Below are positions 1 through 64,000 of a stretch of DNA of 64,000 nt, one piece after another (positions within the stretch are counted from its first letter, which is position 1; the number at the start of each line of letters is the position of its first letter). The position numbers and the translations under genes were made by a program. Source of the DNA: an uncultured Acetobacteraceae bacterium (lineage in GTDB: Bacteria > Pseudomonadota > Alphaproteobacteria > Acetobacterales > Acetobacteraceae). Location of the stretch: positions 357 through 64,356 of the forward strand of contig CAXTPG010000011.1 of NCBI GenBank assembly GCA_964246015.1, read 5' to 3'. The notes under the pieces were generated by a model. It was not told the origin of the DNA. It ran no database searches and worked only from the letters and a program-made list of their open reading frames with translations.

Positions 1-380
1 AGTCCGAAGGACGGGGCGGCGGCAGCGAAGTCGGAGATATTATGGGTGACGAGTGCATCGGCTTGCCCGTTCACGGCTGCCTCCAGAACCATCTCATCGT
101 TCGCGTCCGGCAGTTGCGGACGCCAGGTGAAGCGAACTTCGACAGGCTCGATAGCAGCCGCGAGTGCGGCAAGAATCCCATCCACCTCTGCCAGGCTGAG
201 GCCGGTGACGCTTCGCTGTTCGGGTCGTTTCAGCACGTCCTCGAACTCCAGAAACAAGGCCGGGGTGGCCAGAGGAACGATCCTTCGCGAAGCGACCAAT
301 GCAAGGACCGCGTTCGACGCGCCATGCCGGCTTCGGAAGGCGGAGACGACGACCGAACTGTCCAGCACGACCCGCCGCAT
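1..380 (-). CDS. PIN-domain toxin (toxin-antitoxin toxin component), C-terminus cut by window edge
   Basis: Not in the supplied ORF track because it runs off the edge. Reverse-strand ATG at 380-378 is preceded by an in-frame TAG (392-390). My translation is MRRVVLDSSVVVSAFRSRHGASNAVLALVASRRIVPLATPALFLEFEDVLKRPEQ...DEMVLEAAVNGQADALVTHNISDF. It shows the PIN pattern: N-terminal hhhDssV, conserved acidic residues, and C-terminal hhThN..DF. Confidence 0.7.
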   Translation of the reverse strand, partial: MRRVVLDSSVVVSAFRSRHGASNAVLALVASRRIVPLATPALFLEFEDVLKRPEQRSVTGLSLAEVDGILAALAAAIEPVEVRFTWRPQLPDANDEMVLEAAVNGQADALVTHNISDFAAAAPSFG

Positions 381-421
381 GGACGTAGCCTAAACACATC
401 CCCTGGGATGTGTCGAACAGA

Positions 422-1159
422 TCAGCGGCCGCCATCTACAGAAAGGATCTGGCCGTTGACGAAGGCGGCGAGGGGGCTGGCGAAGAAGAGGACGGCGTTG
501 GCGATGTCCTGGGGAGTGCCAAGACGGCGCATGGCGATCTTCTGGACCATCGCGGCCTGGCCGGCCTCGCCGTAGCCGGCCCATTGCTTTTCGGTGTCGG
601 GGTTGCTGACGATCAGGCCGGGGGCCACGCTGTTGACGGTGATGCCGTGGGGACCGAGCTCATGCGCCAGTTGGCGGGTGAGACCGATCACGGCGTGCTT
701 GGCGCTGCAATAGGCCTGGATGCCGGTCAGGCTCGCCTGCAGCCCGGCGCCGGAGCTGATGGTGACGATGCGGCCGGCGCCCGCGCGCTTCATGCCGGGG
801 ACGGCGGCGCGGCACAGGGCAAAGGCGGCGCCGAGGTTGGCGGCCATGATGCCGTCCCAGGCTTCGTCGTCGACGGTCTCGATGGGCTGGTGGGAGTGGC
901 CTTGGACGCCGCCGGCGTTGTTGACGAGGATTGCGATGGGGGCCTGGGCCTCAGCCTCGACCCGGGCGATCCAGGCCGCGGCGGCGGCGCGGTCGGAAAG
1001 GTCGAGGGTCGTCATGCGAAGGCCCGGGATGTCGGCTTGGTAGGGGGCGCAGCCCCAGACGCGGGCGCCGAGGCTTGCGAAGCTTTCGGCGATCGCTCGT
1101 CCCAGGCCGTGGCCTGCACCGCTGACCACCACCACCTGACCGTCGAAGCGAATATCCAT
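422..1159 (-). CDS. Short-chain dehydrogenase/reductase (SDR) family oxidoreductase
   Basis: 245-aa ORF. Has the TGxxxGxG-type motif VVVSGAGHGLGRAIA, NNAG, the catalytic YxxxK (YCSAKHAV), and a PG..V.S tail. Confidence 0.9.
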   Translation of the reverse strand: MDIRFDGQVVVVSGAGHGLGRAIAESFASLGARVWGCAPYQADIPGLRMTTLDLSDRAAAAAWIARVEAEAQAPIAILVNNAGGVQGHSHQPIETVDDEAWDGIMAANLGAAFALCRAAVPGMKRAGAGRIVTISSGAGLQASLTGIQAYCSAKHAVIGLTRQLAHELGPHGITVNSVAPGLIVSNPDTEKQWAGYGEAGQAAMVQKIAMRRLGTPQDIANAVLFFASPLAAFVNGQILSVDGGR

Positions 1160-1201
1160 GGGGCAGCATTGTCCGCAACGGGGCGTGGATCAAGCCGGGG
1201 G

Positions 1202-2479
1202 TCAGGTCTTGATCAGGCGAGCCGCGAAGAAGCCGTCGATGCTGCCCTGGGTGGGCCAGAGGCCGGGATGGGTGCGGAGGTGGCCGGCTTCGGTGCGGGC
1301 CTCGGGGATGGCGGCGAGTTCCTCGGGGGTGAAGGGATCGGGACGGAGGTTGTGGGCGGCGAGGGATTCGAGGCGGGTGGCGCCTTCCTCGGGCTGGAGG
1401 GAGCAGACGGCGTAGATGAGCCGGCCGCCGGGGCGGAGCATGGCGGCGGCGGCCGCGAGGAGGCGGTCCTGGCCGGCCGTGAGGTCGACGATGTCGCGGG
1501 GGCGCTTCAGGCGGAGGGCGTCGGGGTGGCGGCGGATGGTCCCGGTGGCGCTGCAGGGGGCGTCGAGCAGGACGGCGTCCATGGGCTGATCGGGGATCCA
1601 GGTGGCGGCGTCGGCCTGGATGACGGTCACTTCGAGCTGGAGGCGGGCGAGGTTGTCGTGGAGGCGGCGGAGACGTTCGGCGTCGCGCTCGACGGCGAAG
1701 ACCTGGGCGCCGGCGGTGGCGAGCTGCGCGGTCTTGCCGCCGGGTGCGGCGCAGAGGTCGGCGATGCGTTCGCCGGGCCGGGGGGCGAGGAGGCGGGCCG
1801 GGAGGGCGGCGGCGGCGTCCTGGACCCAGAAGGCGCCGTCCTCGAACCCGGGAATGTCCGCGACGCGGGTGCCGGGGGGGAGCCGGGCGGAGCCGGTGGG
1901 CAACAGCGTGGCGCCGGGCGGGAGCGGCGTGCCGGGGCGGAGGGTGAGGTCGAGGGGGGCCTCGTGCGCGTGAGCCTCGGCGATGATGCGGGCGTCCTTG
2001 CCCCAGCTGGTCCAAAGCCAGGGTGGGGTGTCGAGCCGGGGCGCATCCAGCGCTTCGAGGGCGGCGGGCCCGGCTTCGGAAACCCGGCGGAGGACGGCGT
2101 TCACCAGCCCGGCAAAAGGGGCGAGCTTGCGGTTGCGGGCGAGATCGACGGCGGTGCCGACGGCGGCATGGGCGGGGGTTTCCAGCAGGAGAAGGCCGGC
2201 GGCGCCCATGCGGAGGATGTGGCGGACGGGATCGGGCGGGGCGCGCGTGAGGAAGGGTTCGAGGACGGCGTCGAGGGAGCCGAGGCGGCGCAGGACGGCG
2301 GCGGCAAGGCGGTGTGCGGCGGCGCGGTCGCGGGGTTCGTTCCCGGTGGTCGCGGCGACGAGGCCTTCGTCGAGCGGGCGGTGGCGGTCGAGCACGGCGC
2401 AGAGGAGGTCGAAGGCGATTTCCCGGGTGGGGTCCCGGGCAGGGGGCTTTTGGGCGGGGAGCTTTGGCAGGTGGGTCAT
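1202..2479 (-). CDS. rsmB: 16S rRNA (cytosine-C5) methyltransferase, RsmB/Sun family
   Basis: 425-aa ORF. N-terminal NusB-like region, SAM motif DLCAAPGGKT, catalytic Cys motifs DAPCSATG and AVCSL, and DGFF near the C-terminus. Confidence 0.85.
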   Translation of the reverse strand: MTHLPKLPAQKPPARDPTREIAFDLLCAVLDRHRPLDEGLVAATTGNEPRDRAAAHRLAAAVLRRLGSLDAVLEPFLTRAPPDPVRHILRMGAAGLLLLETPAHAAVGTAVDLARNRKLAPFAGLVNAVLRRVSEAGPAALEALDAPRLDTPPWLWTSWGKDARIIAEAHAHEAPLDLTLRPGTPLPPGATLLPTGSARLPPGTRVADIPGFEDGAFWVQDAAAALPARLLAPRPGERIADLCAAPGGKTAQLATAGAQVFAVERDAERLRRLHDNLARLQLEVTVIQADAATWIPDQPMDAVLLDAPCSATGTIRRHPDALRLKRPRDIVDLTAGQDRLLAAAAAMLRPGGRLIYAVCSLQPEEGATRLESLAAHNLRPDPFTPEELAAIPEARTEAGHLRTHPGLWPTQGSIDGFFAARLIKT

Positions 2480-2529
2480 GCGGGGCGCTTCATGGCGCGG
2501 ATCGGGGGGGCGTGCTAGGGGCCGGGCGC

Positions 2530-4155
2530 ATGACGACCCTGCTCGAAAAGGTGGACGGCGTGCGGCGGCCGCGGCTGCTGCTGGTGGCGCTGTGCCTGGC
2601 GCTGTGGTTGCCGGGGTTCTTCACGTTGCCGCCAGGGGACCGGGACGAGAGCCGGTTCGTGCAGGCGACGAAGCAGATGCTGGAGACCGGGGACTTCGTC
2701 CGCATCCAGAACGGGACGGAGGCGCGGAACCGCAAGCCGATCGGGATCCACTGGATGCAGGCGCCGTTCGCGGCGGCGGCGCAGGCCGTGGGACTGGCGC
2801 GGGAGAACATGGTCTGGCCCTACCGGGTGCCATCGCTGCTGGGCGGGATCGTGGCGGTGCTGGCGTGCTTTGCCGTGGGCGAGCGGCTGGCGGGGCGGCG
2901 GGTGGCGCTGCTGGGGGCGGGGATGCTGGCTGCGTCCGTCGTGCTGGTGGTGGAGGTTCATATCGCCAAGACCGATGCGGCGCTGCTGGGGGCGACGACG
3001 GTGGCCATGGCGGTGCTGGCGCGGGCGTATCTTGATCCCCGGGGGATGACCCGGGGCGCGGCGGCCGGGTTCTGGCTGGCGATGGGGGTGGGGGTGCTGC
3101 TGAAGGGGCCGATCACGCCGATGGTGGCGGGGTTGGCCGTCGTGTCGCTGGTGGTGGCGGACCGGCGGGCGACGTGGCTGCGGAGCCTGCGGGCGGGCTG
3201 GGGCGTGCCGCTGATGCTGCTGGTGGTGGTCCCGTGGTTCGTCGCGATCGGGGTGGCGACGGGGGGGCGGTTCTTCGCGGATGCGGTCGGAGGGGATCTG
3301 GGGCGGAAGCTGACGTCGGGGGACGATGCGCATTGGGGGCCGCCGGGCCTGCACCTGGTGCTGCTGCCGTTCCTGCTGTTTCCGCTGGCGGCGGCATTGC
3401 CGGGTGGCGTCGCGCTGGCATGGCGGGAGCGCCGGGCGGCGCCGGTGCGGTTCCTGCTGGCATGGATCATCCCGGCCTGGCTCGTGTTCGAGGCGACGCC
3501 GACCAAGCTGCCGCATTACACGATGCCACTGTATCCGGCGGTGTTCGTGCTGCTGGCCTGGGGGGTGCTTGCCGGGGCGGGGGTTCGTTGGCGGTGGGCC
3601 GGGTCGCTGGTCGCGCTTGTGGGCGCGGTGGGGTTGGCGGCGGCGGGGATCGCGGCGCCCGTGTTCCTGCGGTTGGACTGGTGGCTGGGCGTGCCGGTGG
3701 CGGCCGCGGCGATGGCCGTCGGGTGGTTCGCGGTCCGGGGCTGGGCCGTGCGTGGTGCGGTGGCGGCGGTCGTGCTGGCGCCGCTGGCCTACGGGGCGGC
3801 GCTGGGGTGGGAGGCGCCGCGCCTGTGGCCGGTGTGGATCGCGCCGCGGGTGGTGGCGGCGCTGCCGCCGGGGCGCGTGGCGGCGCTGCCGCCGGGGCGT
3901 GTGGCCTCGGTGGGGTTCTCGGAACCGAGCCTGATGGTCCTTGCCGGGACCGAAACGCAGTGGCTGCTGGCGGCGGAGGGGGTGGCGGCGCTGGCGGACG
4001 GGTCGATCGACGTTCTGGTCGTGGGGGACCGGGATCTGGCGGCGGTGCGGGCGGGGCTGGCGGCGCGGGGGGTGACGGCGCGCGAGCGGGCGGTGGTGCC
4101 AGGCTATAACGTCTCGCGCGGGCGGGCGGTGGTGCTTACGGTCCTCACCCGCTGA
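2530..4155 (+). CDS. ArnT/PMT-like (GT39/GT83-type) polyprenyl-phosphate-sugar-dependent membrane glycosyltransferase
   Basis: Internal ATG at 2530 of ORF 2314..4155; the upstream part is Arg/Gly junk. Sequence MTTLLEKVDGVRRPRLLLVALCLALWLPGFFTLPPGDRDESRFVQATKQM. The first-loop DE motif and more than 10 hydrophobic segments are typical of the family. Confidence 0.8.
   Translation: MTTLLEKVDGVRRPRLLLVALCLALWLPGFFTLPPGDRDESRFVQATKQMLETGDFVRIQNGTEARNRKPIGIHWMQAPFAAAAQAVGLARENMVWPYRVPSLLGGIVAVLACFAVGERLAGRRVALLGAGMLAASVVLVVEVHIAKTDAALLGATTVAMAVLARAYLDPRGMTRGAAAGFWLAMGVGVLLKGPITPMVAGLAVVSLVVADRRATWLRSLRAGWGVPLMLLVVVPWFVAIGVATGGRFFADAVGGDLGRKLTSGDDAHWGPPGLHLVLLPFLLFPLAAALPGGVALAWRERRAAPVRFLLAWIIPAWLVFEATPTKLPHYTMPLYPAVFVLLAWGVLAGAGVRWRWAGSLVALVGAVGLAAAGIAAPVFLRLDWWLGVPVAAAAMAVGWFAVRGWAVRGAVAAVVLAPLAYGAALGWEAPRLWPVWIAPRVVAALPPGRVAALPPGRVASVGFSEPSLMVLAGTETQWLLAAEGVAALADGSIDVLVVGDRDLAAVRAGLAARGVTARERAVVPGYNVSRGRAVVLTVLTR
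3853..3904 (+). repeat. In-frame 24-bp tandem duplication (2 copies plus a partial third) inside the glycosyltransferase gene
   Basis: gtggcggcgctgccgccggggcgc (3853-3876) is repeated as gtggcggcgctgccgccggggcgt (3877-3900), followed by gtgg. Encodes VAALPPGR-VAALPPGR-VA. Confidence 0.9.
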
Positions 4156-4161
4156 GGGCGG

Positions 4162-7100
4162 TCACACGGCGAAGGCAATGCGGCCTTGCTGGCTTCCGAC
4201 GCTGGCGAAGTGGGCGAGGGGGTCGATGTTGGCGGCCCGGACGTCGCTATAGGCGGCGAAGTACTTGTTCGTGCTGAAATTGGCCGAGGGGTCGCGGCCC
4301 TCCCGCCAGCCAAGCGTCTCGTAGTGGGTGAGGGCGTCGAAGAAGTTGGCGGCGACGTCGGGGTTGCGGGCGTTGTAGTAGGCGGCGTCGAAGAGAGCGG
4401 CCTCGGGGGTCGAGTAGGCGTGGGCGGCGTGGACCGGGGTGGCGGCGTCCTCGGTTCCGCGAATGAACGAGAGGAGGGGGTCGGTCCCCGTGGTGTCGGG
4501 ATGGGCGGCCTGGTAGCGCGAGAGGGAGAACCACGGGCTGGGATCGCGTCCGCGGGTCCAGCCGAGGTTCTCGAAGTGGAGCAGGGGGTCGATCTTGCGG
4601 GACGCGACCTCGGGATTTTCGAGTTGGTAGTAGGTGGTGTCGAACCAGGGGTTGGGGTCGTAGCGGAGAGTCCAGCCGATGGTGTGATAGTGGGTTGCGG
4701 CGTCAAGGCCGGAGGCGGCGGCGTCGGGGTGCTGGGCGAAGTACCAGGCGCTGTCGACGAGGGGATCGTCGAAGCCGGTTGCGGGCTCGATGGCGCGGCC
4801 CTGGTCGCGTCCGGTCTGGATGTAGTGCTGCAGCGGATTGATGCCGGAGTCGCGGACGTCGGCGTTGGCGGTGAGGTAGGCGGAGGTGGAGAAGAGGGGC
4901 GAGGGGTCGCGGCCCTCGATCCATCCGATGGTCGCGTAGTGCAGGAGCGGATCGACTCCGGACGCGGCGACGTCGGGGTAGCGGTTGAGATAATAGGCGG
5001 TGTCGAAGAAGGCGGAGGGGTTGCGGTCCTCACGCCAGCCGAGGGTTTCGTAGTGGGTGAGCGGGTCGAAGTGGTTGGCGGGGACGTCGGGGTTGCGGGC
5101 GACGTAGTAGGCAGCGTCGAAGAGGGCTGCCTCGGGGTTGGAGTAGAGGTTGAGGCGGGCGGTCGGCGGATCCTCGTTGCTGGCGAGGAAGGCCGATAGG
5201 GGGTTGGTCCCGAAGGCGGTGGGGTGGGCGGCCTGCCATGCCTTGACCGAGAACCAGGGGCTCGGGTCCTGCCCGGTGCGCCAGCCGACCGCCTCGAAAT
5301 GCGTGAGGGGGTCCATGCCCGCGGCATAGAGGCCGGGATTCTGGAGCTGGTAGAAGGTTGTGTCGAACCAGGGGTTGGGGTCGTAGCGGAGGGTCCAGCC
5401 GGTGGTCTTGTAGTGGGCGGCGGCGGTCATTCCGCTGGCGGCGGCGTCGGGGTGGCGGGCGAAGTACCAGGCGCTGTCGACGAGCTCGTTTACGACGGAC
5501 GCGTGGTCGATCGCCGGCTGGATGGCCCGTCCCTGGGCACGGCCGGTTTCCAGGTAGTGCTGGAGCGGGTCTATCCCGGCGGCGCGGACGTCGGGGTTCT
5601 GGGCGAGGTAGTCGGCAACGGAGAACCGGGGCGACGGGTCGCGCCCCTGGGCCCAACCGGTCTGCTCGAAATGCTGGAGCGGGTTGATGCCCGAGGCGGC
5701 GACGTCGGGATTTTGGCTGAGGTACCAGCGCGTATCGAACCATGCGTTTGGATTGCGGCCCTCGCGCAATCCCCACGTGGTCCAGTGCTGCAGCGGGTCG
5801 ATTCCCGCGGCGCGCACGTCGGCGTTCTGGGCAAGGTAGAAGACCGGGTCGAAGTCGGGGAACTTGCTGGTGCTGAAAAGCGTGCCCGACCACGTGGTGC
5901 GACTGTAGTCGAGGGTCACGGACGGCGCGACAGGCACGTTGTCGAGCTGTGCCGAGCCGATGAACAGCGCGCCGGCCGTGGGCCCCTGCCTGTAGACGAT
6001 GTTGGTGGTGGCGATGGTCACGGCGTGGGCGCCGTTGCCCCACCAGCCCGTGAAGGTGAAGGTCTGGGTTCCCGCGCCGACGAGGGTCGTGACGACGCCG
6101 CTGCCGGCGATGGCGCCGTCGATCGTGACGGTGAACGCGACGTCGAGATCACCCTTCTGCTGCGCGAGGCGGAGGGTGAGCGTGTTGGGTCCCGGCGACA
6201 CGGGGCTGAACAGCGGCGGGGCAAGGGCGGCGGACCAGGGCGGCGTGGTGTCGAGGACCGGCGCCCCCGCGAGCGGCACGGTGGCCGCGGTGGCACCGAC
6301 CCCGATATAGGCCTGGCTGCCCGGCACGCCGCCGTAGAAGCGGTTGGCCAAGGCGGTCACGGGTGGGACGGCGCCCGATCCGTCGTCACCCACGACGAAG
6401 TAGGTGTAGGGGTGCCCGGGATTGTAGAGCCGCGTGACGAATGCGTTGCCGATCAGCTCGACGTCGCTGTTGCCGTAGGCGGGGCCCTCGCCGCCGACGT
6501 GGACCAGCAGGCCGTTCTCGGCGTCCGGTCCTTTTTCCAGCAGGTTGTTGCGAAGGGTGACGTTGCCGCCCTGGCCGATGTTGACCAGGAAGCTGGCTTG
6601 GACGCCCGGGCCGTCCCAGATCGCGTTGTCCTCGATGAGGGCGTTGTAGGCGCGCAGCGAGATCTCGTGGCCGGAGGTGGCGCCGTGGATGGAGGAGCGG
6701 CGGATGACCAGGCTGCCGATGGCGCCGATGGTGAGATTATGGGTACCCTTGGCCTCGTTGCCGTTGGGCCCGATCTCGGAATCGACGATGAGGATGGCGG
6801 TGTTCGGGTTGTCGTCGGCCAGGATGCCGATGTCGTTGCCGTGGAACCACGAGTTGACGATCGTGACGCGGCCGCCCTTGACCAGAATGCCGCCCTCGTG
6901 GCCGCCGTAGTTCGTGGCGCCCGTGAACTCGAGGTTGCGGAGGGTGGCGTCGGTGGTGATGACGAGGATGCCGTTGCTGGCGTCGAGCATGTTGGACTGG
7001 ACGAAGCGGGCGATACCGCCGACACCCTCGATGATCACCTTCTTGCTGACGGTGCCGAAGTCGTTGACGTAGGTGCCGGCCGCCACCTTGATGGTGTCCC

Positions 7101-8181
7101 CGTCGCGGGCGGACGCGAGGGCGGCGGAGAGCGTGGAGAACCGCCCCGTCGGCCCGACGGTCAGGACGCGGCCGGTGGGCGCGACCACCCCCTGATCGCC
7201 CCAATCCTGAAGGAAGGTGTCCTCGGGGACCGGCGTGAACACGGGGTCCGCCGAGCGGGGGGCCACGGCGGGCGCCTTCGACGTCAGGTCGAGGCTGGGC
7301 CGTTGGCTGAGGACGGTGTTCCCGGCCTGGACGACCGAGCCGAGCGAGATGTGGTTGGCCGCCCAGCCCCAGAGGCGGTTGCCGGTGAGGACGGCGGAGC
7401 CGTTGGTGGCGGCGTTGACGATCAGGTAGCCGTTCGGATTGTCGTTGATGATGGTGTTGTCGACGATGTTGAGGGCGGAGTTGGGATACGACGTCCCCTC
7501 CCCGCCATAATGGATGGCGATCCAGTTCTCGGTGTCGGGCCCCTTCTCGATGACGTTGCCCATGATGGTCGCGAGGCCGCCGTCGGGGATGTCGATGCTG
7601 TAGCTGCCGTTCCCGGTGTTGTCCTGGATGCGGTTGTTCAGAAGGGTGGTGTTGCGGGCGCGCGACTTGATCTCGTGCCCGACGACGGAGTCGTGGAAGT
7701 AGCTGTCGCGGACGGTGAGGGAGGCGATGGCGCCGATATAGAGGTTGTGGGTGAGGCCGTCGCCGGCGCCGTTGTGGCTGAACTCGGAGTTCTCGATGAG
7801 GATGGTGCCGTCGGCCCAGCCGTTGGCGAGGATGCCATCCTGGTTGTCCCAGAAGACACAGTCGCGCACGACGAGGTTGCCGAGGTCGTAGCGGATGCCG
7901 GCGCCGTTGCCGTCGCCCACCCGGCTACCGGTGAAACCGAAGCCCTCGATCGTCAGGTCCGCGTCGGCGACGATCAGGCCCTTGCCGTTCGACGGCTCCT
8001 TGGTCCCGGCGATGATCGCGCGTCCGCCGACGGACTTCAGGGTGATCTTGTGGGTGACCGTGAACGCGTCATCGACATAGGTGCCGGCCCGCACCAGCAC
8101 CGTATCGCCGTCGCGCGTGTTGCGGACGGCATCGGCAATGGTCGTGTATTGCTGGCCTGCGCCGACAGTGAGCGTCGTCAT
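4162..8181 (-). CDS. Giant (1339 aa) protein: two right-handed parallel beta-helix modules, a beta-sandwich-like spacer, and 14 C-terminal ~37-aa repeats; probably secreted or surface-located
   Basis: Single uninterrupted ORF. Two paralogous modules (aa ~1-300 and ~335-640) share TVG...Y.T...A....DGDT..V.AGTY, THNL.IGAI.SL..R.S..H....GHEI, and EKGPD.EN...H.GGEG. Gly/Asn/Ile-rich turns are typical of the pectate-lyase fold. The C-terminal repeat consensus is YY...NPDVaaaG.DPL.HY...GW.EGRDPS..F. No N-terminal signal peptide is evident. Confidence 0.85.
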   Translation of the reverse strand: MTTLTVGAGQQYTTIADAVRNTRDGDTVLVRAGTYVDDAFTVTHKITLKSVGGRAIIAGTKEPSNGKGLIVADADLTIEGFGFTGSRVGDGNGAGIRYDLGNLVVRDCVFWDNQDGILANGWADGTILIENSEFSHNGAGDGLTHNLYIGAIASLTVRDSYFHDSVVGHEIKSRARNTTLLNNRIQDNTGNGSYSIDIPDGGLATIMGNVIEKGPDTENWIAIHYGGEGTSYPNSALNIVDNTIINDNPNGYLIVNAATNGSAVLTGNRLWGWAANHISLGSVVQAGNTVLSQRPSLDLTSKAPAVAPRSADPVFTPVPEDTFLQDWGDQGVVAPTGRVLTVGPTGRFSTLSAALASARDGDTIKVAAGTYVNDFGTVSKKVIIEGVGGIARFVQSNMLDASNGILVITTDATLRNLEFTGATNYGGHEGGILVKGGRVTIVNSWFHGNDIGILADDNPNTAILIVDSEIGPNGNEAKGTHNLTIGAIGSLVIRRSSIHGATSGHEISLRAYNALIEDNAIWDGPGVQASFLVNIGQGGNVTLRNNLLEKGPDAENGLLVHVGGEGPAYGNSDVELIGNAFVTRLYNPGHPYTYFVVGDDGSGAVPPVTALANRFYGGVPGSQAYIGVGATAATVPLAGAPVLDTTPPWSAALAPPLFSPVSPGPNTLTLRLAQQKGDLDVAFTVTIDGAIAGSGVVTTLVGAGTQTFTFTGWWGNGAHAVTIATTNIVYRQGPTAGALFIGSAQLDNVPVAPSVTLDYSRTTWSGTLFSTSKFPDFDPVFYLAQNADVRAAGIDPLQHWTTWGLREGRNPNAWFDTRWYLSQNPDVAASGINPLQHFEQTGWAQGRDPSPRFSVADYLAQNPDVRAAGIDPLQHYLETGRAQGRAIQPAIDHASVVNELVDSAWYFARHPDAAASGMTAAAHYKTTGWTLRYDPNPWFDTTFYQLQNPGLYAAGMDPLTHFEAVGWRTGQDPSPWFSVKAWQAAHPTAFGTNPLSAFLASNEDPPTARLNLYSNPEAALFDAAYYVARNPDVPANHFDPLTHYETLGWREDRNPSAFFDTAYYLNRYPDVAASGVDPLLHYATIGWIEGRDPSPLFSTSAYLTANADVRDSGINPLQHYIQTGRDQGRAIEPATGFDDPLVDSAWYFAQHPDAAASGLDAATHYHTIGWTLRYDPNPWFDTTYYQLENPEVASRKIDPLLHFENLGWTRGRDPSPWFSLSRYQAAHPDTTGTDPLLSFIRGTEDAATPVHAAHAYSTPEAALFDAAYYNARNPDVAANFFDALTHYETLGWREGRDPSANFSTNKYFAAYSDVRAANIDPLAHFASVGSQQGRIAFAV
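4165..5853 (-). repeat. Coding tandem-repeat array (14 units of ~36-38 codons, organised 3+6+5 as a higher-order repeat)
   Basis: I counted the units in the translated ORF. Units 4-9 and 10-14 are colinear copies of each other (VDSAWYFA.HPDAAASG...HY.T.GWTLRYDPNPWFDTT.YQL.NP ... PEAALFDAAYY.ARNPDV.AN.FD.LTHYETLGWRE). Units 1-3 match the tail of that super-unit. Confidence 0.85.
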
Positions 8182-8340
8182 AGGATTGCAAAGTCTCCAT
8201 CAGAACTTCTACTGCCGGGTCTTATCCCATAGAAGCGTATGGAAGGCGACTAGCAGTTATGCGTTAATCCAAGTTAAATCGGTTAACCTTGTAATGAATC
8301 GTTACCAAAGATTTAGTGTTGTCCCGTTTGCTCCCGGCGG
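8182..8340 (-). promoter_or_regulatory. AT-rich upstream/promoter region of the giant-protein gene, with three GTTAA motifs about one helical turn apart
   Basis: This is the only clearly AT-rich stretch in the window. GTTAA occurs at 8263-8267, 8273-8277 and 8282-8286, which is 82-105 nt upstream of the start at 8181. Confidence 0.35.
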
Positions 8341-8373
8341 CCTTCAGGGCCGACCCGGTCGCTGCCGGACCAG

Positions 8374-9075
8374 TCACCGTGCGTCGTGGAAGATGACGCC
8401 CAGCGTGTGCCGCCGTCCCGTGTGCAGGCGGCTGACCCCGTGGCGCATCGCGACGCGGTAGGCGCCCCGGCTGCCCTGCACCGGGCGCTGGTTGACGGCG
8501 AAGATCACGCCCTCGCCCTGGCGCAGCGCGACCACCTCGGCGCGGGACTGCATCCGGGGGCGTTGTTCGGTCAGCACGAATTCGCCGCCGGTGAAGTCCT
8601 GGTTCGGACGGTCCAGCAGGATGGCGACCTGCAGGGGGAAGTGGAGGTCGCCGTAGAGGTCCTGGTGCAGGCAGTTGTAGTCGCCGGGGCCGTAGCGGAG
8701 CAGCAGCGGCGTGGGCCGCGGCTGCCCGGCGGCGTGGCACCGGGCAAGGTAGGCGTCGTGGTCCGCCGGGTAGTCGGCGGGGCGGCCGAGCGCCGCCATC
8801 CAGCGGTTCGCGACGGGCGCCAAATGAGCGTAGAGCGACGTGCGAAGGCTGCGGACCGGCAATGGCAGCGGATAGGCGAGGTATTTGTATTCCCCGGACC
8901 CGTACCCGTGCCGGGCCATCACGACGCGGGAGCGGAAGCCCTCGTCGTCGTCGTAGGAGGCAGCCAGCGCGGCGCATTCCGCCGGCGTCAGCAGCGGCCC
9001 CGTGACCGCGCAGCCGCGGGCGTCGAGGTCCGAGCCGATCCGCTCCCACTCCAGGGCGGCGACGCGGGCCTGCAT
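8374..9075 (-). CDS. 2OG-Fe(II) oxygenase, Ada-associated (non-AlkB type; predicted nucleic-acid dealkylase family)
   Basis: Internal ATG at 9075-9073 of ORF 8374..9303. Sequence begins MQARVAALEWERIGSDLDARGCAV. Has the HxD motif CLHQDLYGD and a distal His/Arg region (RHGVSRLHTGRRHTLGVIFHDA). The start shares 1 nt with the ada stop (TGATG). Confidence 0.75.
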   Translation of the reverse strand: MQARVAALEWERIGSDLDARGCAVTGPLLTPAECAALAASYDDDEGFRSRVVMARHGYGSGEYKYLAYPLPLPVRSLRTSLYAHLAPVANRWMAALGRPADYPADHDAYLARCHAAGQPRPTPLLLRYGPGDYNCLHQDLYGDLHFPLQVAILLDRPNQDFTGGEFVLTEQRPRMQSRAEVVALRQGEGVIFAVNQRPVQGSRGAYRVAMRHGVSRLHTGRRHTLGVIFHDAR

Positions 9076-10142
9076 CAGGCGCGCTCCCGCTCGAGCAGGG
9101 CGCGCTTGCGGGCGACGCCCCAGCGGTAGCCGGCCAGGGCGCCGGTGCTGGCGACGACGCGGTGGCACGGCACGGCCACGGCCAGCCTGTTCGCGGCGCA
9201 CGCCCCGGCGACGGCACGGACCGCGGCAGGCTGCCCCAGCCGGGCCGCGACCTCGGCATAGCTCAGCGTGTGGCCCGGCGGGATCGCCCGCAGCACCTCC
9301 CACACGCGGCGCTGGAAGGCGGTGCCGCGGATGTCGAGCGGCAGCGACAACGCCGTGTGGCCGGGGTCGTCGACCAGGGCGACCACCTGCCCGACCCAGC
9401 CGGCAAAGCCCGCGTCGGCCTCGGTCAGCGCGGCCTGGGGAAAGCGGTCATGGAGATCGTCCCGCAGCGCGGCCGGGTCGTCGCCCAGCAGGATGGCGCA
9501 GATGCCACGCTCGGTCGCGGCGACCAGGACGTGGCCCAGCGCGCAGCGGCCGGTGGCGTGCCGGATCGTCTCGCCCGCGCCGCCCTGGCGGTAGCGCGTC
9601 GCGGTCATGCCGAGCATCGCATCCGCCGCCTCGTAGAACCGTCCGGAGGAGTTGAAGCCTGCCTCGTAGATCGCTTCGGTGACCGGGACGCCCGCGGCAA
9701 GCCCGGCCTGGACGCGGGCCTGGCGGTGGGCGGCGGCGTAGGCCTTGGGGGTCACGCCCGCGATGCGGTGGAACATGCGGTGGAAGTGATGCGGGCTGAT
9801 GCCGGCCGCCTCCGCAAGGGTGGCGAGGGTGGGGGCCTCCTCCGCCGCTTCGATCGTGCGGCAGGCGGCGGCGACGAGGGCGGCCTCGCGCTCGGCGCGG
9901 GGGGGGAGGTCGGGGCGGCAGCGCTTGCAGGGGCGGAAGCCGGCTCGTTCGGCGTCGACGCGGGTGGCGTGGAAACCGATATTCTCCCGCAGCGCCGGGC
10001 GGGCGGCGCAGGAAGGGCGGCAATACACGCCGGTGGTGGCGACGGAATACAGGAAGGCGCCGTCGGCGGCCGGGTCGCGGCGGCGGACGGCGGCCAGGCG
10101 GCTTTCGTCATCCAGGAAGGCGATCGTCATTGAGTCCAACAT
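9075..10142 (-). CDS. ada: Bifunctional Ada: methylphosphotriester-DNA methyltransferase / AraC-type activator / O6-methylguanine-DNA methyltransferase
   Basis: Real part of ORF 9075..10889, starting at MLDSMTIAFLDDE (ATG 10142; an alternative ATG lies at 10130). Has the N-terminal Zn Cys cluster (CRPSC...CKRC), an AraC HTH (ISPHHFHRMFHRIAGVTPKAY), and the C-terminal MGMT active site PCHRVV. Confidence 0.9.
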   Translation of the reverse strand: MLDSMTIAFLDDESRLAAVRRRDPAADGAFLYSVATTGVYCRPSCAARPALRENIGFHATRVDAERAGFRPCKRCRPDLPPRAEREAALVAAACRTIEAAEEAPTLATLAEAAGISPHHFHRMFHRIAGVTPKAYAAAHRQARVQAGLAAGVPVTEAIYEAGFNSSGRFYEAADAMLGMTATRYRQGGAGETIRHATGRCALGHVLVAATERGICAILLGDDPAALRDDLHDRFPQAALTEADAGFAGWVGQVVALVDDPGHTALSLPLDIRGTAFQRRVWEVLRAIPPGHTLSYAEVAARLGQPAAVRAVAGACAANRLAVAVPCHRVVASTGALAGYRWGVARKRALLERERA

Positions 10143-10209
10143 GGTGGCTGCTCCGATGGGGTGCGTTGCCATGAAGCTGGGGGATGGCGCCCGTCGTCGC
10201 ACTCCGCGG

Positions 10210-10243
10210 CTTGCGCGGCAATTCCGAATAATTGCGGCGCAAG
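10210..10243. promoter_or_regulatory. Imperfect 14-bp inverted repeat carrying an Ada-box consensus (AAT-N6-GCAA) on each strand, in the ada/MFS divergent promoter
   Basis: cttgcgcggcaatt-ccgaat-aattgcggcgcaag, with 13 of 14 positions complementary. Plus strand reads AATtgcggcGCAA (10230-10242). Minus strand reads AATtgccgcGCAA (10223-10211). Confidence 0.45.
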
Positions 10244-10305
10244 GAGCGGAGCGCGGCGCTGGATGGCTGGGACGATGGTGCGGCGATGGATACAGGAGAC
10301 GCCCC

Positions 10306-11532
10306 ATGACGACCACATCGTTCCCGCCCGCCTTCGTCCGGCTGGCCTGGTCCAACCTGGCGGCGCAGTCGGCCGAACAGGTCGCGCTGGCGGCGGTGCC
10401 GCTGGTCGCCGTGCTGGCACTGGGGGCAGGGGTGGGGGAGACGGGGCTGATCGCCGCGGCGCAGACGCTGCCGTTCCTGCTGCTGTCGCTGCCGTTGGGG
10501 CTGCTCGCGGACCGCGTGCCGCGTGGGCTGCTGATGGCGGGGGCGGAGGCGGTGCGGGCGCTGGCGCTGGGGGCGATCCCGGTGCTGGCGGCGTTCGGGT
10601 GGGTGTCGGTGGGGGCGTTGGCCGTGCTGGGGTTCCTGGCCGCGACGGGGACGGCGGCGTACAGCGTGGCGGCGCCGTCGCTGGTGCCGGCGTTGGTGCC
10701 GCGGGCCGGGCTGGCGGCGGCGAACGGGCGGCTGGAGCTGGTTCGCAGCGTGGCATTCGCGGCCGGGCCGGCCGTGGCGGGGGCGCTGGTGGCCTGGGCG
10801 GGGGCGACGCCGGCCTTCGTGCTGGCGGCGGTGCTGTCGATGCTGGCGGCGGTGCTGCTGCGGGGGCTGGCCGAGCCTGTGCGGGCCATGCTGCCGCGGC
10901 GGCCGGTGATGGCGGAGCTGCGGGAGGGGGCGGGGTTCGCCTGGTCGCACCCGCTGCTGCGGCCGATCGTGCTGACGGCGGTGGCCTGGAACCTGTCCTG
11001 GTTCGTCCTGCAGGCGGCGTACGTGCCCTATGCGCTGGAGCGGCTGGGGCTGTCGGCATCGATGGTGGGCGTGACGCTCGGCGCGTATGGCGCGGGGATG
11101 GTGGCGGGGGCGGCGCTGGCGTCGCGGATCGCGCGGGTGATCCCGTTCGGGGCGATGGTGGCGGTGGGGCCGGTCGTCTCGGTCGCGGCGGCGGGGGCGA
11201 TGCTGGGGTCGCTGGCCGTGCCGGGGGCGGTGCTGCCGGCGCTGTCGTTCTTCCTGTTCGGGGCGGGACCCATCCTGTGGACGATCGCGCAGACGACGTT
11301 GCGGCAGGCGGTGACGCCGGAGCGGCTGTTGGGGCGGGTGTCCGCGGTGGTGATGATGGCGACGTTCGGGGCGCGTCCGCTGGGGGCGGCGCTGGGCGGG
11401 TTCGCCGGGCTGCGTTGGGGCGTGGGGAGCTGCGTGGCGCTGGCGTTCCTGGGCTTCTGCGTGCAGGCGGCGGTGGTGCTGGCGTCACCGGTGCCGCGAC
11501 TGGCCCGGTTGCCGGAGGCGGTGGCGGGCTAG
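10306..11532 (+). CDS. MFS transporter
   Basis: ATG at 10306 with aggag 8-12 nt upstream. Begins MTTTSFPPAFVRLAWSNLAAQ. About 12 hydrophobic segments, and an LADR motif after TM2. Confidence 0.85.
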   Translation: MTTTSFPPAFVRLAWSNLAAQSAEQVALAAVPLVAVLALGAGVGETGLIAAAQTLPFLLLSLPLGLLADRVPRGLLMAGAEAVRALALGAIPVLAAFGWVSVGALAVLGFLAATGTAAYSVAAPSLVPALVPRAGLAAANGRLELVRSVAFAAGPAVAGALVAWAGATPAFVLAAVLSMLAAVLLRGLAEPVRAMLPRRPVMAELREGAGFAWSHPLLRPIVLTAVAWNLSWFVLQAAYVPYALERLGLSASMVGVTLGAYGAGMVAGAALASRIARVIPFGAMVAVGPVVSVAAAGAMLGSLAVPGAVLPALSFFLFGAGPILWTIAQTTLRQAVTPERLLGRVSAVVMMATFGARPLGAALGGFAGLRWGVGSCVALAFLGFCVQAAVVLASPVPRLARLPEAVAG

Positions 11533-11924
11533 GGTTCGTGGACGGTGTGGCCGCGGGCACGGGCCGCGGCGGCAGCCTGGCGATCGAAGGTGACGAAGGT
11601 GTTGCCGCCGAGTTGCGCCCCTTGGTAGGCGATGACGCCGTCCGCGAAATCGGCGCCGGCTTTCAGGAAGGCGAGGCCCGCTTCGACGGCGGCGCGGTCG
11701 GAGATCGTCGTTTCGGCGGAAAGAAGGCGCTCGATCGACGCGGCCACATCCGCCGCGGAGCGCTTCAATGTGCGGGTCAGAACCCAGACGAACTCGCAAA
11801 GAACGGTGGTGGTGAGGACAATCGTGGTCGCCGATGCAAGGATATGCTCGGCCCGTTCCGTCTGATCGGGGTCGTCGCCAATTGAAGCCCGGAGGAGGAT
11901 ATTCGTATCCGGCGTGATGTTCAC
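11529..11924 (-). CDS. vapC: Type II toxin VapC (PIN-domain ribonuclease)
   Basis: 131 aa, beginning MNITPDTNILLRA. Contains CEFVWVL and a C-terminal TFD motif. Its start overlaps the stop of the upstream AbrB-type antitoxin by 4 nt. Confidence 0.85.
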   Translation of the reverse strand: MNITPDTNILLRASIGDDPDQTERAEHILASATTIVLTTTVLCEFVWVLTRTLKRSAADVAASIERLLSAETTISDRAAVEAGLAFLKAGADFADGVIAYQGAQLGGNTFVTFDRQAAAAARARGHTVHEP

Positions 11925-12178
11925 CGTTCGCCAGCCCAGCCCGCTTCGATTGCGTCCTTGATCTCATCCAGCGAAAGCGGAGGGCCGTCGTAGTGAATCG
12001 AGCCGAAGAATGCCTGGATCGACCCCCGTGGCGCCGCACGGACCTCGATCCGCCCGTTCGGGAGCAGATCGACCATCACCTTGTCTCCAGGACCTACCCC
12101 GATATGATCGAGCACCTGCCGGCGCAGGGTGACCTGGCCCTTGCTCGTGATCTTCAGTGCAGTGGATCGCTTCGGCAT
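11921..12178 (-). CDS. vapB: Type II antitoxin, AbrB/SpoVT (MazE-like) family
   Basis: 85-aa internal ORF (ATG 12178-12176) of ORF 11921..12592. MPKRSTALKITSKGQVTLRRQVLDHIGVGPGDKV is a typical looped-hinge-helix motif. Confidence 0.8.
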   Translation of the reverse strand: MPKRSTALKITSKGQVTLRRQVLDHIGVGPGDKVMVDLLPNGRIEVRAAPRGSIQAFFGSIHYDGPPLSLDEIKDAIEAGWAGER

Positions 12179-12219
12179 GCTCTGAAAGTAAGGCAACACG
12201 CCCTTACCTTCAAGCAAAC

Positions 12220-12828
12220 TCATTCCGTCAGGATCGGGATCAGCGACAGGACCAGCAGCCCCGCCATGACCAGGTTGAACGCGCGCATGCCCCGGTCCGT
12301 GCGGAGCAGGCGCGCGGCGCCGACGCCGGTCAGGGTCCAGAAGGCGGAGGAGGCGGCGCCGACCGCGACGAACAGCAGGGTCAGCAGGACGGCCTTTGCG
12401 GGCGCTGCCGGGGCGGCGGCGTAGGTGCCGACGGCGCCGAGGGCGATCACCCAGGCCTTCGGGTTCATCCACTGGAACAGCGAGGCCTGGAGGAAGGTGA
12501 GGGGCTTGCCCGCGGCGGGCATGCCGTCCGGCGTGGGCCGCGCCGTGGCGATGCGCCAGGCGAGCCAGAGCAGGTAGCCCACCCCGCCCCATTTCAGGGC
12601 GTGCTGCAGAAACGGGGCGGCGCGCAGCAGGTCCCCGAGGCCCAGGGTCACGCCCAGCAGCATGACCGGGAAGCCCAGCGCCACGCCGGCCATGTGGGGC
12701 ACGCTGCGGGGAAACCCGAAGCTGTTGCCCGAGGCGGCGAGCATGGCGTTGTTGGGACCGGGGCTTGCGGACATGACGGTCGCGAAGGCCGTGGCGGCCA
12801 GCAGCCAGGTCGGGAGGTCGGGGATCAT
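12220..12828 (-). CDS. LysE/RhtB family amino-acid exporter
   Basis: Start chosen at MIPDLPTWLL (ATG 12828-12826). Has the family signature SPGPNN and 6 TM segments. Confidence 0.85.
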   Translation of the reverse strand: MIPDLPTWLLAATAFATVMSASPGPNNAMLAASGNSFGFPRSVPHMAGVALGFPVMLLGVTLGLGDLLRAAPFLQHALKWGGVGYLLWLAWRIATARPTPDGMPAAGKPLTFLQASLFQWMNPKAWVIALGAVGTYAAAPAAPAKAVLLTLLFVAVGAASSAFWTLTGVGAARLLRTDRGMRAFNLVMAGLLVLSLIPILTE

Positions 12829-12838
12829 GGCGCCGACA

Positions 12839-14455
12839 TTACGGTACGGCGACGGCCATCCCGTCGCGTTGCGGGTCGGCACCCCCCTGCAAGCCCGCCT
12901 CGGTCACCTGGATCGCGTGCAGCGCCGCGAAGGGGTTGCTCATCGGGCTGCGCTTGATGTCGTAGCCCTCCGCCGCAAGCTGGTCGGTGACCCGGCGCAG
13001 CACCCGGTTCGACACGTCGATGCTGTCCGACACCGCGACGATGCGGGGGGCGGCGACGGCGTCCTGCATCGACATGCCGAAATCCAGCACGTTGCTGATG
13101 CCCTGGGCCACGGCCGGGGCGATGAAGCTGCCGCCCGGCGCGCCGATCACGATCCGCGGCTGGTCGCCCCGGAACACGATCGTGGGCGCGGCGGAGCTGG
13201 CGCGGCGCTTGCCGGGGGCGATGGAGGCGGGATGGCCCGGCCGCGGGTCGAAGCGGCTCATGCTGCCATTGTAGATGAAGCCCAGGCCGTCGGTGATGGC
13301 GCCGGATGGGCTGCCGAGCGTGTGCGTGAGCGCAACGGCGTTGCCCTGGCGATCGACGACGGAGATGTGCGTGGTCTCGCGGTCGGAGCGGTCGAGCCTC
13401 GTCACCCGCGCGCGCTCGCCGGCGCGGATGGCCGTGGCCAGCTCGGCCGCGTACTCGCGGGAGGTGAGGCGTTCGACGGGGACGTCGACATAGGCCGGGT
13501 CGCCCATGTGGCGGTCCTTGTCGATGGTCATGCGCTTCATCGCCTCGGTCAGCAGGCGGATGTGATCGACGCCGTTATGCGGCATGGCGCCCACGTCGAA
13601 GTGCTCCAGCGTGTGCAGAAGCTGCAGCATCAGCATGCCGCTGGCGGGCGGCGGGCTGGTGGCGATGCGGTGGCCGCGGTACTCGCCCCAGATGGGGGCT
13701 GCGACGGAGAGTGTGTAGGCGGCCAGGTCGTCGGCCGCGATCAGGCCGCCATGGGCCTGGAAGTCGGCGGCGATGCGCTGGGCGATCTCCCCGGTATAGA
13801 ACAGGTCGGGGCCGCCCTGCGCGAGCTGGTCCAGCGTGCGGGCCATGTCGGGGTTGTGCAGCATGTCGCCGGGGCGCTTGGGCGTGCCGTCGGGGCGGAA
13901 ATACAGGTCGCGGCCGGTGGCGCTGTATTTCAGCTTGTCGGGCGTGTTGACCTGGCCGGTGCCGTCCTGCTGCTGCGACCAGAACCAGGCCATGTGCGGG
14001 CGGACCATGACGCCGCGACGCGCGAGGGTGATCGCGGGGGCCATCGCGTCGGCCCAGTCGAAGGTGCCGTAGCGGGACAGCGCCTCGGCATAGCCCTTCA
14101 CGCTGCCCGGCGTGCAGACGGCCAGGTGGCCGAACTCGCTGGCGCCGCCCTGGAGCAGGAACGCGAAGCCGTCGCGGGACTGGCCGACCAGCTTGTCCGC
14201 CCACATGTCGGGGCGCGCGGCGAGGGGCGCGCGGGCGTAGAACTCCAGGATCTCGTGCACGCCGCGGCCCGGCATGTAGACGTGCATGGATCCGAAGCCG
14301 CCGATGCCGCACATCAGCGGATCGGCGACGCCCTGCACGAAGGCGGCGGCGATGGCGGCATCGACGGCGTTGCCCCCGGCCGCGAGCACGTCCGCACCGG
14401 CCTCCGCCGCCTCCGGCTGCGGCGCGACGACCATGCCCTGAGGCGCGCGGGTCAT
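12839..14455 (-). CDS. ggt: Gamma-glutamyltransferase family protein
   Basis: Real part of ORF 12839..15058, starting at MTRAPQGMVVAPQPEAAEAG (ATG 14455-14453). The autoprocessing Thr context is DRETTHISVVD, and GAPGGS lies near the C-terminus. ATGA overlap with the upstream hydrolase. Confidence 0.9.
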   Translation of the reverse strand: MTRAPQGMVVAPQPEAAEAGADVLAAGGNAVDAAIAAAFVQGVADPLMCGIGGFGSMHVYMPGRGVHEILEFYARAPLAARPDMWADKLVGQSRDGFAFLLQGGASEFGHLAVCTPGSVKGYAEALSRYGTFDWADAMAPAITLARRGVMVRPHMAWFWSQQQDGTGQVNTPDKLKYSATGRDLYFRPDGTPKRPGDMLHNPDMARTLDQLAQGGPDLFYTGEIAQRIAADFQAHGGLIAADDLAAYTLSVAAPIWGEYRGHRIATSPPPASGMLMLQLLHTLEHFDVGAMPHNGVDHIRLLTEAMKRMTIDKDRHMGDPAYVDVPVERLTSREYAAELATAIRAGERARVTRLDRSDRETTHISVVDRQGNAVALTHTLGSPSGAITDGLGFIYNGSMSRFDPRPGHPASIAPGKRRASSAAPTIVFRGDQPRIVIGAPGGSFIAPAVAQGISNVLDFGMSMQDAVAAPRIVAVSDSIDVSNRVLRRVTDQLAAEGYDIKRSPMSNPFAALHAIQVTEAGLQGGADPQRDGMAVAVP

Positions 14456-15279
14456 CGGCGCATCCCCGCCAGGACGCCCGCCAGGAAGTCCTGGGCGACC
14501 GGCACGGCCTTCATGCGGTCGTGCGAGACGCCTTCCAACAGGTCGATCCGGACGTCGACGCCGGCGGCGCGAAACGACGCGGCAAGCGCATGGAGGCGCT
14601 CCGGGCGCGTGCGGCCCGCGTCGTTGGCGCCCTCCATCCAGTAGCCGCCGCCGGGCGCGTGGGTGATCTCCCAGGTTTCCAGATCCGCGTCGCCGACCAG
14701 CATCTGCACCGGCAGGCGGGCAAGGGCGGCGGCGTCGAAAGCCAGGCCGAAGCGGGCGTGCAGGTCGCGGATACCGACCCACCAGTCGCGGGTGGGATCG
14801 AGCAGCGTGACGGAGCCGGGTGCGCCGATGCAGGCCGCCCAGAGGCGGGCGGGGTGCATGATGGCGAAGCGGTGGGTGAAGTGGCCGCCGCCGGAAAAGC
14901 CGAACATCGCGAACCGGGACCAGTCCTGCCGGTACTTGGCCGCGACCTCGTCGATCATGGCCAGCAGCACCTGATCGTAGCGGATATCGCCTTCTTCCAT
15001 ATACTTGTATCCGCTGCGGGCGCCGTCCCCCAGCACGCCGATGGGGAAGACGGGGCAAAGGACGGCCACGCGGTTCCAGCGGCCGAACTCGGCGAAGCCG
15101 TCGCGGAAGTCCAGGAACGAGGTGCGGCTGGTGCCGTGGATGGCGACCAGCAGCTCGACCTTGTCGCCGTCGGCCACCGCGGGCGGGACGTACATCGCGA
15201 AGTGGAAGCGCGGATCGGCCGCCGACGCATGGATCGCGGTGGCGCCCAGGTCGTAGATCGCGGTGCCGCGATCGGTCAC
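14452..15279 (-). CDS. Alpha/beta hydrolase (Ser nucleophile, GFSGG)
   Basis: GTG start at 15279-15277 overlaps the SBP stop (GTGA). Begins VTDRGTAIYDLG, with nucleophile elbow FGFSGGGHF. Confidence 0.7.
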   Translation of the reverse strand: MTDRGTAIYDLGATAIHASAADPRFHFAMYVPPAVADGDKVELLVAIHGTSRTSFLDFRDGFAEFGRWNRVAVLCPVFPIGVLGDGARSGYKYMEEGDIRYDQVLLAMIDEVAAKYRQDWSRFAMFGFSGGGHFTHRFAIMHPARLWAACIGAPGSVTLLDPTRDWWVGIRDLHARFGLAFDAAALARLPVQMLVGDADLETWEITHAPGGGYWMEGANDAGRTRPERLHALAASFRAAGVDVRIDLLEGVSHDRMKAVPVAQDFLAGVLAGMRR

Positions 15280-16844
15280 GCGCCGACCCCGGCCGCCAGC
15301 GTGTACTGGTCGGCCCGGGTCGTGTAGGTCAGCGGCTTGCGGGCCGCCCAGACCGAGACCTCGTGGTGCAGCGGGATCAGCGCGCAGTCGCGGAAGGCGA
15401 GGCCGCTCGCCTCGCTCAGCAGCGCGTTGCGCGCCGTGTCGTCCATGGTGCGGAGCGCCTGCTTCAGGCGGCGGTCGATCTCGGGGTTGGAGTAGCCGCC
15501 GTCGTTGGAGACGCCGAGGCCGGCCGGGCCGTCGACGGTGGCGACGAGGGCGGAGAGCGGGTTCGACGTCTCGCCGGTGTTCACGCCCCAGGCGACCAGG
15601 AACATGCTGAAGTCGCGGTTGTGGGCGCGGCCGGTATAGACGGCCCAGGGCATCGTCTCGACGCGGGTGTCGAGGCCGATGCGGGTGAACATCTGCGCGA
15701 CCGACTGCACGATCTTGCTGTCGTTGACATAGCGGTTGTTGGGGCCGTGCAGGGTGATGCGGAAGCCCTGGGGATACCCGGCCTCGGCCAGCAGGGCGCG
15801 GGCGCGGTCGGCGTCGAAGCGCGGCGGGTCGATGTCCGGCGCCGTGCCGGTGCCGCCCTTCGGCAGGAATTGCCCGGCCGGCACCGCGTTGCCCTCCATC
15901 ACCCGGTCCACCAGCGCCTGACGGTTCACGGCCATTGTCAGCGCCTGCCGGACGCGCAGATCCTTGAGCGGATTGCGGTCGAGCGGTTTGCCGTCCTTCG
16001 CGGTGACGAAGGGCGACTGGTCGCGGGCCTGGTCCATCGAGAAATACACGAAGCGGCTGGACAGGCCGCGCAGCAGGTGCAGCGCAGGGCTCGCGGCAAT
16101 GCGCCCGGCGCCCTCGGACGGCACCTCCTCGATCAGGTCGAGGTCGCCGGCCAGCAGGGAGGCGAGGCGGGAGCCGGGGTCGCTGACGACGCGAAGCGTG
16201 ACCTCGGACCAGGGCAGGCGGGGTCCCCACCAGGACTCGTTGCGGGCGAGGGTGACGTGGCTGCCCGGGATGTATTCGCGGAATTGGAACGGGCCGGTGC
16301 CGACCGCGGCGCGGCCGGCGTTGAACTCGCCGGGTGGCGCGTCCTTGTGCGCGGCGCGGATGATGCGGATGCGGCTGAGCGAGTTGGGCAGCAGCGGGTC
16401 GGGGCCGTAGGTCTCGATCAACAGGGTCCCGGGGTCGGGCGAGCTCATCGCCTTGATGCTGCGCGTATAGGTCCGGAACGAGGCGCTGCTGGGAATGTCG
16501 TGGGCGCGGCGGATGGAGGCGATCGCATCCTCGGGCGTGAAGGGCGCGCCGTCGGTGAAGCGAACGCCGGGGCGCAGGACGAGCGACCAGTGGGTGTCGT
16601 CCAGGATGCGCCAGGATGTGGCGAGGCCGGGCTGCGAGCCGGAGCGTTCGTCGTTGGTGACGAGGGCGTCGAAGATGTGGCTGGCGACGGCGTTGTTGGG
16701 GGCGTTGCTGAGCAGATGCGGGTCGAGCGTGGTGTTGGGGGCGGAGAGGCCGATGCGGAGGCGGCCGGGGGCGGATTGCGCGCGGGCGACAAGGGGAAGG
16801 CCGCCGCAGAGGGCGAGGAGGGTCCGGCGTGCGAGGGGCGTCAT
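15276..16844 (-). CDS. ABC transporter substrate-binding protein, family 5 (peptide/opine/nickel type)
   Basis: 522 aa. Signal peptide MTPLARRTLLALCGGLPLVARAQS. Contains the typical LDPH...N motif, GLATSW, and the RPGV.F.DG.PF.A.D block. Confidence 0.9.
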   Translation of the reverse strand: MTPLARRTLLALCGGLPLVARAQSAPGRLRIGLSAPNTTLDPHLLSNAPNNAVASHIFDALVTNDERSGSQPGLATSWRILDDTHWSLVLRPGVRFTDGAPFTPEDAIASIRRAHDIPSSASFRTYTRSIKAMSSPDPGTLLIETYGPDPLLPNSLSRIRIIRAAHKDAPPGEFNAGRAAVGTGPFQFREYIPGSHVTLARNESWWGPRLPWSEVTLRVVSDPGSRLASLLAGDLDLIEEVPSEGAGRIAASPALHLLRGLSSRFVYFSMDQARDQSPFVTAKDGKPLDRNPLKDLRVRQALTMAVNRQALVDRVMEGNAVPAGQFLPKGGTGTAPDIDPPRFDADRARALLAEAGYPQGFRITLHGPNNRYVNDSKIVQSVAQMFTRIGLDTRVETMPWAVYTGRAHNRDFSMFLVAWGVNTGETSNPLSALVATVDGPAGLGVSNDGGYSNPEIDRRLKQALRTMDDTARNALLSEASGLAFRDCALIPLHHEVSVWAARKPLTYTTRADQYTLAAGVGA

Positions 16845-16913
16845 GGGGGACTCCGGTCCAGAGGGGTCAGGCGCTGGTCGGCGGTTCGTCCGTGGGCCGG
16901 CCCGTGACCCTGT

Positions 16914-17177
16914 TCACGCCCGCGCGGCCACCTTCTGCGCCGGCATCTCGATGTCGATTTCCAGGGTGTTCACCTCCGCGCCGCGGTCGAGCTTGACCTG
17001 GACCTTGTCGCGGTCGATCTGCATGTGCTTGGCGATGACGGCGAGGATCTCCTCCTGCAGCACGGCGACGAGCTGGCTGTGGGTGCCGGCGACGCGTTCG
17101 TGGGCCAGGAGGATCTGCAGGCGCTCGCGCGCCACCGGGGCGGTGTTGCGGCGCTGGAAGAAGCGGAAGATGCTCAT
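16914..17177 (-). CDS. minE: Cell division topological specificity factor MinE
   Basis: 87 aa, beginning [32 protein letters not shown] overlap with minD. Confidence 0.95.
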
Positions 17178-17992
17178 GCCACGCGCCTCCCGAACAGCTT
17201 TCCGAACAGGCCGCGCTTTTCGCCGGGGATGGACATCTCGATGGTTTCGCCCTGCAGGCGGCGGGCGGCGTCCATGTAGGCGCGGGCGGGGGCGCTGGTG
17301 GGGTCGGCGAGGGTGACGGGGCTGCCGACGTTGCTGGCCTTCAGGACGTCCTGGCTTTCGGGGATGATGCCCAGGAGCGGGATGCTGAGGATCTCCAGCA
17401 CGTCCTCGGTCTTCAGCATGTCGCCGCGGGCGGCGCGGAGCGGGTCGTAGCGGGTCAGCAGGAGGTGCTTGTCGATGCGCTCGCCGGCCTTGGCGCGGGC
17501 GGTGGTGCTGTCGAGCATGCCGATGATGCGGTCGCTGTCGCGGACGCTGCTGACCTCGGGGTTCGTGACCACGACGGCCATGTCGGCGTGGTGCATGGCG
17601 AGCTGCGCGCCGCGCTCGATCCCGGCGGGGCTGTCGCAGATGACCCAGTCGAACATGGCGCGGAGCTCGTCCATGACGCGGGCCACGCCCTCGCTGGTAA
17701 GGGCGTCCTTGTCGCGGGTCTGGCTGGCGGGGAGGAGGTGGAGGGTTTCGAGGCGCTTGTCGCGGATCAGCGCCTGCGTGAGCTTCGCGTCGCCTTGCGT
17801 CACGTTGATGAGGTCGTACACGACCCGGCGCTCGGCGCCCATGATGAGGTCGAGGTTGCGGAGGCCCACGTCGAAGTCGACGACGACGACCTTCTGGCCG
17901 CTTTGCGCGAGGGCTGCGCCGAGGGCCGCGGTGGAGGTGGTCTTGCCGACTCCGCCCTTGCCCGAGGTTACGACCAGGACCTTTGCTGCCAT
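17174..17992 (-). CDS. minD: Septum site-determining ATPase MinD
   Basis: Real part of ORF 17174..18886, starting at [19 protein letters not shown] (deviant Walker A). Has a C-terminal amphipathic helix ([10 protein letters not shown]). Confidence 0.95.
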
Positions 17993-18003
17993 TCCCGTTT
18001 CCT

Positions 18004-18762
18004 TCAGTCCAATGCCGCGACCATCAGCTCCTCGCCCTGCAACCAGGCCTGGACGGCGCGGCCTTGCAGGGTGGGGCCGAGCTCGTCGGCGGTCTTGTAG
18101 ACGCCGTCGATGGCCAGCAGCTCGGCCTCGAGCCGCCGGCAGAAGATGCGGGGGCGTGCGCCGCCCGGGCCTGGCCCCAGCAGGCCGGCGATGGCCCGGC
18201 CGCGGAGCGTGCCATAGACATGGATGGACCCCCCGGCGATCACCTCGGACCCCGAGGCGACGCTGCCGATGATGGTGACGTCGCCGGCGGTGTGGGTGAC
18301 GCTCTGGCCGGAGCGGACGGGCTGGTCGAGGATGAGGGCGGAGGGTTCGGGGGGGCGCGGCGCCTCTGCGGGTTGGGCGGGGCGGGAAGGCTGGCCCGTG
18401 GGTTCGTTCTCGCCGACCAGGGCCGCGTTGCGGCCACCGGCCATGACGGGAGGAAGCTGGGCAGCCAGCGCGCCGAGGGCGTGGGGCATGGTGCCGTCGA
18501 TGCCGATCACGCGGATGCCGCGGGCGCCGAGGGCGGTGATCAGCGCCGGAAGATCGGCCTCGTGGCCGGTCAGGAGGGAAACGTCGAGCAGGACGGGGCG
18601 GCCCTCGAACACCTTGGGGGAGCGGGCGACCTGGTCGTCGAGCTGGGCGACCCAGGCGTCGAGCGGCAGGTCCGGCGTCAGGACGACGGACATGAAGGAC
18701 TTGCCGCGCAGGCGCAGGAACTGGCCGCGGGTGGCGGCGGGGCGTGTCTTGGTGCTCACCAT
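18004..18762 (-). CDS. minC: Septum site-determining protein MinC
   Basis: Real part of ORF 18004..19188, starting at MVSTKTRPA (ATG 18762-18760). Has the C-terminal beta-helix motif VRSGQSV...[29 protein letters not shown]. Confidence 0.9.
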
Positions 18763-18888
18763 CGACAGGGGGTACTCCGCGACTCGCCGGGGCGTCAACA
18801 AGATGCGCTTCGGGGCTTCTATCGTGGGGAACATTCCGGCTATCGTCGCGCGCGCATGGCCCGGTAGAGGCCCCAAGGGAGAACATCC

Positions 18889-20208
18889 ATGATCGATCGC
18901 CGCTCGTTGCTGGCTGCGTCCGCAGCCCTGCCCCTGTTCAATATCGTCGAGCGCGCGAACGCGCAGAGCCAGTTCGACTGGAAGCAGGCGAAGGGCGCCA
19001 AGATCGAGGTGAACCTCGCGAAGTCGCCGCGGGGCGACGTTGTGCAGGCGCACCAGAAGGAGTTCGAGGAGCTGACGGGGATCAAGGTCGGCAGCGAACA
19101 GATCCCGGAGCAGCAGCAGCGCCCGAAGGTGGCGATCGAGATGGCGTCGGGGCGGCCGAGCTTCGATGTCGTGAACGTCGCGATGCACGTGCAGAAGCGG
19201 CTGATCGAGAAGGGCCGCTGGATGGAGGATCTGCGGCCGATGATCCAGAACGCGGCGATCACGGCGCCGGGTCTGGACATGGCGGATTTCAGCCCGGCGA
19301 CGATGAAGGCGGCGACGGGGGCGGACGGAAAGCTGAACGTGCTGCCGTTCAACCAGGATCTGTTCATCCTATTCTACAACAAGGAATTGTTCGACCAGGC
19401 CGGGCTTTCGGTGCCGAAGACGTATGACGAGATGATGGCCGCGGCGATCAAGCTGACGGACAAGAGCAAGGGTGTGTTCGGGTTCACCGGGCGGGGCGTG
19501 AAGAACGCGAACGTCGTGCTGTACGACAACATCCTGCTGGGCTGGGATCAGGAGACGATCACGGCGGACGGCAAGACGCTGCTGACGGACACCCCGGCGG
19601 CGATCGAGGCGGCGACGTGGTACCAGAAGATCATGCGGGAGTGCGCGCCGCCGGGGTCGGTGGGGTTCAACTGGAACGAGTGCCAGACGACGTTCAGCCA
19701 GGGGCGGGCGGCGATGTGGTGGGACGGGATCGGGTTCTCGGCGCCGCTGGTGGATCCGTCGAAGTCGAAGATCGTGGGCAAGGTGGGGTTCGCGCCGGTG
19801 CCGATGGGCCCGAAGGCGCAGAACTCGTGCACGTTCATCGATGCGATCGGGATTCCGGCGGCGAGCAAGAACAAGACGGCGGCGTGGCTGTACGTGCAGT
19901 GGGCGACGAGCAAGACGATGTTCCCGAACTGGCTGAAGGTGGGCGCGGGGACCCCGCCGCGGGCGAGCAGCTATGGCGACCAGGAGATCGTGAAGGCGAG
20001 CGCGTTCCCGAAGGAGTGGTTCGACACGACGATCAAGAGCCTGGCGATCGCGCGGAGCGGGCTGCCGGAGATCGTCCCGGTGACGGAGTTCCGGGACACG
20101 ATCGGGGTTGCGCTGACGAACATCATCGGGGGCGCGGACCCGGCCAGCGAGATGAAGAAGGCGACGGAGGCGTTCCGGCCGGTGCTGGCGAAGGCGAACG
20201 AGGCCTGA
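18889..20208 (+). CDS. ABC transporter substrate-binding protein, family 1 (sugar type); no adjacent permease or ATPase
   Basis: 439 aa. Signal MIDRRSLLAASAALPLFNIVERANAQ. Typical carbohydrate SBP blocks are present (LFYNKELF, WNE...F..G.AAM, and W...P near the C-terminal lobe). Confidence 0.85.
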   Translation: MIDRRSLLAASAALPLFNIVERANAQSQFDWKQAKGAKIEVNLAKSPRGDVVQAHQKEFEELTGIKVGSEQIPEQQQRPKVAIEMASGRPSFDVVNVAMHVQKRLIEKGRWMEDLRPMIQNAAITAPGLDMADFSPATMKAATGADGKLNVLPFNQDLFILFYNKELFDQAGLSVPKTYDEMMAAAIKLTDKSKGVFGFTGRGVKNANVVLYDNILLGWDQETITADGKTLLTDTPAAIEAATWYQKIMRECAPPGSVGFNWNECQTTFSQGRAAMWWDGIGFSAPLVDPSKSKIVGKVGFAPVPMGPKAQNSCTFIDAIGIPAASKNKTAAWLYVQWATSKTMFPNWLKVGAGTPPRASSYGDQEIVKASAFPKEWFDTTIKSLAIARSGLPEIVPVTEFRDTIGVALTNIIGGADPASEMKKATEAFRPVLAKANEA

Positions 20209-20222
20209 CGGGGTAGAGGGGG

Positions 20223-20239
20223 GCCGGCGGGACGCCGGC
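20223..20239 (+). terminator. Short GC hairpin after the sugar SBP gene (no clear U-tract)
   Basis: gccggcg-gga-cgccggc, a 7-bp perfect stem located 15 nt after the stop at 20208. Confidence 0.3.
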
Positions 20240-20265
20240 GCTACGAGGGTGGCTTGCGTGTTGTT

Positions 20266-20300
20266 CCGGTTGATCCAAGAGTGCCGGGTGGATCAACCGG
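20266..20300. promoter_or_regulatory. Perfect 11-bp inverted repeat (13-nt spacer) immediately upstream of the GH2-like gene
   Basis: ccggttgatcc (20266-20276) and ggatcaaccgg (20290-20300). The right arm ends 9 nt before the GTG start at 20310. Confidence 0.35.
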
Positions 20301-20309
20301 GGATGGGGC

Positions 20310-22502
20310 GTGATCGGGGGCGAGGTACTGGAGGGGTGGCGCCGGCTGACGCCTGAGTATCCGGATGTGGACGGGCATGAGCATCGTTGGGTGCTGGATG
20401 TCTCTCTGCCGGCCGGGGGCGTGCTGGAGTTCCAGGGGCTGGCGACCTGGTGCGTCGTGCTGATCGACGGACGCGTGGTGGCGGAGCATCGGACGATGTT
20501 CCGGCCTTTGTTCGTGACGGTGCCGGCGGGGGGCGGGCGCGTGCTCGAGATTCGGAGCCTGGTGCTGGCGCCGGAGAGGGGCGGGCGGCGGGCGCGGTGG
20601 CGGAACCGGCTGGTGGCGGGGGAGTCGCTGCGCGGGGTCCGGACCACGCTGCTGGGGCGCATGGCCGGGACGGGGGCGGTCATCGCGGGGCCGTACCGGC
20701 CCGCGGTGCTGCATCGGGGCGGGGTGCGGCGGGCGGTGATGCGGGCGACGCTCGGGGATGGCGTGGGGGTTGTCGTGGTCCGGGTCAGCGGGGTGGCGGA
20801 GGGTGTCGTCGAGGCGTGCGGGCACTCTGTCGTGCTGCGGCAGGAGGGCGAGGCGCTGGTGGGGACGCTGCGCGTGCCCGATCCGCCGCTGTGGTGGCCA
20901 CACACGCATGGCACGCCGGCGCTGGTCGAGGTGCGGGGGGTGCTCGACGGCGAGGCGGTGGTGCTCGGGCGGGTCGGGTTCCGGACGATCGGGCGGGCGG
21001 CGGGGGCGGGGTTCGGGCCGGTCGTGAACGGGGTGCCGGTGTTCTGCCGGGGCGCGGTATGGATGGGGGGCGGGGCGGCGGCGCTGGAGCGGATGCGGGA
21101 CGCCGGGTTGAACATGGTGCGGGTGCCGGGGTTCACGGTGTATCCGGACCGCGCGTTCCTGGAGGCGTGCGACGCGCTGGGGGTGCTGCTGTGGCAGGAT
21201 TTCATGTTCTCGCGGTTCGATTACCCGGCGGATGAGGGGTTTCTCGCCGAGGCGGCGGCGGAGGCGGCGGGGTTCCTGGACGGGACGGCCGGGCACCCGT
21301 GCGTGGCGGTGCTGTGCGGGGGGGACGAGACGGTGCAGGCGGCCGTGATGGCGGGGCGGCCGGCGTCGGAATGGGGGCACGCGCTGTTCGATCGCGTGCT
21401 GGCCGGGGCGGCGGCGGCGGGGCGCCCGGATGTGCCCTATGTGACGAATGCTCCGTCGGGGGGGGAGTTGCCGATCGGCGGATCGGCGCCGGTTTCGCAT
21501 TTCTTCGGGGTGGGGGCGTATCTGCGGCCCTTGGCGGACGCGGCAGGGGTGCGGTTCGCGGCGGCGTGCCTCGCATTCTCCAACCCCGCGGACCCGGCGG
21601 GGTGCCGCGCGCTGTGCGGGGCGCCGGGGGATGGGGATTGGGCGGCGAGCGTGCCGCGGGACCCCGGGCTGTCCTGGACGTTCGAGGATGTGCGGGACCA
21701 CTACGTGGGGCGGCTGTTCGGCGCGGATGCGGCGGCGTTGCGGCGGACGGACCCCGAGGGCTGGCTCGCCGTGGGGCGGGCGGCGGTGGCGCTGGCGATG
21801 CAGTCGGCGATGTCGACCTGGCGGGCGGACCCGGCGTGCGGGGGCGCGCTGGTGCTGGCGTTGCAGGACCGGGTGGCGGGACCGGGGTGGGGAGTGCTGG
21901 ACCATCGGGGGCGGGCGAAGTCGGCGCTGCATGCGCTCGCGGCGGTGTGCCGGCCGGTGCAGGTACTGCTGCAGGACCGGGGGCTGGACGGGGTGGTCGT
22001 GCACCTCGTGAACGATACGGGGGAGGCACGGCGGTTGCGGCTGGTGGTGCGGGGGCTGAGTGAGGCGGGGATCGTCGAGGTGTTGGCGGACGCGGAGCAG
22101 GTGCTGGGCGCGCGCGCGGTGGCAACCGTGGCGGCGGCGGCGTTGATGGGCCGGTTTCGGGACTTGGTGGGTGCGTGGCGGTTCGGGACGCCGCCCTACG
22201 TCGTGCTGGGGGCAGCGCTGCTGGATGGGGAGACCATGATCTCGGAATCGGTGCTGTTTCCGCAGGGGCCGGCGTTGGGGACGGGGGATGTGGGGTTGGC
22301 GGCGAAGCTGGAGGCGGATGTGCTGACGGTCGCGGCGCGGGGGTTCGCGCAGTTCGTCGCGATCGACGACGAGGCGTGCGTGCCGGATATCGACCATTTC
22401 CATCTGTGGCCGGGGGAGGCGCGGCGGGTGCGGTTGTCGGGCGGCCGGCCGGGGGGGAGCGTGCGGGCGTTGAACGGGGTGGGGGCGGCGCACTACCGAT
22501 GA
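20310..22502 (+). CDS. Glycoside hydrolase family 2 (beta-mannosidase-like) protein, apparently lacking both catalytic glutamates
   Basis: 730 aa with a GTG start. GH2 blocks are present (LWWPH.HG.P, VNG.P.F.RG..W, LLWQDFMFS..DYP). The acid/base position reads VYPD instead of the remembered GGG.YE. The nucleophile block reads RFAAACLAFSNP instead of RF.SEFG.QS.P. Confidence 0.75.
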   Translation: MIGGEVLEGWRRLTPEYPDVDGHEHRWVLDVSLPAGGVLEFQGLATWCVVLIDGRVVAEHRTMFRPLFVTVPAGGGRVLEIRSLVLAPERGGRRARWRNRLVAGESLRGVRTTLLGRMAGTGAVIAGPYRPAVLHRGGVRRAVMRATLGDGVGVVVVRVSGVAEGVVEACGHSVVLRQEGEALVGTLRVPDPPLWWPHTHGTPALVEVRGVLDGEAVVLGRVGFRTIGRAAGAGFGPVVNGVPVFCRGAVWMGGGAAALERMRDAGLNMVRVPGFTVYPDRAFLEACDALGVLLWQDFMFSRFDYPADEGFLAEAAAEAAGFLDGTAGHPCVAVLCGGDETVQAAVMAGRPASEWGHALFDRVLAGAAAAGRPDVPYVTNAPSGGELPIGGSAPVSHFFGVGAYLRPLADAAGVRFAAACLAFSNPADPAGCRALCGAPGDGDWAASVPRDPGLSWTFEDVRDHYVGRLFGADAAALRRTDPEGWLAVGRAAVALAMQSAMSTWRADPACGGALVLALQDRVAGPGWGVLDHRGRAKSALHALAAVCRPVQVLLQDRGLDGVVVHLVNDTGEARRLRLVVRGLSEAGIVEVLADAEQVLGARAVATVAAAALMGRFRDLVGAWRFGTPPYVVLGAALLDGETMISESVLFPQGPALGTGDVGLAAKLEADVLTVAARGFAQFVAIDDEACVPDIDHFHLWPGEARRVRLSGGRPGGSVRALNGVGAAHYR

Positions 22503-24115
22503 TCCCGGTGGCGATCGAAAGCCCGGCCGGGGCGTGCTTCGGGACGTATCATGCGGCCGGCGGGGCGGCGTTGCTGATCCTGCCGCTATGGGGCTACGAG
22601 GCGCTTAGTACGTACCGGGTCTGGAGGGAGCTGGCGGATCGGCTGGCGGCCGGGGGGATCGCGGTGTTGCGTCTGGACTTGCCGGGGACGGGGGATTCGG
22701 CGGGCGTGGCGGAGATGGCGGACCCGGTCGGGGCGCACCGGGCGGCGGTGGATGCGGGGGTGGCGTGGCTTGCAGCGCGGCATGGGGCGGTTTCGATCCT
22801 GGGGGCGCGGTTCGGGGCGTTGCTGGCGGTGGATGCGGCGGGGCGCGGGGCTGCCGTGCGGTCGCTGGTGCTGCTGGATGCCCCGGCGGACGGGGCGGCG
22901 CTGGCGCGGCAGTTGCGGGCGCGGTCGCGGCTGGAACCGGGCGGGACGGAGGACCGGCGGGCCTACGGGGTGCCGCTCACGGATGCGATGCTGGCGGGGT
23001 TGGCGGGGTTGCCCGTGGCGCCGCAGGGACAGATGGAGACGCTGCTCATCGGGGAGGCGCAGGGACGGCCGCCAGCCTGGTCGGAGGGACTGCGGATCGT
23101 CGAGGCGGCGCCGTTCGAGGAGCGCGATGCGTTCGTGATGCGCGACAGTTTCCAGCGCATGGCCCCGGCTGCGGCGTTCGGCCGCGTCGTGGCGTTCCTC
23201 GCAGGCCGGGCCGGGACCGTGCCGGTGCCGGAGGTGGGGGCGGGCGCGCTGATCCTTCCGGGAATGCGGGAGGAGCCGGTGTGGTTCGGGCCCGGGTTGT
23301 TCGGCGTGCTGACGGTGCCCGATGGCGCGCCGCGGGGGGTCGCGGCGCTGATCCCGTCGACGGGGAACCTGCCGCGGAGCGGACCGGGGCGGGCGTCGGT
23401 GCTGCTGGCGCGGCGGCTTGCGGCGGCTGGTTTCGCGACGCTGCGGTATGATTGCGCGGGGGTGGGCGACAGCGAGGGCGCGATCCATGGCGACCCGGCC
23501 GTCGAGACCTACCTGCCGGAGCAGGTCGGGCATGTGGCGCTGGCGGTCAATGTGCTGGCGGGGCGGGGGTTCGGGCGGGTGGTCGTCGTCGGGCACTGCT
23601 CGGGGGCGTATCTGGGATGGCATGCGGCGGCGGGGAATGCGGGGATCGTGGGGGTGTTCGCGATCAACCTGCAGATCCTGAAGCGGATGGATGCGGCGGA
23701 CGCGGCGGCGACGGTTCGTCCGCATGGGACGCCGACTGGTTCGGCGGGTGCGGCGGAACCGCCCCGGGGTGGCGGACTGAAGGCGCTGGTGCGGCGGGCG
23801 TGTCCGCCCTGGTTGTGGGATTGGCTGCGGTCGATGACGGCGGAGGAGCGGGGGGTCCGGCGGCAGTTGCGGGGGTTGGTGCGGCGGGGGTGCCGGGTGC
23901 ATTTCGTGTTCGGGACGGAGGAGGACGAGCAGTACCGCTTCCACCGCGCGTTCGGGCGGCCGCCGCGGTTGCCCGCGGGGGCCGAGCTTACGGTGATCGA
24001 GGGGGCGGACCACATGTTCTCGGCCGCGCGGCACCGGACTCGGCTGCTCGATCTTGCGGCCGGGTTCGTGGCGTCGCATGACACGGGGGCAACGAGGGGT
24101 GGGGAGCGGGTGTGA
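22499..24115 (+). CDS. Fused tandem alpha/beta-hydrolase-fold protein (two domains; Arg and Cys at the nucleophile-elbow positions)
   Basis: ATG 22499 overlaps the GH2 stop (ATGA). Domain 1 has LRLDLPGTGDSAG and elbow ILGARFGALLA (22802-22816). Domain 2 has LRYDCAGVGDSEG and elbow VVGHCSGAYLG (23591-23605). Confidence 0.75.
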   Translation: MIPVAIESPAGACFGTYHAAGGAALLILPLWGYEALSTYRVWRELADRLAAGGIAVLRLDLPGTGDSAGVAEMADPVGAHRAAVDAGVAWLAARHGAVSILGARFGALLAVDAAGRGAAVRSLVLLDAPADGAALARQLRARSRLEPGGTEDRRAYGVPLTDAMLAGLAGLPVAPQGQMETLLIGEAQGRPPAWSEGLRIVEAAPFEERDAFVMRDSFQRMAPAAAFGRVVAFLAGRAGTVPVPEVGAGALILPGMREEPVWFGPGLFGVLTVPDGAPRGVAALIPSTGNLPRSGPGRASVLLARRLAAAGFATLRYDCAGVGDSEGAIHGDPAVETYLPEQVGHVALAVNVLAGRGFGRVVVVGHCSGAYLGWHAAAGNAGIVGVFAINLQILKRMDAADAAATVRPHGTPTGSAGAAEPPRGGGLKALVRRACPPWLWDWLRSMTAEERGVRRQLRGLVRRGCRVHFVFGTEEDEQYRFHRAFGRPPRLPAGAELTVIEGADHMFSAARHRTRLLDLAAGFVASHDTGATRGGERV

Positions 24116-24363
24116 CGGTCGATTCTGAGGGGACGGAGGGCGTGATGCGGACGCTGCTGGCCGAGGTGAATGTCGGGGGGGCGGGGCTGGGGGTGGATGA
24201 CGACCTGCCGGGGGCGGGGCTCACGTCGTTGAAGACGGTCGATCTGATGCTGGCGATCGAGGATCGGTTCGGGATCGAGTTTCCGGAGAAGCTGCTGAAC
24301 CGGCGGACGTTCGCGACGATCGGGAACCTGGTCGAGGCGGTGGAGGGGTTGCTGCCGCCATGA
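24112..24363 (+). CDS. Acyl/aminoacyl carrier protein
   Basis: 83 aa with GTG at 24112 overlapping the upstream stop; an alternative ATG lies at 24145. Phosphopantetheine-site context DLPGAGLTSLKTVDLMLAIEDRFGIEFP, with a four-helix-bundle-like pattern. Confidence 0.8.
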   Translation: MTVDSEGTEGVMRTLLAEVNVGGAGLGVDDDLPGAGLTSLKTVDLMLAIEDRFGIEFPEKLLNRRTFATIGNLVEAVEGLLPP

Positions 24364-25535
24364 CCGCATTGCCTCCGCGGGTATCGACGGTGCCGGCGGA
24401 GGCGCGGCGGATCGCGCGCGCGGTGGCGGCGCCGTTGGCGGGGGAGATCGACCGGGCGGGGCGGGTCCCGGCGGAGGCGATCGGGGCGTTGCGGGCGGCC
24501 GGGCTGCTGGGGGCGGCGGTGCCCCGGGCCATGGGGGGGCAGGGAGCCTCGATCCGCGATGTGGCGGCGGCGTGCTTCGAGCTGGGGCAGGCGTGCGCGT
24601 CGACGGCGATGGTGTTCGCGATGCACCAGATCCAGGTGGCGTGCCTGGTGCGGCATGGCGCGGACGACGCCTGGCAGGCGGGGTTCCTGCGGCGGGTGGC
24701 GACCGAGGGGCTGCTGCTGGCGAGCGGGACGACGGAGGGGGCGACCGGGGGCGACGTGGGCGCCAGCGATTGCGCGGTGGCGCAGGCGGACGGGGTGATC
24801 CGGCTGGAGAAGACCGGTTGCGTCATCTCGTACGGCGCCGTGGCCGACGCGGTGCTGATCACGGCCCGGCGGGCGGCGGATGCGGCACCGGGGGACCAGG
24901 TGCTGCTGGTGGCGGAACGCGGGCAGTTGGAGCTGCGGCAGACCGGCGGGTGGGACACGCTGGGGATGCGCGGAACGGACAGCCGGGGGTACGCACTGCG
25001 GGCGGCGTGCGGGCCGGACCAGGTGCTGCCTGTGGGGTATGGGATCATTTCCGCCGAGACGATGCTGCCAGTGTCGCACATCGTGTGGGCGTCGCTGTGG
25101 CTGGGGATCGCAACGGATGCGTGCGGGCGGGCGCGGGCGGCGGTGCGGGCGCGGGCGGCGCCGGGCCGGGTTCCGGGGGGTGCGGCGCGGCTGCGGGAGG
25201 CGGTGGCGGCGTTGCAGAGCCTGCGGGCGACGCTGATCGACGCGGTGGGGCGGTACGAGGCGGCGCTGGCGGAGCCGGAGCGGCTGGGATCGATCGGGTT
25301 CGGGCTGGCGATGAACGGGCTGAAGCTGCAGGCGAGCACGATGGCGGTGCAGGTGGTGGGGCAGGCGCTGCAGGCGGCGGGGCTTTCGGGCTACCGGAAC
25401 GACAGCCCGCACAGCGTGGGGCGGCACCTGCGGGACGCGCATTCGTCGATCCTGATGGTGGGCAACGACCGGATCGTCGCGAACAACGCCGGGCTGATGA
25501 CGGCGTGGCGGAGCGAGGAGGGGTTGTTCGAATGA
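24360..25535 (+). CDS. Acyl-CoA dehydrogenase family flavoprotein
   Basis: 391 aa. ACAD blocks are present: MHQ..V in the N-terminal helical region, GWDTLGMRGTDS in the middle beta domain, and a C-terminal helical domain with GYRNDSP..R..RD. ATGA overlaps at both ends. Confidence 0.85.
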   Translation: MTALPPRVSTVPAEARRIARAVAAPLAGEIDRAGRVPAEAIGALRAAGLLGAAVPRAMGGQGASIRDVAAACFELGQACASTAMVFAMHQIQVACLVRHGADDAWQAGFLRRVATEGLLLASGTTEGATGGDVGASDCAVAQADGVIRLEKTGCVISYGAVADAVLITARRAADAAPGDQVLLVAERGQLELRQTGGWDTLGMRGTDSRGYALRAACGPDQVLPVGYGIISAETMLPVSHIVWASLWLGIATDACGRARAAVRARAAPGRVPGGAARLREAVAALQSLRATLIDAVGRYEAALAEPERLGSIGFGLAMNGLKLQASTMAVQVVGQALQAAGLSGYRNDSPHSVGRHLRDAHSSILMVGNDRIVANNAGLMTAWRSEEGLFE

Positions 25536-26425
25536 GTTTCCGGGACGCGCTGATCGAGGCTGGCGTGATGGTGCCCAGCCCGGCGCAAGGCGTGGTGGCG
25601 TGGTCCGGGGCGTTCCAACGCGTGGTGGACGGGCTGGACCGACTGCTGGACCAGGAGTCGGCCCGGCGGGGGATGGAGGTGATGCGGTTTCCGCCGGTGA
25701 TGCCGCGCAGCCATTTCGAGGCGAGCGGCTACATGAAGAGCTTCCCGCAGTTCGCCGGCACGATCCACTGCTTCTGCGGCAGCGAGGCGGATCATCGGAC
25801 GCTGCTGCGGTGCATGTCGGCCGGGGAGGATTGGAGCGGGCATCAGGCGGCCACCGAGGTCGTGCTGACGCCGGCGTGCTGCTATCCGCTGTATCCGGTG
25901 CTGGGGCGGCGGGGGACGCTGCCGGCGGGGGGGGTGACGGTCGATATCGCGTCGTGGTGCTACCGGGAGGAGCCATCGGACGATCCGGCGCGCATGCGGA
26001 GTTTCCGGCTTCGGGAGTTCGTGCGCGCGGGGTCCGCCGCGGAGGTCGCGGCGTTCCGCACGGAATGGATGGGGCGGGGGATGGCGGTCGCGGCGGCGCT
26101 GGGGCTGGAGGCGGAGTTGGAGGTGGCGAACGACCCGTTCTTCGGGCGGCCAGGGGTGCTGCGGGCGGGGATGCAGCGGGAAGAGGAAGCGAAGTTCGAG
26201 CTGGTGATCACGACGGGGGGGCCGAAGGGCACGGCGTGCGCGAGCTTCAACGACGCGAAGGATCTGTTCGGCGGGCTGTTCGGGATCGTGCAGGCGGACG
26301 GGGCGGTCGCGCGGACGGGGTGCGTGGGGTTCGGGATGGAGCGGATGACGCTGGCGCTGTTCCATCGGCATGGCATGGACCCCGGGGCGTGGCCGGGTTC
26401 GGTGCGGGATGCATTGAGCCTGTGA
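25532..26425 (+). CDS. Amino acid--[acyl-carrier-protein] ligase (truncated class II aaRS / methanogen-type SerRS catalytic-core homologue)
   Basis: 297-aa part of ORF 24572..26425, starting at MSFRDALIEAG. Class II core only, with no tRNA-binding arm. Motif 2-like WCYREEPSDDPARMRSFRLREF, motif 3-like GCVGFGMERM, and conserved Cys (PACCYP) consistent with a Zn site. Confidence 0.8.
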   Translation: MSFRDALIEAGVMVPSPAQGVVAWSGAFQRVVDGLDRLLDQESARRGMEVMRFPPVMPRSHFEASGYMKSFPQFAGTIHCFCGSEADHRTLLRCMSAGEDWSGHQAATEVVLTPACCYPLYPVLGRRGTLPAGGVTVDIASWCYREEPSDDPARMRSFRLREFVRAGSAAEVAAFRTEWMGRGMAVAAALGLEAELEVANDPFFGRPGVLRAGMQREEEAKFELVITTGGPKGTACASFNDAKDLFGGLFGIVQADGAVARTGCVGFGMERMTLALFHRHGMDPGAWPGSVRDALSL

Positions 26426-27324
26426 TGTTTCCGGCGCCGGGGACGATCGGGCTGCACCGGCTGAACGGGCCGGAGCGGACGTGGCCCGAGACGAACTGCT
26501 ACATGGATCTGTGGATCGGGCTGCTGCATGCGGCGGGGCGGGACCCGTTGCCGCTGATGGGCGCGGCGGCCGGCATGGCGTGGGAGGGGGACCACTTCAC
26601 CTTCATCAAGCCGAGTGCGGGGGATTTGTTCGCGCTGGCGGGGATCGTGCTGCAGGAGCTGCCGCTGTGGGACGGGATGGAGGGCCACGTCGCGACGCAG
26701 GTGGCGCGGGGGGCGGTGCCGATGCCGGAGGTGGATGGGCGGTTCCTCGAAGATTGCGGGCGGCTGGGGACGAAGACGTCGATCGGGATCGTGGCGATCG
26801 ACCGGGGGGGGCGGACGCTGGACTACGTGCACAATGGCGGGCTGCACCGGGTTTCAGGCGACGACTATGCGGGGGTGCTGTGCCTGCCGCCGCACGAGAC
26901 GCCGCTGGTGCCTTATTGCGAGCTGGCGCGGTTCTCGGCGCATCAGCCTGCGGACGTGCGGGCGGCGGCGCGGGGCGTGCTGGCGCAGAACGTTGCGATG
27001 CGGGGGGAGGGGAACCCTGTGCTGGGCTTCGCTGCGGCGCTGCCGGGGTTGATGGAGGGGCGGGGGGAGAAGGTGCACCTGCTGTGCTTCAACACGGCGC
27101 GGCAGTTGGGCTCGGGGTTCGGGCTGCTGGCGGACCACCTGGTGTGGCTTGGGGCGGACCCGGGGCCTGCGGTGCGGCTGTCGGACCAGGCGAAGACGTT
27201 CCAGTTCCAGATGGCGCGGGCGACGCGGCGGGGCCGGTGGGATGCGGCGCTGGGGACGGGGCTGGAGGAGATGGCGGCGAGCTGGGCGGCGGTGGATGCG
27301 GTGGTGGCGGGGGTTTGCTCGTAG
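26425..27324 (+). CDS. DUF1839-like protein (function unknown)
   Basis: 299-aa part of ORF 25600..27324, starting at MFPAPGTIGLHRLNG; the start shares 1 nt with the ligase stop (TGATG). The motif WPETNCYMDLWIGLLHAAGRDP and the length fit my recollection of the DUF1839 family that accompanies these ligases. Confidence 0.6.
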   Translation: MFPAPGTIGLHRLNGPERTWPETNCYMDLWIGLLHAAGRDPLPLMGAAAGMAWEGDHFTFIKPSAGDLFALAGIVLQELPLWDGMEGHVATQVARGAVPMPEVDGRFLEDCGRLGTKTSIGIVAIDRGGRTLDYVHNGGLHRVSGDDYAGVLCLPPHETPLVPYCELARFSAHQPADVRAAARGVLAQNVAMRGEGNPVLGFAAALPGLMEGRGEKVHLLCFNTARQLGSGFGLLADHLVWLGADPGPAVRLSDQAKTFQFQMARATRRGRWDAALGTGLEEMAASWAAVDAVVAGVCS

Positions 27325-27369
27325 GGACTTCGGGGCGCTCGATGGCGGCGGGTGAGGGGTGGGCGGCAT

Positions 27370-27396
27370 GGTGGAATGCCGGAGGGGCATTCCACC
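27370..27396 (+). terminator. Perfect 11-bp stem / 5-nt loop hairpin after the operon end (REP-like; no U-tract)
   Basis: ggtggaatgcc-ggagg-ggcattccacc, 46 nt after the stop at 27324. Related in sequence to the hairpin at 30133-30159. Confidence 0.4.
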
Positions 27397-27481
27397 GCAC
27401 GGGGTTTGCCGCGTTGTCGTGCTTGCCAGGGGTTTCTTCGTGCCGCTAGTGTCGCGCTGCAACATGTATGGGTGGTAGGAC

Positions 27482-28465
27482 ATGACGGGCCTCTCGCGAC
27501 GCTCTGCACTTTCTGCCGGTCTTGGGATGGCGCTGTTGCCGGGGGCGCGGGCGATCGCGGCGCCGGGGGCGTTGCCAAGCCGGGTCGAGCTGATCGTGGG
27601 GCATGCGAAATCGGCGCATACGTGCCCGTTGTCGGCGGTGCCGGAGATGCTGAAGCCGCTGGGCGTCGATATCAAGTTCGTCGAGTTCATCCGGTACGCG
27701 GATGCCCGGACGGCGATCGGGAGCGGGTCGGTCGATATCGCGACGACGGCGCCGGGGGATATCCTGGTGCTGCTGTCGCAGGGGGTGACCAGCGTGAAGG
27801 CGGTCACCGGGGTCGGCAGCTCCAAGAAGTTCGTGATGGCGAAGAAGGCATCGGACATCCCGAACTGGGACGCGCTGCGGGGCAAGCGGCTGGGGATCCC
27901 CGCGGGTTCGGCGGTGTGGGCGCAGTATGCGGCCTCGGTGACGGAGCGGAACTTCCCGTACGACGCGCCGAAGGTGATCAACATCCAGGGCGGCGGCCCG
28001 AGCTTCATCCAGGCGTTGCAGCGCGGCGACGTCGACGCGGTGCTGAGCTGGCAGCCGTTCGAGTCCGTGATGCTGGTGGAGAAGACCGGCGAGTTCACGC
28101 CGCTGGAGTACGGGGACAGCAAGGCGGTGGGCGGCGAGCTGGGAATGTTCGCGGCCACGATCAACGCGCTGACGGCGAAGCGGGAGGCGCTGAACCGGTT
28201 CTTCTGGGCCTATGCGACGGTCGAGAAGCAGTTGCTGGGCGATCGGGCGGCGTTCGCGAAGGCGATCGCGGCGTATACCGGGGTCGCGGAGCCGATCGCG
28301 GCCAGCATCTCGGAGAACGTGAAGCTGGGGGGCGTGCTGAGCCTGGAGCAGTTGCAGCGGCAGGCGAAGTTCTTCCATGACATGGGCGTGCTGCAGAAGG
28401 ACGTGAGCGGGCAGGTCGCCGGGTTCTGGGACAACAGCCCGATGCGGGACGCGGCGTCCGCATGA
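27482..28465 (+). CDS. ABC transporter substrate-binding protein, NitT/TauT (nitrate/sulfonate/taurine) family
   Basis: 327 aa. Tat-like signal MTGLSRRSALSAGLGMALLPGARA, followed by the typical periplasmic-binding-protein type 2 pattern. Confidence 0.85.
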   Translation: MTGLSRRSALSAGLGMALLPGARAIAAPGALPSRVELIVGHAKSAHTCPLSAVPEMLKPLGVDIKFVEFIRYADARTAIGSGSVDIATTAPGDILVLLSQGVTSVKAVTGVGSSKKFVMAKKASDIPNWDALRGKRLGIPAGSAVWAQYAASVTERNFPYDAPKVINIQGGGPSFIQALQRGDVDAVLSWQPFESVMLVEKTGEFTPLEYGDSKAVGGELGMFAATINALTAKREALNRFFWAYATVEKQLLGDRAAFAKAIAAYTGVAEPIAASISENVKLGGVLSLEQLQRQAKFFHDMGVLQKDVSGQVAGFWDNSPMRDAASA

Positions 28466-29325
28466 GTGCCGCCGCCTGCCAGGTCGGGACCAGGCCGGCG
28501 GTTGTCGCCGCCCCGCGTGCGCCCCGGCGGGGCGCCGGCGCGGTCGAGACGTTGCAGCTCTTCGTCGTGCCCCTGGTGCTGCTGGGCGCGTGGGAGGCGT
28601 GCGGGCAGTTGGAGCTGATCCCGTCGGGCCTGCTGCCGCCGCCGTCCAAGGTGTTGCAGGGGTGGTGGACCTGGGCGTTCGGCCCGGCGCGGGGAAGCCT
28701 GGCCCCCTATAGCGGGACGTGGCTGGCGAACGTCGCGTTCTCGTCGGACCGCGTGCTGCGGGGGTATGCGCTGGCGATCGCGCTGGGGGTGCCGTTCGGG
28801 CTGCTGATCGGGTGGTCGCGCGTGATGGCGCGGCTGTTCGACCCGCTGACGCAAAGCCTGCGGCCCATCCCGATCACGGCGTGGCTGCCGTTCTCGATCT
28901 CTCTGTTCGGGATCGGGGAATTCGGGTCGTTGTTCCTGATCATGCTGGGGGCGTTCTATCCGATCGTCGTGAACGCGACGCACGGGGCGCGGGACATCAA
29001 CAAGAACCTGGTTCGGGCCGCGCTGATGATGGGGGCGCGGCCGCGGGACGTGCTGCTGCGGGTGGTGCTGCCGAACGCGATGCCGGCGATCTTCACGGGG
29101 ATGCGGATCGGCCTGGGGATCGCGTGGACCGCGGTGATCGTGAGCGAGATGGTCGCCGTGAAGTCGGGGCTGGGGTACGTGCTGTGGGACGCGTACTACG
29201 TGGGCCGGATGGATGTGGTGCTGGCCGACATGGTCTCGATCGGCGTGCTGGGGTTCATCAGCGACCGGCTGCTGCTGCTGGTGCAGGGCCGGGTGCTGCG
29301 CTGGAAACACTTCCATTCCGTTTGA
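28462..29325 (+). CDS. ABC transporter permease, NitT/TauT family
   Basis: 287 aa. EAA-like loop (ALMMGARPRDVLLRVVLPNAMP). ATGA overlap with the SBP gene. Confidence 0.9.
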   Translation: MSAAACQVGTRPAVVAAPRAPRRGAGAVETLQLFVVPLVLLGAWEACGQLELIPSGLLPPPSKVLQGWWTWAFGPARGSLAPYSGTWLANVAFSSDRVLRGYALAIALGVPFGLLIGWSRVMARLFDPLTQSLRPIPITAWLPFSISLFGIGEFGSLFLIMLGAFYPIVVNATHGARDINKNLVRAALMMGARPRDVLLRVVLPNAMPAIFTGMRIGLGIAWTAVIVSEMVAVKSGLGYVLWDAYYVGRMDVVLADMVSIGVLGFISDRLLLLVQGRVLRWKHFHSV

Positions 29326-29338
29326 GGGCGCCACGGAC

Positions 29339-30112
29339 ATGCAGCCAGCCGTCGAGATGGTGGGCGTGCAGAAGGTCTATGCGGGGCGGAGCGGGCCGGT
29401 GCAGGCGCTGTCCGCCATCGATTTCACCATCGCGGACCGGGAGTTCGCGGTGCTGCTGGGACCCTCCGGGTGCGGCAAATCGACGCTGCTGAACCTGCTG
29501 GCGGGGTTCGAGGCGGCGACGGGCGGGCATGTGCGGGTGTTCGGGTCGGAGGTGGCGCAGCCGGGCCCGGACCGGGCGGTGGTGTTCCAGGAGGCGGCGC
29601 TGTTCCCGTGGTTGAGCGTGTTCGAGAACGTGGCGTTCGCGCTGCGGCTGAAGGGGACGGCGCGGCGGGAGATCGATGCGCAGGTGCGGCGGACGCTGAC
29701 GCAGGTGGGGCTCGATCAGTTCGCGGATGCCTTGCCGGACCAGTTGTCGGGCGGGATGAAGCAGCGGGTGGGGATCGCGCGGGCGCTGGTGATGGAGCCG
29801 CGGGTGCTGCTGATGGACGAGCCGTTCGGGGCGCTGGACGCGCAGACCCGGCTGTCGATGCAGGAGCTGCTGCTGGGGGTGTGGGAGAAGCAGCGGAAGA
29901 CGGTGCTGTTCATCACCCACGATATCGACGAGGCGATCCTGCTGGCGGACACGCTGTATGTGATGTCGGCCCGGCCGGGACGGATCAAGGCGCGGATCCC
30001 GGTGGAGCTGCCGCGGCCGCGGAACCTGGAGATGTTGTCGAGTGCGGAGTTCAATCCGTTGCGGCGAGAGATCATGCATCTGATCCGCGAGGAGCATGTC
30101 GCTGCCCATTAG
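29339..30112 (+). CDS. ABC transporter ATP-binding protein, NitT/TauT family
   Basis: Internal ATG at 29339, beginning [14 protein letters not shown]. Walker [10 protein letters not shown], signature LSGGMKQRV, Walker B LLMDEPF. Confidence 0.9.
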
Positions 30113-30132
30113 GCGGCGTTCTTACGTGGAAT

Positions 30133-30159
30133 GGTGCAGTGCCGTCGGGGCATTGCACC
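30133..30159 (+). terminator. 11-bp stem (one G-U pair) / 5-nt loop hairpin, REP-like
   Basis: ggtgcagtgcc-gtcgg-ggcattgcacc, 21 nt after the stop at 30112. Shares GGTG..(A/G)TGCC / GGCATT..CACC with the hairpin at 27370-27396. Confidence 0.35.
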
Positions 30160-30192
30160 CTACGTCGCGTTGATTCTGTTCGGAGTCCGACC

Positions 30193-31659
30193 ATGCCAGT
30201 GATCCGTAATGCACCGCCGAAGTTCGATGAGAGCGTGCCTGTCGTCGTCGTGGGCGGGGGGGCGTGCGGCATGACGGCGGGGCTGGCGGCGGCGGATGCC
30301 GGGGCGGACGTGCTGGTGCTGGAGCGGGATGCGAAGCCCTTCGGCAGCACGGGGATGTCGCAGGGCTTCATCTGCGCGGCAGGCACGCGGCTGCAGCGGG
30401 ATGCGGGGATCGAGGACGCGCCGGAGATCATGCTGGCGGACATCATGGCCAAGACCCGCGGGCAGACCGACCCGGCGCTCGCCCGGACCATTGCATACGA
30501 GTCGGGGCCGACGATCGACTTCCTGACCGAGACGCATGGGCTGCCGTTGCGGGTCGATTCCGACTGGCGGGGGGATTTCGGGCATACGCGGCGGCGGATG
30601 CACGGCACGCCGCACTCGGACGGGGAGGAGCTGCTGACGCTGATCCGCGGCGCGGCGGAGGCCCGGGGCGCGATGGTGATGACGGGCGCCCGCGTGTCGG
30701 ACGTGTATGCGGACGACAGCGGACGGGTGCTGGGGGTGGGCGTCGATCGGCCCGACGGCCGGCGGGAGACGATCGGGTGCGAGGCGCTGGTGCTGGCGAC
30801 GTGCGGCTTCGGGGGCAACCACGCGATGGTGCGGCAGTTCATCCCGGAGATGGCGGACAGCCCCTACCATGGGCATGAGGGCAACAAGGGCGACGGCATC
30901 CTGTGGGGGATGGAGCTGGGCGCGGCCACGGGCGACATGGGGGCGTTCCAGGGATACGGCGCGCTCGCCGAGCCGCATGGCGTGCTGTTCAACTACAACA
31001 TCATCATGGAGGGCGGGATCCAGGTGAACCGGCTGGGGGAGCGGTTCTCCAACGAGTTGGCGGACATCTCGGGCCAGGGGCCGAAGGTGTGCGCGCAACC
31101 GGAGAACACGGCGTTCGCGGTGTACGACGACCGGCTGCATGCGTGGGGAAGCCACCTGCGCGAGTACAAGCAGTTGATCGAGCTGGGTGCGATCCGGTCG
31201 GCGCCGGACGCGGAGTCGCTGGCTGCGCTGCTGCGGGTGCCGGCGGAGGCGTTGGCGCGGACCCTGCACGACGTGGCGGAGATGGCGGCGGGGCGGATGG
31301 CGGATCCGTGGGGGCGGGACTTCACGAAGCATCAGCCGCTGCAGGCGCCGTATCGGGCGGTGCGGGTGAAGGGCGCGCTGTTCCATACGCAGGGGGGGCT
31401 GGAGATCGACGGCCAGGCGCGGGTGCGGCGGGCGGACGGGGGTCTGCTGCCGAACCTGTATGCGGGCGGCGGCGCGGCGCGGAGCATTTCGGGACCGGGG
31501 GTGTGGGGCTACCTGCCGGCGGCCGGGCTGTGCATGGCGGTGACGCTGGGGCGGCTGGCGGGTCAGGCGGCGGCGCGGCAGGTGGTGCGCCGGGCCAGTG
31601 CGGCGGAGGGAGCGGGTTCAGGGGGGCGGCGCGCATGGGCGGCGGTCTTCCGACGCTGA
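30193..31659 (+). CDS. FAD-binding dehydrogenase (fumarate reductase/succinate dehydrogenase flavoprotein-like family)
   Basis: Internal ATG at 30193, beginning MPVIRNAPPKFDESVPVVVVGGGACGMTAGLAAADAGADVLVLER (a GxGxxG dinucleotide fold). C-terminal LYAGGG motif. Confidence 0.8.
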   Translation: MPVIRNAPPKFDESVPVVVVGGGACGMTAGLAAADAGADVLVLERDAKPFGSTGMSQGFICAAGTRLQRDAGIEDAPEIMLADIMAKTRGQTDPALARTIAYESGPTIDFLTETHGLPLRVDSDWRGDFGHTRRRMHGTPHSDGEELLTLIRGAAEARGAMVMTGARVSDVYADDSGRVLGVGVDRPDGRRETIGCEALVLATCGFGGNHAMVRQFIPEMADSPYHGHEGNKGDGILWGMELGAATGDMGAFQGYGALAEPHGVLFNYNIIMEGGIQVNRLGERFSNELADISGQGPKVCAQPENTAFAVYDDRLHAWGSHLREYKQLIELGAIRSAPDAESLAALLRVPAEALARTLHDVAEMAAGRMADPWGRDFTKHQPLQAPYRAVRVKGALFHTQGGLEIDGQARVRRADGGLLPNLYAGGGAARSISGPGVWGYLPAAGLCMAVTLGRLAGQAAARQVVRRASAAEGAGSGGRRAWAAVFRR

Positions 31660-33026
31660 CCGAGGGATTGGCGGGGATCGCGGCCCGGCCCGTCGATGCG
31701 GGCACCCGGCGGCGGGCGGCGCTGCACGTGCTGGACTGGATCGGGTGCGCGTCGCTGGGGTTGCAATCCCCGGCCGGGGAGAAGCTGGCGCGGTTCGCGC
31801 GGGCGCAGGGGGCGGGGCCTTGCCTGGCGCTGGGCGCCGGGCGGTTGGCGCCGTCGGGGGCGATCCTGGTGAATGGCGGCATCGGGAACGTGCTGGAGAT
31901 GGACGACACGCACCGCGTGGCCATGCTGCATCCGGGACCCGTGGTGGTGCCGGCGGCGCTGGCGGCGGCGGAGCAGGTGGGGGCGTCCGGGCCCGCGCTG
32001 CTGGATGCGGTCGTGCGGGGCTACGAGGTCATGATCCGGATCGGGTGCGCGCTGGGGCCGGCGCATTACCGGATGTTCCACAACACGGCGACCTGCGCGC
32101 CGTTCGGGGCGGCGGCGGCGGTGGGGTCGTTGCTGCGGCTGTCGATCGGGGCGATGGTCGACGCGCTGGGGAATGCGGGGACGCAGGCGGGCGGGCTGTG
32201 GCAGTGCCGGCATTCGGAGACGATGACGAAGCAACTGCACAACGGCCGGGCGGCGCAGTCGGGATGGCTGAGCGCGATGCTGGCCGCGGACGGGTTCACG
32301 GGACCCCCGGCGATCCTGGAGGGGGAGCAGGGGTTCTTCGCCGCGCTGTGCCCGGATGCGACGCCCGAGGCGGTGCTGGCGGACGCCGAGGGCGCGTGGC
32401 GGATCGGGGAGGTGAGCTTCAAGCCCTACCCGGCGTGCCGGCATGCCCATGCGGTGATCGACGCGGCGCTGGCGGTGCGGGACGCGCATCCGGAGGCGGT
32501 GGGCGCGGCGGACGAGGTCGTCGTGACGACGTATGCCTCGGCGGTGGATTTCTGCGACGACGCGGCGCCCGACACGCCGGCGCGGGCGCGGTTCAGCCTG
32601 CAGCACGCGGCGGCGGTGACGCTGCTGGACGGGTCGCCGTGGCTGGCAGCGTTCGAGGCGGAGACGATCGGGCGGGCGGATGTGGCGGACCTGCGGCGGC
32701 GGGTCCGGCTGGTGGTCGACTCCGGATGGGGGCATGCGCAGCCGCCGCGCTTCCGGGCGGTGGTGGAGCTGCGGCGCGGGACGGCGGTGCTGGCCCGGGC
32801 GGAGGTGCTGGATGCCAAGGGGGATCCCGCGAACCCGATGCAGGTGACGGAGGTCGGGGCCAAGGCGGCGGCGTTGATGCAGGCCGCCGGGCTGTATGGC
32901 ACGGCCGCGGCGCGCATCCAGTCCGCCTGCGCCGCCCTCGTCGACGGGGGTGACGTCTGTGCCGTCACCGATGCGCTCGCCTCGCTTCGCCTGCCCAGCG
33001 CCGCGCCTCGTTTGAAGCACGCCTGA
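31635..33026 (+). CDS. MmgE/PrpD family protein (2-methylcitrate dehydratase-like)
   Basis: Internal ATG at 31635, overlapping the upstream gene by 25 nt. PrpD-family blocks are present: LDWIGCA, NG..G..LE.DD.H in the loop, and KPYP.C...H. Confidence 0.8.
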   Translation: MGGGLPTLTEGLAGIAARPVDAGTRRRAALHVLDWIGCASLGLQSPAGEKLARFARAQGAGPCLALGAGRLAPSGAILVNGGIGNVLEMDDTHRVAMLHPGPVVVPAALAAAEQVGASGPALLDAVVRGYEVMIRIGCALGPAHYRMFHNTATCAPFGAAAAVGSLLRLSIGAMVDALGNAGTQAGGLWQCRHSETMTKQLHNGRAAQSGWLSAMLAADGFTGPPAILEGEQGFFAALCPDATPEAVLADAEGAWRIGEVSFKPYPACRHAHAVIDAALAVRDAHPEAVGAADEVVVTTYASAVDFCDDAAPDTPARARFSLQHAAAVTLLDGSPWLAAFEAETIGRADVADLRRRVRLVVDSGWGHAQPPRFRAVVELRRGTAVLARAEVLDAKGDPANPMQVTEVGAKAAALMQAAGLYGTAAARIQSACAALVDGGDVCAVTDALASLRLPSAAPRLKHA

Positions 33027-33042
33027 CCCCGAGGAGGCTTTC

Positions 33043-34563
33043 ATGTCCCTGTCCCGCCGCCCGTTCCTGCTGGGGGGCGCCATGCTCCCGTTCCTGCGCA
33101 ACCCTGCCCGGGCCGCCCGCGTGCCCGGGCAGCTTACGTTCGGGTTGTCGACCTACCCGCCGAACCTCAACCCCTGGGCGAATACCGGGGCGTCGGGGGC
33201 GGGGGTGAAGCTGCTGATGAACCGTGGGCTGCTGTCCTACGACCCGAGCGGGGCGCTGCGGGGAGAGCTGGCCGAGAGCTGGGCGCGGGACGGGGAGAAC
33301 GGGTGGGTCTTCAAGCTGCGGGAGGCGGTGTTCCATAGCGGCCGGCCGGTGACGTCGGACGACGTGAAGTGGACGATCGAGCAGGTGGCGGGCGAACGGT
33401 CGACCGCATACATGAAGGACGAGTTCAGCCGGGTGTCCGCGGTCGAGACGCCGGATGCGCGGACGGTGCGGATCGTGACGTCGCAGCCGATCGCGACGCT
33501 GCCGCTGTGGATGGCGAGCACGTACATGCCGATCATGCAGCGGGGTTCGACGGCGGATGGTGCGCCGGGGATCGGGGCCGGCCCGTTCGCGCTGGCGGCG
33601 CAGGAGCGTGGGGTCTCGCTGGAGTTCAAGGCGTTCGACAAGTTCTACCGGCCGGGGCAGCCGCGGCTGAAGGCGGTTCGGTTCGTGGTGTATGCGGACG
33701 AGAACCTGCGGGTTTCGGCGCTGCGGGCGGGGGATGTCGATCTGATCGAGTATGTGCCGTGGCACGCGATGCAGACGATCGAGGACCAGCCGAACCTGGC
33801 GCTGCAGGGGACCTTCGGTCCCTTCATGTATCTGACGTTCAACGGGCGGACCGGGCCGTTCACCGATCCGCGGGTGCGGCTGGCGGTCGCGCACGCGGTC
33901 AAGCGGGACGAGATCGTGAATGCGGCCTTCGCGGGGCGGGGTGCGGCGCTGGAGGGGCTGCCGATTCCGCCGGACAGCCCGTTCTTCGACCAGGGGCGCA
34001 GCCGGGCCTGGGCCTATGACCCGGTTCGCGCCAAGGCGCTGCTGGCGCAGGCGGGCGTGCCCAACGGGTTTGCCTGCACGCTGCTGTCGACGGCGCAGTT
34101 CGGGATGATGAAGGACACGGCGGAGGTCGTGCAGCAGAACCTGGCGGCCATCGGGATCGCGGTCACGTTGAACCTGCCGGAGTGGGGCGGGCGGGTGACG
34201 GCGGGCAGCCGGGGGCAGTACGAGTTCTCGGTGGCGGGGACGGCGACCGACAACGGCGATCCGGACGGGCTGACGTCGTTGATCGACGGGTCGTTGCCGG
34301 CGTCGTTCCAGCGCAGCTTCGGGTTGCCGAACCCGGAGCTGACGGCGCTGCTGGGGCAGGGCCGGGCGGAGTTCGATGTGGCGAAGCGCCGGGCGATCTA
34401 TGAACGGGTGCAGGATATCGCGACGGAGAGCCCGAGCATCGTGGGGCTGGCATGGCGGTCGCAGGGGTATGCGATGGCGCGGGACGTGCGGGGGTTCAAG
34501 AACATGCCGGGCCCGCTGACGTTCTATTCGAACCTGACGCTGGACGAGGCGGAGATCGGGTGA
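33043..34563 (+). CDS. ABC transporter substrate-binding protein, family 5
   Basis: 506 aa. Signal MSLSRRPFLLGGAMLPFLRNPARA, followed by LAESW, F.LR..V.FH.G.P.TS.DV, and other family-5 blocks. Confidence 0.9.
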   Translation: MSLSRRPFLLGGAMLPFLRNPARAARVPGQLTFGLSTYPPNLNPWANTGASGAGVKLLMNRGLLSYDPSGALRGELAESWARDGENGWVFKLREAVFHSGRPVTSDDVKWTIEQVAGERSTAYMKDEFSRVSAVETPDARTVRIVTSQPIATLPLWMASTYMPIMQRGSTADGAPGIGAGPFALAAQERGVSLEFKAFDKFYRPGQPRLKAVRFVVYADENLRVSALRAGDVDLIEYVPWHAMQTIEDQPNLALQGTFGPFMYLTFNGRTGPFTDPRVRLAVAHAVKRDEIVNAAFAGRGAALEGLPIPPDSPFFDQGRSRAWAYDPVRAKALLAQAGVPNGFACTLLSTAQFGMMKDTAEVVQQNLAAIGIAVTLNLPEWGGRVTAGSRGQYEFSVAGTATDNGDPDGLTSLIDGSLPASFQRSFGLPNPELTALLGQGRAEFDVAKRRAIYERVQDIATESPSIVGLAWRSQGYAMARDVRGFKNMPGPLTFYSNLTLDEAEIG

Positions 34564-34566
34564 CGG

Positions 34567-35799
34567 CTATCGGGCGACGTGGGCCGGGATAAGGGCGCCG
34601 TCGGGCGTGGGGCCGGGGCGGCCGAAGGTGATCTGTGCGGCCCCGGCGAGCAGGCCGATGGCGACGGCGGATTGCCAGGCGCGGTCATAGGAGCCGAGTC
34701 CGTCGTAGATGAGGCCGCCGGCATAGGCGCCGATGAACGAGCCGACCTGGTGGCTGAAGAACGCGACCCCGGTGAGGGTCGCCATGAAGCGGACGCCGAA
34801 GGTTTCCGCGACCAGGCCGCCGACCAGGGGCACGACGCCGAGCCAGAGCAGGCCCATGGCGGCGGCGAAGGCGAGGGTCGTGGCCGGTGTGACGGGGGCG
34901 ACGAAGAAGGCGGCGATGGCAAGCGATCGGGCGATGTAGATCGCGCCGAGCAGGATGTGCTTCGGGTATCGGCCGCCGAGCCAGCCGAACAGCCATGAGC
35001 CGATGATGTTGCAGCCGCCGATGACCGAAAGGGCCTCGGCCCCCAGCATGGGGTCCATGCCGCACAGGGCGAGGAAGGTGGGGAGGTGGGTGGTGAGGAA
35101 GACGAGCTGCAGGCCGCAGACGAAGTAGGCGGCCGTCATCACCAGGAAGCTGCGGTTGCCGGCGGCGAGGTGCAGGGTGGCGCCGAGGGTGAGGGCGCCG
35201 GGGCCGACGCGCCGTGGGGCACGGTCCGCTCCGCCGGCCATGAAGGCGGCGGGGACCATGACGAGGCTGAGCACGACGAAGCACAGCAGGGCGGTGCGCC
35301 AGCCGTAGCCGCCGCCGATGGTCTGCACGAGCGGGGCGATGAACAGCGTACCGGCGGACCCGGCCGCGGAGACGATGCCGAGGACGAGGCTGCGCCGTGT
35401 GTCCGGAACGGCGCGTGCGGCGGCGCTCATCGCCATGGCGGAGGCGGTGCACGAAAGGCCGACGCCGATCATGAGGCCGAGGCCGATGGTGATGGCCAGC
35501 GGGCCCTGGGCGGTCGCGGCGATCCCGACGCCCGCGGCGAAGCAAAGGGCGCCGAGGATGGCGATGGGGCGGATGCCCCAGCGGTCGGCGGCGGCGCCGA
35601 TGAAGGGTTGGGTGACGCCCCAGACGATGTTCTGGAGCGCGACGGCAAAGGTGAAGTCGGCGGCGAGGAGGCCGAGGTCCTTCGTGATGGGACCGAGCAG
35701 GAGCCCGAGGGTCTGCCGCATGCCCATGCCGAGGCTGAGCATGAGCGACGCGCCGATGAGGATGGGAATGGCGCGGGGGGCGGGGCGGATCGCGTTCAT
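34567..35799 (-). CDS. MFS transporter
   Basis: 410 aa with 12 predicted hydrophobic segments. AADRWGIRP motif after TM2. Confidence 0.85.
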   Translation of the reverse strand: MNAIRPAPRAIPILIGASLMLSLGMGMRQTLGLLLGPITKDLGLLAADFTFAVALQNIVWGVTQPFIGAAADRWGIRPIAILGALCFAAGVGIAATAQGPLAITIGLGLMIGVGLSCTASAMAMSAAARAVPDTRRSLVLGIVSAAGSAGTLFIAPLVQTIGGGYGWRTALLCFVVLSLVMVPAAFMAGGADRAPRRVGPGALTLGATLHLAAGNRSFLVMTAAYFVCGLQLVFLTTHLPTFLALCGMDPMLGAEALSVIGGCNIIGSWLFGWLGGRYPKHILLGAIYIARSLAIAAFFVAPVTPATTLAFAAAMGLLWLGVVPLVGGLVAETFGVRFMATLTGVAFFSHQVGSFIGAYAGGLIYDGLGSYDRAWQSAVAIGLLAGAAQITFGRPGPTPDGALIPAHVAR

Positions 35800-35864
35800 G
35801 GGTGCAGCGTGCGCCGGGGTGGGAATGACGTCCAGTCCGTGACGGCCCAGGCGTCAGGCCCGTC

Positions 35865-36164
35865 CTACCTGCGGTAGCCGCGGCGGTAGTAGCCGCGGTC
35901 GCGTCCGCCGTCGCTGCTGGCGGCGATCGCGGCGATGCCGCCGATCAGGGCGGCGCCGACACCCACGGCCACGGCGGCGTTGGTGTTCGACTGCTGTTCG
36001 TAGGCGACCTGCTGCTGCGCCTGCGGCACCTGGGCGCAGGCGTACTGGTCGCCGGCGTAGCAGGCCTGCATGAGGGCGTTCAGCCAGCCCTGCGATTGCG
36101 AGGACGCAGCACAGCCGCCCAGCAGCGTGGCGCTGGCGGTGAGTACGAGCATGAGCTTGCGCAT
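35865..36164 (-). CDS. Small lipoprotein with a C-terminal glycine-zipper segment
   Basis: 99-aa internal ORF (ATG 36164-36162). Lipobox LLGGC, a Gln-rich middle, and AVAVGVGAALIGGIAAIAA followed by RGYYRRGYRR. Confidence 0.6.
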   Translation of the reverse strand: MRKLMLVLTASATLLGGCAASSQSQGWLNALMQACYAGDQYACAQVPQAQQQVAYEQQSNTNAAVAVGVGAALIGGIAAIAASSDGGRDRGYYRRGYRR

Positions 36165-36375
36165 GGGCCGGGACCTCGGGACGGGGCGGGTGGATCGCCG
36201 CCTGACGATAACTGTCCGGTACGAGTGTGGCGGGGTCAAGGCGGGACTAACCCGAAAGGCTGCGACGGCGTGCCCGCAAACCCGCTTGCGCCCACCCGGC
36301 CCCCCGCCGAAGATGCCGGGACCGGCCGCCAGAGCCGGAACGAGGAAACCCCGTCGTGCAGCGCCCGAGCGCCCC

Positions 36376-37368
36376 ATGCTGACCTACCTCATGCGGCGGT
36401 TCCTCATCGCCGTGCTCACCTGCCTCGTGATCTCGCTCGCCACCTTCATCATCGTCCGCCTGCCCCCCGGCGACTTCGTCGATAGCTACATCGCCAACCT
36501 CGCCAGCTCCGGCAGCACCGTGTCGATCGAGCAGGCCCAGGCCCTCCGCCGCGACCTCGGTCTCGATCGCCCGGTGCTCGTCCAGTACGGCCTGTGGATG
36601 ATCAACGTCGTCCAGGGCAATTTCGGCGTCTCGATGCTGTTCAAGCGCCCGGTGGCCGAAGTCATCGGGGACCGCCTCTGGCTCACCGTGGCGGTCTCCG
36701 TCTCCGCCCTCATCCTCACCTGGGCCCTCGCCTTGCCCATCGGCATCTACTCCGCCGTCCGCCAATACTCCTGGGGCGACTACGCCGCGACCACGCTGGG
36801 GTTCATCGGCCTTGCCGTGCCCAACTTCCTCCTCGCCCTCATCCTCATGTGGCTCGGCTTCCGCTACCTGGGCATGAGCGTCGGGGGGCTGTTCTCCCCC
36901 GAATACACGCAGGCCCCCTGGGACGCGGCCCGGTTCTGGGACCTCGCCAAGCACCTCCCCCTCCCCGCCTGCGTCCTCGCCTTCGCCGGCACCGCCCAGC
37001 TCATCCGCATCATGCGCGCAAACCTGCTGGACGAGCTGCGCCGCCCCTACGTCGTCACCGCCCGCGCCAAGGGCCTCTCCGAAACCCGCCTGGTGCTCAA
37101 ATACCCGGTCCGCGCCGCGCTCAACCCCTTCGCCAGCTCCATGGCCTACATCTTCCCGTCCCTGGTGTCCGGCAGCATCATCGTCTCCCTCGTCCTCGGC
37201 CTGCCCACCGTCGGCCCGCTGCTGCTGCAGGCCCTTCTGGCCCAGGACATGTACCTCGCCGGCACCATCGTCCTGCTGCTCGGCGTGCTCACCGTCGCCG
37301 GCACCCTCGTCTCCGACCTCGTCCTCATGTGGGTGGAACCCCGGCTCCGCCTCGGCGGCCGGGCATGA
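36376..37368 (+). CDS. ABC transporter permease (DppB/OppB type)
   Basis: Internal ATG at 36376, beginning MLTYLMRRFLIAVLTCLVISLATFIIVRLPPGD, the canonical family start. Contains RAKGLSE in the EAA loop. Confidence 0.9.
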   Translation: MLTYLMRRFLIAVLTCLVISLATFIIVRLPPGDFVDSYIANLASSGSTVSIEQAQALRRDLGLDRPVLVQYGLWMINVVQGNFGVSMLFKRPVAEVIGDRLWLTVAVSVSALILTWALALPIGIYSAVRQYSWGDYAATTLGFIGLAVPNFLLALILMWLGFRYLGMSVGGLFSPEYTQAPWDAARFWDLAKHLPLPACVLAFAGTAQLIRIMRANLLDELRRPYVVTARAKGLSETRLVLKYPVRAALNPFASSMAYIFPSLVSGSIIVSLVLGLPTVGPLLLQALLAQDMYLAGTIVLLLGVLTVAGTLVSDLVLMWVEPRLRLGGRA

Positions 37369-38474
37369 GCGCCGCCGCCATCGCGGCCGACGACCGTTTC
37401 GCCCAGGCCACGCAGCTCCAGCTCACCTGGTGGCGCTTCCGCCGCCACAAGCTCGCCGTCGCCAGCATGATCCTCATCATCCTCTTCTACCTCGTCGCCG
37501 TCTTCGCCGACTTCCTCGCCGTCGCGGACCCCCAGGCCACCGACGCCCGCCGCAGCTACATCCCGCCCCAGCCCATCAACATCATGGCCGAAGGCGCCCC
37601 CTTCCTCTCCGTCCCCGGCCTGAAAGGCGTCCGCGACCCCCGGACCTTCAAACTCGCCTACACCCCCGACCCGGCCCGCAAGCTCCGCGTCACCCTCTTC
37701 GCCCCCGGCTACGAATACCGCCTCCTCGGCCTCATCCCCGCCAACATCCACCTGCTGGGCGTCGAGGGCGGCGGACCCGCCGACGGCATCTTCCTCCTCG
37801 GCACCGACCAGCTCGGCCGCGACCTCTACTCCCGACTCGTCGTCGCCACCCGGACCTCGCTCTCCATCGGCCTCGCCGGCGTCGCCCTCAGCCTCACCCT
37901 CGGCATCCTCCTCGGCGGCCTCTCCGGCCTCTACGGCGGCGTCGTCGACACGGTCATCCAGCGCATCATCGAGGTCATCCGCTCCATCCCAACCATCCCC
38001 CTCTGGATGGCGCTGGCCGCCGCCCTCCCCAACACATGGAGCGTCACGCAGGTCTACCTCGCCATCACCATCATCATCTCCCTCATCGGCTGGACCGACC
38101 TCGCCCGCGTCGTGCGCGGCCGCTTCCTGGCGCTGCGCGAAGAGGACTTCGTCATCGCCGCCGAACTCGCCGGCGCCAGCCGCATGCGCATCATCCTGCG
38201 CCACATGCTCCCGTCCTTCGCCAGCCACGTCATCGCCGCCACCAGCCTCGCACTGCCCACCATGATCGTCAGCGAAACCTCGTTGAGCTTCCTCGGCCTC
38301 GGCCTCCGCCCCCCCGCGATAAGCTGGGGCATCCTGTTGCAGGACGCGCAGAACGTGCAGGTCCTGGCCGGCGCGCCCTGGCTGCTGCTGGCCGCCATCC
38401 CCGTCGTCTTCGTCATCCTCGCCTTCAACTTCCTCGGCGACGGCCTCCGCGACGCGGCCGACCCCTATGGCTGA
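37365..38474 (+). CDS. ABC transporter permease (DppC/OppC type with a long N-terminal periplasmic loop)
   Basis: Internal ATG at 37365 (ATGA overlap). LGTDQLGRDLYSRL motif, and the A.GAS...I..H..P loop. Confidence 0.9.
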   Translation: MSAAAIAADDRFAQATQLQLTWWRFRRHKLAVASMILIILFYLVAVFADFLAVADPQATDARRSYIPPQPINIMAEGAPFLSVPGLKGVRDPRTFKLAYTPDPARKLRVTLFAPGYEYRLLGLIPANIHLLGVEGGGPADGIFLLGTDQLGRDLYSRLVVATRTSLSIGLAGVALSLTLGILLGGLSGLYGGVVDTVIQRIIEVIRSIPTIPLWMALAAALPNTWSVTQVYLAITIIISLIGWTDLARVVRGRFLALREEDFVIAAELAGASRMRIILRHMLPSFASHVIAATSLALPTMIVSETSLSFLGLGLRPPAISWGILLQDAQNVQVLAGAPWLLLAAIPVVFVILAFNFLGDGLRDAADPYG

Positions 38475-39465
38475 CACCATCCTGTCCATCCGCGCCCTGC
38501 ACGTCGAGTTCGGCGCCGCCCACTACACCGTTCAGGCGCTGGACGGCATCAGCCTCGACCTGCGCCGCGGCCGCGTCCTGGGCGTCGTCGGCGAAAGCGG
38601 CTGCGGCAAGAGCGTCACCGCCCGCGCAGCCCTCCGCATCCTCGACCATCCCGGCCGCATCGTGTCCGGCCAGGTCATCCTCGACCCCGGCACCCCCGAA
38701 GCGACCGACCTCGCCGCCCTCCCGCAATCCAGCCCCCGGCTGCGACAAATCCGCGGCGGCCGCATCGGCCTCATCTTCCAGGAGCCGATGACCGCCCTCA
38801 GCGCCCACTACACCGTCGGCAACCAGATCATCGAGGCCATCCGCGTCCACACCCCCCTCTCCCGTGCCGCGGCCCGCGCCCGCGCCATCGAACTCCTGAA
38901 CGACGTCGGCATCCCCCGCCCCGAAACCCGCATCGACGCCTATCCCTTCCAGCTCAGCGGCGGCCTGCGCCAACGCGTCGGCATCGCCCTCGCCCTCGCC
39001 GGCGACCCCGACATCCTCATCGCCGACGAACCCACCACCGCACTCGACGTCACCACCCAGGCGCAGATCCTCGCCCTCCTGCGCCGCCTCCAGCGCGACA
39101 AGGGCATCGCCCTCATGCTCATCACCCACGACATGGGCGTCATCGCGGAGATGGCCGACGACGTCGCCGTCATGTACCTGGGCCGCGTGGTCGAATCCGC
39201 GCCCGTCCACACCCTGTTCGCAGCACCCCGCCACCCCTACACCCGCGCCCTGCTGCGCTCCGTCCCCAGCATCCTCGCCGCCCCCCGCCAGCGCCTCGCC
39301 ACCATCGGCGGCGCCGTGCCCCACCCCGCCGCCCGCCCGTCCGGCTGCGCGTTCCACCCCCGCTGCCCCGACGCCCTCCCGGGTCTCTGCACCTCGGCGC
39401 CCCCCACCCCCCTCCCGGGCGGCACCGAAGGCGCAAGCTGCTTCCGCCTTCCGGAACTCGCATGA
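38467..39465 (+). CDS. ABC transporter ATP-binding protein (DppD/OppD type)
   Basis: 332 aa. Walker A GESGCGKS, signature LSGGLRQRV, Walker [12 protein letters not shown], and the oligopeptide C-terminal Cys/His domain (GCAFHPRCP). Confidence 0.9.
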
Positions 39466-40469
39466 CCGAACTCGTCCTGGAGGTCACCGACCTCCGCAAG
39501 CACTACCCCGTCCACGCCGGCCTGCTCCGGCGCGAGGTCGGCCGGGTCCGCGCCGTCGACGGCATCAGCTTCGCCATCGCCCGCGGCGAGACCCTGGCCC
39601 TCGTCGGCGAAAGCGGCTGCGGCAAGACCACCGCCGCCCGCTGCATCGTCCGCGCCCTGAAGCCCAGCGGCGGCGCCATCCGCTTCACCCCCGAAGCAGG
39701 CAGCCCCGCGATAGACCTCGCCACCCTCTCCCGCGCCGGCCTCCGCCCCATGCGCCGCCTGGTCCAGATGATCTTCCAGGACCCCTACGCCTCCCTCAAC
39801 CCGCGCATGATGGTCGGCGACATCATCGCCGAGCCCCTCCTGATCGACGGGATGAAGGCGCCCGACCGACGCCGCCGGGTCCTGGAACTGCTGGACCTCG
39901 TCGGCCTGCCTGCCGCGGCCCGCACCCGCTTCCCCCACGCCTTCAGCGGCGGCCAGCGCCAGCGCATCGGCATCGCCCGTGCCCTGGCGCTCGACCCGCG
40001 GCTGATCGTCGCCGACGAACCCGTCTCCGCCCTCGATGTCTCCGTCCAGGCGCAGATCGTGAACCTCCTGCTCGACCTGCAGGACCGCCTGGGCCTCTCG
40101 ATGCTGTTCGTCGCCCACGACCTCAGCGTCGTCAGGCACATCAGCGACCGTGTCGCCGTCATGTATCTCGGCCGCATCGTGGAGCTCGCCCCCACGACGG
40201 ACCTCTACACGGCGCCCCGCCACCCCTACACCGAAACCCTGCTGGCCGCTGTCCCGAAACCCGACCCGGCCCTGCGCCAGGACCGCCCCGTCCCCACCGG
40301 AGAGATCGCCGACCCCGCGCATCCGCCCCCCGGCTGCGCCTTCCACCCCCGCTGCCCCTACGTGGAACCCCGCTGCCGAACCACCGCGCCATCCCTCATT
40401 GAAACCGCCCCGGGCCGCTGGTCCGCGTGCCACCGCGCCCAGGACCTGGCCCTGGCGGGGGTGACGTGA
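39462..40469 (+). CDS. ABC transporter ATP-binding protein (DppF/OppF type)
   Basis: 335 aa. Motifs [29 protein letters not shown] and [13 protein letters not shown] overlap with the upstream gene. Confidence 0.9.
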
Positions 40470-40473
40470 CCCC

Positions 40474-40731
40474 CTACCGCCGAACCTGAGCGATCAACGC
40501 ATCGTACGCCGAACAAACCCCGTCGTAGCCGCCCGCCGCCGGCATCCCCCGCATCGCCGCCCGCATCCGCTCCGCCGTCGCCCGCCGCACCTTCGCGGGC
40601 TGCTGCATCTGCCCCGCCAGCAGCTCCGTCAGCGTCCCCACCTTCGTCATCAACGCCTCGGGCGAACACCCCTCCGCCCGGGCCGGTACGGCCGCCAGCA
40701 CCAGCATCGCCGCCACCATCACGCGGCCCAT
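40474..40731 (-). CDS. Small exported protein (85 aa), function unknown
   Basis: Internal ORF starting MGRVMVAAMLVLAAVPARAEG (Sec-type signal). The start shares 1 nt with the stop of the upstream glucosidase gene (TGATG). The rest of listed ORF 40474..42498 is a shadow. Confidence 0.55.
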   Translation of the reverse strand: MGRVMVAAMLVLAAVPARAEGCSPEALMTKVGTLTELLAGQMQQPAKVRRATAERMRAAMRGMPAAGGYDGVCSAYDALIAQVRR

Positions 40732-42962
40732 CACGCTGCCCGCCCCAGCGCGGTCCGCACCACCACGCCTGCGTCGCCGCGCAGCACCTCGTGCCGGGTC
40801 ACGCCGCCCTCGCGCCAGAACCGCAGATCCAGCCGCCGCTGCCCCAGCCGCAGCCCTTGCAGGGTCACGTCCGGCAGCCATGGCGGCAGCACCGGATCGA
40901 TCTCCAGCACCCCCCGCGGGGCATCCGGCCGCAACCCCAGCATCGCGTGCAGCGTCATGAACACCGACCCGGCCGCCCAGGCCTGCGGCACGTTCGCCCC
41001 CACATACTGCACCGGGAACCCCGTCGACGTCCGTGGCAGCCCGGCATACAGCTCCGGCATCTGGTTCAGGTTGAAATGGCTCGCCGCGGCACTCAGGTCG
41101 CGCGCCACCCGCCCCGCCTCCGCCGCGAACCCGTACCGCCGGAACCCCAGCGCGATGATCGCATTGTCGTGCGGCCACACCGACCCGTTCTGGTACGAGT
41201 ACGGGTTGTAGGACGCATGATCGGCCGAAAGCGTCCGGATGCCCCAGCCCGACCACATGTCCGGCGCCATCAGCCGCTGCACCACCCGCGCCGCCCGGTC
41301 CGGCCGCACGATTCCCGACCACAGGCAGTGCCCCACGTTCGAGGCGACGGTCCACACCGGCCGCTTCTCCCCATCCAGGCAATACGCATAGAATCCGCCC
41401 TGCTCGTCCCAGAAGGCGTCGTTGAACCGCTCGAACAGCACCCGGGCCTTTTCCCGCAGCAGCGTCGCCCGGTTGGGCCGCCCCAGCGCCTCGAACACCT
41501 CCGCCATCCGAACCCACGCGTCGTAGACATAGCCCTGCAGCTCGCACAACGCCTTGGGGCCGCGCACCAGCGTGCCGTCCAGATACGGCACGCTGTCCCC
41601 CGCATCCTTCCACGCCGTGTTCTCGTACCCCAGCGACGACCGGGTCTGGTACTCCTGGAACCCGTCCCCGTCCCGGTCCCCCCATTCGTCGATCCAGGTC
41701 AGGCACCGTTCCGCGACCTCCATGTGCCGCTCCAGCAGCGCCAGGTCGCCCGTCCAGCGCCACGCCTCGTGCAGCGTGATCAGGTACAGCGGCGTCGCAT
41801 CCGCCGTCCCGTAGTACGGCGTGTGCGGGATCAGCTTGAAATGCGCCAGTTCCCCGAACCGCATCTCGTGCAGGATCTTGCCGGGTTCCGCATCCCGGTA
41901 ATCGTCCCGCACCCGCGCCTGCGCCTCCCCCAGCACGTCCAGCGTCGCCGCCGCGAACTCGGGATACACCACCATGCTCTGCAACGACGCGATCAGGCTG
42001 TCCCGGCCGAACAGCGCCGTGAACCACGGCAGCCCGGCCGCCGGCACGAACGACATCGCGTCGCCCTTCCCGTGCGGCAACCGCAGCGCCGCCATGTCGT
42101 CGACGGCCTGGCGGAACGTCCGGTAGAACTCCTCGTTCGACGTCCGGATCGACATCACGCCCGACTTCCACTGCTCCAGCGCCGTCACCGACGCGCGCAC
42201 CGGCGCATCGTGCTCGCACTCCGCCGGTGCCTCGTGCACCCGCGCCGCGTCCAGCAGGTCGTACAGCAGGCACATGTGCCAATGCGCCCCCGGCGCCAGC
42301 GCCACCGCGAAGCTCAGCCGTCCGTTGGCGTATCCCATCACCCCGTCGCCGTGCGGCCGCACCCGCACGCCGCGCCGGAAGTCCTGGTTCTCGTACGAGG
42401 TCTCCAGCACCTGGTCCTCGGCCGACCACCGCGTCGCGACCCGCCCCCGCCGCGCCGCGTTGCCCGACTTCACCTCGAACACGTCCGCGAAGTCGCACCG
42501 GATCCCGATCTCGAGGTTGAACGCCACCGCCTTCGCGCCGTGATTGGTGATGTCGATGTCCTCGTGCAGCCCCCCCTGGATCGACCGCCCCAGCACCAGC
42601 CCCAGCGTCCGCTCCGCGATCGGGCCGCCGGGGGTCGTCAGCCGCTTGTTGGTCAGGTGGATGCGCAGCGTATCATGGCTCGTCGCACCCCCGCTCAGCA
42701 GGTCCCACGGCACCCCGTCCGCATACAGGGACCAGCTGCTGATCAGCCGCGTGTCGTTGAAGTAGAACCCCTTTTCGCTGGGATACCGAACCGTGCCGTC
42801 GGTCTCGCACACCAGGACCGTGCGCCCCTGGTGGATCGCGATCTGTGCCGGCCCGACCTGAACCTTGAATGCCACCGCGCGACGCTCCCCGCCTGCGCCG
42901 CGCTCGTTGGCGCGGCGTGTTTCGCCCGCCGCACCCTCGAACCTCCCGCCCGGCTTGGCCAA
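40731..42962 (-). CDS. Amylo-alpha-1,6-glucosidase / glycogen-debranching-enzyme-like protein (bacterial/archaeal GDE type)
   Basis: 743 aa. N-terminal GDE_N-like block (TDG.V....KGFYFNDTR.IS). C-terminal (alpha/alpha)6 blocks: GLPWF.ALFGRDSLI, PGKILHE, Y.G.ADATPL, W.D....G..V.GP.ALCE.QGYVY, SNVGH.LW.GI, GIRTLS....YNP.SYQNGSVWPHDN. The true start may lie a few codons downstream. Confidence 0.85.
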   Translation of the reverse strand: MAKPGGRFEGAAGETRRANERGAGGERRAVAFKVQVGPAQIAIHQGRTVLVCETDGTVRYPSEKGFYFNDTRLISSWSLYADGVPWDLLSGGATSHDTLRIHLTNKRLTTPGGPIAERTLGLVLGRSIQGGLHEDIDITNHGAKAVAFNLEIGIRCDFADVFEVKSGNAARRGRVATRWSAEDQVLETSYENQDFRRGVRVRPHGDGVMGYANGRLSFAVALAPGAHWHMCLLYDLLDAARVHEAPAECEHDAPVRASVTALEQWKSGVMSIRTSNEEFYRTFRQAVDDMAALRLPHGKGDAMSFVPAAGLPWFTALFGRDSLIASLQSMVVYPEFAAATLDVLGEAQARVRDDYRDAEPGKILHEMRFGELAHFKLIPHTPYYGTADATPLYLITLHEAWRWTGDLALLERHMEVAERCLTWIDEWGDRDGDGFQEYQTRSSLGYENTAWKDAGDSVPYLDGTLVRGPKALCELQGYVYDAWVRMAEVFEALGRPNRATLLREKARVLFERFNDAFWDEQGGFYAYCLDGEKRPVWTVASNVGHCLWSGIVRPDRAARVVQRLMAPDMWSGWGIRTLSADHASYNPYSYQNGSVWPHDNAIIALGFRRYGFAAEAGRVARDLSAAASHFNLNQMPELYAGLPRTSTGFPVQYVGANVPQAWAAGSVFMTLHAMLGLRPDAPRGVLEIDPVLPPWLPDVTLQGLRLGQRRLDLRFWREGGVTRHEVLRGDAGVVVRTALGRAA

Positions 42963-42992
42963 TGCCCGATGGGAATGACGTCGATGCCCGCC

Positions 42993-44555
42993 CTACTGCC
43001 CCCCCGCCCGAACGTCGTTCGCGAAGGTGTTCTGGTCCCCTCGCGCCACCATCGACAACCCCCGCCGCACCCCCCACGACGCCTTCATGTGGAACACCGG
43101 GATCACCGCCACATCATCCACCGCCAGCCGCACGGCGCCCCGCACCCGGTCCTCCTGTACGGCCGGGTCGAACGTCCCCGCCGCCTCCACCAGCGCCGCG
43201 TCCAGCGCCGCATTCGAATACCGACCGCGATTGGACCCGCCCAGGCCCAGCGCCGGGTCGACGCTCCGCACGACGGAGTTCATCGTCTCGATCCCCACCC
43301 CCACCAGGTTGCTGAAGATCGACATCTGCGCGGAGAACTCGGGCTCCGCCGACGCCGTCCCCGCCCGCCGGAAGAACACGGCGGCCGGCAGCGTGTCGAC
43401 GGCCGTCCTGATCCCCACCGCCCCCAGCATCTGCGCCACCGTCTGGCACACCTTCGCGTCGCCCACATACCGGTCGTTGGTGCAGGCGACCGTCAGGCCG
43501 AACCCCTGTGGCCACCCCGCCTCCGCCAGCAGCCGCCGCGCCTGCGCCAGGTCCGCGGCCGGTGGCACGACACCCGGCGCGTGCCCCACGAACCCCGGCG
43601 GCATGAACTGCCCGGCCGGCTCCGCCCCATCCTCCATCGCGCCGCGCGCGATCGACACGCGGTTCAGCGCAAGGCTCATCGCCCGCCGCACCCGCACGTC
43701 CTTCATCGGGTTCATCCCCAGCCGCTTGCCGTCCGGCCCCGTCACGAACGGGCTGTCGTCCCTGAACTGGTCGATCGAGAGATACAGCGTGAAGCTCGAC
43801 AGCGTCGTCACCAGCGTCGTCCGCGCATCCGTCGACACCCGCTCGAACAGGTTCGGCGGCACCGTGTCGATCACGTCGACATCCCCCGCCAGCAGCCCCG
43901 CCACGCGGGCGCTGTCGTTCGGCACGAACCGGTACTCCACCCGCGCCCAGGGTGCGGCGCCGCCCCACCACCGTCCATTCCGCTCCAGCACCACCGACTG
44001 GCCCGGCAGGTACTTCACCCAGCGATACGGCCCGGTCCCCACCGCCGCCCGCCCGCCGTTCCAGTCCTCGGCGGTCGCATCCCTGGCCGCCCGGGCCGAC
44101 ACGATCCCGAACGCCGTGAGGTTCACCGGCAACCCCGCCGCCGGCGCCGCCGTCCGCAGCACGACCGTCAGCGGGTCCGGAGCCTCCATCGCCACGATGT
44201 CTCGCGTGTAGATCCGATAGGTCCGCACCCCCTCGCTCGCCTGGATGCGCTTGATGGTGAAGATCACGTCCTCCGCCGTGAACGGGGATCCGTCCGAAAA
44301 CACGACCCCCGGCCGCAGCTTCAGCTCCCACGTCAGCGGATCGACGCTCCGCCATGACAGCGCCAGCCCCGGCTTGATCCGCGACCGCTCATCCTGCCCC
44401 ACCAGCGCCTCGTACACCTGCAGGTGCACGTTGCGGTTGGGGGTGTAGAGCTGCGCCGGGTCGGCGTTGTCGACGGCCGCCTTCAGCGCGATCCGCAGCT
44501 CCTGCCCCCATGCCGGTCCCGCCAGCAGCAGCAGGACGGTGGCCAGCGCCCTCAA
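42993..44555 (-). CDS. ABC transporter substrate-binding protein, family 5
   Basis: No in-frame ATG precedes the signal peptide. I propose TTG at 44555-44553, with ggagg 7-11 nt upstream, which gives MRALATVLLLLAGPAWGQELRIAL. The TTG overlaps the stop of the upstream monooxygenase (TTGA). Confidence 0.8.
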   Translation of the reverse strand: MRALATVLLLLAGPAWGQELRIALKAAVDNADPAQLYTPNRNVHLQVYEALVGQDERSRIKPGLALSWRSVDPLTWELKLRPGVVFSDGSPFTAEDVIFTIKRIQASEGVRTYRIYTRDIVAMEAPDPLTVVLRTAAPAAGLPVNLTAFGIVSARAARDATAEDWNGGRAAVGTGPYRWVKYLPGQSVVLERNGRWWGGAAPWARVEYRFVPNDSARVAGLLAGDVDVIDTVPPNLFERVSTDARTTLVTTLSSFTLYLSIDQFRDDSPFVTGPDGKRLGMNPMKDVRVRRAMSLALNRVSIARGAMEDGAEPAGQFMPPGFVGHAPGVVPPAADLAQARRLLAEAGWPQGFGLTVACTNDRYVGDAKVCQTVAQMLGAVGIRTAVDTLPAAVFFRRAGTASAEPEFSAQMSIFSNLVGVGIETMNSVVRSVDPALGLGGSNRGRYSNAALDAALVEAAGTFDPAVQEDRVRGAVRLAVDDVAVIPVFHMKASWGVRRGLSMVARGDQNTFANDVRAGGQ

Positions 44556-45898
44556 TTCGCCGCCTCCGCCCGGGGAGCGGCGTATCGGCTCTCCGGCCGG
44601 GCCACGCCCAGGTTCTCCCGCAGCGTCGCCCCTTCGTACGCCGTCCGGTACAGCCCGCGCCGCTGCATCTCCGGCACCACCATCTCGACGAAATCTTCCA
44701 GCCCACCCGGCATGTGCGTCGCCAGCACGTTGAACCCGTCCGCCGCCCCGTTCTCGAACCACTCCTGCATGTGATCCACGATCTGCGCGGGCGTCCCGAT
44801 CATCTGCCGGTGCCCGTTCCCCGCCGCGATCGCCATGTAGAGCTGCCGGATCGTCAGCCCGTCCCGCGCCGCCCGGTCATACATCAACTGCCCCCGGCTC
44901 CGCATCCGCCACTCCGGCAGCAGCGGCACCGGCCCGTCCAGGTCGTAGCCCCGCAGATCCCCCATCGACCCCGCCAATTGCGACAACCCCACCAGCGGAT
45001 CGATCAACGCCTGCAGCACCTCGTGCTTGTCGTGCGCCTCCTGCGCCGTTCGCCCGACGATCGCCAGCAGCCCCGGCATGATCTTCAGCGCATCCGGCGC
45101 CCGTCCGTACTTCGCCATCCGGCCCTTCACCGAGGCGTAGTACGCCTGCGCCTCCCCGATCGTCTGGGACGCCGCATAGATGACGTCCGCCGTCGCCGCC
45201 GCCAGCTCCCGCCCCTGTTCGGAAGCCCCCGCCTGCACGATCACCGGGTGGCCCTGCGGCGTGCGCGCGACGTTCAACGGCCCCCGAACGCTGAAATGCT
45301 TGCCCTTGTGCGCCAGGATCCGCAGCTTGCCCGGGTCGTAGTTGACCCCGCTCGCCTGGTCCCGCACGAACGCATCGTCGTCCCAGCTGTCCCACAACCC
45401 CCGCACGACGTCGACGAACTCGATCGCCCGGTCGTAGCGGTCGTCATACCCCGGCGACTCCGGCAGGTTGAAGTTCTGCGCCTCCATATCCGTGCGGGAC
45501 GTCACCACGTTCCACCCGGCCCGGCCGCCGCTGATGTGGTCCAGCGACGCGAACTTCCGCGCCACATGGTACGGCTCGTTGTACGTGGTGCTCGCCGTCG
45601 CGACCAACCCCACCCGCGACGTCACCATCGCCAGCGCGGACAGCAGGGTCGTCGGCTCGAAATGCACGTTGTTGGACATGCGGGACAACGACCCCTCCGG
45701 CTCGTCATAGGCCCGGATGCCCACCCCGTCTGCCAGGAACGCCATGTCGAACAGCCCGCGCTCCGCGGCCTGCGTCACCCGCACGTAGTGCGTCAGCTCC
45801 ATGTTGCCGCCCGGCGGAGTTTCCGGATGCCGCCACGCCGCCGGGTGATACCCCAGCCCGATCATCGACACGCCCAGCTTGATCTGCCGCTTGCCCAT
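44552..45898 (-). CDS. LLM-class flavin-dependent monooxygenase (NtaA/SnaA/DszA family)
   Basis: Internal ATG at 45898-45896, beginning MGKRQIKLGVSMIGLGYHPAAWRHP, the canonical family start. Other blocks: FLAD, EP...L.ALA..T..IGL..T.ST.Y..PY..AR.FA.LD..S.GR.GWN.VT. Confidence 0.9.
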   Translation of the reverse strand: MGKRQIKLGVSMIGLGYHPAAWRHPETPPGGNMELTHYVRVTQAAERGLFDMAFLADGVGIRAYDEPEGSLSRMSNNVHFEPTTLLSALAMVTSRVGLVATASTTYNEPYHVARKFASLDHISGGRAGWNVVTSRTDMEAQNFNLPESPGYDDRYDRAIEFVDVVRGLWDSWDDDAFVRDQASGVNYDPGKLRILAHKGKHFSVRGPLNVARTPQGHPVIVQAGASEQGRELAAATADVIYAASQTIGEAQAYYASVKGRMAKYGRAPDALKIMPGLLAIVGRTAQEAHDKHEVLQALIDPLVGLSQLAGSMGDLRGYDLDGPVPLLPEWRMRSRGQLMYDRAARDGLTIRQLYMAIAAGNGHRQMIGTPAQIVDHMQEWFENGAADGFNVLATHMPGGLEDFVEMVVPEMQRRGLYRTAYEGATLRENLGVARPESRYAAPRAEAAN

Positions 45899-46206
45899 GG
45901 CCTCGCTCCCGGTCGCAATGCTCGGTACCAGAAATCTTGCAAGCGCTATACCAGGCCTGACAAGCACCAGCCGCGACGATGCTCGCGGTCGGCCAAAGGC
46001 GGCGCCCGGCCCCATGACCGGGATGCACCGCCGGCCGCCATCCTCCGGGACAGCCTGGCCCAGACCGCGAAACGTCTTCCGCCAGGCCGCAATCGCCGCG
46101 AGCGCGGCCAGGATCGAGCGTTGACGGGTCGTCTCCGCACCATTTACGCTCGTGCAACGGCCATCCCCTCCCCCGGCTTGGCCATCCCCGAATCAGGACG
46201 CCGCAC

Positions 46207-47037
46207 GTGGATCAAGCCCTGACGGACCGCCCGCCCGCACCCGCCCAGGCCGCCCCGCCCGACCCCGCGGCACGCGCAGCCGCGATCCTCGCCGCCTTCC
46301 ACACCGCCCTCGACGGCCCGACCGCCTTCACCCTCGCCTATCAGCCCCGGCTCGACATCCGCACCGCCCGCTGGACCGCGACCGAGGCCCTGCTGCGCTG
46401 GACCGACCCCGTCCTGGGGCCGCTTTCCCCCGCCGAGTTCATTCCCCTGCTCGAACACCATCGCCTGATCCGCCCCCTGACAAGGTGGGTCGTTCGCCGG
46501 GCCCTGGCCGACCACGTCGCCTGGACCGCCCTCGGCCACACGCTCGCCGTCTCCATCAACCTCTCCGCCCAGGACCTCGACGACCCGGCCTTCCCGCGCT
46601 GGCTGATCGAGGCGGCTGCCCGCGCCGGCGCCGACCCGGCCCAGGTCGAGCTGGAGATCACCGAAACCGCCAGGCTCCAGGAAGACGGCCCCGCCGCCGC
46701 AACGCTCGCGCGCCTTGCCCAGGCCGGGTTCGGCATCGCCATCGACGACTTCGGCGCCGGCTACAGCAACCTGCTCGCCCTGCGCGACGTCCCCGCCCGC
46801 ATCCTCAAGCTCGACCGCGGCCTCAGCCGATCGCTCGACACCAACCAGCGGGACCGCGTCATCGTCCGGTCCGTCATCGGCATGGCCCACGCCCTCGGCC
46901 TCATTGTCGTCGCCGAAGGCGTCGAGACGGCCCCGATCCTCGGCCTGCTGACCGAATGGGGCTGCGACCAGGCCCAGGGATGGCACATCGCCCGCCCCAT
47001 GCCGCTCGACCGCCTCCTCGCCCTCGCGCCCCATTGA
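46207..47037 (+). CDS. Stand-alone EAL-domain protein (predicted c-di-GMP phosphodiesterase)
   Basis: 276 aa with a GTG start. The catalytic set is present: EALLRW, SINLS (Asn), ELEITE, DDFGAGYS, KLD, AEGVE, QG. No sensor or GGDEF domain. Confidence 0.85.
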   Translation: MDQALTDRPPAPAQAAPPDPAARAAAILAAFHTALDGPTAFTLAYQPRLDIRTARWTATEALLRWTDPVLGPLSPAEFIPLLEHHRLIRPLTRWVVRRALADHVAWTALGHTLAVSINLSAQDLDDPAFPRWLIEAAARAGADPAQVELEITETARLQEDGPAAATLARLAQAGFGIAIDDFGAGYSNLLALRDVPARILKLDRGLSRSLDTNQRDRVIVRSVIGMAHALGLIVVAEGVETAPILGLLTEWGCDQAQGWHIARPMPLDRLLALAPH

Positions 47038-47044
47038 CCGACAC

Positions 47045-50000
47045 TTGACCACCCAGCGCACCGCCCGCCTCTTCGTCGCATCGCCGGGCGATGTCGGCCC
47101 CGAACGCCTCCGCCTCCAGTACATCGCCGACCGGCTCTCCGACGAACCCGGCGCACCCATCCGGTTCGAGGTCGTCCGGTGGGAGGAACGCCACTACCGC
47201 GCCAACCGCGGCTTCCAGGAACAGATCCCCGAACCCGCGTCCTGCGACATCGTCGTCGTCGTCTTCGGCAACGAACTCGGCACCCCCCTGGATGGCGACT
47301 TCAAGCACCGCATGCCCGGCGGCCAGCCGTATCCCAGCGGCACCGCCTACGAACTGCTTTCCGCCATCGACGCGGCCGACGCCAGCGGAAAGGGCGTTCC
47401 CGACGTCTTCGTCTACCGCAAGGCCGCCGTGCAGGCCTACACCGTCGACGAGGACGACGCCTACGACAGGGCGCGCGCCGCCCGAAAACGGCTCGACGCC
47501 TTCCTGCAGCACTCCTTCCGCACCGGCTCCGGCGGATGGCGGCGAAGCTACGTCCCCGTCGTCTCGACCGACGATTTCGGCGCTCGGGTCGAATCCATGC
47601 TCCGCGCCTGGGTCCGCGAACAGGGCGCCGAGGCCCTCGACCTCCGCTGGCGCATCGACCAGCAGGGATCCCCGTTCCGGGGCCTCGAAACCTTCGACGC
47701 AAGGCACGCCGCTGTCTTCTTCGGCCGCAACCAGAAGGTCCAGACCGCCACCGCCGCCCTCGTCGAGGCCGGCAACAGCCCCGCCCGCCACCCCTTCCTT
47801 CTCGTCGTCGGACCCAGCGGCGCCGGCAAGTCCTCCCTCGTTCGCGCCGGCGTCGTCCCGCGCGTCACGATGCCCGGCGCCGTTCCCGGCATCGACGCCT
47901 GGCGCGTCGCCGTCATGCGCCCCGGCGCCGCCGCCACACCCTTCGACTCCCTGGCCACCGCCCTCTTCCGCGACGGCAGCCCCGACCAGGACCCCGGCGG
48001 CTTCGGACCCGCCCTTCCCGAACTCGCCCAAGGCCTCTACGCGGACCCCGCCACCCTCGCCACCGCCCTCCGCCTCGATGCCGACGTCCGCGCCGCCCCC
48101 ATCATCGCCGCCCTGGACACCGCCGCAGCCGCCGAGGCCCGCCGCCGCGGCATCGAACATCCCTTCCGCACCGACCTCGTCCTCCTCGTCGACCAACTCG
48201 ACGAGGTCTTCGCCGCCGACGTCCCCGAACCCGAACGACGGGACTTCGGCCGCCTTCTGCTCGCGCTCGTCCGCAGCCGCCGGGTCTGGATCATCGCCAC
48301 CCTCCGCGCCGACCTCGTCGCCCGCATGATCGCCGACCCCGTCTTCCTTGCCCTTGCCGACAGGGGCGCCGAGTACAAGCTCGCCTCCCCCGGCGAAGCC
48401 GAACTCCGCGAGATCCTCGGCGACTCCGCCGCGGCGGCCGGCCTCGCCTACGACAACGACCCCGAACTCGGCCGCACCCTCGACGAGCAGCTTCTTCTCG
48501 ACGCAAGCGGCGCCGACGCCCTGCCGCTGCTGCAGTTCGCACTGAAGCAGCTCTTTGAAAAACGCGAGACGCTCGACCCGGCAACCGGCGCCGTCGCCCG
48601 CCTCACCTTCGCCGCCTATCGCGGGTTCGGCGGCCTCGACGGCGCCATCGACAGCGTCGGCGAGCAGGCGATCGCATCCGCCGCCCGCGAACTGGGCGAG
48701 GCCACGATCGAGACGGCACTGCCCCGCATGCTCCGCCGCATGGCCGCCGCCGTCCAGGAAGACGCGGGCGCCCTCGCCGGCACCATGGCCCTCACCCTCC
48801 GCGGCGCAACCCTCGACCACGCCGCCCCTGACGCCCCCTCCCGCCGCCTCGCCGGGATGCTCGTCGACGCCCGCCTGCTCGTCACCGACCGCGGCCCCGG
48901 CGGCGGCATGCTCCGCGTCGCCCATGAGCGCGTCATGACGAGCTGGCGCCGCGCCCGCGCCGTCGCGACCGGCCAGCGCGACTTCTTCCGCATCGCCCGC
49001 GACGTGGAACGCCAGCGCCAGCGCTGGGCCGACGGCGCGGAACGCCGCGAGCTGTTGCTGGAAGAAGGCGCACCCATCCAGGACGCCCAGCGCGTCCTCC
49101 GCGACTTCGGCGACGACCTGAGCCCCGCCACCCGCGACTACGTCGGACTCAGCCTGCGCCGTGCCCGCTGGTCCCGCCGCCGCCGCCGGGCCGCGATCGC
49201 CACCCTCTGCGCAACCGCCATGGTCGCGACCGTCGCCGCGTTCCTCGCCCGCAGCGTCGGCGAACGCTCCGAACGCAACTTCGAGGCGGCCCGAGGCGCC
49301 GCCGACCAGCTCGTCGCCGCCCTTCCCCAGCAGCTTCGGAACCAGCAAAACGTCAGCTTCCTCACCGTCGACACCGTCCTCCACGTCGTCGACACGCTTC
49401 TGACCACCATCGAAACCCAGCTCGCGGCCCCGCAGGGCGTCGTGCAGCACCAGGTCGAGGCCGTCGCCGCCCGCATGGGCGGCCTTTTTCCCGGTGCCGG
49501 CGCCGCGGCCGCATCCCTCGCCCGCATCCGCCGCAACCGTGCCGACATGCTCTACGAGTTCGCCGAAACCTACCACCAGGCCGCCGACAACCTCGCCCGC
49601 GCCCAGGACGCCGCCGAACGCAGCCTTGCCCTCTACACCGCCCTCCGCGACGAGGGCGACGTCTCCCCGGGCCTCGCCTGGCGGTTGCACCTCGTCCGCA
49701 TGGCGCTGGCCGATCTTCTCCGCGACGCCCTCAGACGCCCTCCGCCCCCGCGCCCACCGCCGCCCCAGGCCTATGCCGGCGTCATGCAGCACCTCACCCT
49801 TGCCCACGATATCGCCCGCGACCTCGTCGCCCGTGCCCCGGAAAACCTCGCCTTCGCCGCCGGCCTCTCCAAGGCCGTCACCCGCCAGGGCGACGTCCTC
49901 ATGCTCCAGAACGACCCGGCCGCCGCCGAACGCGCCTACGCCGAGCTGCAATCCCTCGCCCTCGCCGCATACCGCCGCGCGCCCGACGACATCCCCACCC

Positions 50001-50602
50001 TCCGCGAGCTGGGCTGGAGCTACCGCAAGCGCGGCGAAGCCCTCGCCCGCCCGGGCCCCAGCGCCCCCGCCCTCATCGAATTCGGCCGAGAGCTCTGCCT
50101 CCGCCGCGACGTCCTCCGCCGCAAGGGCGACGACCGCCTCCTCGACGAAGACCTCGGCTTCAGCCTCGCCAAGCTCGCCGAGGAGCGCGCCCGCCTCGGC
50201 GACCTCCAGGGCGCCCGCATCGCCTACTCCGTCGCCCTCGACCGCCGCACCGCCCTCGCTGACGGCGACTCCTCCAGCCGCAACTACGCCGAGACCGCAG
50301 CCCTCGCCATCGAACGCCTCCGCGACCTCTTCGACCGAATGGGCGACCGCCAGCGCGCCTTCGACTTTGCCGCCGCCGCCGCCGAGCGCCGCACCGGCAT
50401 CGCCCGCAAATGGACCGACCCCCGCTCTGCCGACTCCCTCGCCGCTGCGCAGACCCGTCTGAAGTCCCTGTCCGACCCTCCCCTCACCCCGACCGCCTCC
50501 TTTGAACAGGAACGCGCCTGGGCCACGTCCCACGCCGCCCCCGCCCTCGACGAGTGGGCCGCCGCCTGCACTGCCGAGCTCTCCCCCTACGGCGGCCCGT
50601 GA
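47045..50602 (+). CDS. Membrane-spanning STAND-type P-loop NTPase with a DUF4062/TIR-like N-terminal domain and a helical-repeat C-terminal domain
   Basis: 1185 aa, with a TTG start 7 nt after the EAL stop. N-terminus: RLFVASPGDVGPER...CDIVVVVFGNELG...SGTAYELLSAI....PDVFVYRK. NTPase: PFRGLETFDARHAAVFFGRN, Walker A VVGPSGAGKSSLVRAGVVP (47804-), Walker B LVLLVDQLDEVF, and sensor-like VWIIATLRADL and LRVAHERVMTSWRR. One TM helix AAIATLCATAMVATVAAFLA (49190-49249) is preceded by RRARWSRRRRR. Confidence 0.8.
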   Translation: MTTQRTARLFVASPGDVGPERLRLQYIADRLSDEPGAPIRFEVVRWEERHYRANRGFQEQIPEPASCDIVVVVFGNELGTPLDGDFKHRMPGGQPYPSGTAYELLSAIDAADASGKGVPDVFVYRKAAVQAYTVDEDDAYDRARAARKRLDAFLQHSFRTGSGGWRRSYVPVVSTDDFGARVESMLRAWVREQGAEALDLRWRIDQQGSPFRGLETFDARHAAVFFGRNQKVQTATAALVEAGNSPARHPFLLVVGPSGAGKSSLVRAGVVPRVTMPGAVPGIDAWRVAVMRPGAAATPFDSLATALFRDGSPDQDPGGFGPALPELAQGLYADPATLATALRLDADVRAAPIIAALDTAAAAEARRRGIEHPFRTDLVLLVDQLDEVFAADVPEPERRDFGRLLLALVRSRRVWIIATLRADLVARMIADPVFLALADRGAEYKLASPGEAELREILGDSAAAAGLAYDNDPELGRTLDEQLLLDASGADALPLLQFALKQLFEKRETLDPATGAVARLTFAAYRGFGGLDGAIDSVGEQAIASAARELGEATIETALPRMLRRMAAAVQEDAGALAGTMALTLRGATLDHAAPDAPSRRLAGMLVDARLLVTDRGPGGGMLRVAHERVMTSWRRARAVATGQRDFFRIARDVERQRQRWADGAERRELLLEEGAPIQDAQRVLRDFGDDLSPATRDYVGLSLRRARWSRRRRRAAIATLCATAMVATVAAFLARSVGERSERNFEAARGAADQLVAALPQQLRNQQNVSFLTVDTVLHVVDTLLTTIETQLAAPQGVVQHQVEAVAARMGGLFPGAGAAAASLARIRRNRADMLYEFAETYHQAADNLARAQDAAERSLALYTALRDEGDVSPGLAWRLHLVRMALADLLRDALRRPPPPRPPPPQAYAGVMQHLTLAHDIARDLVARAPENLAFAAGLSKAVTRQGDVLMLQNDPAAAERAYAELQSLALAAYRRAPDDIPTLRELGWSYRKRGEALARPGPSAPALIEFGRELCLRRDVLRRKGDDRLLDEDLGFSLAKLAEERARLGDLQGARIAYSVALDRRTALADGDSSSRNYAETAALAIERLRDLFDRMGDRQRAFDFAAAAAERRTGIARKWTDPRSADSLAAAQTRLKSLSDPPLTPTASFEQERAWATSHAAPALDEWAAACTAELSPYGGP

Positions 50603-50649
50603 CCGCGGGACCGGTTCCCCGCCCGTCCCGCCTGGGGCATCATGCCGCC

Positions 50650-51510
50650 ATGCCCCTCCCCCGCCGCCGCTTCCTGTTCGCCGCAGCCTGCGCCGCCTGC
50701 GCCCCAACCGCCCTGCGCGCCGCCACTGCGCCCGACGCGCTCGCAACCGTCCCCGCCCCAACCCTCACCCCCGCCGAGCAGGAGCGCCACCGCATCCTCA
50801 TGCTCCTCGCCATGGCCCTCACCCACGACGAATGGGGCATCAACCCGGAGCGCCCGGACCTCCTTCGCGACTATGCCGCCGCGGCACCCGGACGCTCCTT
50901 CCGTCCCTATGTCGGCCACAATATCGGCGCCCTTCTCGTCGACGCCGCCGGGGGCATCGTCGGCTTCCAGCGCAACCGCAACGTCCAGCTCAACAGCACG
51001 CTGGAACACGCCGAGGCCCGCGCCGTCCGCATCGCCATCGCCGACGCCAACGCGCGCCGCCGCCGCGCCGGCCTCCGTCTCAACGACTACGCGACCCTGC
51101 TTCGCGGCCACCGCGTCTACACGACGCTCGAACCCTGCGCCCAGTGCGCCGGCATCATGACGCTCGCGACGCTCGACGCCGTCGTCTTCCCCCAGGACGA
51201 CCCCGGCCAGCACCACGTCGCCGCCATCCTCTACAACCTCAACGACGGCCTCGGCCCCCGCCGCGGCCCGGCCCCCTTGCGCGCCGCCTTCATGCCGCAG
51301 GCCGCCGCCCTCGCCGACGCCTACGCCGCCTTCGCCGCCGCCGCCCCCCCGGGCGGACGCACCGGCCTCACCTCCTTCCTCGAGACCGTCGCCGCCTGGC
51401 GCATCTTCGGCACCGCCGTCCAGGACCTCGCGACGATGCAGCCCGAGGACCCCGCCAACCGCCAGAACCTGGCTGCCGCACGCGCGTTCCGCAACCGCCC
51501 GCGCCTATAG
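50650..51510 (+). CDS. CDA-fold (cytidine/deoxycytidylate-type) zinc deaminase with a Tat-type signal peptide
   Basis: Internal ATG at 50650 of ORF 50554..51510. Begins MPLPRRRFLFAAACAACAPTALRAATAP (twin-Arg plus h-region plus AxA). Zinc motifs: LEHAEARA (H120, E122) and TLEPCAQCAG (C163, C166). Confidence 0.75.
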   Translation: MPLPRRRFLFAAACAACAPTALRAATAPDALATVPAPTLTPAEQERHRILMLLAMALTHDEWGINPERPDLLRDYAAAAPGRSFRPYVGHNIGALLVDAAGGIVGFQRNRNVQLNSTLEHAEARAVRIAIADANARRRRAGLRLNDYATLLRGHRVYTTLEPCAQCAGIMTLATLDAVVFPQDDPGQHHVAAILYNLNDGLGPRRGPAPLRAAFMPQAAALADAYAAFAAAAPPGGRTGLTSFLETVAAWRIFGTAVQDLATMQPEDPANRQNLAAARAFRNRPRL

Positions 51511-53286
51511 CGGCCGGCACGCCTCCGCCAACCACGCGCGGGCCGCCCCGTCCAGCCGGGGCCCCACCTCCGCCAGCACCCGCCCGTGATAGGCGTCGAG
51601 CCAGGCCCGCTCCTTGACGGTCAGCATCTCCGCGTCGACCAGCCGCCGGTCGAACGGCGCCCAGGTCAGCACCTCGAACCCCAGGAAGGGCTTGCGCGCC
51701 ATGGGCGCCGGATGCGGCTGCACGATCAGAAGATTCTCGAGCCGGATGCCGTACCCGCCCGGCTCGTAGAACCCCGGCTCGTTCGACATGATCATCCCGG
51801 GCGCCAGCGCCACCGGCCTTGCGTTGCGCGACAGGCTGGCCGGCCCCTCGTGCACGCTCAGAAAGCTGCCGACGCCGTGCCCGGTGCCGTGGTCGTAATC
51901 CAGCCCCGCGGCCCACAACGCCCGCCGCGCGAACGCGTCGAGATGCGGCCCGGCAACCCCCTTCGGGAACACGGCCGTCGCGATCGCGATGTGTCCCTGC
52001 AGCACCCGCGTGAACCGGTCGCGCAACTCCGCCGGCGGCTGCCCCGGTCCCGTCCACACCGTCCGCGTCACGTCCGTCGTCCCGTCCGGATACTGCGCGC
52101 CGCTATCGATCAGATAGGTCTCGTCCGGACCCAGCACGCGGTCCGTCTCCGGCGACACGCGGTAATGGATGATGGCCCCGTTCGGCCCGGACCCCGAGAT
52201 GGCCGGGAAGCTCTCCTCGCGGAAGCCCGGGACCTCTCCGCGCAACGCCAGCAGCCGGGCCGCCGCCTGCATCTCCGTCGTGTCCGCCCGCCGGCCGGTA
52301 TCCAGCCAGTGCAGGAACCGGCAGACCGCGACCGCATCCCGGCGATGGGCCGCCCGCGCGCCGTCCTGCTCCGTCGCGTTCTTGCAGGACTTCGGCAGCG
52401 CGCAAGGGTCCGGCCCATCCATGACGCGCGCGCCCGCAGCCTCCAGCCGCTGCGCGAACCACACCGGCGCCCCGGCCCGATCGACCCGCACCGTCTTGCC
52501 CGAAAGCCCGGCAAGCGCACCCTCCAGCGCAGCCGGGGCCGCCACGGACACCCCGTTCCCCAGCCACGCCCGCGTCTCCGGCCCCAGCTTCCCGGGATCC
52601 ATGAAGACCTGCACCCCTCCGTCGTCGTGCAGGACCGCAAACCCGAGCGCGAACGGCGTGAACGACAGGTCCCCCCCCCGAATGTTGAGCAGCCACGCGA
52701 GCGACGCCGGGTCCGTCAGCACCGCCGCATCCTGCCCGGCCTCCCGCAACGCGCGCCCCAGCTCCGTCCGCTTCTCCGCCGACGCGACGCCCGAGTATTC
52801 CAGCCCATGCGGCACCGCCGCCGCCACCGGCGGCGCCGGGCGATCCGGCCAGGCCGCATCGATCGGATTCCGCTCGACCGGCACCATCGACAGCCCGGCA
52901 TCGACATACCGCGCCAGCCCGTCCGCGCTCATCAGCCGCGGGTCGTAGCCGATGCGCGCGCCCACCCCCGCGTGCTCCTGCAGCCACGCCGGCGCCGGCT
53001 CCTCGATCATGTGCCGCCGCTCGAACAGCGCCGGGTCGGTCTGCGTCTCCATCTGCGCCACATACCGCCCGTCCGTGAACGCCGCGGCCCGGTCCGGCAG
53101 GACGCAGGCAAGCCCGGCGCTGCCGGTGAACCCCGTCAACCAGGCCAGACGCTCCGCCCCGGGCGGGACATATTCACCCAGATGCTCATCGGCGCGTGGC
53201 ACCACGAAGCCCTGCAACCCTGCAGCGGAAAGCTCTGCCCGGACGGTTGCGAGGCGGTCGGCATGGGTGTCGGCGGCGATCATCAT
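51505..53286 (-). CDS. Aminopeptidase P / Xaa-Pro aminopeptidase family (M24B) protein
   Basis: Start chosen at MMIAADTHADRLATVR (53286). Has a creatinase/prolidase N-domain plus M24 metal-ligand blocks (YLIDSGAQY.DGTTDVTRT, HGTGHGVG, EPG.Y, GIR.EN). Confidence 0.9.
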   Translation of the reverse strand: MMIAADTHADRLATVRAELSAAGLQGFVVPRADEHLGEYVPPGAERLAWLTGFTGSAGLACVLPDRAAAFTDGRYVAQMETQTDPALFERRHMIEEPAPAWLQEHAGVGARIGYDPRLMSADGLARYVDAGLSMVPVERNPIDAAWPDRPAPPVAAAVPHGLEYSGVASAEKRTELGRALREAGQDAAVLTDPASLAWLLNIRGGDLSFTPFALGFAVLHDDGGVQVFMDPGKLGPETRAWLGNGVSVAAPAALEGALAGLSGKTVRVDRAGAPVWFAQRLEAAGARVMDGPDPCALPKSCKNATEQDGARAAHRRDAVAVCRFLHWLDTGRRADTTEMQAAARLLALRGEVPGFREESFPAISGSGPNGAIIHYRVSPETDRVLGPDETYLIDSGAQYPDGTTDVTRTVWTGPGQPPAELRDRFTRVLQGHIAIATAVFPKGVAGPHLDAFARRALWAAGLDYDHGTGHGVGSFLSVHEGPASLSRNARPVALAPGMIMSNEPGFYEPGGYGIRLENLLIVQPHPAPMARKPFLGFEVLTWAPFDRRLVDAEMLTVKERAWLDAYHGRVLAEVGPRLDGAARAWLAEACRPL

Positions 53287-53441
53287 TTCTTCACATTTCA
53301 CATAGCTGCGATCTGTTCCATGCGTTTGAAGCATGGCAGCGCAAGGCAGTTAGCACATGCAGCATCGGCCCGGCGGGCGCATATACCCGCCGTCACCGAA
53401 GCGGCAGCCCCTGCCGGAACCGACTTGAAAAGGATCGACAA

Positions 53442-53741
53442 ATGAATGCCCCGCTCGCCAAGGAGCAGATCGCGCTCCTGATGTCCGACAGCCTCACGTA
53501 CCGTTCGTCGGTCGTCCAGGGCACGGATGGCACGGTCGCCGAGCCGCGCCCCTCTTTCTTCGCCGTGCTGGCCCGGCGCGTATCCCGCGCCATGTCCGCC
53601 CTGGCTGCCCTGCCCCGCCGCCGGGCCGTGATCGACGAACTGAACATGCTCAGCGACCGCGAACTGGCCGATATCGGCCTCAGCCGCGCCGACCTGTCCC
53701 GCGTGTTCGACCCGGCCTTCACCGCCGCCCGCCGCGCCTGA
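53442..53741 (+). CDS. DUF1127 domain-containing small protein
   Basis: 99-aa internal ORF (ATG 53442). The C-terminal LSDRELADIGLSRADL is the DUF1127 signature. Confidence 0.75.
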   Translation: MNAPLAKEQIALLMSDSLTYRSSVVQGTDGTVAEPRPSFFAVLARRVSRAMSALAALPRRRAVIDELNMLSDRELADIGLSRADLSRVFDPAFTAARRA

Positions 53742-53756
53742 TCCACAGGCTGGACG

Positions 53757-54671
53757 TCATCCCCGGGCCTGGCCCGGGGACCTCGTCCATGGTTTCCGGA
53801 TCACCAGCGTCGCCCACTGCCCCTCCGTCAGCACGCGGTCCAGCACCAATCCCTGACGCCGGTGCGCCGCCAGCACCATCCGGATCTGGTTGACCAGCAA
53901 GCCTGCCAGCACCGCCCGCCCGCCCGGCGCCAGGTGCAAGCCCAAATCCCGCGCCATCGCACATAGCGGCCGCGCCAGGATGTTCGCGAACACCAGCGCA
54001 TAGGGCCCGCCGCCCCGCACCACGGGCGCCCGCCACCCATCCGCCAGCACCGCCCGCACCAGCCGCGACACCCCGTTCGCCGCCGCATTCTGCCGCGCGA
54101 CCCGAACCGACCACGGCTCGATATCCGTCGCCAGCACCCGCCGCCGCAGCCGCTTCGCCGCCGCCATCGCCAGGATGCCCGACCCCGTCCCCAGGTCCAG
54201 CAGCGCCCCCGGGCCCACCCGCACACCCTCGAACGCCCGCAAGCAGCCCCGCGTCGATCCGTGCTCGCCGGACCCGAATGCAAGCCCCGCATCCAAGGTC
54301 AGCACGATCATCCCCGCCGGTTCGGGCCCCGCATCATGCGTCCCGCGCACCAGGAACCGCCGGCCAACCCGCTGCGGCGGAAACGACGCCTGCGTCCGCG
54401 CAAGCCACCCCTCCGCCTCCGTCGCCGCCCGCTCCACCCCGGCGTCCACGCCCGACGTCAATGCGGCCAGCAGCAATGCCCGGTCCAGCGGCCCCCGATC
54501 CGCCCCGGCCTCGCGCACGCCCTCCACCCGCCAGGTCCGGGCATCCTCGTCGACCAGGAAGAACCCCACCGTCTCACATGTCGACGTGAACGCCGCCTCG
54601 TACGCCTCCAGCGCCGCCTCCGGCACCGTGACCGACACCGTCTCCAGCGGTCCCGCCCTTCGCTTCATCAT
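53757..54671 (-). CDS. prmA: Ribosomal protein L11 methyltransferase
   Basis: Start at MMKRRAGPLETVSVTVP (54671). Contains FGSGEH.ST, the SAM motif LDLGTGSGILAMAA, D.D, and ANIL. Confidence 0.85.
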   Translation of the reverse strand: MMKRRAGPLETVSVTVPEAALEAYEAAFTSTCETVGFFLVDEDARTWRVEGVREAGADRGPLDRALLLAALTSGVDAGVERAATEAEGWLARTQASFPPQRVGRRFLVRGTHDAGPEPAGMIVLTLDAGLAFGSGEHGSTRGCLRAFEGVRVGPGALLDLGTGSGILAMAAAKRLRRRVLATDIEPWSVRVARQNAAANGVSRLVRAVLADGWRAPVVRGGGPYALVFANILARPLCAMARDLGLHLAPGGRAVLAGLLVNQIRMVLAAHRRQGLVLDRVLTEGQWATLVIRKPWTRSPGQARG

Positions 54672-54678
54672 CGGCGCT

Positions 54679-56874
54679 TCATGCCCGCTCCACGAAGCGG
54701 TCCAGCAGCCGCTTCTGCCCGGCCTTTTCGAACAGCACCTCCAGCCGGTCGTCATCCACATCCAGCACCCGCCCGTACCCGAACTTCTGATGGAACACCC
54801 GGCTTCCCACCGGGATCGCCTCCGCCCGGGCGGGCCGCGCCGGCTGCTCCCATGCCTCGATCACCTTCGGCGTGGCCGCCCGCCGGGCCACCAGCGGTCC
54901 GTTGCCGAACACGCTGGGTGCCGAGAGCAGCCGCTGCTCCCGCTGCAACGCCGCAGACCCCGCCCGTTCCACATGCGCCTCCGGCAGCTCGTCGACGAAC
55001 CGGCTCGGGATGCTGCTCTGCCAGTTCGCATAAAGGCGCCGGTTGGCGGCGTAGCTGACGATCGCCCGCTTCCGTGCCCGCGTCAGGCCGACATATGCAA
55101 GCCGCCGCTCCTCCTCCAGCCCCTTCTGCCCTCCTTCGTCCAGCGTCCGCTGGCTCGGGAACAGTCCTTCCTCCCATCCCGGCAGGAACACCGTGTCGAA
55201 CTCCAGCCCCTTCGCCCCGTGCAGCGTCATCATGCTGCACCGGTCGCCCTCGGCGTTCTCCTCGTTCTCCATCACCAGGCTGACATGGTCCAGGAACCCG
55301 GCCAGGCTCTCGAAGTCCGCCAAGGCCCGGACCAGCTCCTTCAGGTTCTCGATCCGCCCGGGCGCGTCCGGCGACTTGTCCGCCTGCCACATCGCCATGT
55401 ACCCGCTCTCGTCCAGCATCGTCGCCAGCACGATGACATGCCCGTCCCGCGGCAGCGCCTCCCGCCATCGCGCCAGGTTCGCGAACAGCGACGCCAGGCC
55501 GTCCCGCAGCTTGCCCTTCAGCGCCCCGGCCCGCACGAGCCCTTCCGCCGCCTCGGTCAGCGGCACGCCCTGCGCCCGCGCCGCCTCGTGCATCGTCCGC
55601 AGCGCGCCCTCGCCCACGCCGCGCCGGGGCACGTTCACGATCCGCTCGAACGCGAGGTCGTCTGCCGGCTGGTGCAGCACCCGCATATACGCGACCGCGT
55701 CCCGGATCTCGGCCCGCTCGTAGAACCGCAGCCCGCCGATGATCCGGTACGGCGTCCCCTGGACGATCAGCCGCTCCTCGAACGCCCGCGTCTGCGCCGT
55801 CGTCCGCACCAGGATCGCGATCTCGCTCAACGGGTGCCCGTCCCGCCGCAGCGCCTCGATCCGCTCGCCCACCATGCGGGCCTCCTCGTCCGAGTCCCAC
55901 AGCGACACGACGCTCACCGGCTCCCCGGCCGCATCGTTCCGCCCCGACCGCAGCGTCTTGCCCAGCCGCCCCTCGTTGTTCGCGATCAACCCCGCCGCGG
56001 CCCCCAGGATCGGCGCCGTGCTGCGGTAGTTCCGCTCCAGCCGCACGATGACCGCCCCCGGGAAGTCCTTCTCGAACCGAAGGATGTTCTCCACCTCCGC
56101 GCCCCGCCACGAATAGATGCTCTGGTCGTCGTCGCCCACGCAGCAGATGTTCTTGTGCGCCTGCGCCAGCAACCGCAGCCACAGATACTGGACGACGTTC
56201 GTGTCCTGATATTCGTCGACCAGGATGTAGCGGAACCGCCGCCCGTACTCGGCCAGGATATCCGGGTGGCCGCGCAATATCTCCGTCATGTGCAACAGCA
56301 GATCGCCGAAGTCGCAGGTGTTCAACTGCCGCAGCCGCGCCTGGTAGGCGCCATACAGCGTGCGCGACAGGCCGCCCGCGAAATCCCCCTCCTCCGACGC
56401 CGGCACCTTGTCCGGGACCACGCCGCGGTCCTTCCAGCGCTGGATCATTCCCATCAGCACCTGCGGCAACCACCGCTTCGCATCGATCCGCGCCGCCTCC
56501 ATCACCTGCTTCAGCAGCCGCAACTGATCGTCGGAATCGAGGATCGTGAACCCGCTCGTCAGGCCCACGATGTGCGCGTGCCGCCGCAGCATCCGCGCGC
56601 ACAGCGCATGGAACGTTCCCAGCCACAGCCCTTCTGCGGGCCGGCCCAGGATCGCGCCCACGCGCTCCCGCATCTCCCGCGCCGCCTTGTTCGTGAACGT
56701 CACCGCCAGCACCTGCCCCGGCGCCGCCCGGCCTGTCAGCAGGATGTGCGCGAACCGGGTCGTCAGCACGCGGGTCTTGCCCGTGCCGGCGCCGGCCAGC
56801 ACCAGCACCGGGCCGTCCACGGCCTCGACCGCCGCCCGCTGCTCGGGGTTCAGGCGGGCCAGGTATTCCGTCAT
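54679..56874 (-). CDS. uvrD: UvrD/Rep/PcrA-family ATP-dependent DNA helicase
   Basis: 731 aa. Helicase motifs: LNPEQRAAV, AGAGTGKT, TFTNKAA.EM, VDEYQDTN, GDDDQSIYSWRGA, YRS, T.H.AKG.EF..VF, and RRLAYVG.TRA. Confidence 0.95.
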   Translation of the reverse strand: MTEYLARLNPEQRAAVEAVDGPVLVLAGAGTGKTRVLTTRFAHILLTGRAAPGQVLAVTFTNKAAREMRERVGAILGRPAEGLWLGTFHALCARMLRRHAHIVGLTSGFTILDSDDQLRLLKQVMEAARIDAKRWLPQVLMGMIQRWKDRGVVPDKVPASEEGDFAGGLSRTLYGAYQARLRQLNTCDFGDLLLHMTEILRGHPDILAEYGRRFRYILVDEYQDTNVVQYLWLRLLAQAHKNICCVGDDDQSIYSWRGAEVENILRFEKDFPGAVIVRLERNYRSTAPILGAAAGLIANNEGRLGKTLRSGRNDAAGEPVSVVSLWDSDEEARMVGERIEALRRDGHPLSEIAILVRTTAQTRAFEERLIVQGTPYRIIGGLRFYERAEIRDAVAYMRVLHQPADDLAFERIVNVPRRGVGEGALRTMHEAARAQGVPLTEAAEGLVRAGALKGKLRDGLASLFANLARWREALPRDGHVIVLATMLDESGYMAMWQADKSPDAPGRIENLKELVRALADFESLAGFLDHVSLVMENEENAEGDRCSMMTLHGAKGLEFDTVFLPGWEEGLFPSQRTLDEGGQKGLEEERRLAYVGLTRARKRAIVSYAANRRLYANWQSSIPSRFVDELPEAHVERAGSAALQREQRLLSAPSVFGNGPLVARRAATPKVIEAWEQPARPARAEAIPVGSRVFHQKFGYGRVLDVDDDRLEVLFEKAGQKRLLDRFVERA

Positions 56875-56916
56875 GCCGGGTTGCTGCGTCGCGTCACGGC
56901 CGGGCTATAGACCCCT

Positions 56917-57903
56917 ATGCACCGCCAGGCCAACCCGCTGCTGCACCAACCGCTCCGCGCTTTGGCGTGGTCCGCCCGCAAAGGCTCCATCCTGCTCGCC
57001 GTCGGCATCTTCGGCGGCGTGCTGTCGCCCGGTCTGGCCGCAGCCTTTAAGGGGTTCGTCACCCCCAACGTGCTGCTGATGACGACGCTGGTCCTGCTCC
57101 GCGTGGACCTGCCGCGCACGCTCGCGCATCTGAAGCGCCCGGTCCGCGTGGGCGCCATCGTGCTGTTCCAGATGCTGGTCTGCCCGTTGATCGCCTGGGC
57201 CGCCGTGGCGCCCCTGCCGCTCGATCCCGGGATCGCCGCGGGCGTCGTGATCTTCGCGACGGGATGCGCCGCAACGTCGTCGGCCGCCTTCGCGCGGCTT
57301 GTGGGGCTCGATCCCGACCTCTCGCTGCTCGCGACCCTGGCGATGCTGGTCCTGGTGCCGATCACGGCGCCGCCGATCGCGCTCTGGCTGCTGGGCATCG
57401 ATCTCTCGCTCTCGACGCCGGCGTTCATGGGCCGGCTGTTGCTGGTCGTGGGGCTGCCCATGCTCCTGTCGCTGCTCCTGCGCCGCCTGATCGGCCGCGC
57501 GGCGCTGGACCGCTGGGGCGATGCGGTGGACGGGGCGCTGGTCTGGCTCGTCGTGTTCTACGGTTTCGCGGTCATGGACGGCCTGGCGCCCCGCATGGCC
57601 AACGACCCGGCCTGGGTCGTCCAGGCCCTGCTCGCCGCCTTCGCGGTCGACTACGGGCTGAACGCCGCGACGACGCTGGCCTTCGCCCGATGGGGGATCC
57701 GCCCCGCCGCGACGGCCGGGCTGATGAGCGGCAACCGCAACATGGCGCTCTATCTGGCCGTGCTGCCCGCCACCACGGACCCCCGCATCACCCTCTTCTT
57801 CGGCCTCTGCCAGTTCCCGCTGTTTCTCAGCCCGTTCCTGCTCAGGCCAGCGTATCGCTGGCTGCTGGCCGCACGCCCAGCAGATGCGCGATCGCATAGG
57901 TGA
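56917..57903 (+). CDS. Bile acid:sodium symporter (BASS)-like family membrane transporter
   Basis: 328 aa with about 9-10 TM segments. GNRN motif (SGNRNMAL). The family assignment is from overall pattern only. Confidence 0.6.
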   Translation: MHRQANPLLHQPLRALAWSARKGSILLAVGIFGGVLSPGLAAAFKGFVTPNVLLMTTLVLLRVDLPRTLAHLKRPVRVGAIVLFQMLVCPLIAWAAVAPLPLDPGIAAGVVIFATGCAATSSAAFARLVGLDPDLSLLATLAMLVLVPITAPPIALWLLGIDLSLSTPAFMGRLLLVVGLPMLLSLLLRRLIGRAALDRWGDAVDGALVWLVVFYGFAVMDGLAPRMANDPAWVVQALLAAFAVDYGLNAATTLAFARWGIRPAATAGLMSGNRNMALYLAVLPATTDPRITLFFGLCQFPLFLSPFLLRPAYRWLLAARPADARSHR

Positions 57904-58828
57904 GGTCGGGCCGGTTCAGCGTGTAGAAATGGAACTCGTCGACGCCGTTCGCCTGCAGCAAGCGCACCTGCTCGGCCGCGACGATCGCCGCGATCATCCG
58001 CCGCAGCTCCGGATCGTTCTCCGTCCCCTCGAACAGCGGCCCCATCCATGCGGGTACGGACGTGCCGCACATCGCGCTGAACTTGGCGGCCTGCGCGTAG
58101 TTCGAGACAGGCATGATCCCGGGCACGATCGGCGCCGTGATCCCCGCGGCCAACGCCCGGTCCAGGAAACGCAGGAACATCGTGCCGTCGAAGAAATACT
58201 GCGTGATCGCCCGCGTCGCGCCGGCATCCAGCTTGCGCTTCAAGTTGTCGACGTCGTGGTCCGCGCTCAGCGCCGTCGGATGGGTTTCCGGATACGCCGC
58301 GACCGAAATCTCGAAGTCGGCCACCCGCTTCAGCCCGGCCACGAGGTCCGTCGCGTAGGCGTAGCCCTCCGGATGCGGCGCATACGCCTCACCCGGTGGC
58401 GCATCGCCCCGCAACGCCACGATGTGCCGCACGCCCGCATCCCAATACTGCCGCGCCACGTCGTCCACTTCGCCCCGCGACGCGCCCACGCAGGTCAGGT
58501 GCGCCGCCGGTGTCAGCGTCGTCTCCGTCACGATCCGCGCCACCGTCGCATGCGTCCGCGTCTGCGTCGTGCCGCCCGCCCCATACGTCACGCTGACGAA
58601 CCGGGGCGCCAGCGGCTCCAGCCGCCGGATGCACGTCCACAACTGCGTTTCCAACGCCTCCGTCTTCGGCGGAAAGAACTCGAACGACAGCGCCGGCGGC
58701 GACAACACGGCCGAGCGGGGTGGCAATCCGTCGAACCTGGGGCCGGTCAACCACCGCTCGATGGTGGCAGACCCTGCCTCGGGCTGCGGCTTCTGTGGCG
58801 TGACCTGGTTCATCCCGGCGCTATCCAT
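57842..58828 (-). CDS. metF: Methylenetetrahydrofolate reductase
   Basis: Start at MDSAGMNQ (58828), or alternatively 58813. Blocks: SFEFFPPKT, FVSVTYGAGG, HLTC, ALRGD, ITQ.FFD, IVPGIMP, HFYTLN. Confidence 0.9.
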   Translation of the reverse strand: MDSAGMNQVTPQKPQPEAGSATIERWLTGPRFDGLPPRSAVLSPPALSFEFFPPKTEALETQLWTCIRRLEPLAPRFVSVTYGAGGTTQTRTHATVARIVTETTLTPAAHLTCVGASRGEVDDVARQYWDAGVRHIVALRGDAPPGEAYAPHPEGYAYATDLVAGLKRVADFEISVAAYPETHPTALSADHDVDNLKRKLDAGATRAITQYFFDGTMFLRFLDRALAAGITAPIVPGIMPVSNYAQAAKFSAMCGTSVPAWMGPLFEGTENDPELRRMIAAIVAAEQVRLLQANGVDEFHFYTLNRPDLTYAIAHLLGVRPAASDTLA

Positions 58829-58929
58829 GTTGTGATCGTGCAAGCCCGCACGTGCTGCCTGTAATATAGCGGCTCCCGGGCGCAACGCCATTCGCGCTCT
58901 TACGTTGGCTGCCCTGCCGTACTGGATCG

Positions 58930-59694
58930 ATGATGCTCCGACCGCTTGCTCGCCTGACCTCGGTCCTCCTCCTCGCCGCCCTTGCAGCCTGCGCGTCCGC
59001 GCCCCCGGCCACCGATCCGGACGCGGTCGCCGAGTTCCGCCAGAACAACGACCCGCTGGAACCCACCAACCGGTTCCTGTATCGCGTCAACGACGGCATC
59101 GACACGTACGTGTTCCGTCCGGTCGCCGTCGCCTACCGCTACGCGGTGCCGGGCATGGCGCGCCGCCACGTGCACAACCTGCTGTCCAACATGTCGAGCC
59201 CCATCATCTTCGCCAACGACGTGATGCAGGCGAAGCCGCGCCGCGCGGGCGACACGCTGGTGCGCTTCGCGATCAACACCACCGCAGGCGTCGGCGGCCT
59301 GTTCGACGTCGCGACCGACCTGGGCTACCCCGCCCACGACACCGATTTCGGCGTGACCATGGCGCTCTGGGGCGTCGGCGAGGGCCCGTTCCTGTTCCTC
59401 CCCATCATCGGCCCAAGCAACCCGCGCGACGCCGGCGGCTTCGCCGGGAACGCCGTGCTCGACCCGTTCACCTGGGCCAGCTTCGGCGGCAGCAATGCGC
59501 TGCGCTACTCGAAGTTCGGGCTGGGCGCCGTCGATGCGCGGGAGCGCGTGCTGGACACCACCGACAACATCAAGAAGACCGCGCTCGATCCCTACGCCAC
59601 CTACCGCAGCCTCTACCGCCAGAACCGCCAGTCCACCATCGACCAGACCCGTGGCGACGATCGTGGGACGGTCCCTGCCTGGTTTAACCGTTGA
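58930..59694 (+). CDS. mlaA: MlaA/VacJ family outer-membrane lipoprotein
   Basis: 254 aa. Lipobox LAAC. Motifs DPLEPTNR..Y..ND..D and RF.INTT.G..GLFDVA. Confidence 0.9.
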   Translation: MMLRPLARLTSVLLLAALAACASAPPATDPDAVAEFRQNNDPLEPTNRFLYRVNDGIDTYVFRPVAVAYRYAVPGMARRHVHNLLSNMSSPIIFANDVMQAKPRRAGDTLVRFAINTTAGVGGLFDVATDLGYPAHDTDFGVTMALWGVGEGPFLFLPIIGPSNPRDAGGFAGNAVLDPFTWASFGGSNALRYSKFGLGAVDARERVLDTTDNIKKTALDPYATYRSLYRQNRQSTIDQTRGDDRGTVPAWFNR

Positions 59695-59725
59695 CCTTCC
59701 AGCCTCAGGAAAGTAGCTCCACCCC

Positions 59726-60328
59726 ATGCTGACACGACGCCACCTGCTGGTTTGCACCGCCATGACCGGACTGCTCCTTGCGGCCGGGCCGCGCGCCTGG
59801 GCGCAGGGCACGGGGGAGGCCACGAACTTCGTGGTCAAGCTCGGCAACGACCTTGTCGCCATCATCAACGGCGCCGGCAGCTACGACGACAAGAAGCGCC
59901 GCCTGCAACCGGTCATCGAGGCGGTGGTGGATGTGGACGGCATCGCCCGCTTCTGCCTCGGCCGCTTTGCCCGGACCGCCACCCCGGCCCAGGTGACCGA
60001 GTTCACACGCCTGTTCCATGACGTGCTGATGAACAACATCTTCGGCAAGATCGGCGAGTTCCAGGGCGTCACCTTCAACCCGACCACGACGACGCAGCGC
60101 GAGCAGGACATTCTGGTGGGCACCCTCATCAAGCGTCCGAACCAGCAGCCCAACACCGTCCAGTGGGTCGTGACCCAGGTGAGCGGCCGCATGAAGATTG
60201 TCGATGTCGTCGCCGAGGGCACCAGCCTCCGCCTGACCCAGCGGTCCGACTACGCCGCCTACATGCAGCGCAACAACAACGACGTCGATGCCCTGATCGG
60301 CGCCATGAAGCAGCAGATCGCCCGCTGA
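59726..60328 (+). CDS. mlaC: Phospholipid-binding protein MlaC (Ttg2D/toluene-tolerance family)
   Basis: 200 aa with a signal peptide. The motifs D...IARF.LGRF, W.V......KI.DV..EG.SL..T.R.D are typical. Confidence 0.8.
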   Translation: MLTRRHLLVCTAMTGLLLAAGPRAWAQGTGEATNFVVKLGNDLVAIINGAGSYDDKKRRLQPVIEAVVDVDGIARFCLGRFARTATPAQVTEFTRLFHDVLMNNIFGKIGEFQGVTFNPTTTTQREQDILVGTLIKRPNQQPNTVQWVVTQVSGRMKIVDVVAEGTSLRLTQRSDYAAYMQRNNNDVDALIGAMKQQIAR

Positions 60329-60355
60329 TCGCCTGGGGCCGGCATATGCCGGCCG

Positions 60356-61555
60356 TCAACCCGCCCCGACGACCTCCGGCACCCGCTCCGCCGGAGGCGT
60401 GTTCCGGCTGCGCCCGCACCGCACCAGGCCGTCGATGATCACCATGCCGATCCCCGGCAGGTCGCCTTTCTGCACGCTGTCCAGCAGATCGGTTCCCGAC
60501 GAGTGCTGCGCCCGGTCCATCAGCACGAAGTCGGCGGTCCGTCCCACCTCGATCATCCCGCATTCCAGCTTGCGCATCCGGGCCGTATTGCCCGTCGCGC
60601 AGCAGAACACCGTCTCCGCCGGCGTGTCGCCAAGGCTGCTCAGCAACGCGATCATCCGCAGGATACCCAGCGGCTGCACGCCCGACCCGGCCGGCCCGTC
60701 CGTGCCCAGGATCACCCTGTCGAGCTGCCCCAACTCCTTCGCGAACCGCAGCGCCGACAGTCCGGCCAGCTCGTTCCCGTTGTGCACGATCTCGATCCCG
60801 CGCCCGCATCCCTCGCACAGGCAGCGGATCTGACGCAGCGGCAGCGCCGTGTGTCCGCCGTTGATGTGGCCGATGATGTCCGCATCGGCTTCCAGGACCG
60901 TGTCCGCATCGATGTAGCCGCTGCCAGGCACGCTCGGCCCGCCGGTATGGATCGTGCTCTGGATCCCGTACTTCCGCGCCCAGGCGACCATCTGCTTCGC
61001 CTCGGCCCCGGCCTTCACGGTTCCCAACCCCACCTCCCCCAGCAGCGTCACGCCGGCTGCCGCGAGTTCGGAGAAGTCGCTCTCGACCATCCCCTGCTCG
61101 ATCACCGGCGCGCCCGCCAGCACCTTCACCCCACCCGGCCGGAAATTCGCGTAGGCCCGCTGCGCCGTGATCGCCAGCGCCTTCACCCCGATGATGTCCC
61201 GCGGCCGCCCCGGCAGATGCACCTCGCCGGCCGAGATCATCGTCGTGACCCCTCCGTTCATGGTGCTGTCGATCCAGCCGAGCTGCCCCTGCCGCGGTGT
61301 CCAGTCGCCGAACACCGGATGCACGTGGCTGTCGATCAGCCCCGGTGACAACGCGCACCCATGGGCGTCGATGACCACCTGCGCATCGCCCGTATCGCAT
61401 TCGGCCGCGCGGCCCACAGCGGTGATGCGGCCGCCCTCCGCGACCACGGTATCGGCATCCAGGATCGGCTGCTCCAGCCGGCCCGACAGCAGCAATCCGA
61501 TGTTCCGGATCACCATCTTGCCGCGCTGAGTCTCGGGTCCCGCTGCCAGCGCCAT
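60356..61555 (-). CDS. Metal-dependent amidohydrolase (enamidase-like)
   Basis: 399 aa. HxH motif (LIDSHVHP) and later His/Asp ligands. The start at 61555 shares 1 nt with the marR stop (TGATG); an alternative start is MVIRNIG at 61516. Confidence 0.75.
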   Translation of the reverse strand: MALAAGPETQRGKMVIRNIGLLLSGRLEQPILDADTVVAEGGRITAVGRAAECDTGDAQVVIDAHGCALSPGLIDSHVHPVFGDWTPRQGQLGWIDSTMNGGVTTMISAGEVHLPGRPRDIIGVKALAITAQRAYANFRPGGVKVLAGAPVIEQGMVESDFSELAAAGVTLLGEVGLGTVKAGAEAKQMVAWARKYGIQSTIHTGGPSVPGSGYIDADTVLEADADIIGHINGGHTALPLRQIRCLCEGCGRGIEIVHNGNELAGLSALRFAKELGQLDRVILGTDGPAGSGVQPLGILRMIALLSSLGDTPAETVFCCATGNTARMRKLECGMIEVGRTADFVLMDRAQHSSGTDLLDSVQKGDLPGIGMVIIDGLVRCGRSRNTPPAERVPEVVGAG

Positions 61556-61992
61556 CAGCTCATCTTTCGCAGAAGTGTCAGGAAGGTGCGCCGTTCCGAG
61601 GCCGACAGGGGCGCCAACGTCGCCTCGGTCACCGCTCGGCCACCGTCGATGGCGCGTGCCGCGACCTGCAGCCCGGCCGCGGTGGGCGACAGCACGGTGG
61701 TCCGACGATCCATCGGGTCGGGGCGGCGTTCGATCAGTCCACGCTCGACCATGCGGCGCACGACGCCCTGCACGGTCGCCGGGTCCATGGCGGACAGGCG
61801 GCCCAGATGGTTCTGCGTGACGGCGCCCAACTCCACGACGCGGATCAGGGCGTTGAACTGCGTGGGCGTCAGTTCGGTTTCCGCCATCTCATCCTGGAAC
61901 AGGGCGACATGGCGCTGATGCGCGCGCCGCAGCAGGAAGCCGACCTGGGCCTCGATCTCGTACCCTGCGAGCACCGTCGCACCGTCCGCCAT
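61555..61992 (-). CDS. MarR family transcriptional regulator
   Basis: 145 aa. Winged-helix pattern (LTPTQFNALIRV...TQNHLGRLSAMDPATVQGVVRRM.ERGLI.R..DP.DRR). Confidence 0.9.
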   Translation of the reverse strand: MADGATVLAGYEIEAQVGFLLRRAHQRHVALFQDEMAETELTPTQFNALIRVVELGAVTQNHLGRLSAMDPATVQGVVRRMVERGLIERRPDPMDRRTTVLSPTAAGLQVAARAIDGGRAVTEATLAPLSASERRTFLTLLRKMS

Positions 61993-62009
61993 GGCAGCGG
62001 AGCTCCAAC

Positions 62010-62025
62010 CATTCGTGTGCGAATG
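62010..62025. promoter_or_regulatory. Short palindrome upstream of marR (candidate operator)
   Basis: cattcg-tgtg-cgaatg, 18-33 nt upstream of the marR start codon. Confidence 0.25.
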
Positions 62026-62058
62026 ATCGGGGAGGCGCAGCCTTCCGTCAACCGGCGG

Positions 62059-62826
62059 TCAGGCGGCGACGGCGTTCCGCACGGCCCGCCGGCGCATCAG
62101 GACGATGACCGCGCCCAGGCCGATCATCATCACCGCCCAGGTCGCAGGCTCGGGCGCCGCGACAAGCGAGACGCCGTCCAGCAGCGAGAACGGCGGCACG
62201 CCCGACGGCGACCCGGCCGCCAGGAAGCTCAGCACCTGCGTCGCCGCGCTGGCAGTGAAGTAGACGGTTTCCTGCCGCCAAGGGGTGAAGCCCTTGCTGG
62301 GCGTCGACACGGTCGCCGTGTTGTAGGTCTGGGCGCCGAACGTGACGCCCCACGACTCCGTCGTGTCGCCGGTAAAGCCGGCCTGCTGCCCGGCCGCCCA
62401 GTTGAAGGTCAACTGGTAGACGGCGCCCACGGTCAGCCCGGCGATGCTCTGCGTGATCGACCCCGTCCCATACGCCCCGTCCGCACCCACGAAGTTGCCG
62501 CCGGTCGGGCTGACGGCCGGAAGGGCGTTCCCGGTCGCACCGCCGTTGTTGGGGCCCCACAGCTTCAGGGAGTTGCTGAATTCCGGCGAGTAGGAGCCGG
62601 TCGTGTCCGCGCTGCCGGGCGTGAAGAAGAAGTTGTAGCCGTTGTTCGTCCACCCCGTCAGCGTCGCGCCGGACACGCCCGGGCGCGCAAGCTGCGTCGC
62701 AGTCCCTGTCGAAGCCTGCTCGAAATCACCGTTCACCACCAGGTTCGGCGCGGCCTGCGCCACGCCGGCCATCGCGATCAGCGCGAAACCGGCGATCGCC
62801 GCCAAACAGGATAACGACGTCTTCAT
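62059..62826 (-). CDS. PEPxxWA-CTERM sorting-domain protein with an N-terminal DUF642/CBM-like beta-sandwich domain
   Basis: 255 aa. Signal peptide MKTSLSCLAAIAGFALIAMAGVAQA. Domain opening NLVVNGDFE...TGWT. C-terminus VAAPEPATWAVMMIGLGAVIVLMRRRA, which is PEP plus a TM helix plus a basic cluster. Confidence 0.85.
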   Translation of the reverse strand: MKTSLSCLAAIAGFALIAMAGVAQAAPNLVVNGDFEQASTGTATQLARPGVSGATLTGWTNNGYNFFFTPGSADTTGSYSPEFSNSLKLWGPNNGGATGNALPAVSPTGGNFVGADGAYGTGSITQSIAGLTVGAVYQLTFNWAAGQQAGFTGDTTESWGVTFGAQTYNTATVSTPSKGFTPWRQETVYFTASAATQVLSFLAAGSPSGVPPFSLLDGVSLVAAPEPATWAVMMIGLGAVIVLMRRRAVRNAVAA

Positions 62827-62923
62827 GACAGATCAGCCTTCACGATCGCCCGCCCCTGAGGGACATTCCCGATAGAATGACGACCATTTACCGATTTTGG
62901 CCCGAAAACGCAACCGCTACCTT

Positions 62924-63580
62924 TCAGGCAGCCCGCAGCCCTTCGTGCACGATGAACGCCGCTTCCGTCTTCGCCCGCAGCTCGTCCACCGTTACGCCGG
63001 GCGCCATGTCCATAAGGGTCAACCCGTCCGCACCGGGCTGATCGACCTGCAGCACACAGAGATCCGTCACGATCAGGCTGACGACGCCGGCGCCGGTCAG
63101 GGGCAGGGTGCAGCGCTTCAGGATCTTCGCCTCCCCCCGCGCGGTGTGCTCCATCAACACGACGCATTTCGGCACGCCCGCGACCAGGTCCATCGCGCCG
63201 CCCATGCCCTTCACCATCTTGCCAGGGATCATCCAGTTGGCGAGGTCGCCGTTCTCCGCGACCTGCAACGCGCCCAGGATGCTGATGGCGATGTGGCCAC
63301 CGCGGATCATCGCAAAGCTCTGGGCGCTGTCGAAGATGCTGGTCGTGGGCAGCATCGTGACGGTCTGCTTGCCGGCGTTGATGAGGTCCGCGTCCTCCTC
63401 GCCCTCGAACGGGAAGGGGCCGATGCCCAGCATGCCGTTCTCGCTCTGAAGCTGGACGTTGATGCCGGCCGGGATGTGGTTCGCGACCAGGGTCGGGATG
63501 CCGATCCCGAGGTTCACGTACATGCCGTCCTGCAGTTCCCGCGCGGCGCGCGCCGCCATCTCGTCCCGTGTCCAGGCCAT
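62924..63580 (-). CDS. scoB: 3-oxoacid CoA-transferase, subunit B
   Basis: 218 aa. Motifs YVNLGIG.P, the catalytic-Glu block SENG, and GMGGAMDL. Confidence 0.9.
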
Positions 63581-63593
63581 CGCCGTGCCTCCC

Positions 63594-64000
63594 CTATGCC
63601 GCGCGCTTGCGCACGGTGCGTTGCTCGATGCGCTTGGTGACGCCCGGCACGTGGACCAGGCGCTGCACGAAGATGCCGGGGGTCACGACCACGTCGGGAT
63701 CGATCTCGCCGGGCTGGACCAGGTGCTCGACCTCGGCGACCGTGACCTTCGCGGCGGTCGCCATGTTCGGGTTGAAGTTCCGGGCCGTGCGCCGGTAGAC
63801 GAGGTTGCCTTCCGTGTCGCCCTTCCAGGCGTGGATGATGGCCAGATCCGCGAACAACCCGCGCTCCATGATGTAGCGGCTGCCGTCGAACGTCCGCTCC
63901 TCCTTGCCCTCCGCCACGGCGGTGCCGACGCCCGTGCGGGTGAAGAAGGCGGGGATCCCGGCGCCGCCGGCACGGATGCGCTCGGCCAGGGTGCCCTGCG
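63594..64000 (-). CDS. scoA: 3-oxoacid CoA-transferase, subunit A (N-terminus beyond the window edge)
   Basis: The reading frame stays open to the window end (...[38 protein letters not shown]...). The C-terminal blocks A.K.D..GN and ATAA...AEVE are typical. Confidence 0.85.

What the first reader, a model, noticed from the sequence alone, without database searches (positions are those of the whole stretch)
4162..8181. 1339-aa protein without a signal peptide, containing duplicated beta-helix modules; the second module has a Lys-to-Leu change in a conserved GHEIKSRA motif
**Seen in sequence.** Two paralogous ~300-aa right-handed beta-helix modules share long motif series. A ~115-aa Gly/Thr-rich beta-sandwich-like segment follows, then the repeat array. 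Module 1 has THNLYIG...GHEIKSRA. Module 2 has THNLTIG...GHEISLRA.

There is no N-terminal signal peptide, no RTX GGxGxD repeats, and only one Cys. The gene lies tail-to-tail, 6 bp away, with an ArnT/PMT-like glycosyltransferase.

**Established knowledge.** This fold is used by polysaccharide lyases, epimerases and adhesins, many of which use basic catalytic residues.

**Inference.** This would be a non-classically secreted (T1SS-like?) polysaccharide-modifying or surface protein with one active and one degenerate module. It might be glycosylated by the neighbouring enzyme.
Basis: partly seen in the sequence, partly recalled or inferred. Interest (0 to 1): 0.6.

Follow-up and report, generated by a model that had tools for sequence, protein, structure and literature searches.

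The report
Exoenzyme-like double beta-helix protein with unnamed repeats
This gene encodes an uncharacterised sugar-polymer-cutting type of enzyme with one working and one decayed copy of its core, and a tail of 14 copies of a very common but unnamed helical repeat that probably helps it leave or stay on the cell.

Summary
The Lys of GHEIKSRA is replaced by Ser in module 2; the Leu replaces the following Ser.

- **Module 1 (residues 1-300)** belongs to a large uncharacterised beta-helix family. N92, R97, H145, Y148, H169, K172, S173, R174, Y194 and D197 are invariant in 63 aligned homologues.
- **Module 2** has lost these residues in nearly all two-module relatives. It is an old non-catalytic partner, as in two-domain PL6 alginate lyases, the best fold match. 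There is no sequence membership in PL6, PL9, GH28 or AlgE.
- **After module 2** come a CBM60-like sandwich and 14 repeats of 38 aa. Each repeat is predicted as three short helices. They match no Pfam, NCBIfam or PDB entry, yet occur in about 31,800 protein clusters. This scan has noted the repeat before on other DNA.

**New here:** the repeat sits N-terminally on cytoplasmic-type glycosyltransferases. It sits at the extreme C-terminus of Cys-free, acidic proteins without signal peptides, including M10 protease+RTX and GH16+CBM60.

**Most likely:** a type-I-secreted, surface-retained polysaccharide lyase- or epimerase-like enzyme (about 0.55).

Glycosylation by the neighbouring PMT-like enzyme is not supported.

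The parts
4162..8181 (-). Whole CDS, 1339 aa plus TGA stop. No signal peptide, 1 Cys, pI 4.94.
7282..8181 (-). Module 1 (residues 1-300): right-handed parallel beta-helix, the presumed catalytic module. The residues invariant across the family lie on or just before the first strand of successive coils: N92/R97, N113, H145/Y148, H169/K172/R174, Y194/D197.
   Evidence: Pfam Beta_helix E = 4e-10. AF2 pLDDT above 90. Invariant columns. Strand register read from the DSSP string.
7657..7680 (-). GHEIKSRA motif (residues 168-175). K172 is the candidate catalytic base.
   Evidence: In the 120 listed proteins (the query and 119 homologues), a regex for the motif with Lys, GH[EQD][ILVM]KSRA, matches nearly all. 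G168, H169, K172, S173, R174 and A175 are invariant in 63 of 63 aligned sequences.
7171..7281 (-). Pro/Ala-rich linker (residues 301-337) between the two beta-helices.
   Evidence: No regular secondary structure and pLDDT 75-81 in the AF2 model. Sequence.
6262..7170 (-). Module 2 (residues 338-640): paralogous beta-helix, 35 % identical to module 1, with the putative catalytic residues lost.
6649..6672 (-). GHEISLRA (residues 504-511): degenerate counterpart of the motif (K to S, S to L).
5866..6186 (-). CBM60-like beta-sandwich (residues 666-772).
   Evidence: Eight strands in the AF2 model. Pfam CBM60 E = 3e-4, 21.5 bits, below the 28.2 cut-off. Several homologues carry precomputed CBM60 (PF16841) hits.
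4165..5856 (-). Array of 14 repeats of 38 aa (residues 776-1339), consensus FDxxxYLxxNPDVxxAGxDPLxHYxxxGxxEGRxPS. It forms five sub-blocks of 3+3+3+3+2 repeats. Each repeat is predicted as three short helices.
   Evidence: No Pfam or NCBIfam hit. No PDB fold match.
4165..4395 (-). Terminal di-repeat (residues 1263-1339) ending ...GSQQGRIAFAV-COOH. This is the most conserved part of the array.
   Evidence: More than half of the invariant columns of A2 lie in the last 76 residues. 36 of 38 unrelated proteins with a C-terminal array stop 0-3 aa after EGRxxFxx.
2530..4155 (+). Context only: convergent PMT/PMT_2 (GT-C) glycosyltransferase. Its start is probably the MTTLLEK codon at about 2530.
   Evidence: Pairing with the target is seen in about 10 related genomes but is not obligatory.

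Best explanation
The gene encodes an extracellular enzyme, most likely exported by type I secretion, that acts on a polysaccharide of the cell's own envelope or matrix.

- **Module 1** is the catalytic beta-helix. Its substrate groove is lined by the invariant ladder R97, Y148, K172 and D197, flanked by H145/N146, H169/E170 and R174. K172 is the likely proton-abstracting base, which would make the enzyme a beta-elimination lyase or a C5-epimerase on an acidic sugar.
- **Module 2** is an anciently inactivated copy. It probably shapes or extends the substrate groove, as the non-catalytic C-terminal beta-helix does in two-domain PL6 alginate lyases.
- **The CBM60-like sandwich** adds glycan binding.
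- **The C-terminal array** of 38-aa three-helix repeats takes the place that RTX/T1SS tails occupy in orthologues. It probably keeps the enzyme on the cell-surface glycan, and its terminal di-repeat may carry the export signal.

Shown here: the anatomy, the conservation pattern, the fold, the domain swaps and the compositional signature. Inferred: the chemistry, the substrate, the export route and the role of the repeats.
For: **Fold.** The AF2 model has pLDDT 92.4. The top Foldseek hits are two-domain PL6 alginate lyases (7o7t, 5gkq, 7dmk, 8bwk; E 2e-9 to 1e-7). They are followed by AlgE4, Pel9A and RbmB.

**PL6 parallel.** In PL6 the N-terminal domain is catalytic. The C-terminal domain is inactive but shapes the active site (PMC12992946).

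**Conservation.** Module 1 has an invariant Lys/Arg/Tyr/His/Asp cluster, which is lost in module 2.

**Extracellular character of the family.**
- Single-module relatives carry up to 13 GGxGxD motifs and serralysin-C domains.
- Own-genome paralogue C35 has an RTX-like tail. The two C38 paralogues have Sec signal peptides.
- Orthologues at the same syntenic site swap the repeat array for tails ending PYLYIHAN. Paralogue P0019, in the same genome as P0013 but at another site, ends YLLIYNPGV. These tails resemble those of this genome's RTX proteins.

**Composition.** The target has 1 Cys in 1339 aa (genome mean 1.09 %) and pI 4.94. The genome's RTX proteins have 0-0.09 % Cys and pI 4.2-4.4. Its repeat-bearing glycosyltransferases have 0.8-1.95 % Cys and pI 6-7.

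**Repeat family.** Among the 150 best repeat-family hits:

| Array position | n | Median Cys (non-repeat part) | Median pI |
|---|---|---|---|
| Ends at the C-terminus | 38 | 0.0 % | 4.43 |
| N-terminal | 63 | 1.37 % | 6.3 |

Mann-Whitney p = 1e-16 for Cys and 2e-14 for pI.

Partners of C-terminal arrays include Peptidase_M10+RTX, GH16+CBM60, alkaline phosphatase+RTX, CAP+RTX, subtilase, VCBS, cadherin and PATR.

**Secretion machinery.** A T1SS ABC and HlyD pair lies on contig C40; the HlyD protein scores above the curated cut-off.
Against: - There is no RTX nonapeptide in this protein and no T1SS gene beside it or beside the sampled relatives.
- The same repeat is most often fused to enzymes of cytoplasmic type: GT2, GT4, WbsX, RgpF, methyltransferase and sulfotransferase-like. 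The array can therefore fold and work inside the cell. That sits uneasily with the usual view that T1SS substrates stay unfolded until exported.
- The motif ...EGRxAFAV also occurs internally, before Pro-rich linkers, in L035. It is a domain boundary and not necessarily a signal.
- Chemistry is unassigned.
- A hydrolase using D197 and E228 is not excluded.
Confidence: 0.55

Rival explanations
1. A cytoplasmic or inner-membrane-associated enzyme. The repeat array docks the beta-helix enzyme onto the same cytoplasmic polysaccharide-assembly machinery as the repeat-bearing glycosyltransferases. There it trims, epimerises or terminates a polymer built on the cytoplasmic face, as in an ABC-transporter-dependent pathway.
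For: - There is no signal peptide and no RTX motif.
- The repeat lies at the N-termini of five multidomain glycosyltransferases in this genome and mostly on cytoplasmic-type enzymes overall.
- In L038 and L042 the orthologue lies directly downstream of a repeat-WbsX-GT4-GT2 gene on the same strand.
Against: - The beta-helix family otherwise carries RTX tails or Sec signals.
- The target's near-absence of Cys and its acidic pI match exoproteins, not the cytoplasmic repeat-bearing glycosyltransferases.
- C-terminal arrays are systematically joined to exoprotein-type passengers.
Confidence: 0.2
2. A non-enzymatic surface adhesin or matrix scaffold. Both beta-helices serve as rigid glycan- or surface-binding stalks, as in PfbA-type or autotransporter passenger adhesins, and the conserved residues form a binding site rather than a catalytic one.
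For: Foldseek also finds the adhesin PfbA and phage tailspikes. The architecture includes CBM-like and repeat modules.
Against: - Ten polar residues are invariant across 63 sequences that are only 31-57 % identical, including a Lys/Arg/His/Tyr cluster on one face. This is more typical of catalysis.
- Module 2 has lost exactly these residues while keeping the fold.
- Tailspikes in the hit list are themselves depolymerases.
Confidence: 0.12
3. A secreted glycoprotein substrate of the adjacent PMT-like GT-C enzyme. The GT-C enzyme O-glycosylates the Thr/Ser-rich parts after export.
For: The tail-to-tail pairing with a PMT/PMT_2 gene recurs in about 10 related Acetobacteraceae genomes. GT-C enzymes act on the periplasmic side (established knowledge).
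Against: - The genes are convergent, so they are not co-transcribed.
- The PMT-RsmB pair is kept in three genomes whose beta-helix orthologue is elsewhere.
- Orthologues in L035-L038 and L042 have no PMT neighbour.
- A T1SS substrate bypasses the periplasm, where a GT-C enzyme would act.
Confidence: 0.05

Closest known systems
Two-domain PL6 alginate lyases (AlyGC 5GKD/5GKQ, Patl3640 7O7T, BcAlyPL6 7DMK, BoPL6)
   Same: Both have two consecutive right-handed beta-helices. The N-terminal one is catalytic and the C-terminal one is non-catalytic but retained. This is the best Foldseek match (E about 2e-9). A Lys base with a nearby Arg is the catalytic theme (PMC12992946).
   Different: - No sequence relationship was detected: no Pfam Chondroitinas_B hit and PDB profile E = 0.29.
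- The PL6 pattern of Ca-binding ExE...K followed one coil later by R-H is absent.
- The relative domain orientation differs (TM 0.2-0.26, rmsd about 18 A).
- PL6 two-domain enzymes are not known to me to carry long C-terminal repeat arrays (from my own knowledge).
Azotobacter vinelandii AlgE mannuronan C5-epimerases (A-modules plus RTX R-modules)
   Same: Both are beta-helix catalytic modules acting on a secreted acidic polysaccharide (AlgE4 A-module is a Foldseek hit, E = 4e-5). From my own knowledge, AlgE enzymes lack a signal peptide, some carry duplicated A-modules, and export is by type I secretion.
   Different: The catalytic motif DPH[DE] is absent. The C-terminal modules here are helical 38-aa repeats, not RTX beta-rolls.
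Rhizobium leguminosarum PlyA/PlyB glycanases and Rap proteins (PrsDE T1SS substrates)
   Same: These enzymes process the cell's own EPS. They are secreted by a T1SS and carry a C-terminal polysaccharide-binding (Ra/CHDL) domain that ties their activity to the cell surface (PMC9298526). This is the functional model proposed here.
   Different: The catalytic and binding domains are unrelated. A tblastn search of module 1 against the plasmid collection (which I assumed includes the R. leguminosarum plasmids) returned no Rhizobium record at E <= 1e-10.
The unnamed 38-residue NPDV...EGR helical repeat noted earlier in this scan on glycosyltransferases (e1-4345239, e1-4866817, e1-1395149)
   Same: It appears to be the same repeat consensus. 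I independently found no Pfam or NCBIfam model and no PDB fold match, and a three-helix prediction per repeat.
   Different: Here the array is C-terminal, on an exoenzyme-type protein. This report adds the split between N-terminal arrays (cytoplasmic type) and C-terminal arrays (Cys-free, acidic).

Membership tests
CAZy PL6 (Pfam PF14592 Chondroitinas_B) | Detectable sequence similarity to PL6 members. | tested here: not met
   No PF14592 hit at E <= 10 for module 1 or module 2. A PDB profile search gives only E = 0.29 to BcAlyPL6, and against module 2.
CAZy PL6 (Pfam PF14592 Chondroitinas_B) | Right-handed beta-helix fold, optionally with a second non-catalytic beta-helix. | tested here: met
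   Foldseek E 2e-9 to 1e-7 to 7o7t, 5gkq, 7dmk and 8bwk.
CAZy PL6 (Pfam PF14592 Chondroitinas_B) | Catalytic Lys, with Arg-His one coil later, and an Asn/Glu/Glu Ca2+ site (BoPL6 N201, E233, E235, K240, R261, H262). | tested here: not met
   No ExE(3-5)K and no RH dipeptide in residues 1-665. Here Lys and Arg lie on the same strand (K172, R174). Structural superposition was not possible.
CAZy PL9 (Pel9A-like, PF22842) | Match to the Pel9A-like beta-helix profile. | tested here: inconclusive
   A precomputed hit is listed for P0001, and a faint one for an orthologue. My hmmscan gives nothing at E <= 10. Foldseek to 1ru4: E = 5e-4, TM 0.45 normalised to the target.
AlgE/AlgG mannuronan C5-epimerases | Catalytic DPH[DE] motif in the beta-helix. 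| tested here: not met
   The regex is absent. Fold similarity only (2pyh, E = 4e-5).
GH28 polygalacturonases | NTD, DD, GHG and RIK motifs. | tested here: not met
   No RIK and no DD...GHG pattern. No Pfam Glyco_hydro_28 hit.
RTX type I secretion substrates | GGxGxDxUx nonapeptide repeats near the C-terminus. | tested here: not met
   Zero GGxGxD motifs. No HemolysinCabind hit.
Type I secretion substrates in general | No N-terminal signal peptide, acidic pI, very low Cys, and a T1SS ABC/MFP encoded in the genome. | tested here: met
   ABC and HlyD pair on C40; HlyD scores 340 bits against a cut-off of 209.
Type I secretion substrates in general | A functional, uncleaved C-terminal secretion signal recognised by the ABC transporter. 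| not testable with these tools
   Only indirect evidence: the terminal di-repeat is conserved and always lies at the very C-terminus.
CBM60 | Score above the Pfam gathering threshold. | tested here: inconclusive
   21.5 bits against a cut-off of 28.2, E = 3e-4 on the isolated segment. A beta-sandwich is present in the model.
Unnamed 38-aa NPDV...EGR repeat family | Tandem copies matching FDxxxYLxxNPDVxxAGxDPLxHYxxxGxxEGRxP. | tested here: met
   12 copies by HMM plus 2 degenerate ones. The profile finds 31,841 representative proteins at E <= 1e-3.

The most novel reading that the evidence does not exclude
The 38-aa helical repeat array may be a previously unrecognised module used on both sides of the envelope.

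- On cytoplasmic glycosyltransferases, methyltransferases and sulfotransferases it would tether the enzyme to a nascent glycan or its assembly machine.
- As a C-terminal array with a conserved terminal di-repeat (...DPLLHYVxxGQAEGRxAFAV-COOH), it would define a new non-RTX class of type-I-secreted exoproteins. These include proteases, GH16 glycanases, phosphatases and this beta-helix enzyme. The array would serve as a secretion and/or surface-retention domain that recognises the same glycan.
Probability: 0.3. Interest if true: 0.8.

Novelty: new variant of a known kind. Interest (0 to 1): 0.55.

Why it matters
Three things would follow if the reading is right.

1. **A new candidate enzyme family.** The family has an invariant Lys/Arg/Tyr/His site and is widespread in Acetobacteraceae: 38 of 80 sampled genera of the window's own family had a match. 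It occurs beyond that family too. It has no characterised member, no solved relative by sequence and no CAZy-type assignment. It is therefore a candidate new polysaccharide lyase or epimerase family.

2. **Convergence with PL6.** The active-plus-decayed beta-helix pair arose independently of two-domain PL6 lyases. That would be a case of convergent architecture.

3. **A testable role for the repeat.** The tail repeat occurs in about 31,800 protein clusters but has no name, structure or function. The sharp compositional split between proteins with N-terminal arrays and those with C-terminal arrays gives a concrete hypothesis for its role in envelope glycan biology. It may also point to an unrecognised class of secretion substrates.

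Tried and rejected
**Searches that found no family assignment**
- PDB sequence searches with the protein and with a 63-sequence profile found nothing meaningful (best hits: phage head protein and L24, E >= 0.035).
- NCBIfam gave only a sub-threshold NosD match (47 bits against a cut-off of 300).
- A Foldseek search with the repeat-array model found nothing (best E = 3).
- A literature search for 'NPDV' repeats found nothing relevant.

**Link to a proven T1SS substrate**
- I tested whether the PrsDE-secreted 'beta-helix protein' of R. leguminosarum pRL9 belongs to this family. The plasmid tblastn returned no Rhizobium record at E <= 1e-10, so no experimentally secreted member could be tied in.

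**Gene-neighbourhood tests**
- No T1SS genes lie next to the target, next to 80 related loci, or next to three C-terminal-array proteins. This is uninformative, because T1SS substrates are often unlinked.

**Ideas rejected**
- ...AFAV-COOH as a dedicated secretion tag by itself. The same motif ends internal di-repeat units before Pro-rich linkers in L035.
- A prophage tailspike. The neighbours are housekeeping genes: RsmB, SDR, Ada-linked oxygenase and MFS.
- Obligatory coupling to the PMT-like glycosyltransferase.

**Not possible with these tools**
- Model coordinates are not exposed, so I could not superpose K172 on catalytic lysines of PL6, PL9 or RbmB.
- The promoter and terminator scan gave nothing useful.

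Full report
**1. Observation**

The minus-strand ORF 4162-8181 has the codon bias of a real gene (GC3 0.92) and encodes 1339 aa. Position 8181 is the first start codon after the upstream stop. The product begins MTTLTVGAGQQY, exactly like its homologues (MATLTVG...), so the beta-helix cap starts at residue 1 and there is no signal peptide.

Residues 1-330 and 340-661 are paralogous: 35 % identity, E = 1e-51. The quoted motifs are present: GHEIKSRA at 168-175 and GHEISLRA at 504-511. In register, however, K172 aligns with S508 and S173 with L509. The Lys is replaced by Ser, not Leu.

There is one Cys and no GGxGxD motif. A PMT/PMT_2 GT-C gene ends 6 bp from the stop, on the other strand.

**2. 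Anatomy**

Pfam recognises only the generic Beta_helix family in module 1, plus a sub-threshold CBM60 match at 668-747. NCBIfam gives only a far sub-threshold NosD match.

An AlphaFold2 model of residues 1-790, built on 63 sequences, has mean pLDDT 92.4 and pTM 0.74. It shows:
- two right-handed three-stranded beta-helices (about 3-286 and 339-634), joined by a Pro/Ala-rich linker;
- an eight-strand sandwich at 666-772.

The rest of the protein (776-1339) is 14 copies of a 38-aa repeat, FDxxxYLxxNPDVxxAGxDPLxHYxxxGxxEGRxPS. A second model (pLDDT 83) folds each repeat as three short helices. The repeats are grouped into five blocks (3+3+3+3+2) separated by low-confidence linkers.

**3. The beta-helix family and the degenerate module**

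A search of 5.8 billion proteins returned 293 relatives among the candidates scored.

- *Motif conservation.* Nearly all of the 120 listed proteins carry the motif with Lys, matched as GH[EQD][ILVM]KSRA.
- *Invariant residues.* In a 63-sequence alignment (31-57 % identity to the query), N92, G93, R97, N113, H145, Y148, H169, K172, S173, R174, Y194, D197 and E228 are invariant.
- *Position on the fold.* Read against the model's strand register, R97, Y148, K172 and D197 lie on the first strand of successive coils. H145/N146, H169/E170 and S193/Y194 lie in the turns just before those strands. That places them on one sheet of the helix. From my own knowledge, such a sheet forms the substrate groove in pectate lyases; which sheet this is, and which way the side chains point, could not be checked without coordinates.
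- *Module 2.* The equivalents of N92, R97, Y148, K172, R174 and Y194 are variable. The K172 equivalent is S, N, V, A or T among the five commonest residues; Lys is not among them. The inactivation is therefore old and maintained, not a recent lesion.
- *Own-genome paralogues*. C35 is a single module with an RTX-like tail. C38 holds two adjacent genes with Sec signal peptides, one with GHHIKSRA and the next degenerate. C39 has two modules, both lacking the Lys.

**4. Fold relatives and chemistry**

The best Foldseek hits are the two-domain PL6 alginate lyases (E 2e-9 to 1e-7). AlgE4, Lam55A, Pel9A, RbmB, phage tailspikes and PfbA follow.

In two-domain PL6 enzymes the N-terminal helix holds the Lys/Arg/His and Ca2+ site. 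The C-terminal helix is inactive but shapes the site and binds substrate (PMC12992946). That is the same logic as here.

Membership fails by sequence:
- no PF14592, GH28 or epimerase profile hit;
- no significant PDB sequence or profile hit;
- the PL6, GH28 and AlgE signature motifs are absent.

An invariant Lys/Arg/Tyr/His cluster, together with tolerance of E170Q (GHQIKSRA in many RTX-type members), favours base-catalysed chemistry on an acidic sugar, meaning a lyase or an epimerase. This is an inference, and a hydrolase using D197 and E228 is not excluded.

**5. Where does it act?**

Evidence for an extracellular site:
- *Relatives.* They commonly carry RTX repeats and serralysin-C domains, or Sec signals.
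- *Domain swaps.* At the same syntenic site (beta-helix gene, then PMT, then RsmB), orthologues carry one of three things. L028, L029, L031, L032 and L040 carry the repeat array. L027 and L034 carry an RTX-type tail ending PYLYIHAN. L033 carries neither.
- *Shared tails.* Tails of this type end the RTX proteins of this genome...YLYLYNPGV...YLYIYNPGV. P0013 (repeat tail) and P0019 (tail ...YLLIYNPGV) are paralogues in one genome.
- *Composition.* The target has 1 Cys in 1339 aa against a genome mean of 1.09 %, and pI 4.94. That resembles the RTX proteins (0-0.09 % Cys, pI 4.2-4.4). It does not resemble the repeat-bearing glycosyltransferases (0.8-1.95 % Cys, pI 6-7).
- *Machinery.* A T1SS ABC and HlyD pair is present on contig C40.

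Evidence against: no RTX repeats in this protein, no linked T1SS genes, and the cytoplasmic associations of the repeat described next.

**6. The repeat family**

The repeat has no Pfam or NCBIfam model and no PDB fold match. A profile of the di-repeat finds 31,841 representative proteins at E <= 1e-3 and 6,010 at E <= 1e-30, among 1.84 billion.

In this genome it heads five multidomain glycosyltransferases: WbsX-GT4-GT2, GT2-WbsX, GT2-GT4 and two more.

Among the 150 best hits, arrays are N-terminal in 64, internal in 41 and C-terminal in 42. A crude hydrophobicity scan flagged 2 of the 150, and neither N-terminus looks like a Sec signal.

Partners fall into two kinds:
- GT2, GT4, RgpF, GT61, methyltransferase and sulfotransferase-like enzymes;
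- Peptidase_M10+RTX (P0164), GH16+CBM60 (P0173, P0327), RTX (P0193), alkaline phosphatase+RTX, CAP+RTX, subtilase, lipase, VCBS, cadherin, PATR and Ig-like domains.

The two kinds separate cleanly by array position:

| Array position | n | Median Cys (non-repeat part) | Median pI |
|---|---|---|---|
| Ends at the C-terminus | 38 | 0.0 % | 4.43 |
| N-terminal | 63 | 1.37 % | 6.3 |

Mann-Whitney p = 1e-16 for Cys and 2e-14 for pI.

Of the 38 proteins with C-terminal arrays, 36 stop 0-3 residues after a strongly conserved ...DPLLHYVxxGQAEGRxAFAV. In the orthologue alignment, more than half of the invariant columns fall in the last 76 residues.

A caution applies. The same ending occurs internally before Pro-rich linkers in L035. 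It marks a domain end, not necessarily a signal.

Earlier notes of this scan had already flagged this repeat on glycosyltransferases in other genomes. The split by position and composition is new here.

**7. Neighbourhood**

The flanking genes are housekeeping: SDR, RsmB, an oxygenase of Pfam family Oxygenase-NA (PF09859), MFS, LysE and GGT.

The convergent PMT_2 gene recurs next to orthologues in about 10 Acetobacteraceae genomes. However, the PMT-RsmB pair persists alone in three genomes whose orthologue lies elsewhere. The proposed glycosylation link is therefore unsupported.

More suggestive contexts:
- In L038 and L042 the orthologue directly follows a repeat-WbsX-GT4-GT2 gene on the same strand, as an isolated two-gene insert between housekeeping genes.
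- A GH16+CBM60+repeat protein sits beside a Wza/GT4/GT2 EPS cluster.

**8. Distribution**

The beta-helix module was found in 38 of 80 sampled genera of the window's own family. That family is probably Acetobacteraceae, judging from the record titles of the related loci. The module also occurs in Reyranella, Phenylobacterium, Deinococcus, Massilia and others. It is annotated only as 'right-handed parallel beta-helix repeat-containing' or 'hypothetical'. The full two-module form with a repeat tail is rarer and is mostly seen in uncultured Acetobacteraceae.

**9. Verdict**

The reading of one active and one degenerate module is supported, and the degeneracy is ancient.

The most likely function is a secreted, surface-retained polysaccharide lyase- or epimerase-like enzyme, probably a T1SS substrate. 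Its C-terminal helical repeat array replaces the RTX tail of its orthologues (confidence about 0.55). The main rival is a cytoplasmic partner of the repeat-bearing glycosyltransferases (about 0.2).

This is an uncharacterised family with a convergent PL6-like architecture, joined to an unnamed but very large repeat family. That is moderately interesting. It would become more so if the C-terminal arrays prove to define a new class of secretion or retention domain.

Noticed in passing
own genome outside the window: C185:432-4193(+), C100:3999-6761(+), C2:88754-91369(+), C14:8835-12077(+), C61:6024-9044(-): Five large multidomain glycosyltransferases carry 2-4 copies of the same 38-aa repeat at their N-termini. 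Three were scanned with Pfam: WbsX-GT4-GT2, GT2-WbsX and GT2-GT4. C14 and C61 look like glycosyltransferases from their sequence but were not scanned. All five have cytoplasmic-type composition (0.8-1.95 % Cys, pI 6-7).
   Followed up: partly
L038:3782-11222 and L042:3057-11237: In two Acetobacteraceae MAGs a repeat-WbsX-GT4-GT2 gene of about 1250 aa is followed on the same strand by the two-module beta-helix-repeat orthologue. In L038 the pair lies between ECH/MAPEG upstream and a Cys/Met-metabolism gene downstream; L042's flanks were not annotated. This is a possible functional pair.
   Followed up: partly
own genome C38:29702-31624(+): Two adjacent genes each encode a single beta-helix module with a Sec signal peptide. 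The first keeps the motif (GHHIKSRA) and the second has lost it. This is a split-gene, Sec-exported version of the active-plus-degenerate pair.
   Followed up: no
own genome C39:15315-17777(-): An 820-aa paralogue has two beta-helix modules that both lack the Lys (GGAEVRSRA, AAAEIRSRA), followed by CBM-like segments. It has no Cys.
   Followed up: no
own genome C40:19117-24644(-): The only clear T1SS pair found: a 763-aa ABC protein and a 464-aa HlyD-family protein (340 bits, above the curated cut-off), followed by a 592-aa ORF of unknown role. Candidate substrates elsewhere in the genome end ...YLYLYNPGV or ...YLYIYNPGV (C27:34799-38101, C66:8267-13480).
   Followed up: partly
P0164, P0173, P0327 (L112:10001-12877), P0354 (L110:10001-13156): These exoenzyme-type proteins have C-terminal arrays of the same repeat: serralysin-like M10+RTX, GH16+CBM60 (one beside a Wza/GT4/GT2 EPS cluster) and alkaline phosphatase+RTX in Methylobacterium.
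   Followed up: partly
window 2314-2530: The longest ORF of the PMT-like gene overlaps RsmB (1202-2479) by 166 bp, and its first 72 residues are Arg/Gly-rich. The real start is probably the MTTLLEK codon near 2530, giving 541 aa, like the 543-545 aa orthologues.
   Followed up: partly
window 8182-8340: The stretch upstream of the start codon is strikingly AT-rich for this 70 % GC genome and contains repeated GTTAA/TTAAC-like words. The sigma-70 consensus scan found nothing there. Another first-reader note also flags it.
   Followed up: no

Follow-up and report, generated by a model that had tools for sequence, protein, structure and literature searches.

The window analysed here, a stretch of 64,000 nucleotides from an uncultured Acetobacteraceae bacterium, raises the question of what is made by six adjoining genes that center on a SerRS homolog predicted to charge a carrier protein instead of a tRNA. 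The six plus-strand genes (g1 to g6) span positions 20310-27324 and overlap at all five junctions, and a check of the sequence confirmed every predicted junction coordinate (Table 1). All frames are open with a single terminal stop in each, and the six domain assignments of the original prediction all hold in profile-HMM, structure and alignment comparisons. Public gene calls on the same 64,438-bp contig yielded identical products for g1, g2, g4, g5, g6 and the upstream SBP. The start of g3 differs between callers, NCBI/ENA giving 72 aa from an internal ATG and Logan 83 aa; the longer form is backed by the fact that its N-terminal extension is conserved in relatives without a Met at the internal position. 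The overlapping junctions in the window operon are more than chance. Gene calls of the related locus L085 show overlaps of 4, 4, 4, 4, and 1 nt, which is the pattern of the window, and L087, L088, and L089 have overlaps at three to five of the five. An inverted repeat ending 10 nt before the start of g1 is a possible operator or 5′ hairpin, its role being unproven since it is not conserved in the intergenic regions of L086 and L087.

Table 1. Features of the operon and its upstream region (positions in the window).
Feature	Description	Length	Positions	Strand	Basis
SBP	periplasmic, carbohydrate-type	439 aa	18889..20208	+	SBP_bac_1, NCBIfam
Inverted repeat	CCGGTTGATCCA / TGGATCAACCGG, 11-nt spacer	perfect 12 nt	20266..20300	.	
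g1	GH2 beta-mannosidase-like protein, cytoplasmic	730 aa	20310..22502	+	phmmer, family profile
g1/g2	ATGA		22499-22502	+	start/stop overlap
g2	fused double alpha/beta-hydrolase	538 aa	22499..24115	+	Pfam/NCBIfam, alignments, AF2 model
g2/g3	GTGA		24112-24115	+	start/stop overlap
g3	dedicated aminoacyl carrier protein	83 aa	24112..24363	+	PF00550, NF005480, PDB
g3/g4	ATGA		24360-24363	+	start/stop overlap
g4	ACAD-fold flavoprotein	391 aa	24360..25535	+	Pfam Acyl-CoA_dh_N, M, C
g4/g5	ATGA		25532-25535	+	start/stop overlap
g5	amino acid--[carrier protein] ligase	297 aa	25532..26425	+	NF005479, PDB Bll0957
g5/g6	TGATG		26423-26427	+	stop/start overlap
g6	DUF1839 protein	299 aa	26425..27324	+	PF08893, E 1.7e-65

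The reading of g5 as a tRNA-independent SerRS homolog was borne out. The protein scores 409.5 bits against NF005479 (equivalog cut-off 357), SerRS models cover its catalytic core only (residues 110-294), and the PDB structures of Bll0957 (3mey, 4h2w) match with an E-value of 1e-75 over 280 aligned residues. Judged by its sequence, g5 belongs to the genuine amino acid--[carrier protein] ligases; it is a class II aaRS core that descends from SerRS of the methanogen type and lacks the tRNA-binding domain. C117, E162, and C264 are invariant in the family alignment and represent putative Zn ligands. C117 aligns with chain residue 151 of 4h2w_A (counted in the alignment), and the three residues presumably correspond to C131, E176, and C279 of Bll0957, a mapping that depends on the His-tag offset and the residue numbering. 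The expected carrier protein was likewise found in g3, which matches the PP-binding family PF00550 (E 1.8e-8) as well as the solved proteins 4h2w_C (“Aminoacyl carrier protein”) and Atu2571 (2jq4; E 5e-10), with 71.4 bits against NF005480 being just under the cut-off of 72. Its Ser39 (GLTS), invariant among relatives, is identified by alignment as the phosphopantetheine site.

The Bll0957/Atu2573 ligase systems are said to have been described by Mocibob et al. in 2010 and 2013, with the 2010 work reportedly showing that truncated SerRS homologs from Bradyrhizobium and Agrobacterium aminoacylate carrier proteins with Gly or Ala, and not tRNA. In a first step, Zn-dependent g5 would thus use ATP to activate a small amino acid and esterify it to the phosphopantetheine on Ser39 of g3. 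This loading of the carrier by the ligase is well supported via homology to the characterized enzymes, for which the small amino acid was Gly or Ala. From the systems Bradyrhizobium Bll0957/Bsr0959 and Agrobacterium Atu2573/Atu2571, g5 matches the ligase and g3 both solved carriers, and the rhizobial loci contain carrier, ACAD-like, ligase, and DUF1839 genes in the same order as the window. However, rhizobial ligases are only about 50-54% identical to g5, the GH2-like and hydrolase genes lead the window operon but trail in the rhizobial loci, and, unlike in the rhizobial systems, the GH2 nucleophile is lost and the hydrolase lies inside the operon.

Joint conservation of the genes, on which the original prediction had been staked beforehand, was found decisively: carrier, ACAD-like, ligase, DUF1839, and GH2-like genes, five of the six, were all present in 88 of the 89 related loci, which come from Rhizobiales, Acetobacteraceae, Sphingomonas, Methylobacterium, and Burkholderiales. 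The genes are arranged in two different orders, and the exact six-gene order of the window was seen again in six loci of the related set. The implied novelty of the gene set was overrated, since a 2010 paper (PMC2922099) had already presented the neighborhood and predicted a transfer onto a sugar of the cell surface. The claim that the product is undefined agrees with a 2022 review, which still describes the biological role of the system as unknown.

The ACAD fold of g4 was confirmed. Its NCBIfam matches are weak and include both dehydrogenases and ACAD-fold monooxygenases (SfnB, DszC, and HsaA among them), and its relatives also match Acyl-CoA_dh_2. In the PDB alignment the canonical catalytic Glu is absent, V367 being found at the Y-E-G position, and the g4 family shows no conservation at the alternative helix-G site. 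As this Glu is missing, the proposed analogy to prolyl-S-PCP dehydrogenases is weak. The second step would be oxidation or hydroxylation of the carrier-bound aminoacyl group by g4, instead of a classical alpha,beta-dehydrogenation. A flavin reductase is not encoded among the six operon genes.

The transfer step would fall to g6, whose assignment as DUF1839-like stands on the match given in Table 1. Cys25 and His136 are invariant in family alignments. A Foldseek search of the PDB with the AF2 model (pLDDT 94.6) gave full-length matches only to CtaG, AziU3/U2, and CcbD (TM 0.55-0.65, E 1e-6 to 1.5e-3); the DUF1839 family profile had no match in the PDB by sequence, and the link to transacylases is at the level of the fold only. 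One of these three neighbors, AziU3/U2, is not known to be a transacylase. CtaG and CcbD employ a catalytic Cys and a carrier-protein-bound donor, with CcbD acylating an amino sugar (PMC12865890, PMC12945683), and DUF1839 has independently been placed among papain-like proteins with a C-(T/S)-H triad (PMC10318531). The best structural match is CtaG, a papain-like PCP-dependent ligase of the closthioamide pathway (TM 0.64, E 1.4e-6, sequence identity 7-9%), whose Cys11/His128 spacing is similar to that of Cys25/His136. The lincosamide condensation enzymes CcbD and LmbD (CcbZ/LmbN carrier) match over the full length of the fold (TM 0.55-0.60) at 12-13% sequence identity and without a sequence-level match; they use a Cys-His-acid ping-pong mechanism to move an amino acid from the carrier onto an amino sugar (PMC12945683), though in their case an NRPS A domain charges the carrier and a thiooctose serves as acceptor. 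A CcbD-type reaction, from carrier-bound amino acid to amino sugar, was also predicted for Atu2574 (PMC2922099). From the model, g6 is thus predicted to be a carrier-protein-dependent transacylase. With fold-level support, Cys25 would accept the acyl group in a ping-pong mechanism like that of CcbD, BtrH, and CtaG and then transfer it to a free acceptor at an amine (or hydroxyl); the likeliest candidates are an amino sugar and a lipid-linked glycan unit.

A similar logic is known from the butirosin AHBA pathway, which comprises the carrier BtrI, the ligase BtrJ, BtrK, the monooxygenase BtrO/V, and the transacylase BtrH. Common to both would be a stand-alone carrier, a non-NRPS ligase, flavoenzyme tailoring, and a papain-like Cys transacylase acting toward a sugar amino group. 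However, the butirosin ligase is of the ATP-grasp and not the aaRS-like type, its oxygenase lacks the ACAD fold, and it belongs to a specialized antibiotic cluster with an adjacent acceptor pathway, whereas the window encodes none. Sequence similarity between g6 and BtrH_N was not detected in Pfam; BtrH is named as a CtaG-fold homolog in PMC12865890.

The family assignment of g1 as GH2-like also stood. It matches PDB entry 5n6u by phmmer (E 3e-26), and its family profile matches 5n6u (E 1e-77) and BtMan2A (E 1.5e-72) over the full length, its N-terminus being shorter than in 800-823-aa homologs. The acid/base Glu is retained (E340), but the clade of the window has Ala (A419) in place of the nucleophile Glu. 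Since the nucleophile is missing, g1 probably does not function as a retaining glycosidase, and the glycosidase part of the sugar-transfer model cannot be applied literally. In a fourth step g1 would bind or trim the acylated glycoside; because of this loss, it is probably a non-hydrolytic glycan-binding partner in the window's clade. The upstream SBP (Tat-like signal MIDRRSLL) was correctly predicted as carbohydrate type, with an E-value of 3e-41 against SBP_bac_1 and sub-threshold matches to NCBIfam carbohydrate SBPs, whereas its link to the operon held in the closest clade only. It adjoins the cluster in L086 and L087 at 90-92% identity and was not found beside it in the other loci; the ParA-like, downstream transporter, FAD, and PrpD flank genes of the window had no match in L086 and L087. 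The SBP is a clade-specific accessory outside the conserved core.

For g2, profile matches, alignments, and the AF2 model (pLDDT 89.3, two a/b domains, fold matches to generic esterases) agree with the predicted fused double alpha/beta-hydrolase. The nucleophile elbow of the N half is degenerate (GARFG); in the C half G-x-C-x-G (C367) and His505 are invariant in the alignments, D504 in a 13-sequence set only. This Cys-His half would add a second enzyme acting on thioesters, as an acyltransferase or as a proofreading thioesterase. Fusion of the two halves was seen in 42 of 43 loci, and a hydrolase pair lies within 10 kb of the cluster in 55 of 88 complete loci. The exosortase A (EpsH1)-associated set comprises an acyl carrier protein, an AMP-forming ligase, and hydrolases 1 and 2. 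It shares with the window type a carrier, a ligase, two alpha/beta-hydrolase units, and a polysaccharide context, while in the window the hydrolase units are fused and the ligase type differs. Its hydrolases TIGR03100 and TIGR03101 are the best matches of the g2 halves (N half hydr2_PEP, C half hydr1_PEP; E 3e-18 and 2e-19, both sub-threshold) and also of a form in some Rhizobium in which the g2-type hydrolase is fused to a Wzx-like flippase domain. Since the g2 halves reach about 66-70 bits, well short of the cut-offs of 168 and 203, membership of g2 in either family was rejected.

We regard it as an even call that the operon is a cytoplasmic, thiotemplated, NRPS-independent aminoacyl-transfer system of the Bll0957/Atu2573 type that would most likely use an amino sugar or lipid-linked glycan unit as acceptor. 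The idea of a glycan acceptor gained support from the GH2-like partner, the DUF1839 fold, and the flippase fusions and polysaccharide neighbors. A Polysacc_synt_3 fusion was verified in L011 and L019, and among loci with inspected flanks some, not all, have polysaccharide neighbors: GT4, GumK, and Wzz in L083, GT2 in L084, and GT2, Bac_transf, and Polysacc_synt in L088. Within the window, neither glycosyltransferase nor amino-sugar genes were found in or beside the operon. All six proteins are predicted to be cytoplasmic, so modification of a surface glycan would have to occur at the precursor stage. The teichoic acid D-alanylation system DltABCD and the Vibrio lipid A glycine system AlmEFG esterify a carrier-loaded small amino acid to an envelope glycopolymer or glycolipid. 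The likeness is a functional analogy only: g3 matches DltC weakly, the ligases of these systems are ANL-family adenylating enzymes, their transferases (MBOAT/DltD, LpxL-like) are unrelated to DUF1839, and they have no flavoenzyme or GH2 partner.

A possible, if rather unlikely, alternative is that the product is a diffusible small molecule (an N-acyl amino sugar, a pseudo-dipeptide, or a signal/chelator) and not a decoration of envelope polysaccharide. In that case DUF1839 would join the carrier-bound acyl moiety to a free amine, which is what BtrH, AsbE, and CcbD catalyze in secondary metabolism. Every experimentally known structural neighbor of g6 works in natural-product pathways, polysaccharide genes are absent near the cluster in the window and L089, the six proteins are soluble by prediction, and the SBP of the closest clade would fit uptake of a precursor or product. 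Yet the conserved core is devoid of exporter, further tailoring, or scaffold genes, its near-constant partner is the GH2-like protein, other members show the Wzx-like fusions and polysaccharide-locus neighbors, and the cluster, found on the chromosome in nearly all Rhizobiaceae, resembles a housekeeping function of the envelope more than a pathway for a specialized metabolite.

It seems improbable that the aminoacyl-carrier feeds a minimal non-ribosomal peptide assembly, as originally suggested in 2010, with DUF1839 joining carrier-bound units like CtaG. While the ligase-carrier pair mimics an A-T didomain and CtaG couples two carrier-bound substrates (donor and acceptor), each operon has a single carrier and a single ligase, no condensation or ATP-grasp gene and no further carrier gene is conserved among the loci inspected, the GH2-like partner is hard to fit, and PMC2922099 argued against a peptide. 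Least credible is a catabolic or repair-salvage set, in which the GH2-like protein and hydrolase dismantle an SBP-bound imported aminoacylated glycoside and ligase, carrier, and ACAD-like protein recycle or detoxify the released amino acid moiety: the SBP, GH2-like, and hydrolase genes do form the 5′ part of the window-type operon and L082 is flanked by a sugar ABC transporter and GFO/IDH/MocA oxidoreductases, but ATP-driven loading of a dedicated carrier is a biosynthetic hallmark, g1 has no nucleophile, the N-terminal half of g2 is catalytically degenerate, and SBP linkage is confined to one small clade.

The window operon is therefore a typical copy of a widespread bacterial system and not new to this genome. 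It belongs to a known orphan system, for which the aminoacyl-transfer mechanism outlined above is now sharper and testable.

Translation of the window confirmed the six predicted open reading frames on the + strand together with the overlapping start and stop codons at each of their junctions (see table). Public gene calls on this 64,438-bp contig match these frames, while the start of the carrier gene differs between public annotations, with NCBI/ENA beginning at an internal ATG and Logan further upstream. Since the N-terminal extra residues are kept in relatives without a Met at the internal position, the longer version, which creates the GTGA overlap, is preferred. Such overlaps are no local accident: the pattern of 4, 4, 4, 4, and 1 nt is identical in the related locus L085, and at least three of the five (up to all five) are retained in the loci L087, L088, and L089. 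A consensus scan of positions 18500-28600 found no promoter-like sites and terminator-like sites at chance level only, neither of which says anything on transcript boundaries. None of the six operon proteins contains a signal peptide or membrane-span-like segment, an Rfam search of the window gave no match, and the G+C content across the window is 68-75%. The domain assignments of all six proteins were confirmed.

Features of the window and of related loci (handles L011 to L087) with their coordinates
Feature	Sequence	Position	Strand	Deposited length (aa)	Remark
tRNA-Tyr call (ARAGORN)	window	4211-4311			101 nt, anticodon ATA
Solute-binding protein gene (SBP)	window	18889-20208	+	439	
Perfect 12-nt inverted repeat, CCGGTTGATCCA ... 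TGGATCAACCGG	window	20266-20300			11-nt spacer; ends 10 nt before the GTG start of g1
g1, GH2-like	window	20310-22502	+	730	
g2, double hydrolase	window	22499-24115	+	538	ATGA junction with g1
g3, carrier	window	24112-24363	+	83 (Logan); 72 (NCBI/ENA)	GTGA junction with g2
g4, ACAD-like	window	24360-25535	+	391	ATGA junction with g3
g5, ligase	window	25532-26425	+	297	ATGA junction with g4
g6, DUF1839	window	26425-27324	+	299	TGATG junction with g5
SsuA/TauA-like binding protein, permease, ATPase (sulfonate/taurine-type ABC transporter), FAD_binding_2, MmgE/PrpD	window	27482-33026			
SBP	L086	3027-4346			directly before the GH2-like gene
SBP	L087	1693-3014			directly before the GH2-like gene
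Polysacc_synt_3-hydrolase fusion	L011	14422-17784			immediately after the GH2-like gene
Polysacc_synt_3-hydrolase fusion	L019	15820-19131			immediately after the GH2-like gene
Short GH2-like fragment	L058	about 11941-12120			
efp, EpmA-like, EpmB-like genes	L082	5368-8201			directly beside the operon
efp, EpmA-like, EpmB-like genes	L083	5553-8369			directly beside the operon

Amino acid--[carrier protein] ligases (aa:CP ligases) are a textbook case of an aminoacyl-tRNA synthetase (aaRS) recruited away from translation, and g5 had been predicted to be such a tRNA-independent homologue of seryl-tRNA synthetase (SerRS). This assignment is borne out by a score of 409.5 bits against the equivalog model NF005479 (cut-off 357; profile positions 21-316 of 318), by the match to the structures of the Bradyrhizobium ligase Bll0957 (PDB 3mey and 4h2w; E 1e-75, 280 residues aligned), and by the fact that SerRS models touch only the catalytic core of g5 (residues 110-294 against 311-504 of 518, 37-45 bits). 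A methanogen-type SerRS in the PDB matched at E 2e-10 and, judged by these similarities, g5 descends from a methanogen-type SerRS, of which it keeps the class II aaRS catalytic core and lacks the N-terminal tRNA-binding domain. Residues C117, E162, and C264 are invariant across 13 diverse homologues. C117 lies opposite chain residue 151 of 4h2w_A when counted in the alignment, and we take the three residues to be the Zn ligands equivalent to C131, E176, and C279 of Bll0957, a His-tag offset being likewise assumed. The possibility that g5 is a SerRS fragment or a pseudogene is ruled out by its full-length match to the equivalog model and its conserved active-site residues. The carrier gene g3, two genes upstream of g5, encodes a PP-binding protein that scores 71.4 bits against NF005480, just under the cut-off of 72. 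Its best PDB matches (E ~5e-10) are the 'aminoacyl carrier protein' 4h2w_C, crystallised with Bll0957, and the Agrobacterium carrier Atu2571 (2jq4), and Ser39, the phosphopantetheine site, is invariant in an alignment of relatives, all of which supports the predicted 83-aa carrier. It is almost certain that g5 loads g3 and that the two constitute a ligase and carrier step.

A scan for ligase loci with one genome per species yielded at least 586 loci, the best 80 of which were kept and supplemented with nine from metagenome and genome contigs. Comparison of the neighbourhoods clearly argues against the objection that the genes are not co-conserved: carrier, ACAD-like, ligase, DUF1839, and GH2-like genes were all present in 88 of these 89 loci (the best 80 of at least 586, plus nine) and DUF1839 was linked to the carrier in all 89, raw counts that overstate independence because the sample is rich in Rhizobiaceae. 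A complete five-gene set was found as well in Sphingomonas, Methylobacterium, Methylovirgula, Brucella, Paraburkholderia, Pararobbsia, and Acetobacteraceae. The only locus of the 89 with a broken core is L058, a plasmid contig of Rhizobium grahamii (pRg502a), which retains intact carrier, ACAD-like, ligase, and DUF1839 genes next to a short GH2-like fragment. In Rhizobiaceae and most others the genes are arranged as carrier, ACAD-like, ligase, DUF1839, GH2-like. The order GH2-like, hydrolase, carrier, ACAD-like, ligase, DUF1839 is found in the window, in the Acetobacteraceae MAG L002, and in L085, L086, L087, L088, and L089, and L001 has it without the hydrolase. Of the 88 complete loci, 55 encode the double hydrolase at most 10 kb away, and its halves are fused in 42 of 43 cases. 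Two of the loci came with gene calls, L082 (a Rhizobium rhizogenes contig) and L083 (a MAG with the label Arenimonas), and in both the operon directly adjoins efp and genes for EpmA-like (tRNA-synt_2) and EpmB-like radical SAM proteins. These represent a second aaRS-derived, non-translational aminoacylation system, whose proximity probably reflects lineage synteny.

The protein encoded by g6 is a full-length DUF1839 protein (PF08893, E 1.7e-65), the only Pfam family matched at E up to 10. Searches of PDB sequences gave no match at E up to 10 with the DUF1839 profile and at most noise with the single sequence, so that fold comparison alone was informative. An AlphaFold model built from 38 homologues (pLDDT 94.6, pTM 0.92) is bipartite, with an alpha/beta region (1-170) followed by helices (178-298). 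When compared with the PDB by Foldseek, its only full-length matches (TM 0.55-0.65) were CtaG (TM 0.64, E 1.4e-6), AziU3/U2 (TM 0.60), and CcbD (TM 0.55-0.60), while ordinary papain-like proteins reached a TM of only about 0.2. CtaG, which has the same bipartite architecture, is a papain-like carrier-protein-dependent ligase with the triad Cys11-His128-Asp144 and a ping-pong mechanism, and BtrH and AsbE are among its reported homologues (PMC12865890). CcbD and LmbD take a carrier-tethered amino acid onto a catalytic Cys, from which the amine of an amino sugar receives it (PMC12945683). DUF1839 goes unmentioned in the cited Cys-transacylase paper; it had been assigned to the papain-like proteins on account of a C-(T/S)-H site, with a guessed function in cell-wall glycan processing (PMC10318531, 2023). 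Cys25 and His136 are invariant in both an 18- and a 38-sequence set, as are D147 and K117, while T118 is so in the smaller set; by these sequence columns, Cys25 and His136 would belong to a candidate catalytic triad. According to the model, g6 has the transacylase fold and probably also the type of chemistry, and would work like these enzymes. A carrier-protein thioester as donor and an amine as acceptor are predicted from the linkage to the carrier gene in all 89 loci. As g6 has no sequence-level similarity to a characterised transacylase, the claim covers fold and type of chemistry and does not extend to family membership.

The product of g4 has the ACAD fold with its three domains (Pfam N, E 3e-17; C, E 3.8e-10; M, E 1.4e-3 and under the cut-off) and aligns with the short-chain enzyme SCAD (PDB 7p98) at E 3e-20 over residues 16-374. 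Its original interpretation by analogy to the prolyl-S-PCP dehydrogenases found little backing, the score with the respective model being 31 bits (cut-off 650). Y-E-G is, as we assume, the position of the catalytic Glu in MCAD/SCAD, with helix G as the IVD-type alternative. At the former, g4 reads M366-V367-G368 (family consensus 'MIS'). E232 was placed by eye in what is presumably the IVD-type helix-G base region and is not conserved (family consensus Q). By these positions, g4 lacks the catalytic Glu of a true alpha,beta-dehydrogenase, V367 occupying the Y-E-G position and no conserved Glu the alternative one. Weak matches of g4 include the ACAD-fold monooxygenases SfnB, DszC, HsaA, and nitrososynthases, and close relatives also match Acyl-CoA_dh_2; a literature search on the ACAD-type-2 structures PDB 5Z8T and 5GJ7 found nothing. 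From these similarities, a role as oxidase or hydroxylase appears at least as likely as the dehydrogenase analogy.

In g2, two alpha/beta-hydrolase domains are joined in one chain. In its C-terminal half, both the G-x-C-x-G box (C367) and His505 are invariant, with D504 invariant in a 13-sequence alignment only, and no conserved nucleophile was found in alignments of the N-terminal half. C367 as a putative Cys nucleophile would suit thioester chemistry. The best NCBIfam matches of the halves are the exosortase A-associated hydrolases 1 and 2 (TIGR03100 and TIGR03101); membership was rejected as both scores, 69.7 bits (cut-off 168.45) and 66.3 bits (cut-off 202.75), are below the curated thresholds. 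A fold search retrieved generic esterases and lipases aligning with one domain each and gave no specific functional lead, and the PDB sequence matches were likewise generic. In the Rhizobium loci L011 and L019, the double hydrolase forms the C-terminal part of a ~1,100-aa protein whose N-terminal part is a Wzx-like flippase (Polysacc_synt_3), and an ORF of the same length (~1,100 codons) is found in fourteen further loci.

Although Pfam gave no match for g1 at E below 0.01, its original classification as GH2-like could be sharpened to a relative of the GH2 beta-mannosidases. The single sequence matches such an enzyme at E 3e-26, and the family profile aligns end-to-end and across multiple domains (positions 13-730 with 95-812 of 5n6u, E 1e-77; Bacteroides BtMan2A, E 1.5e-72). 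The N terminus of g1 is about 70-90 aa shorter than in homologues of 800-823 aa. We take CGNNE and RFMSE to be the acid/base and nucleophile motifs of BtMan2A (Glu462 and Glu555, respectively). The acid/base position (E340 of g1, in CGGDE) is kept in every locus where it could be aligned. At the nucleophile position, g1 of the window reads RFAAAC (A419); of the aligned loci, 82 have Glu and five Ala (L001, L085, L086, L087, and L038), the first four of these five being the window's own clade. The family otherwise keeps both catalytic Glu residues of the beta-mannosidases. Judged from these substitutions, it is unlikely that g1 in the window's clade is a working retaining glycosidase, and the natural Glu-to-Ala variant offers a handle on whether catalysis is required of the glycosidase-like partner in the first place.

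The upstream sugar SBP gene, which had been taken to support a glycan acceptor, is indeed present and encodes a carbohydrate-type SBP_bac_1 protein with a twin-arginine-like leader but no adjacent permease genes. It recurs in L086 and L087 with 90-92% identity and was absent from all other loci. Being a clade-specific companion, it was rejected as a general partner and provides no core evidence for a glycan acceptor. The cluster proteins of L086 and L087 are 46-73% identical to those of the window, and the other window flank genes tested had no match there. Either the SBP gene is constrained far more strongly than the cluster, or the cluster has been diversifying or was exchanged at this position, as is often the case for surface-polysaccharide loci. 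The inverted repeat preceding g1 may represent an operator or a hairpin in the mRNA. As the intergenic regions of L086 and L087, the two closest loci, do not retain it, it is not claimed as a regulatory element. Downstream, a gap of 157 nt separates g6 from the transporter and enzyme genes listed in the table, none of which is kept beside the cluster in other loci. Two observations concern the window at large. The GC skew in 2-kb windows is unusually strong and turns near 36 kb, from +0.06 to +0.30 before to -0.05 to -0.27 after, with the cumulative peak there, which could reflect a terminus-like switch or a shift in the dominant gene orientation. The tRNA-Tyr, the sole ARAGORN match, is very likely a false positive, being contained in an ORF of 1,346 codons with high GC3 on the other strand.

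According to the summary in PMC9437257 and to PDB molecule names, characterisation of the ligase-carrier pair dates from 2010. In a note in proof, Aravind and colleagues described the linkage of the SerRS paralogue to a carrier, a redox enzyme, the uncharacterised, highly conserved protein Atu2574, a glycosidase, and lipopolysaccharide-related genes, and predicted in 2010 that an amino acid is ligated to a cell-surface sugar at an amino group, with Atu2574 as the amide-forming protein and the redox enzyme as a probable monooxygenase (PMC2922099). The glycan transfer envisaged in the original prediction thus matches a published, 15-year-old hypothesis and is not novel, while its statement that the product is undefined agrees with a 2022 review, in which the biological role of aa:CP ligases is stated to be unknown. 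The operon of the window is an ordinary member of a known, widespread orphan operon and not a new kind. New here are the fold link of DUF1839 to CtaG and CcbD, the fusions of Cys-hydrolase and flippase, the Glu-less ACAD-like protein, and the nucleophile-less GH2 protein. By this comparative and structural evidence, a guess from gene neighbourhoods becomes a concrete reaction scheme, in which an aminoacyl unit loaded onto the carrier would be transferred to a sugar-type acceptor with DUF1839 as the catalyst.

This full scheme, from loading to transfer, is the best explanation and about as likely as not. Its main rival is a diffusible small molecule as the product. Genes for polysaccharide synthesis neighbour the operon at L083 (GumK-like, GT4, and Wzz), L084 (GT2), and L088 (GT2, Bac_transf, and Polysacc_synt), and none is found near it in the window or in L089. 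On the transfer to a sugar, a more elaborate version would regard the operon as a complete minimal machine for thiotemplated glycan aminoacylation. DUF1839 would then form a branch, so far unrecognised, within the CtaG/CcbD class of Cys transacylases, and a Gly or Ala unit modified by the flavoenzyme would be passed by it to a lipid-linked polysaccharide precursor, at an amino sugar. Recognition of the glycan would fall to the GH2-like protein as a subunit, in the window's clade as a nucleophile-less pseudo-glycosidase, and the Cys-His hydrolase would couple this step to Wzx-type flipping. That all of these parts hold jointly is rather doubtful and can be put forward only tentatively. If true, this version would settle the purpose of the aa:CP ligases, which has been open since 2010. 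Should the product turn out to decorate an envelope glycan of rhizobia and agrobacteria, it could also bear on surface recognition between plants and microbes.

Follow-up and report, generated by a model that had tools for sequence, protein, structure and literature searches.

The window analysed here, a stretch of 64,000 nucleotides from contig CAXTPG010000011.1 of an uncultured Acetobacteraceae bacterium, carries a cluster of three genes on one strand (positions 46207-51510; Table 1). The ORF map and Pfam matches identify them as genes for an EAL phosphodiesterase, a large STAND-type NTPase and a zinc deaminase, as an initial sequence-only reading had described. The spacings given in that reading are also accurate: 7 nt separate the EAL stop from the TTG start of the NTPase gene, and the ATG of the deaminase gene lies 47 nt past the NTPase stop. 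The reported upstream gap of 308 bp depends on where the divergent luciferase-like monooxygenase gene begins; it holds if the start is placed at position 45898, an internal Met (MGKRQIKLG) selected by choice, but shrinks to 191 bp if the ORF is taken as listed, extending to 46015. This gap is presumed to be the promoter region of the cluster, and no sigma-70-like site or Rfam match was found in it. At the other end, the convergent housekeeping gene that had been placed there is an M24 aminopeptidase gene (51505-53334, minus strand), whose 3' end overlaps that of the deaminase gene by 6 nt. Co-transcription of the cluster is suggested by the 7-nt and 47-nt gaps, by 4-nt gene overlaps in homologous loci and by the absence of any terminator-like site in its intergenic gaps. 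The GC3 of the cluster genes (0.90-0.91) equals that of the neighbouring genes, and their codon usage is native.

Table 1. Features of the three-gene cluster, in positions of the window
Feature	Position	Strand	Basis
Non-coding gap between divergent luciferase-like monooxygenase and EAL genes	45899..46206	.	ORF map and sequence
Stand-alone EAL phosphodiesterase, 276 aa, GTG start	46207-47037	+	Pfam EAL
NTPase gene, 1185 aa, TTG start	47045-50602	+	Pfam nSTAND1
DUF4062-type TIR-like domain, NTPase residues 1-205, predicted NADase effector	47045..47659	+	Family PF13271 matches, motifs, AF2
Candidate catalytic Glu (E103) of DUF4062-type domain	47351-47353	+	Conservation
nSTAND1 P-loop NTPase module, residues 210-666	47672..49042	+	Pfam PF20703
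Walker A, GPSGAGKSS	47810-47836	+	Motif location
Walker B, LLVDQLDE	48176-48202	+	Motif location
Single predicted TM helix, residues ~716-738	49190..49258	+	Hydropathy
TPR-like superhelix, residues 740-1185, predicted periplasmic	49262..50602	+	AF2, Foldseek
CDA-fold zinc deaminase, 286 aa, NTPase partner	50650..51510	+	Pfam, PDB profiles, motifs
Twin-arginine signal of deaminase	50650 to ~50727	+	Sequence motif
HAE motif of deaminase	51007-51015	+	Conservation
PCAQC motif of deaminase	51133-51147	+	Conservation

The N-terminal domain of the NTPase, which had been guessed to be DUF4062-like, matches PF13271 weakly when the window protein is searched by itself (14.3 bits against a gathering cutoff of 24.7; E=0.047). 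The guess finds support at the level of the family, in which 16 of the 18 aligned N-termini match this profile, with a best E of 3.5e-6. Residues F10 and E103 are invariant among the homologues and W46-E47 nearly so, and they correspond to the published DUF4062 motifs (Phe, W-E and catalytic Glu; 10.64898/2026.06.25.731849), a correspondence drawn by position and motif rather than by alignment to Eva01 or KpSwz. The AF2 model of the domain has an alpha/beta fold (pLDDT 87) and gives weak Foldseek matches to NDT (TM 0.49) and TIR (TM 0.47) structures. Two 2026 preprints have shown experimentally that DUF4062 proteins act as NADases in anti-phage defence (10.64898/2026.05.01.722283, 10.64898/2026.06.25.731849), and the N-terminus of the window NTPase is predicted to be a cytosolic, TIR-like NADase of this type. 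The nSTAND1 module that follows is matched strongly by PF20703 (242.8 bits, cutoff 27.1; E=1.2e-71), and the key residues of both Walker motifs are invariant in an alignment of 37 homologues (A1).

Beyond the NTPase module lies the one Kyte-Doolittle peak of the protein that exceeds 1.6; the 19-residue windows that form it begin at residues 715-721 and cover approximately residues 715-739. The predicted TM helix is preceded by the sequence RRARWSRRRRR. The helix is kept in all 37 aligned homologues and, across phyla, in 59 of the 63 family members compared, and its Arg-rich N-terminal side is conserved as well. Judged by hydropathy, the positive-inside rule and sequence motif, the N-terminal and NTPase modules would lie in the cytosol and the C-terminal domain in the periplasm. 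That domain is modelled by AF2 as all-helical, with about 18 helices (pLDDT 80.6), and its best Foldseek matches are the TPR domains of LGN/Pins (TM 0.5-0.63); as a TPR solenoid it comes closest to the domain with which LGN binds peptides. Two conserved cysteines in it, C1018 and C1175, also fit the predicted topology.

The third gene product is indeed a CDA-fold zinc deaminase with a Tat signal, as had been claimed. It matches Pfam dCMP_cyt_deam_1 (PF00383; E=6.9e-11, 42.4 bits, cutoff 25), and both zinc-binding motifs are intact: among 26 homologues A121 and E122 are invariant and H120 is found in at least 90%, and P162, C163, Q165 and C166 of the PCAQC motif are likewise invariant. There is a twin-arginine motif at the N-terminus (MPLPRRRFLFAAACAAC), and in the window sequence PRRRFLFAAACAAC it is followed by a hydrophobic stretch. 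Of 38 close homologues, 27 have the RR motif and the others are signal-less paralogues or truncated calls; the protein is predicted to be exported by the Tat pathway. Its PDB profile matches are TadA-like deaminases, with TadA itself the best (E=4.7e-10), and it shares with the TadA/Tad2 clade the zinc-binding H-A-E and P-C-x-x-C core. It differs from the members of that clade (TadA, guanine and guanosine deaminases) in its length of about 290 aa and in having a Tat signal, a lipobox-like Cys and family-specific N- and C-terminal helical extensions. The JGI annotation of its homologues as tRNA adenosine deaminase TadA was rejected on score (27 bits against the NCBIfam equivalog cutoff of 150) and also on form, since TadA is cytosolic and about 150-170 aa long, whereas this protein has 286 aa, a Tat signal and extra helical regions. 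The extended deaminase family includes fusions to RIP toxin domains and weak APOBEC-like matches, and relatives adjoin genes for kinase-TPR and nSTAND3-like proteins and DNA methylases.

The NTPase and the deaminase are strictly co-conserved, in both directions, and the deaminase is the obligate partner of the pair. A deaminase gene lies at the 3' end of the NTPase gene in all 12 distinct loci of the NTPase clade, where NTPase identity is about 36-45% and the flanking genes are unrelated. The six closest NTPase homologues whose loci were looked up all adjoin a gene for a deaminase of 248-302 aa (five on the same strand, one convergent), and the same arrangement is found in L089, L090, L092, L105 and L106/107; L088 was left out as a separate locus, its deaminase being identical to the L085 copy. 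From the other direction, a search that scored only word-sharing candidates from 5.8e9 proteins returned only 42 deaminase matches with E<1e-5; about 38 close homologues were retrieved, and every homologue of at least 48% identity on a long enough contig lies beside such an NTPase gene. For several more NTPase and deaminase homologues, the contigs on which they lie agree in length. In a neighbour-joining tree, which carries no support values, the deaminase-linked NTPases group together, except that L092 falls with the deaminase-less L001.

The EAL protein behaves differently. Co-conservation, the lack of which the earlier reading had named as a refuting outcome, holds for the NTPase-deaminase pair but not for the EAL gene, a facultative member of the module that is present in 4 of the 12 loci and missing from the other 8. 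A signal-less deaminase paralogue takes its position in three loci of another sub-clade. Where the EAL gene is present it is closely tied to the NTPase gene: in the P0007 locus, L082 and L085 it abuts or overlaps the start of that gene. The protein itself matches Pfam EAL with 220.9 bits (E=2e-65) and is predicted to be a c-di-GMP phosphodiesterase: the catalytic set described by the sequence-only reading is complete (EAL-R, N118, E150/E153, DD180-181, K201, E237 and Q257) and invariant in a three-sequence alignment of the window protein with two orthologues (A5).

One might suppose that the three genes are neighbours by accident, an independent housekeeping-type deaminase and a generic EAL protein having come to lie beside an orphan STAND NTPase. 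The TadA name given to the deaminase homologues would suit this idea, as would the finding of equally similar EAL proteins in unrelated gene contexts. However, the genes keep their order where the genomic surroundings are unrelated, so the cluster is more than chance, and the two-way link between NTPase and deaminase, together with the low TadA equivalog score, leaves the idea with very little probability. For the NTPase-deaminase pair, incidental adjacency is effectively refuted by the comparative data.

The statement that the trio is no named system also stands: PADLOC and NCBIfam give no system-level match, and searches of the literature found no description of a module consisting of a membrane-spanning NLR-like NTPase and an exported deaminase. 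None of the PADLOC Avs or NACHT models matches the window NTPase. Across this protein and 37 homologues the Avs profiles have no match, and the only PADLOC matches are to mad3/mad8, at the level of the P-loop, and to the N-terminal part of the candidate system PDC-S60, whose 906-position profile aligns to the NTPase over just its first 55-178 positions; the DUF4062 domain is all that the two have in common. The Avs and bNACHT systems known so far consist, to our knowledge, of a single gene whose cytosolic product recognises phage proteins. The window NTPase resembles them in its order of parts, the effector being N-terminal, the STAND NTPase central and the TPR-type sensor C-terminal, and the logic is expected to be alike, with ligand-induced oligomerisation activating the effector. 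Nonetheless, it belongs to nSTAND1 rather than to the Avs or NACHT clade, has a conserved TM helix that would place its sensor outside the cytoplasm, and has an obligate partner enzyme that is predicted to be exported. An Avs-type cytosolic sensor of phage proteins would not fit, because the TPR domain follows the TM helix and is predicted to lie in the periplasm.

The DUF4062 domain invites comparison with Swarozyc, Evangelion and PDC-S60, whose own domains of this family share the conserved Phe, the W-E pair and the candidate catalytic Glu. Swarozyc and Evangelion are defence proteins that deplete NAD+ once activated (10.64898/2026.05.01.722283, 10.64898/2026.06.25.731849). Each of these systems, PDC-S60 included, is one protein that links DUF4062 to a helical stalk or a short auxiliary region, and what the defence proteins of this type sense in the cytoplasm is the phage portal or replication intermediates. 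In the window the domain is instead followed by nSTAND1, a TM helix and a TPR domain, and the protein has a deaminase as partner. The eukaryotic proteins TEP1, an active NADase, NWD1 and NPHP3 likewise have DUF4062 ahead of repeat domains and a STAND NTPase. However, they are soluble proteins with NACHT-type NTPases and WD40 or TPR repeats, and have neither a membrane span nor a deaminase partner.

These data can be accommodated by a model, to which we assign a probability of about one half, in which the NTPase is a membrane-spanning NLR-like receptor whose periplasmic TPR domain, together with the exported deaminase, switches on NAD+ cleavage in the cytosol. The unit would be a two-gene core of NTPase and deaminase with an optional third gene. 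The NTPase would consist, in order, of a cytosolic DUF4062 NADase, an nSTAND1 oligomerisation switch, one TM helix and a periplasmic TPR superhelix; this is compatible with the earlier picture of a membrane-spanning NTPase and an envelope deaminase, given the Arg-rich N-side of the conserved TM helix, the TPR domain C-terminal to it, and the conserved Tat motif. The deaminase would be exported folded, and perhaps anchored by a lipid, to the side of the membrane where the TPR domain lies, and this domain could bind or monitor the deaminase, its substrate or its product. A periplasmic event would then relieve autoinhibition, and oligomerisation of the NTPase modules in the membrane would bring the DUF4062 domains together to cleave NAD+, leading either to growth arrest or death or to an NAD-derived signal. 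The optional upstream gene, encoding the EAL protein or a cytosolic deaminase paralogue, may provide a cytosolic accessory that modifies nucleotides and so sets the threshold or contributes a further output. We lean towards envelope surveillance or defence as the purpose of the module.

Exported neighbours are a recurring theme beside related TM-STAND sub-clades. In L001, the sister of a deaminase-linked NTPase, a signal-peptide S1/P1 nuclease (Pfam 1.8e-59) occupies the downstream position of the deaminase, and in L002/L003/L080 the exported neighbours are a Tat-signal protein and DUF1353. The nuclease suggests another arrangement, in which the effector would be the exported deaminase: a periplasmic or secreted enzyme that modifies nucleic acids or nucleotides, held inactive by the TM-STAND protein until released or activated, with NAD+ cleavage as a secondary output. 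It could act on extracellular DNA, on DNA that has been taken up into the periplasm, or on a nucleotide signal. The invariant catalytic residues of the deaminase agree with this, as do the RIP fusions and APOBEC-like matches of the extended family and one sub-clade with deaminases predicted on both sides of the membrane. We nonetheless consider it improbable, for the nuclease example comes from one locus only, no nucleic-acid-binding extension was identified in the deaminase, and the invariant cytosolic NADase domain of the family would be left unexplained.

The loci looked up sit among housekeeping or metabolic genes, outside defence islands, and no homologues were found in PLSDB plasmids or INPHARED phages. 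Together with the native codon usage, these findings agree equally well with a resident signalling module and with defence. In such a non-immune module the periplasmic deaminase would process a cue of the nucleobase or nucleoside type, the TPR domain would sense the substrate or product, and the STAND switch would alter cytosolic nucleotide signalling (NAD-derived products, or c-di-GMP via the EAL protein) and thereby lifestyle, for example biofilm versus dispersal. Translational coupling of the EAL gene to the NTPase gene in four loci would be natural under this scheme, the family is large and widespread among free-living soil and water bacteria, and TadA-clade relatives do include free-base and nucleoside deaminases (guanine and guanosine deaminase). 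On the other hand, the DUF4062 domains characterised to date are NAD-depleting defence effectors, and the EAL gene, missing from two thirds of the loci, can be exchanged for a deaminase paralogue. The RIP toxin fusions of deaminase relatives and their kinase-TPR, nSTAND3-like and DNA methylase neighbours have the flavour of conflict systems, and the distribution is patchy, with differing insertion sites. Resident signalling is thus a substantial alternative, if on the whole a rather doubtful one.

The NLR-like receptor model has a broader version that we advance only tentatively. The TPR domain and the Tat-exported, possibly lipid-anchored deaminase may, as a complex, watch the periplasm for a cue that comes from an invader or contains a nucleobase, and trigger NAD+ depletion in the cytosol, and the DUF4062-nSTAND1-TM family, which spans several phyla and has varied exported partners (deaminase, S1/P1 nuclease, Tat-signal protein and DUF1353), may represent a general class of envelope-surveillance immune receptors. 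If this is true, the NTPase would be the first bacterial NLR-like receptor with sensing outside the cytoplasm.

The three same-strand genes of the cluster (see table) lie as the sequence-only reading described them, with the EAL stop codon 7 nt before the TTG of the NTPase gene and the deaminase ATG 47 nt after the NTPase stop. The 308-bp gap reported before the cluster depends on how its upstream flank, a divergent luciferase-like monooxygenase gene, is called: the gap has this length only with a start at 45898, an internal Met that was the author's choice, and would be 191 bp with the ORF as listed, which reaches 46015. The downstream flank is a convergent M24 aminopeptidase gene, whose 3' end overlaps that of the deaminase gene by 6 nt (window 51505-51510), and no terminator-like hairpin lies between these two genes. 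Promoter and terminator scans gave nothing informative in this DNA, which is 72% GC, and an Rfam search of the leader returned no match to a riboswitch or other RNA element.

Genes of the cluster, in window coordinates
Gene	Position	Strand	Start codon	Product length	Domain match
EAL	46207-47037	+		276 aa	Pfam EAL, 2e-65
NTPase	47045-50602	+	TTG	1185 aa	Pfam nSTAND1 (PF20703), 1.2e-71, residues 210-666
Deaminase	50650-51510	+	ATG		dCMP_cyt_deam_1, 6.9e-11; MafB19-deam, 5e-7

The GC3 of the three genes (0.90-0.91) equals that of the neighbouring genes, as does their base composition. A mobile-element origin was rejected on the basis of this native composition, the lack of a nearby tRNA, and the lack of any homologue among PLSDB plasmids and INPHARED phages. 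Direct or inverted repeats flanking the cluster were likewise not found beyond the chance matches of high-GC DNA. Elsewhere in the window, ARAGORN called a 101-nt tRNA-Tyr (anticodon ata) at 4211-4311, within a 1339-aa ORF on the minus strand (4162-8181); this call is most likely a false positive.

The first co-occurrence test used 80 loci from one-genome-per-species GTDB, retrieved with an alignment of NTPase homologues and searched by tblastn for the other two genes. The deaminase was found in none of the 80 and the EAL gene in only 2. This result was dropped as a refutation of co-conservation, because those loci carry more distant relatives of the NTPase. The nearest relatives (best 45% identity) occur almost only in metagenome assemblies, and in all six of those examined the NTPase 3' end carries a 248-302-aa dCMP_cyt_deam_1 gene. 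This gene is downstream on the same strand for the NTPases P0002 (locus L081), P0004 (L082), P0007 (its own locus), P0009 (L085) and P0014 (L086), and convergent for P0011 (L087). An EAL gene is found upstream of P0004, P0007 and P0009, where it abuts or overlaps the NTPase start, and not upstream of the other three. The flanking genes are wholly different among the six loci. Two loci that are otherwise unrelated have queuosine-pathway genes beside the module (TGT, QueF and QueG in L081, 11549-14792; QueC in L087, 1657-2379). No such gene was seen beside the window cluster, and the pattern, noticed post hoc, could be due to chance.

Searches from the deaminase side lead to the same pair. Only 42 proteins had E<1e-5 among the candidates scored from 5.8 billion in a word-indexed search, about 38 of them at 46-56% identity, with a steep drop thereafter; one close homologue, P0137, is annotated as Acidisphaera sp. 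For several of these proteins the contig has the same length as that of an NTPase homologue. A metagenome scan with the deaminase alignment produced 17 loci, five of them at 48% identity or above. The NTPase adjoins the deaminase in four of these five (L088, L089, L090 and L092), and the fifth, L091, is a 1.4-kb contig too short to show neighbours. Deaminase relatives at 31-40% identity in the same scan are not adjacent to an NTPase. With the further cases of L105 and L106/107, the deaminase lies beside the NTPase 3' end in 12 of the 12 distinct loci counted. The upstream position is occupied by an EAL gene in four of these (the window, L082, the P0007 locus and L085), by a signal-less deaminase paralogue with the N-terminus MxxCPGS in three (L092, L105 and L106/107), and by unrelated genes in four (L081, L086, L087 and L090); in L089 it is cut by the contig end. 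The conserved unit is therefore the NTPase-deaminase pair, which by sequence comparison is strictly co-inherited. The three genes had been proposed as one module, provided that they were co-conserved in other genomes; the proposal stands for the pair, recovered in both search directions, and not for the inconstant EAL gene. Incidental adjacency is highly improbable for a pair found together in every locus counted.

In a neighbour-joining tree of NTPase modules, which carries no support values, the deaminase-linked proteins form one group except for that of L092, which pairs with the deaminase-less L001. All-versus-all clustering of flanking ORFs found no universal neighbour across the whole NTPase family. 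In the sub-clade of L092, L105 and L106/L107, two deaminase genes flank the NTPase (1847-2734 and 6531-7322 in L092), the signal-less paralogue upstream, at the window's EAL position, and the Tat-signal form downstream. The NTPase between the two deaminase genes of L106/L107 (8976-12554) is called as three ORFs (181, 586 and 257 aa), which reflects decay of the gene or, alternatively, frameshift errors of a long-read assembly.

The EAL protein has only partial NCBIfam matches to c-di-GMP phosphodiesterases, and its complete catalytic set (EALxR, N118, E150/E153, D180-D181, K201, E237 and Q257) is invariant in an alignment with two positional orthologues. EAL proteins of 42-57% identity to it are abundant. 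The NTPase-linked EALs are mutual near-best matches, but their margin over generic EALs is small, and two of the closest homologues (P0319 and P0321) occupy contexts unrelated to the NTPase; a dedicated orthologous family was rejected for these reasons. The EAL gene is a facultative third gene, with a link to the NTPase that is not specific from the EAL side. In an Enterovirga MAG, an ORF called at 989 aa with a C-terminal EAL domain (L046:4794-7763) precedes a more distant family NTPase on the same strand, with about 200 nt between them; this contig stops within the NTPase and does not cover the region where a deaminase would sit.

The start of the NTPase is well placed, since its homologues begin at the same place (MxxxRxVRVFVSSP), and both Walker A and Walker B are intact. 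Residues 1-205 match DUF4062 weakly (E=0.047), and PF13271 is matched by 16 of 18 aligned family N-termini (best 3.5e-6). DUF4062 has been shown to be a TIR-like NADase in anti-phage defence, in Swarozyc and Evangelion (2026 preprints 10.64898/2026.05.01.722283 and 10.64898/2026.06.25.731849), with a conserved N-terminal Phe, a Q/W/E motif and a catalytic Glu as its motifs (10.64898/2026.06.25.731849). Across 37 NTPase homologues F10 and E103 are invariant and W46-E47 nearly so. In an AF2 model of the N-terminal domain (pLDDT 87), a long helical hairpin comes after an alpha/beta core. A PDB sequence search with the domain profile found no significant match, and Foldseek against the PDB gave weak matches only, to flavodoxin-like folds, nucleoside 2'-deoxyribosyltransferase and plant TIR (TM about 0.47-0.49 for the last two).

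C-terminal to the nSTAND1 module is one strong hydrophobic segment (about residues 715-739) with RRARWSRRRRR just before it. Every aligned homologue has this helix with its basic N-side, and so do 59 of 63 family members, drawn from Alphaproteobacteria, Verrucomicrobiota, Bacteroidales, Acidobacteriota and other groups. The positive-inside rule would place the C-terminal 450 residues in the periplasm. They are modelled as an all-helical TPR-like superhelix (AF2, pLDDT 80.6) whose closest fold in Foldseek is the ligand-binding TPR domain of LGN/Pins (TM 0.5-0.63), and they contain two conserved cysteines. In JGI annotation, many proteins of this DUF4062-nSTAND1-TM-TPR family are named "eukaryotic-like serine/threonine-protein kinase", and no kinase domain is among their Pfam matches; this name, like the "TPR protein" of public pipelines, is a mislabel.

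Among 26 homologues of the deaminase, A121, E122 and the PCxQC residues do not vary, and H120 is kept in at least 90%. The nearest solved relatives in a profile search are TadA-type deaminases, with guanosine and guanine deaminases next; identity with TadA itself was rejected (27 bits versus the 150-bit equivalog threshold). Helical extensions on both sides of the core are family-specific. An S/T-R-R-x-x-L twin-arginine motif is found in 27 of 38 close homologues, many with a lipobox-like LxGC-type cysteine after it, and the remainder are four signal-less paralogues and truncated or mis-started calls. The wider family (133 representatives at E<=1e-30 in an exhaustive HMM search) is mostly signal-less and 330-360 aa long, and includes fusions to a ribosome-inactivating-protein (RIP) domain, DUF2278 and RRM (P0296, P0180, P0250 and P0294). 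Among distant signal-less relatives (31-40% identity), one is encoded in overlap with the 3' end of a gene for a Ser/Thr kinase-TPR protein (L097:4003-7214). A second (L095:410-10411, the same as L096) has an N6/N4 DNA methylase on one side and, on the other, a 1235-aa protein that matches nSTAND3 weakly.

Other exported neighbours occur beside related membrane-spanning STAND proteins. In L001, a signal-peptide S1/P1 nuclease gene (11649-12488; Pfam 1.8e-59) follows the STAND gene on the same strand after 88 nt, filling the deaminase position of other loci, and the STAND protein there groups with a deaminase-linked one; HdeA-like genes flank this locus. L002, L003 and L080 share two same-strand upstream genes (e.g. 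L003:4951-7131 and 7231-7842). One product, about 700 aa long, bears a twin-arginine-type signal and matches no Pfam family; the other is a secreted DUF1353 protein. These loci support the general idea of a membrane-spanning STAND protein with an exported partner.

All three enzymes have intact catalytic motifs, the membrane span is conserved, and the deaminase carries an export signal that agrees with where the TPR domain is predicted to be. From these features and the co-inheritance of the pair we infer a membrane-spanning NLR-like receptor with NADase output, with a probability of about 0.5 that covers mechanism and not purpose. The periplasmic TPR domain would bind or monitor the exported deaminase, or the deaminase substrate or product; a periplasmic event would set off NTP-dependent oligomerisation, and the clustered DUF4062 domains would then cleave NAD+. 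The upstream EAL or cytosolic deaminase paralogue may be a cytosolic nucleotide-modifying accessory. That the exported deaminase is instead itself the effector, acting in the periplasm, is unlikely.

Within the receptor model the purpose leans towards defence or surveillance and is not settled, as the evidence on defence versus signalling is split. The predicted DUF4062 effector, the NLR-like layout, the patchy distribution at varying insertion sites and the company kept by the deaminase relatives count for a conflict role. The housekeeping neighbours of the six nearest loci, which are not defence islands, the missing plasmid and phage homologues and the native codon usage are against it or neutral, and the EAL link to c-di-GMP would fit a non-immune signalling module, which is a possible, if doubtful, alternative.

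The trio had not been recognised as any named system, and this holds: no PADLOC model covers the whole NTPase, and a full-text literature search found no description of the module or of a membrane-spanning STAND protein with an exported deaminase. The PADLOC candidate PDC-S60 is touched by 31 of 37 NTPase homologues, only over the first 55-178 of its 906 positions, the DUF4062 part. The components are of known kinds (STAND/NLR, TIR-like NADase, CDA deaminase and EAL); what is new is the membrane-spanning arrangement with an obligate exported deaminase. At two or three genes in about 5.3 kb, it is small enough to be tested directly by heterologous expression as a module. To our knowledge, the bacterial STAND/NLR-type immune receptors characterised so far act in the cytoplasm, and we know of no characterised enzyme of the CDA deaminase fold in the periplasm. 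If correct, the receptor model would bring NLR-type signalling to the cell envelope, with the logic of a surface receptor and of an NLR united in a single protein, and would provide the first biological setting both for a periplasmic CDA-fold deaminase and for the very large, uncharacterised DUF4062-nSTAND1-TM family.
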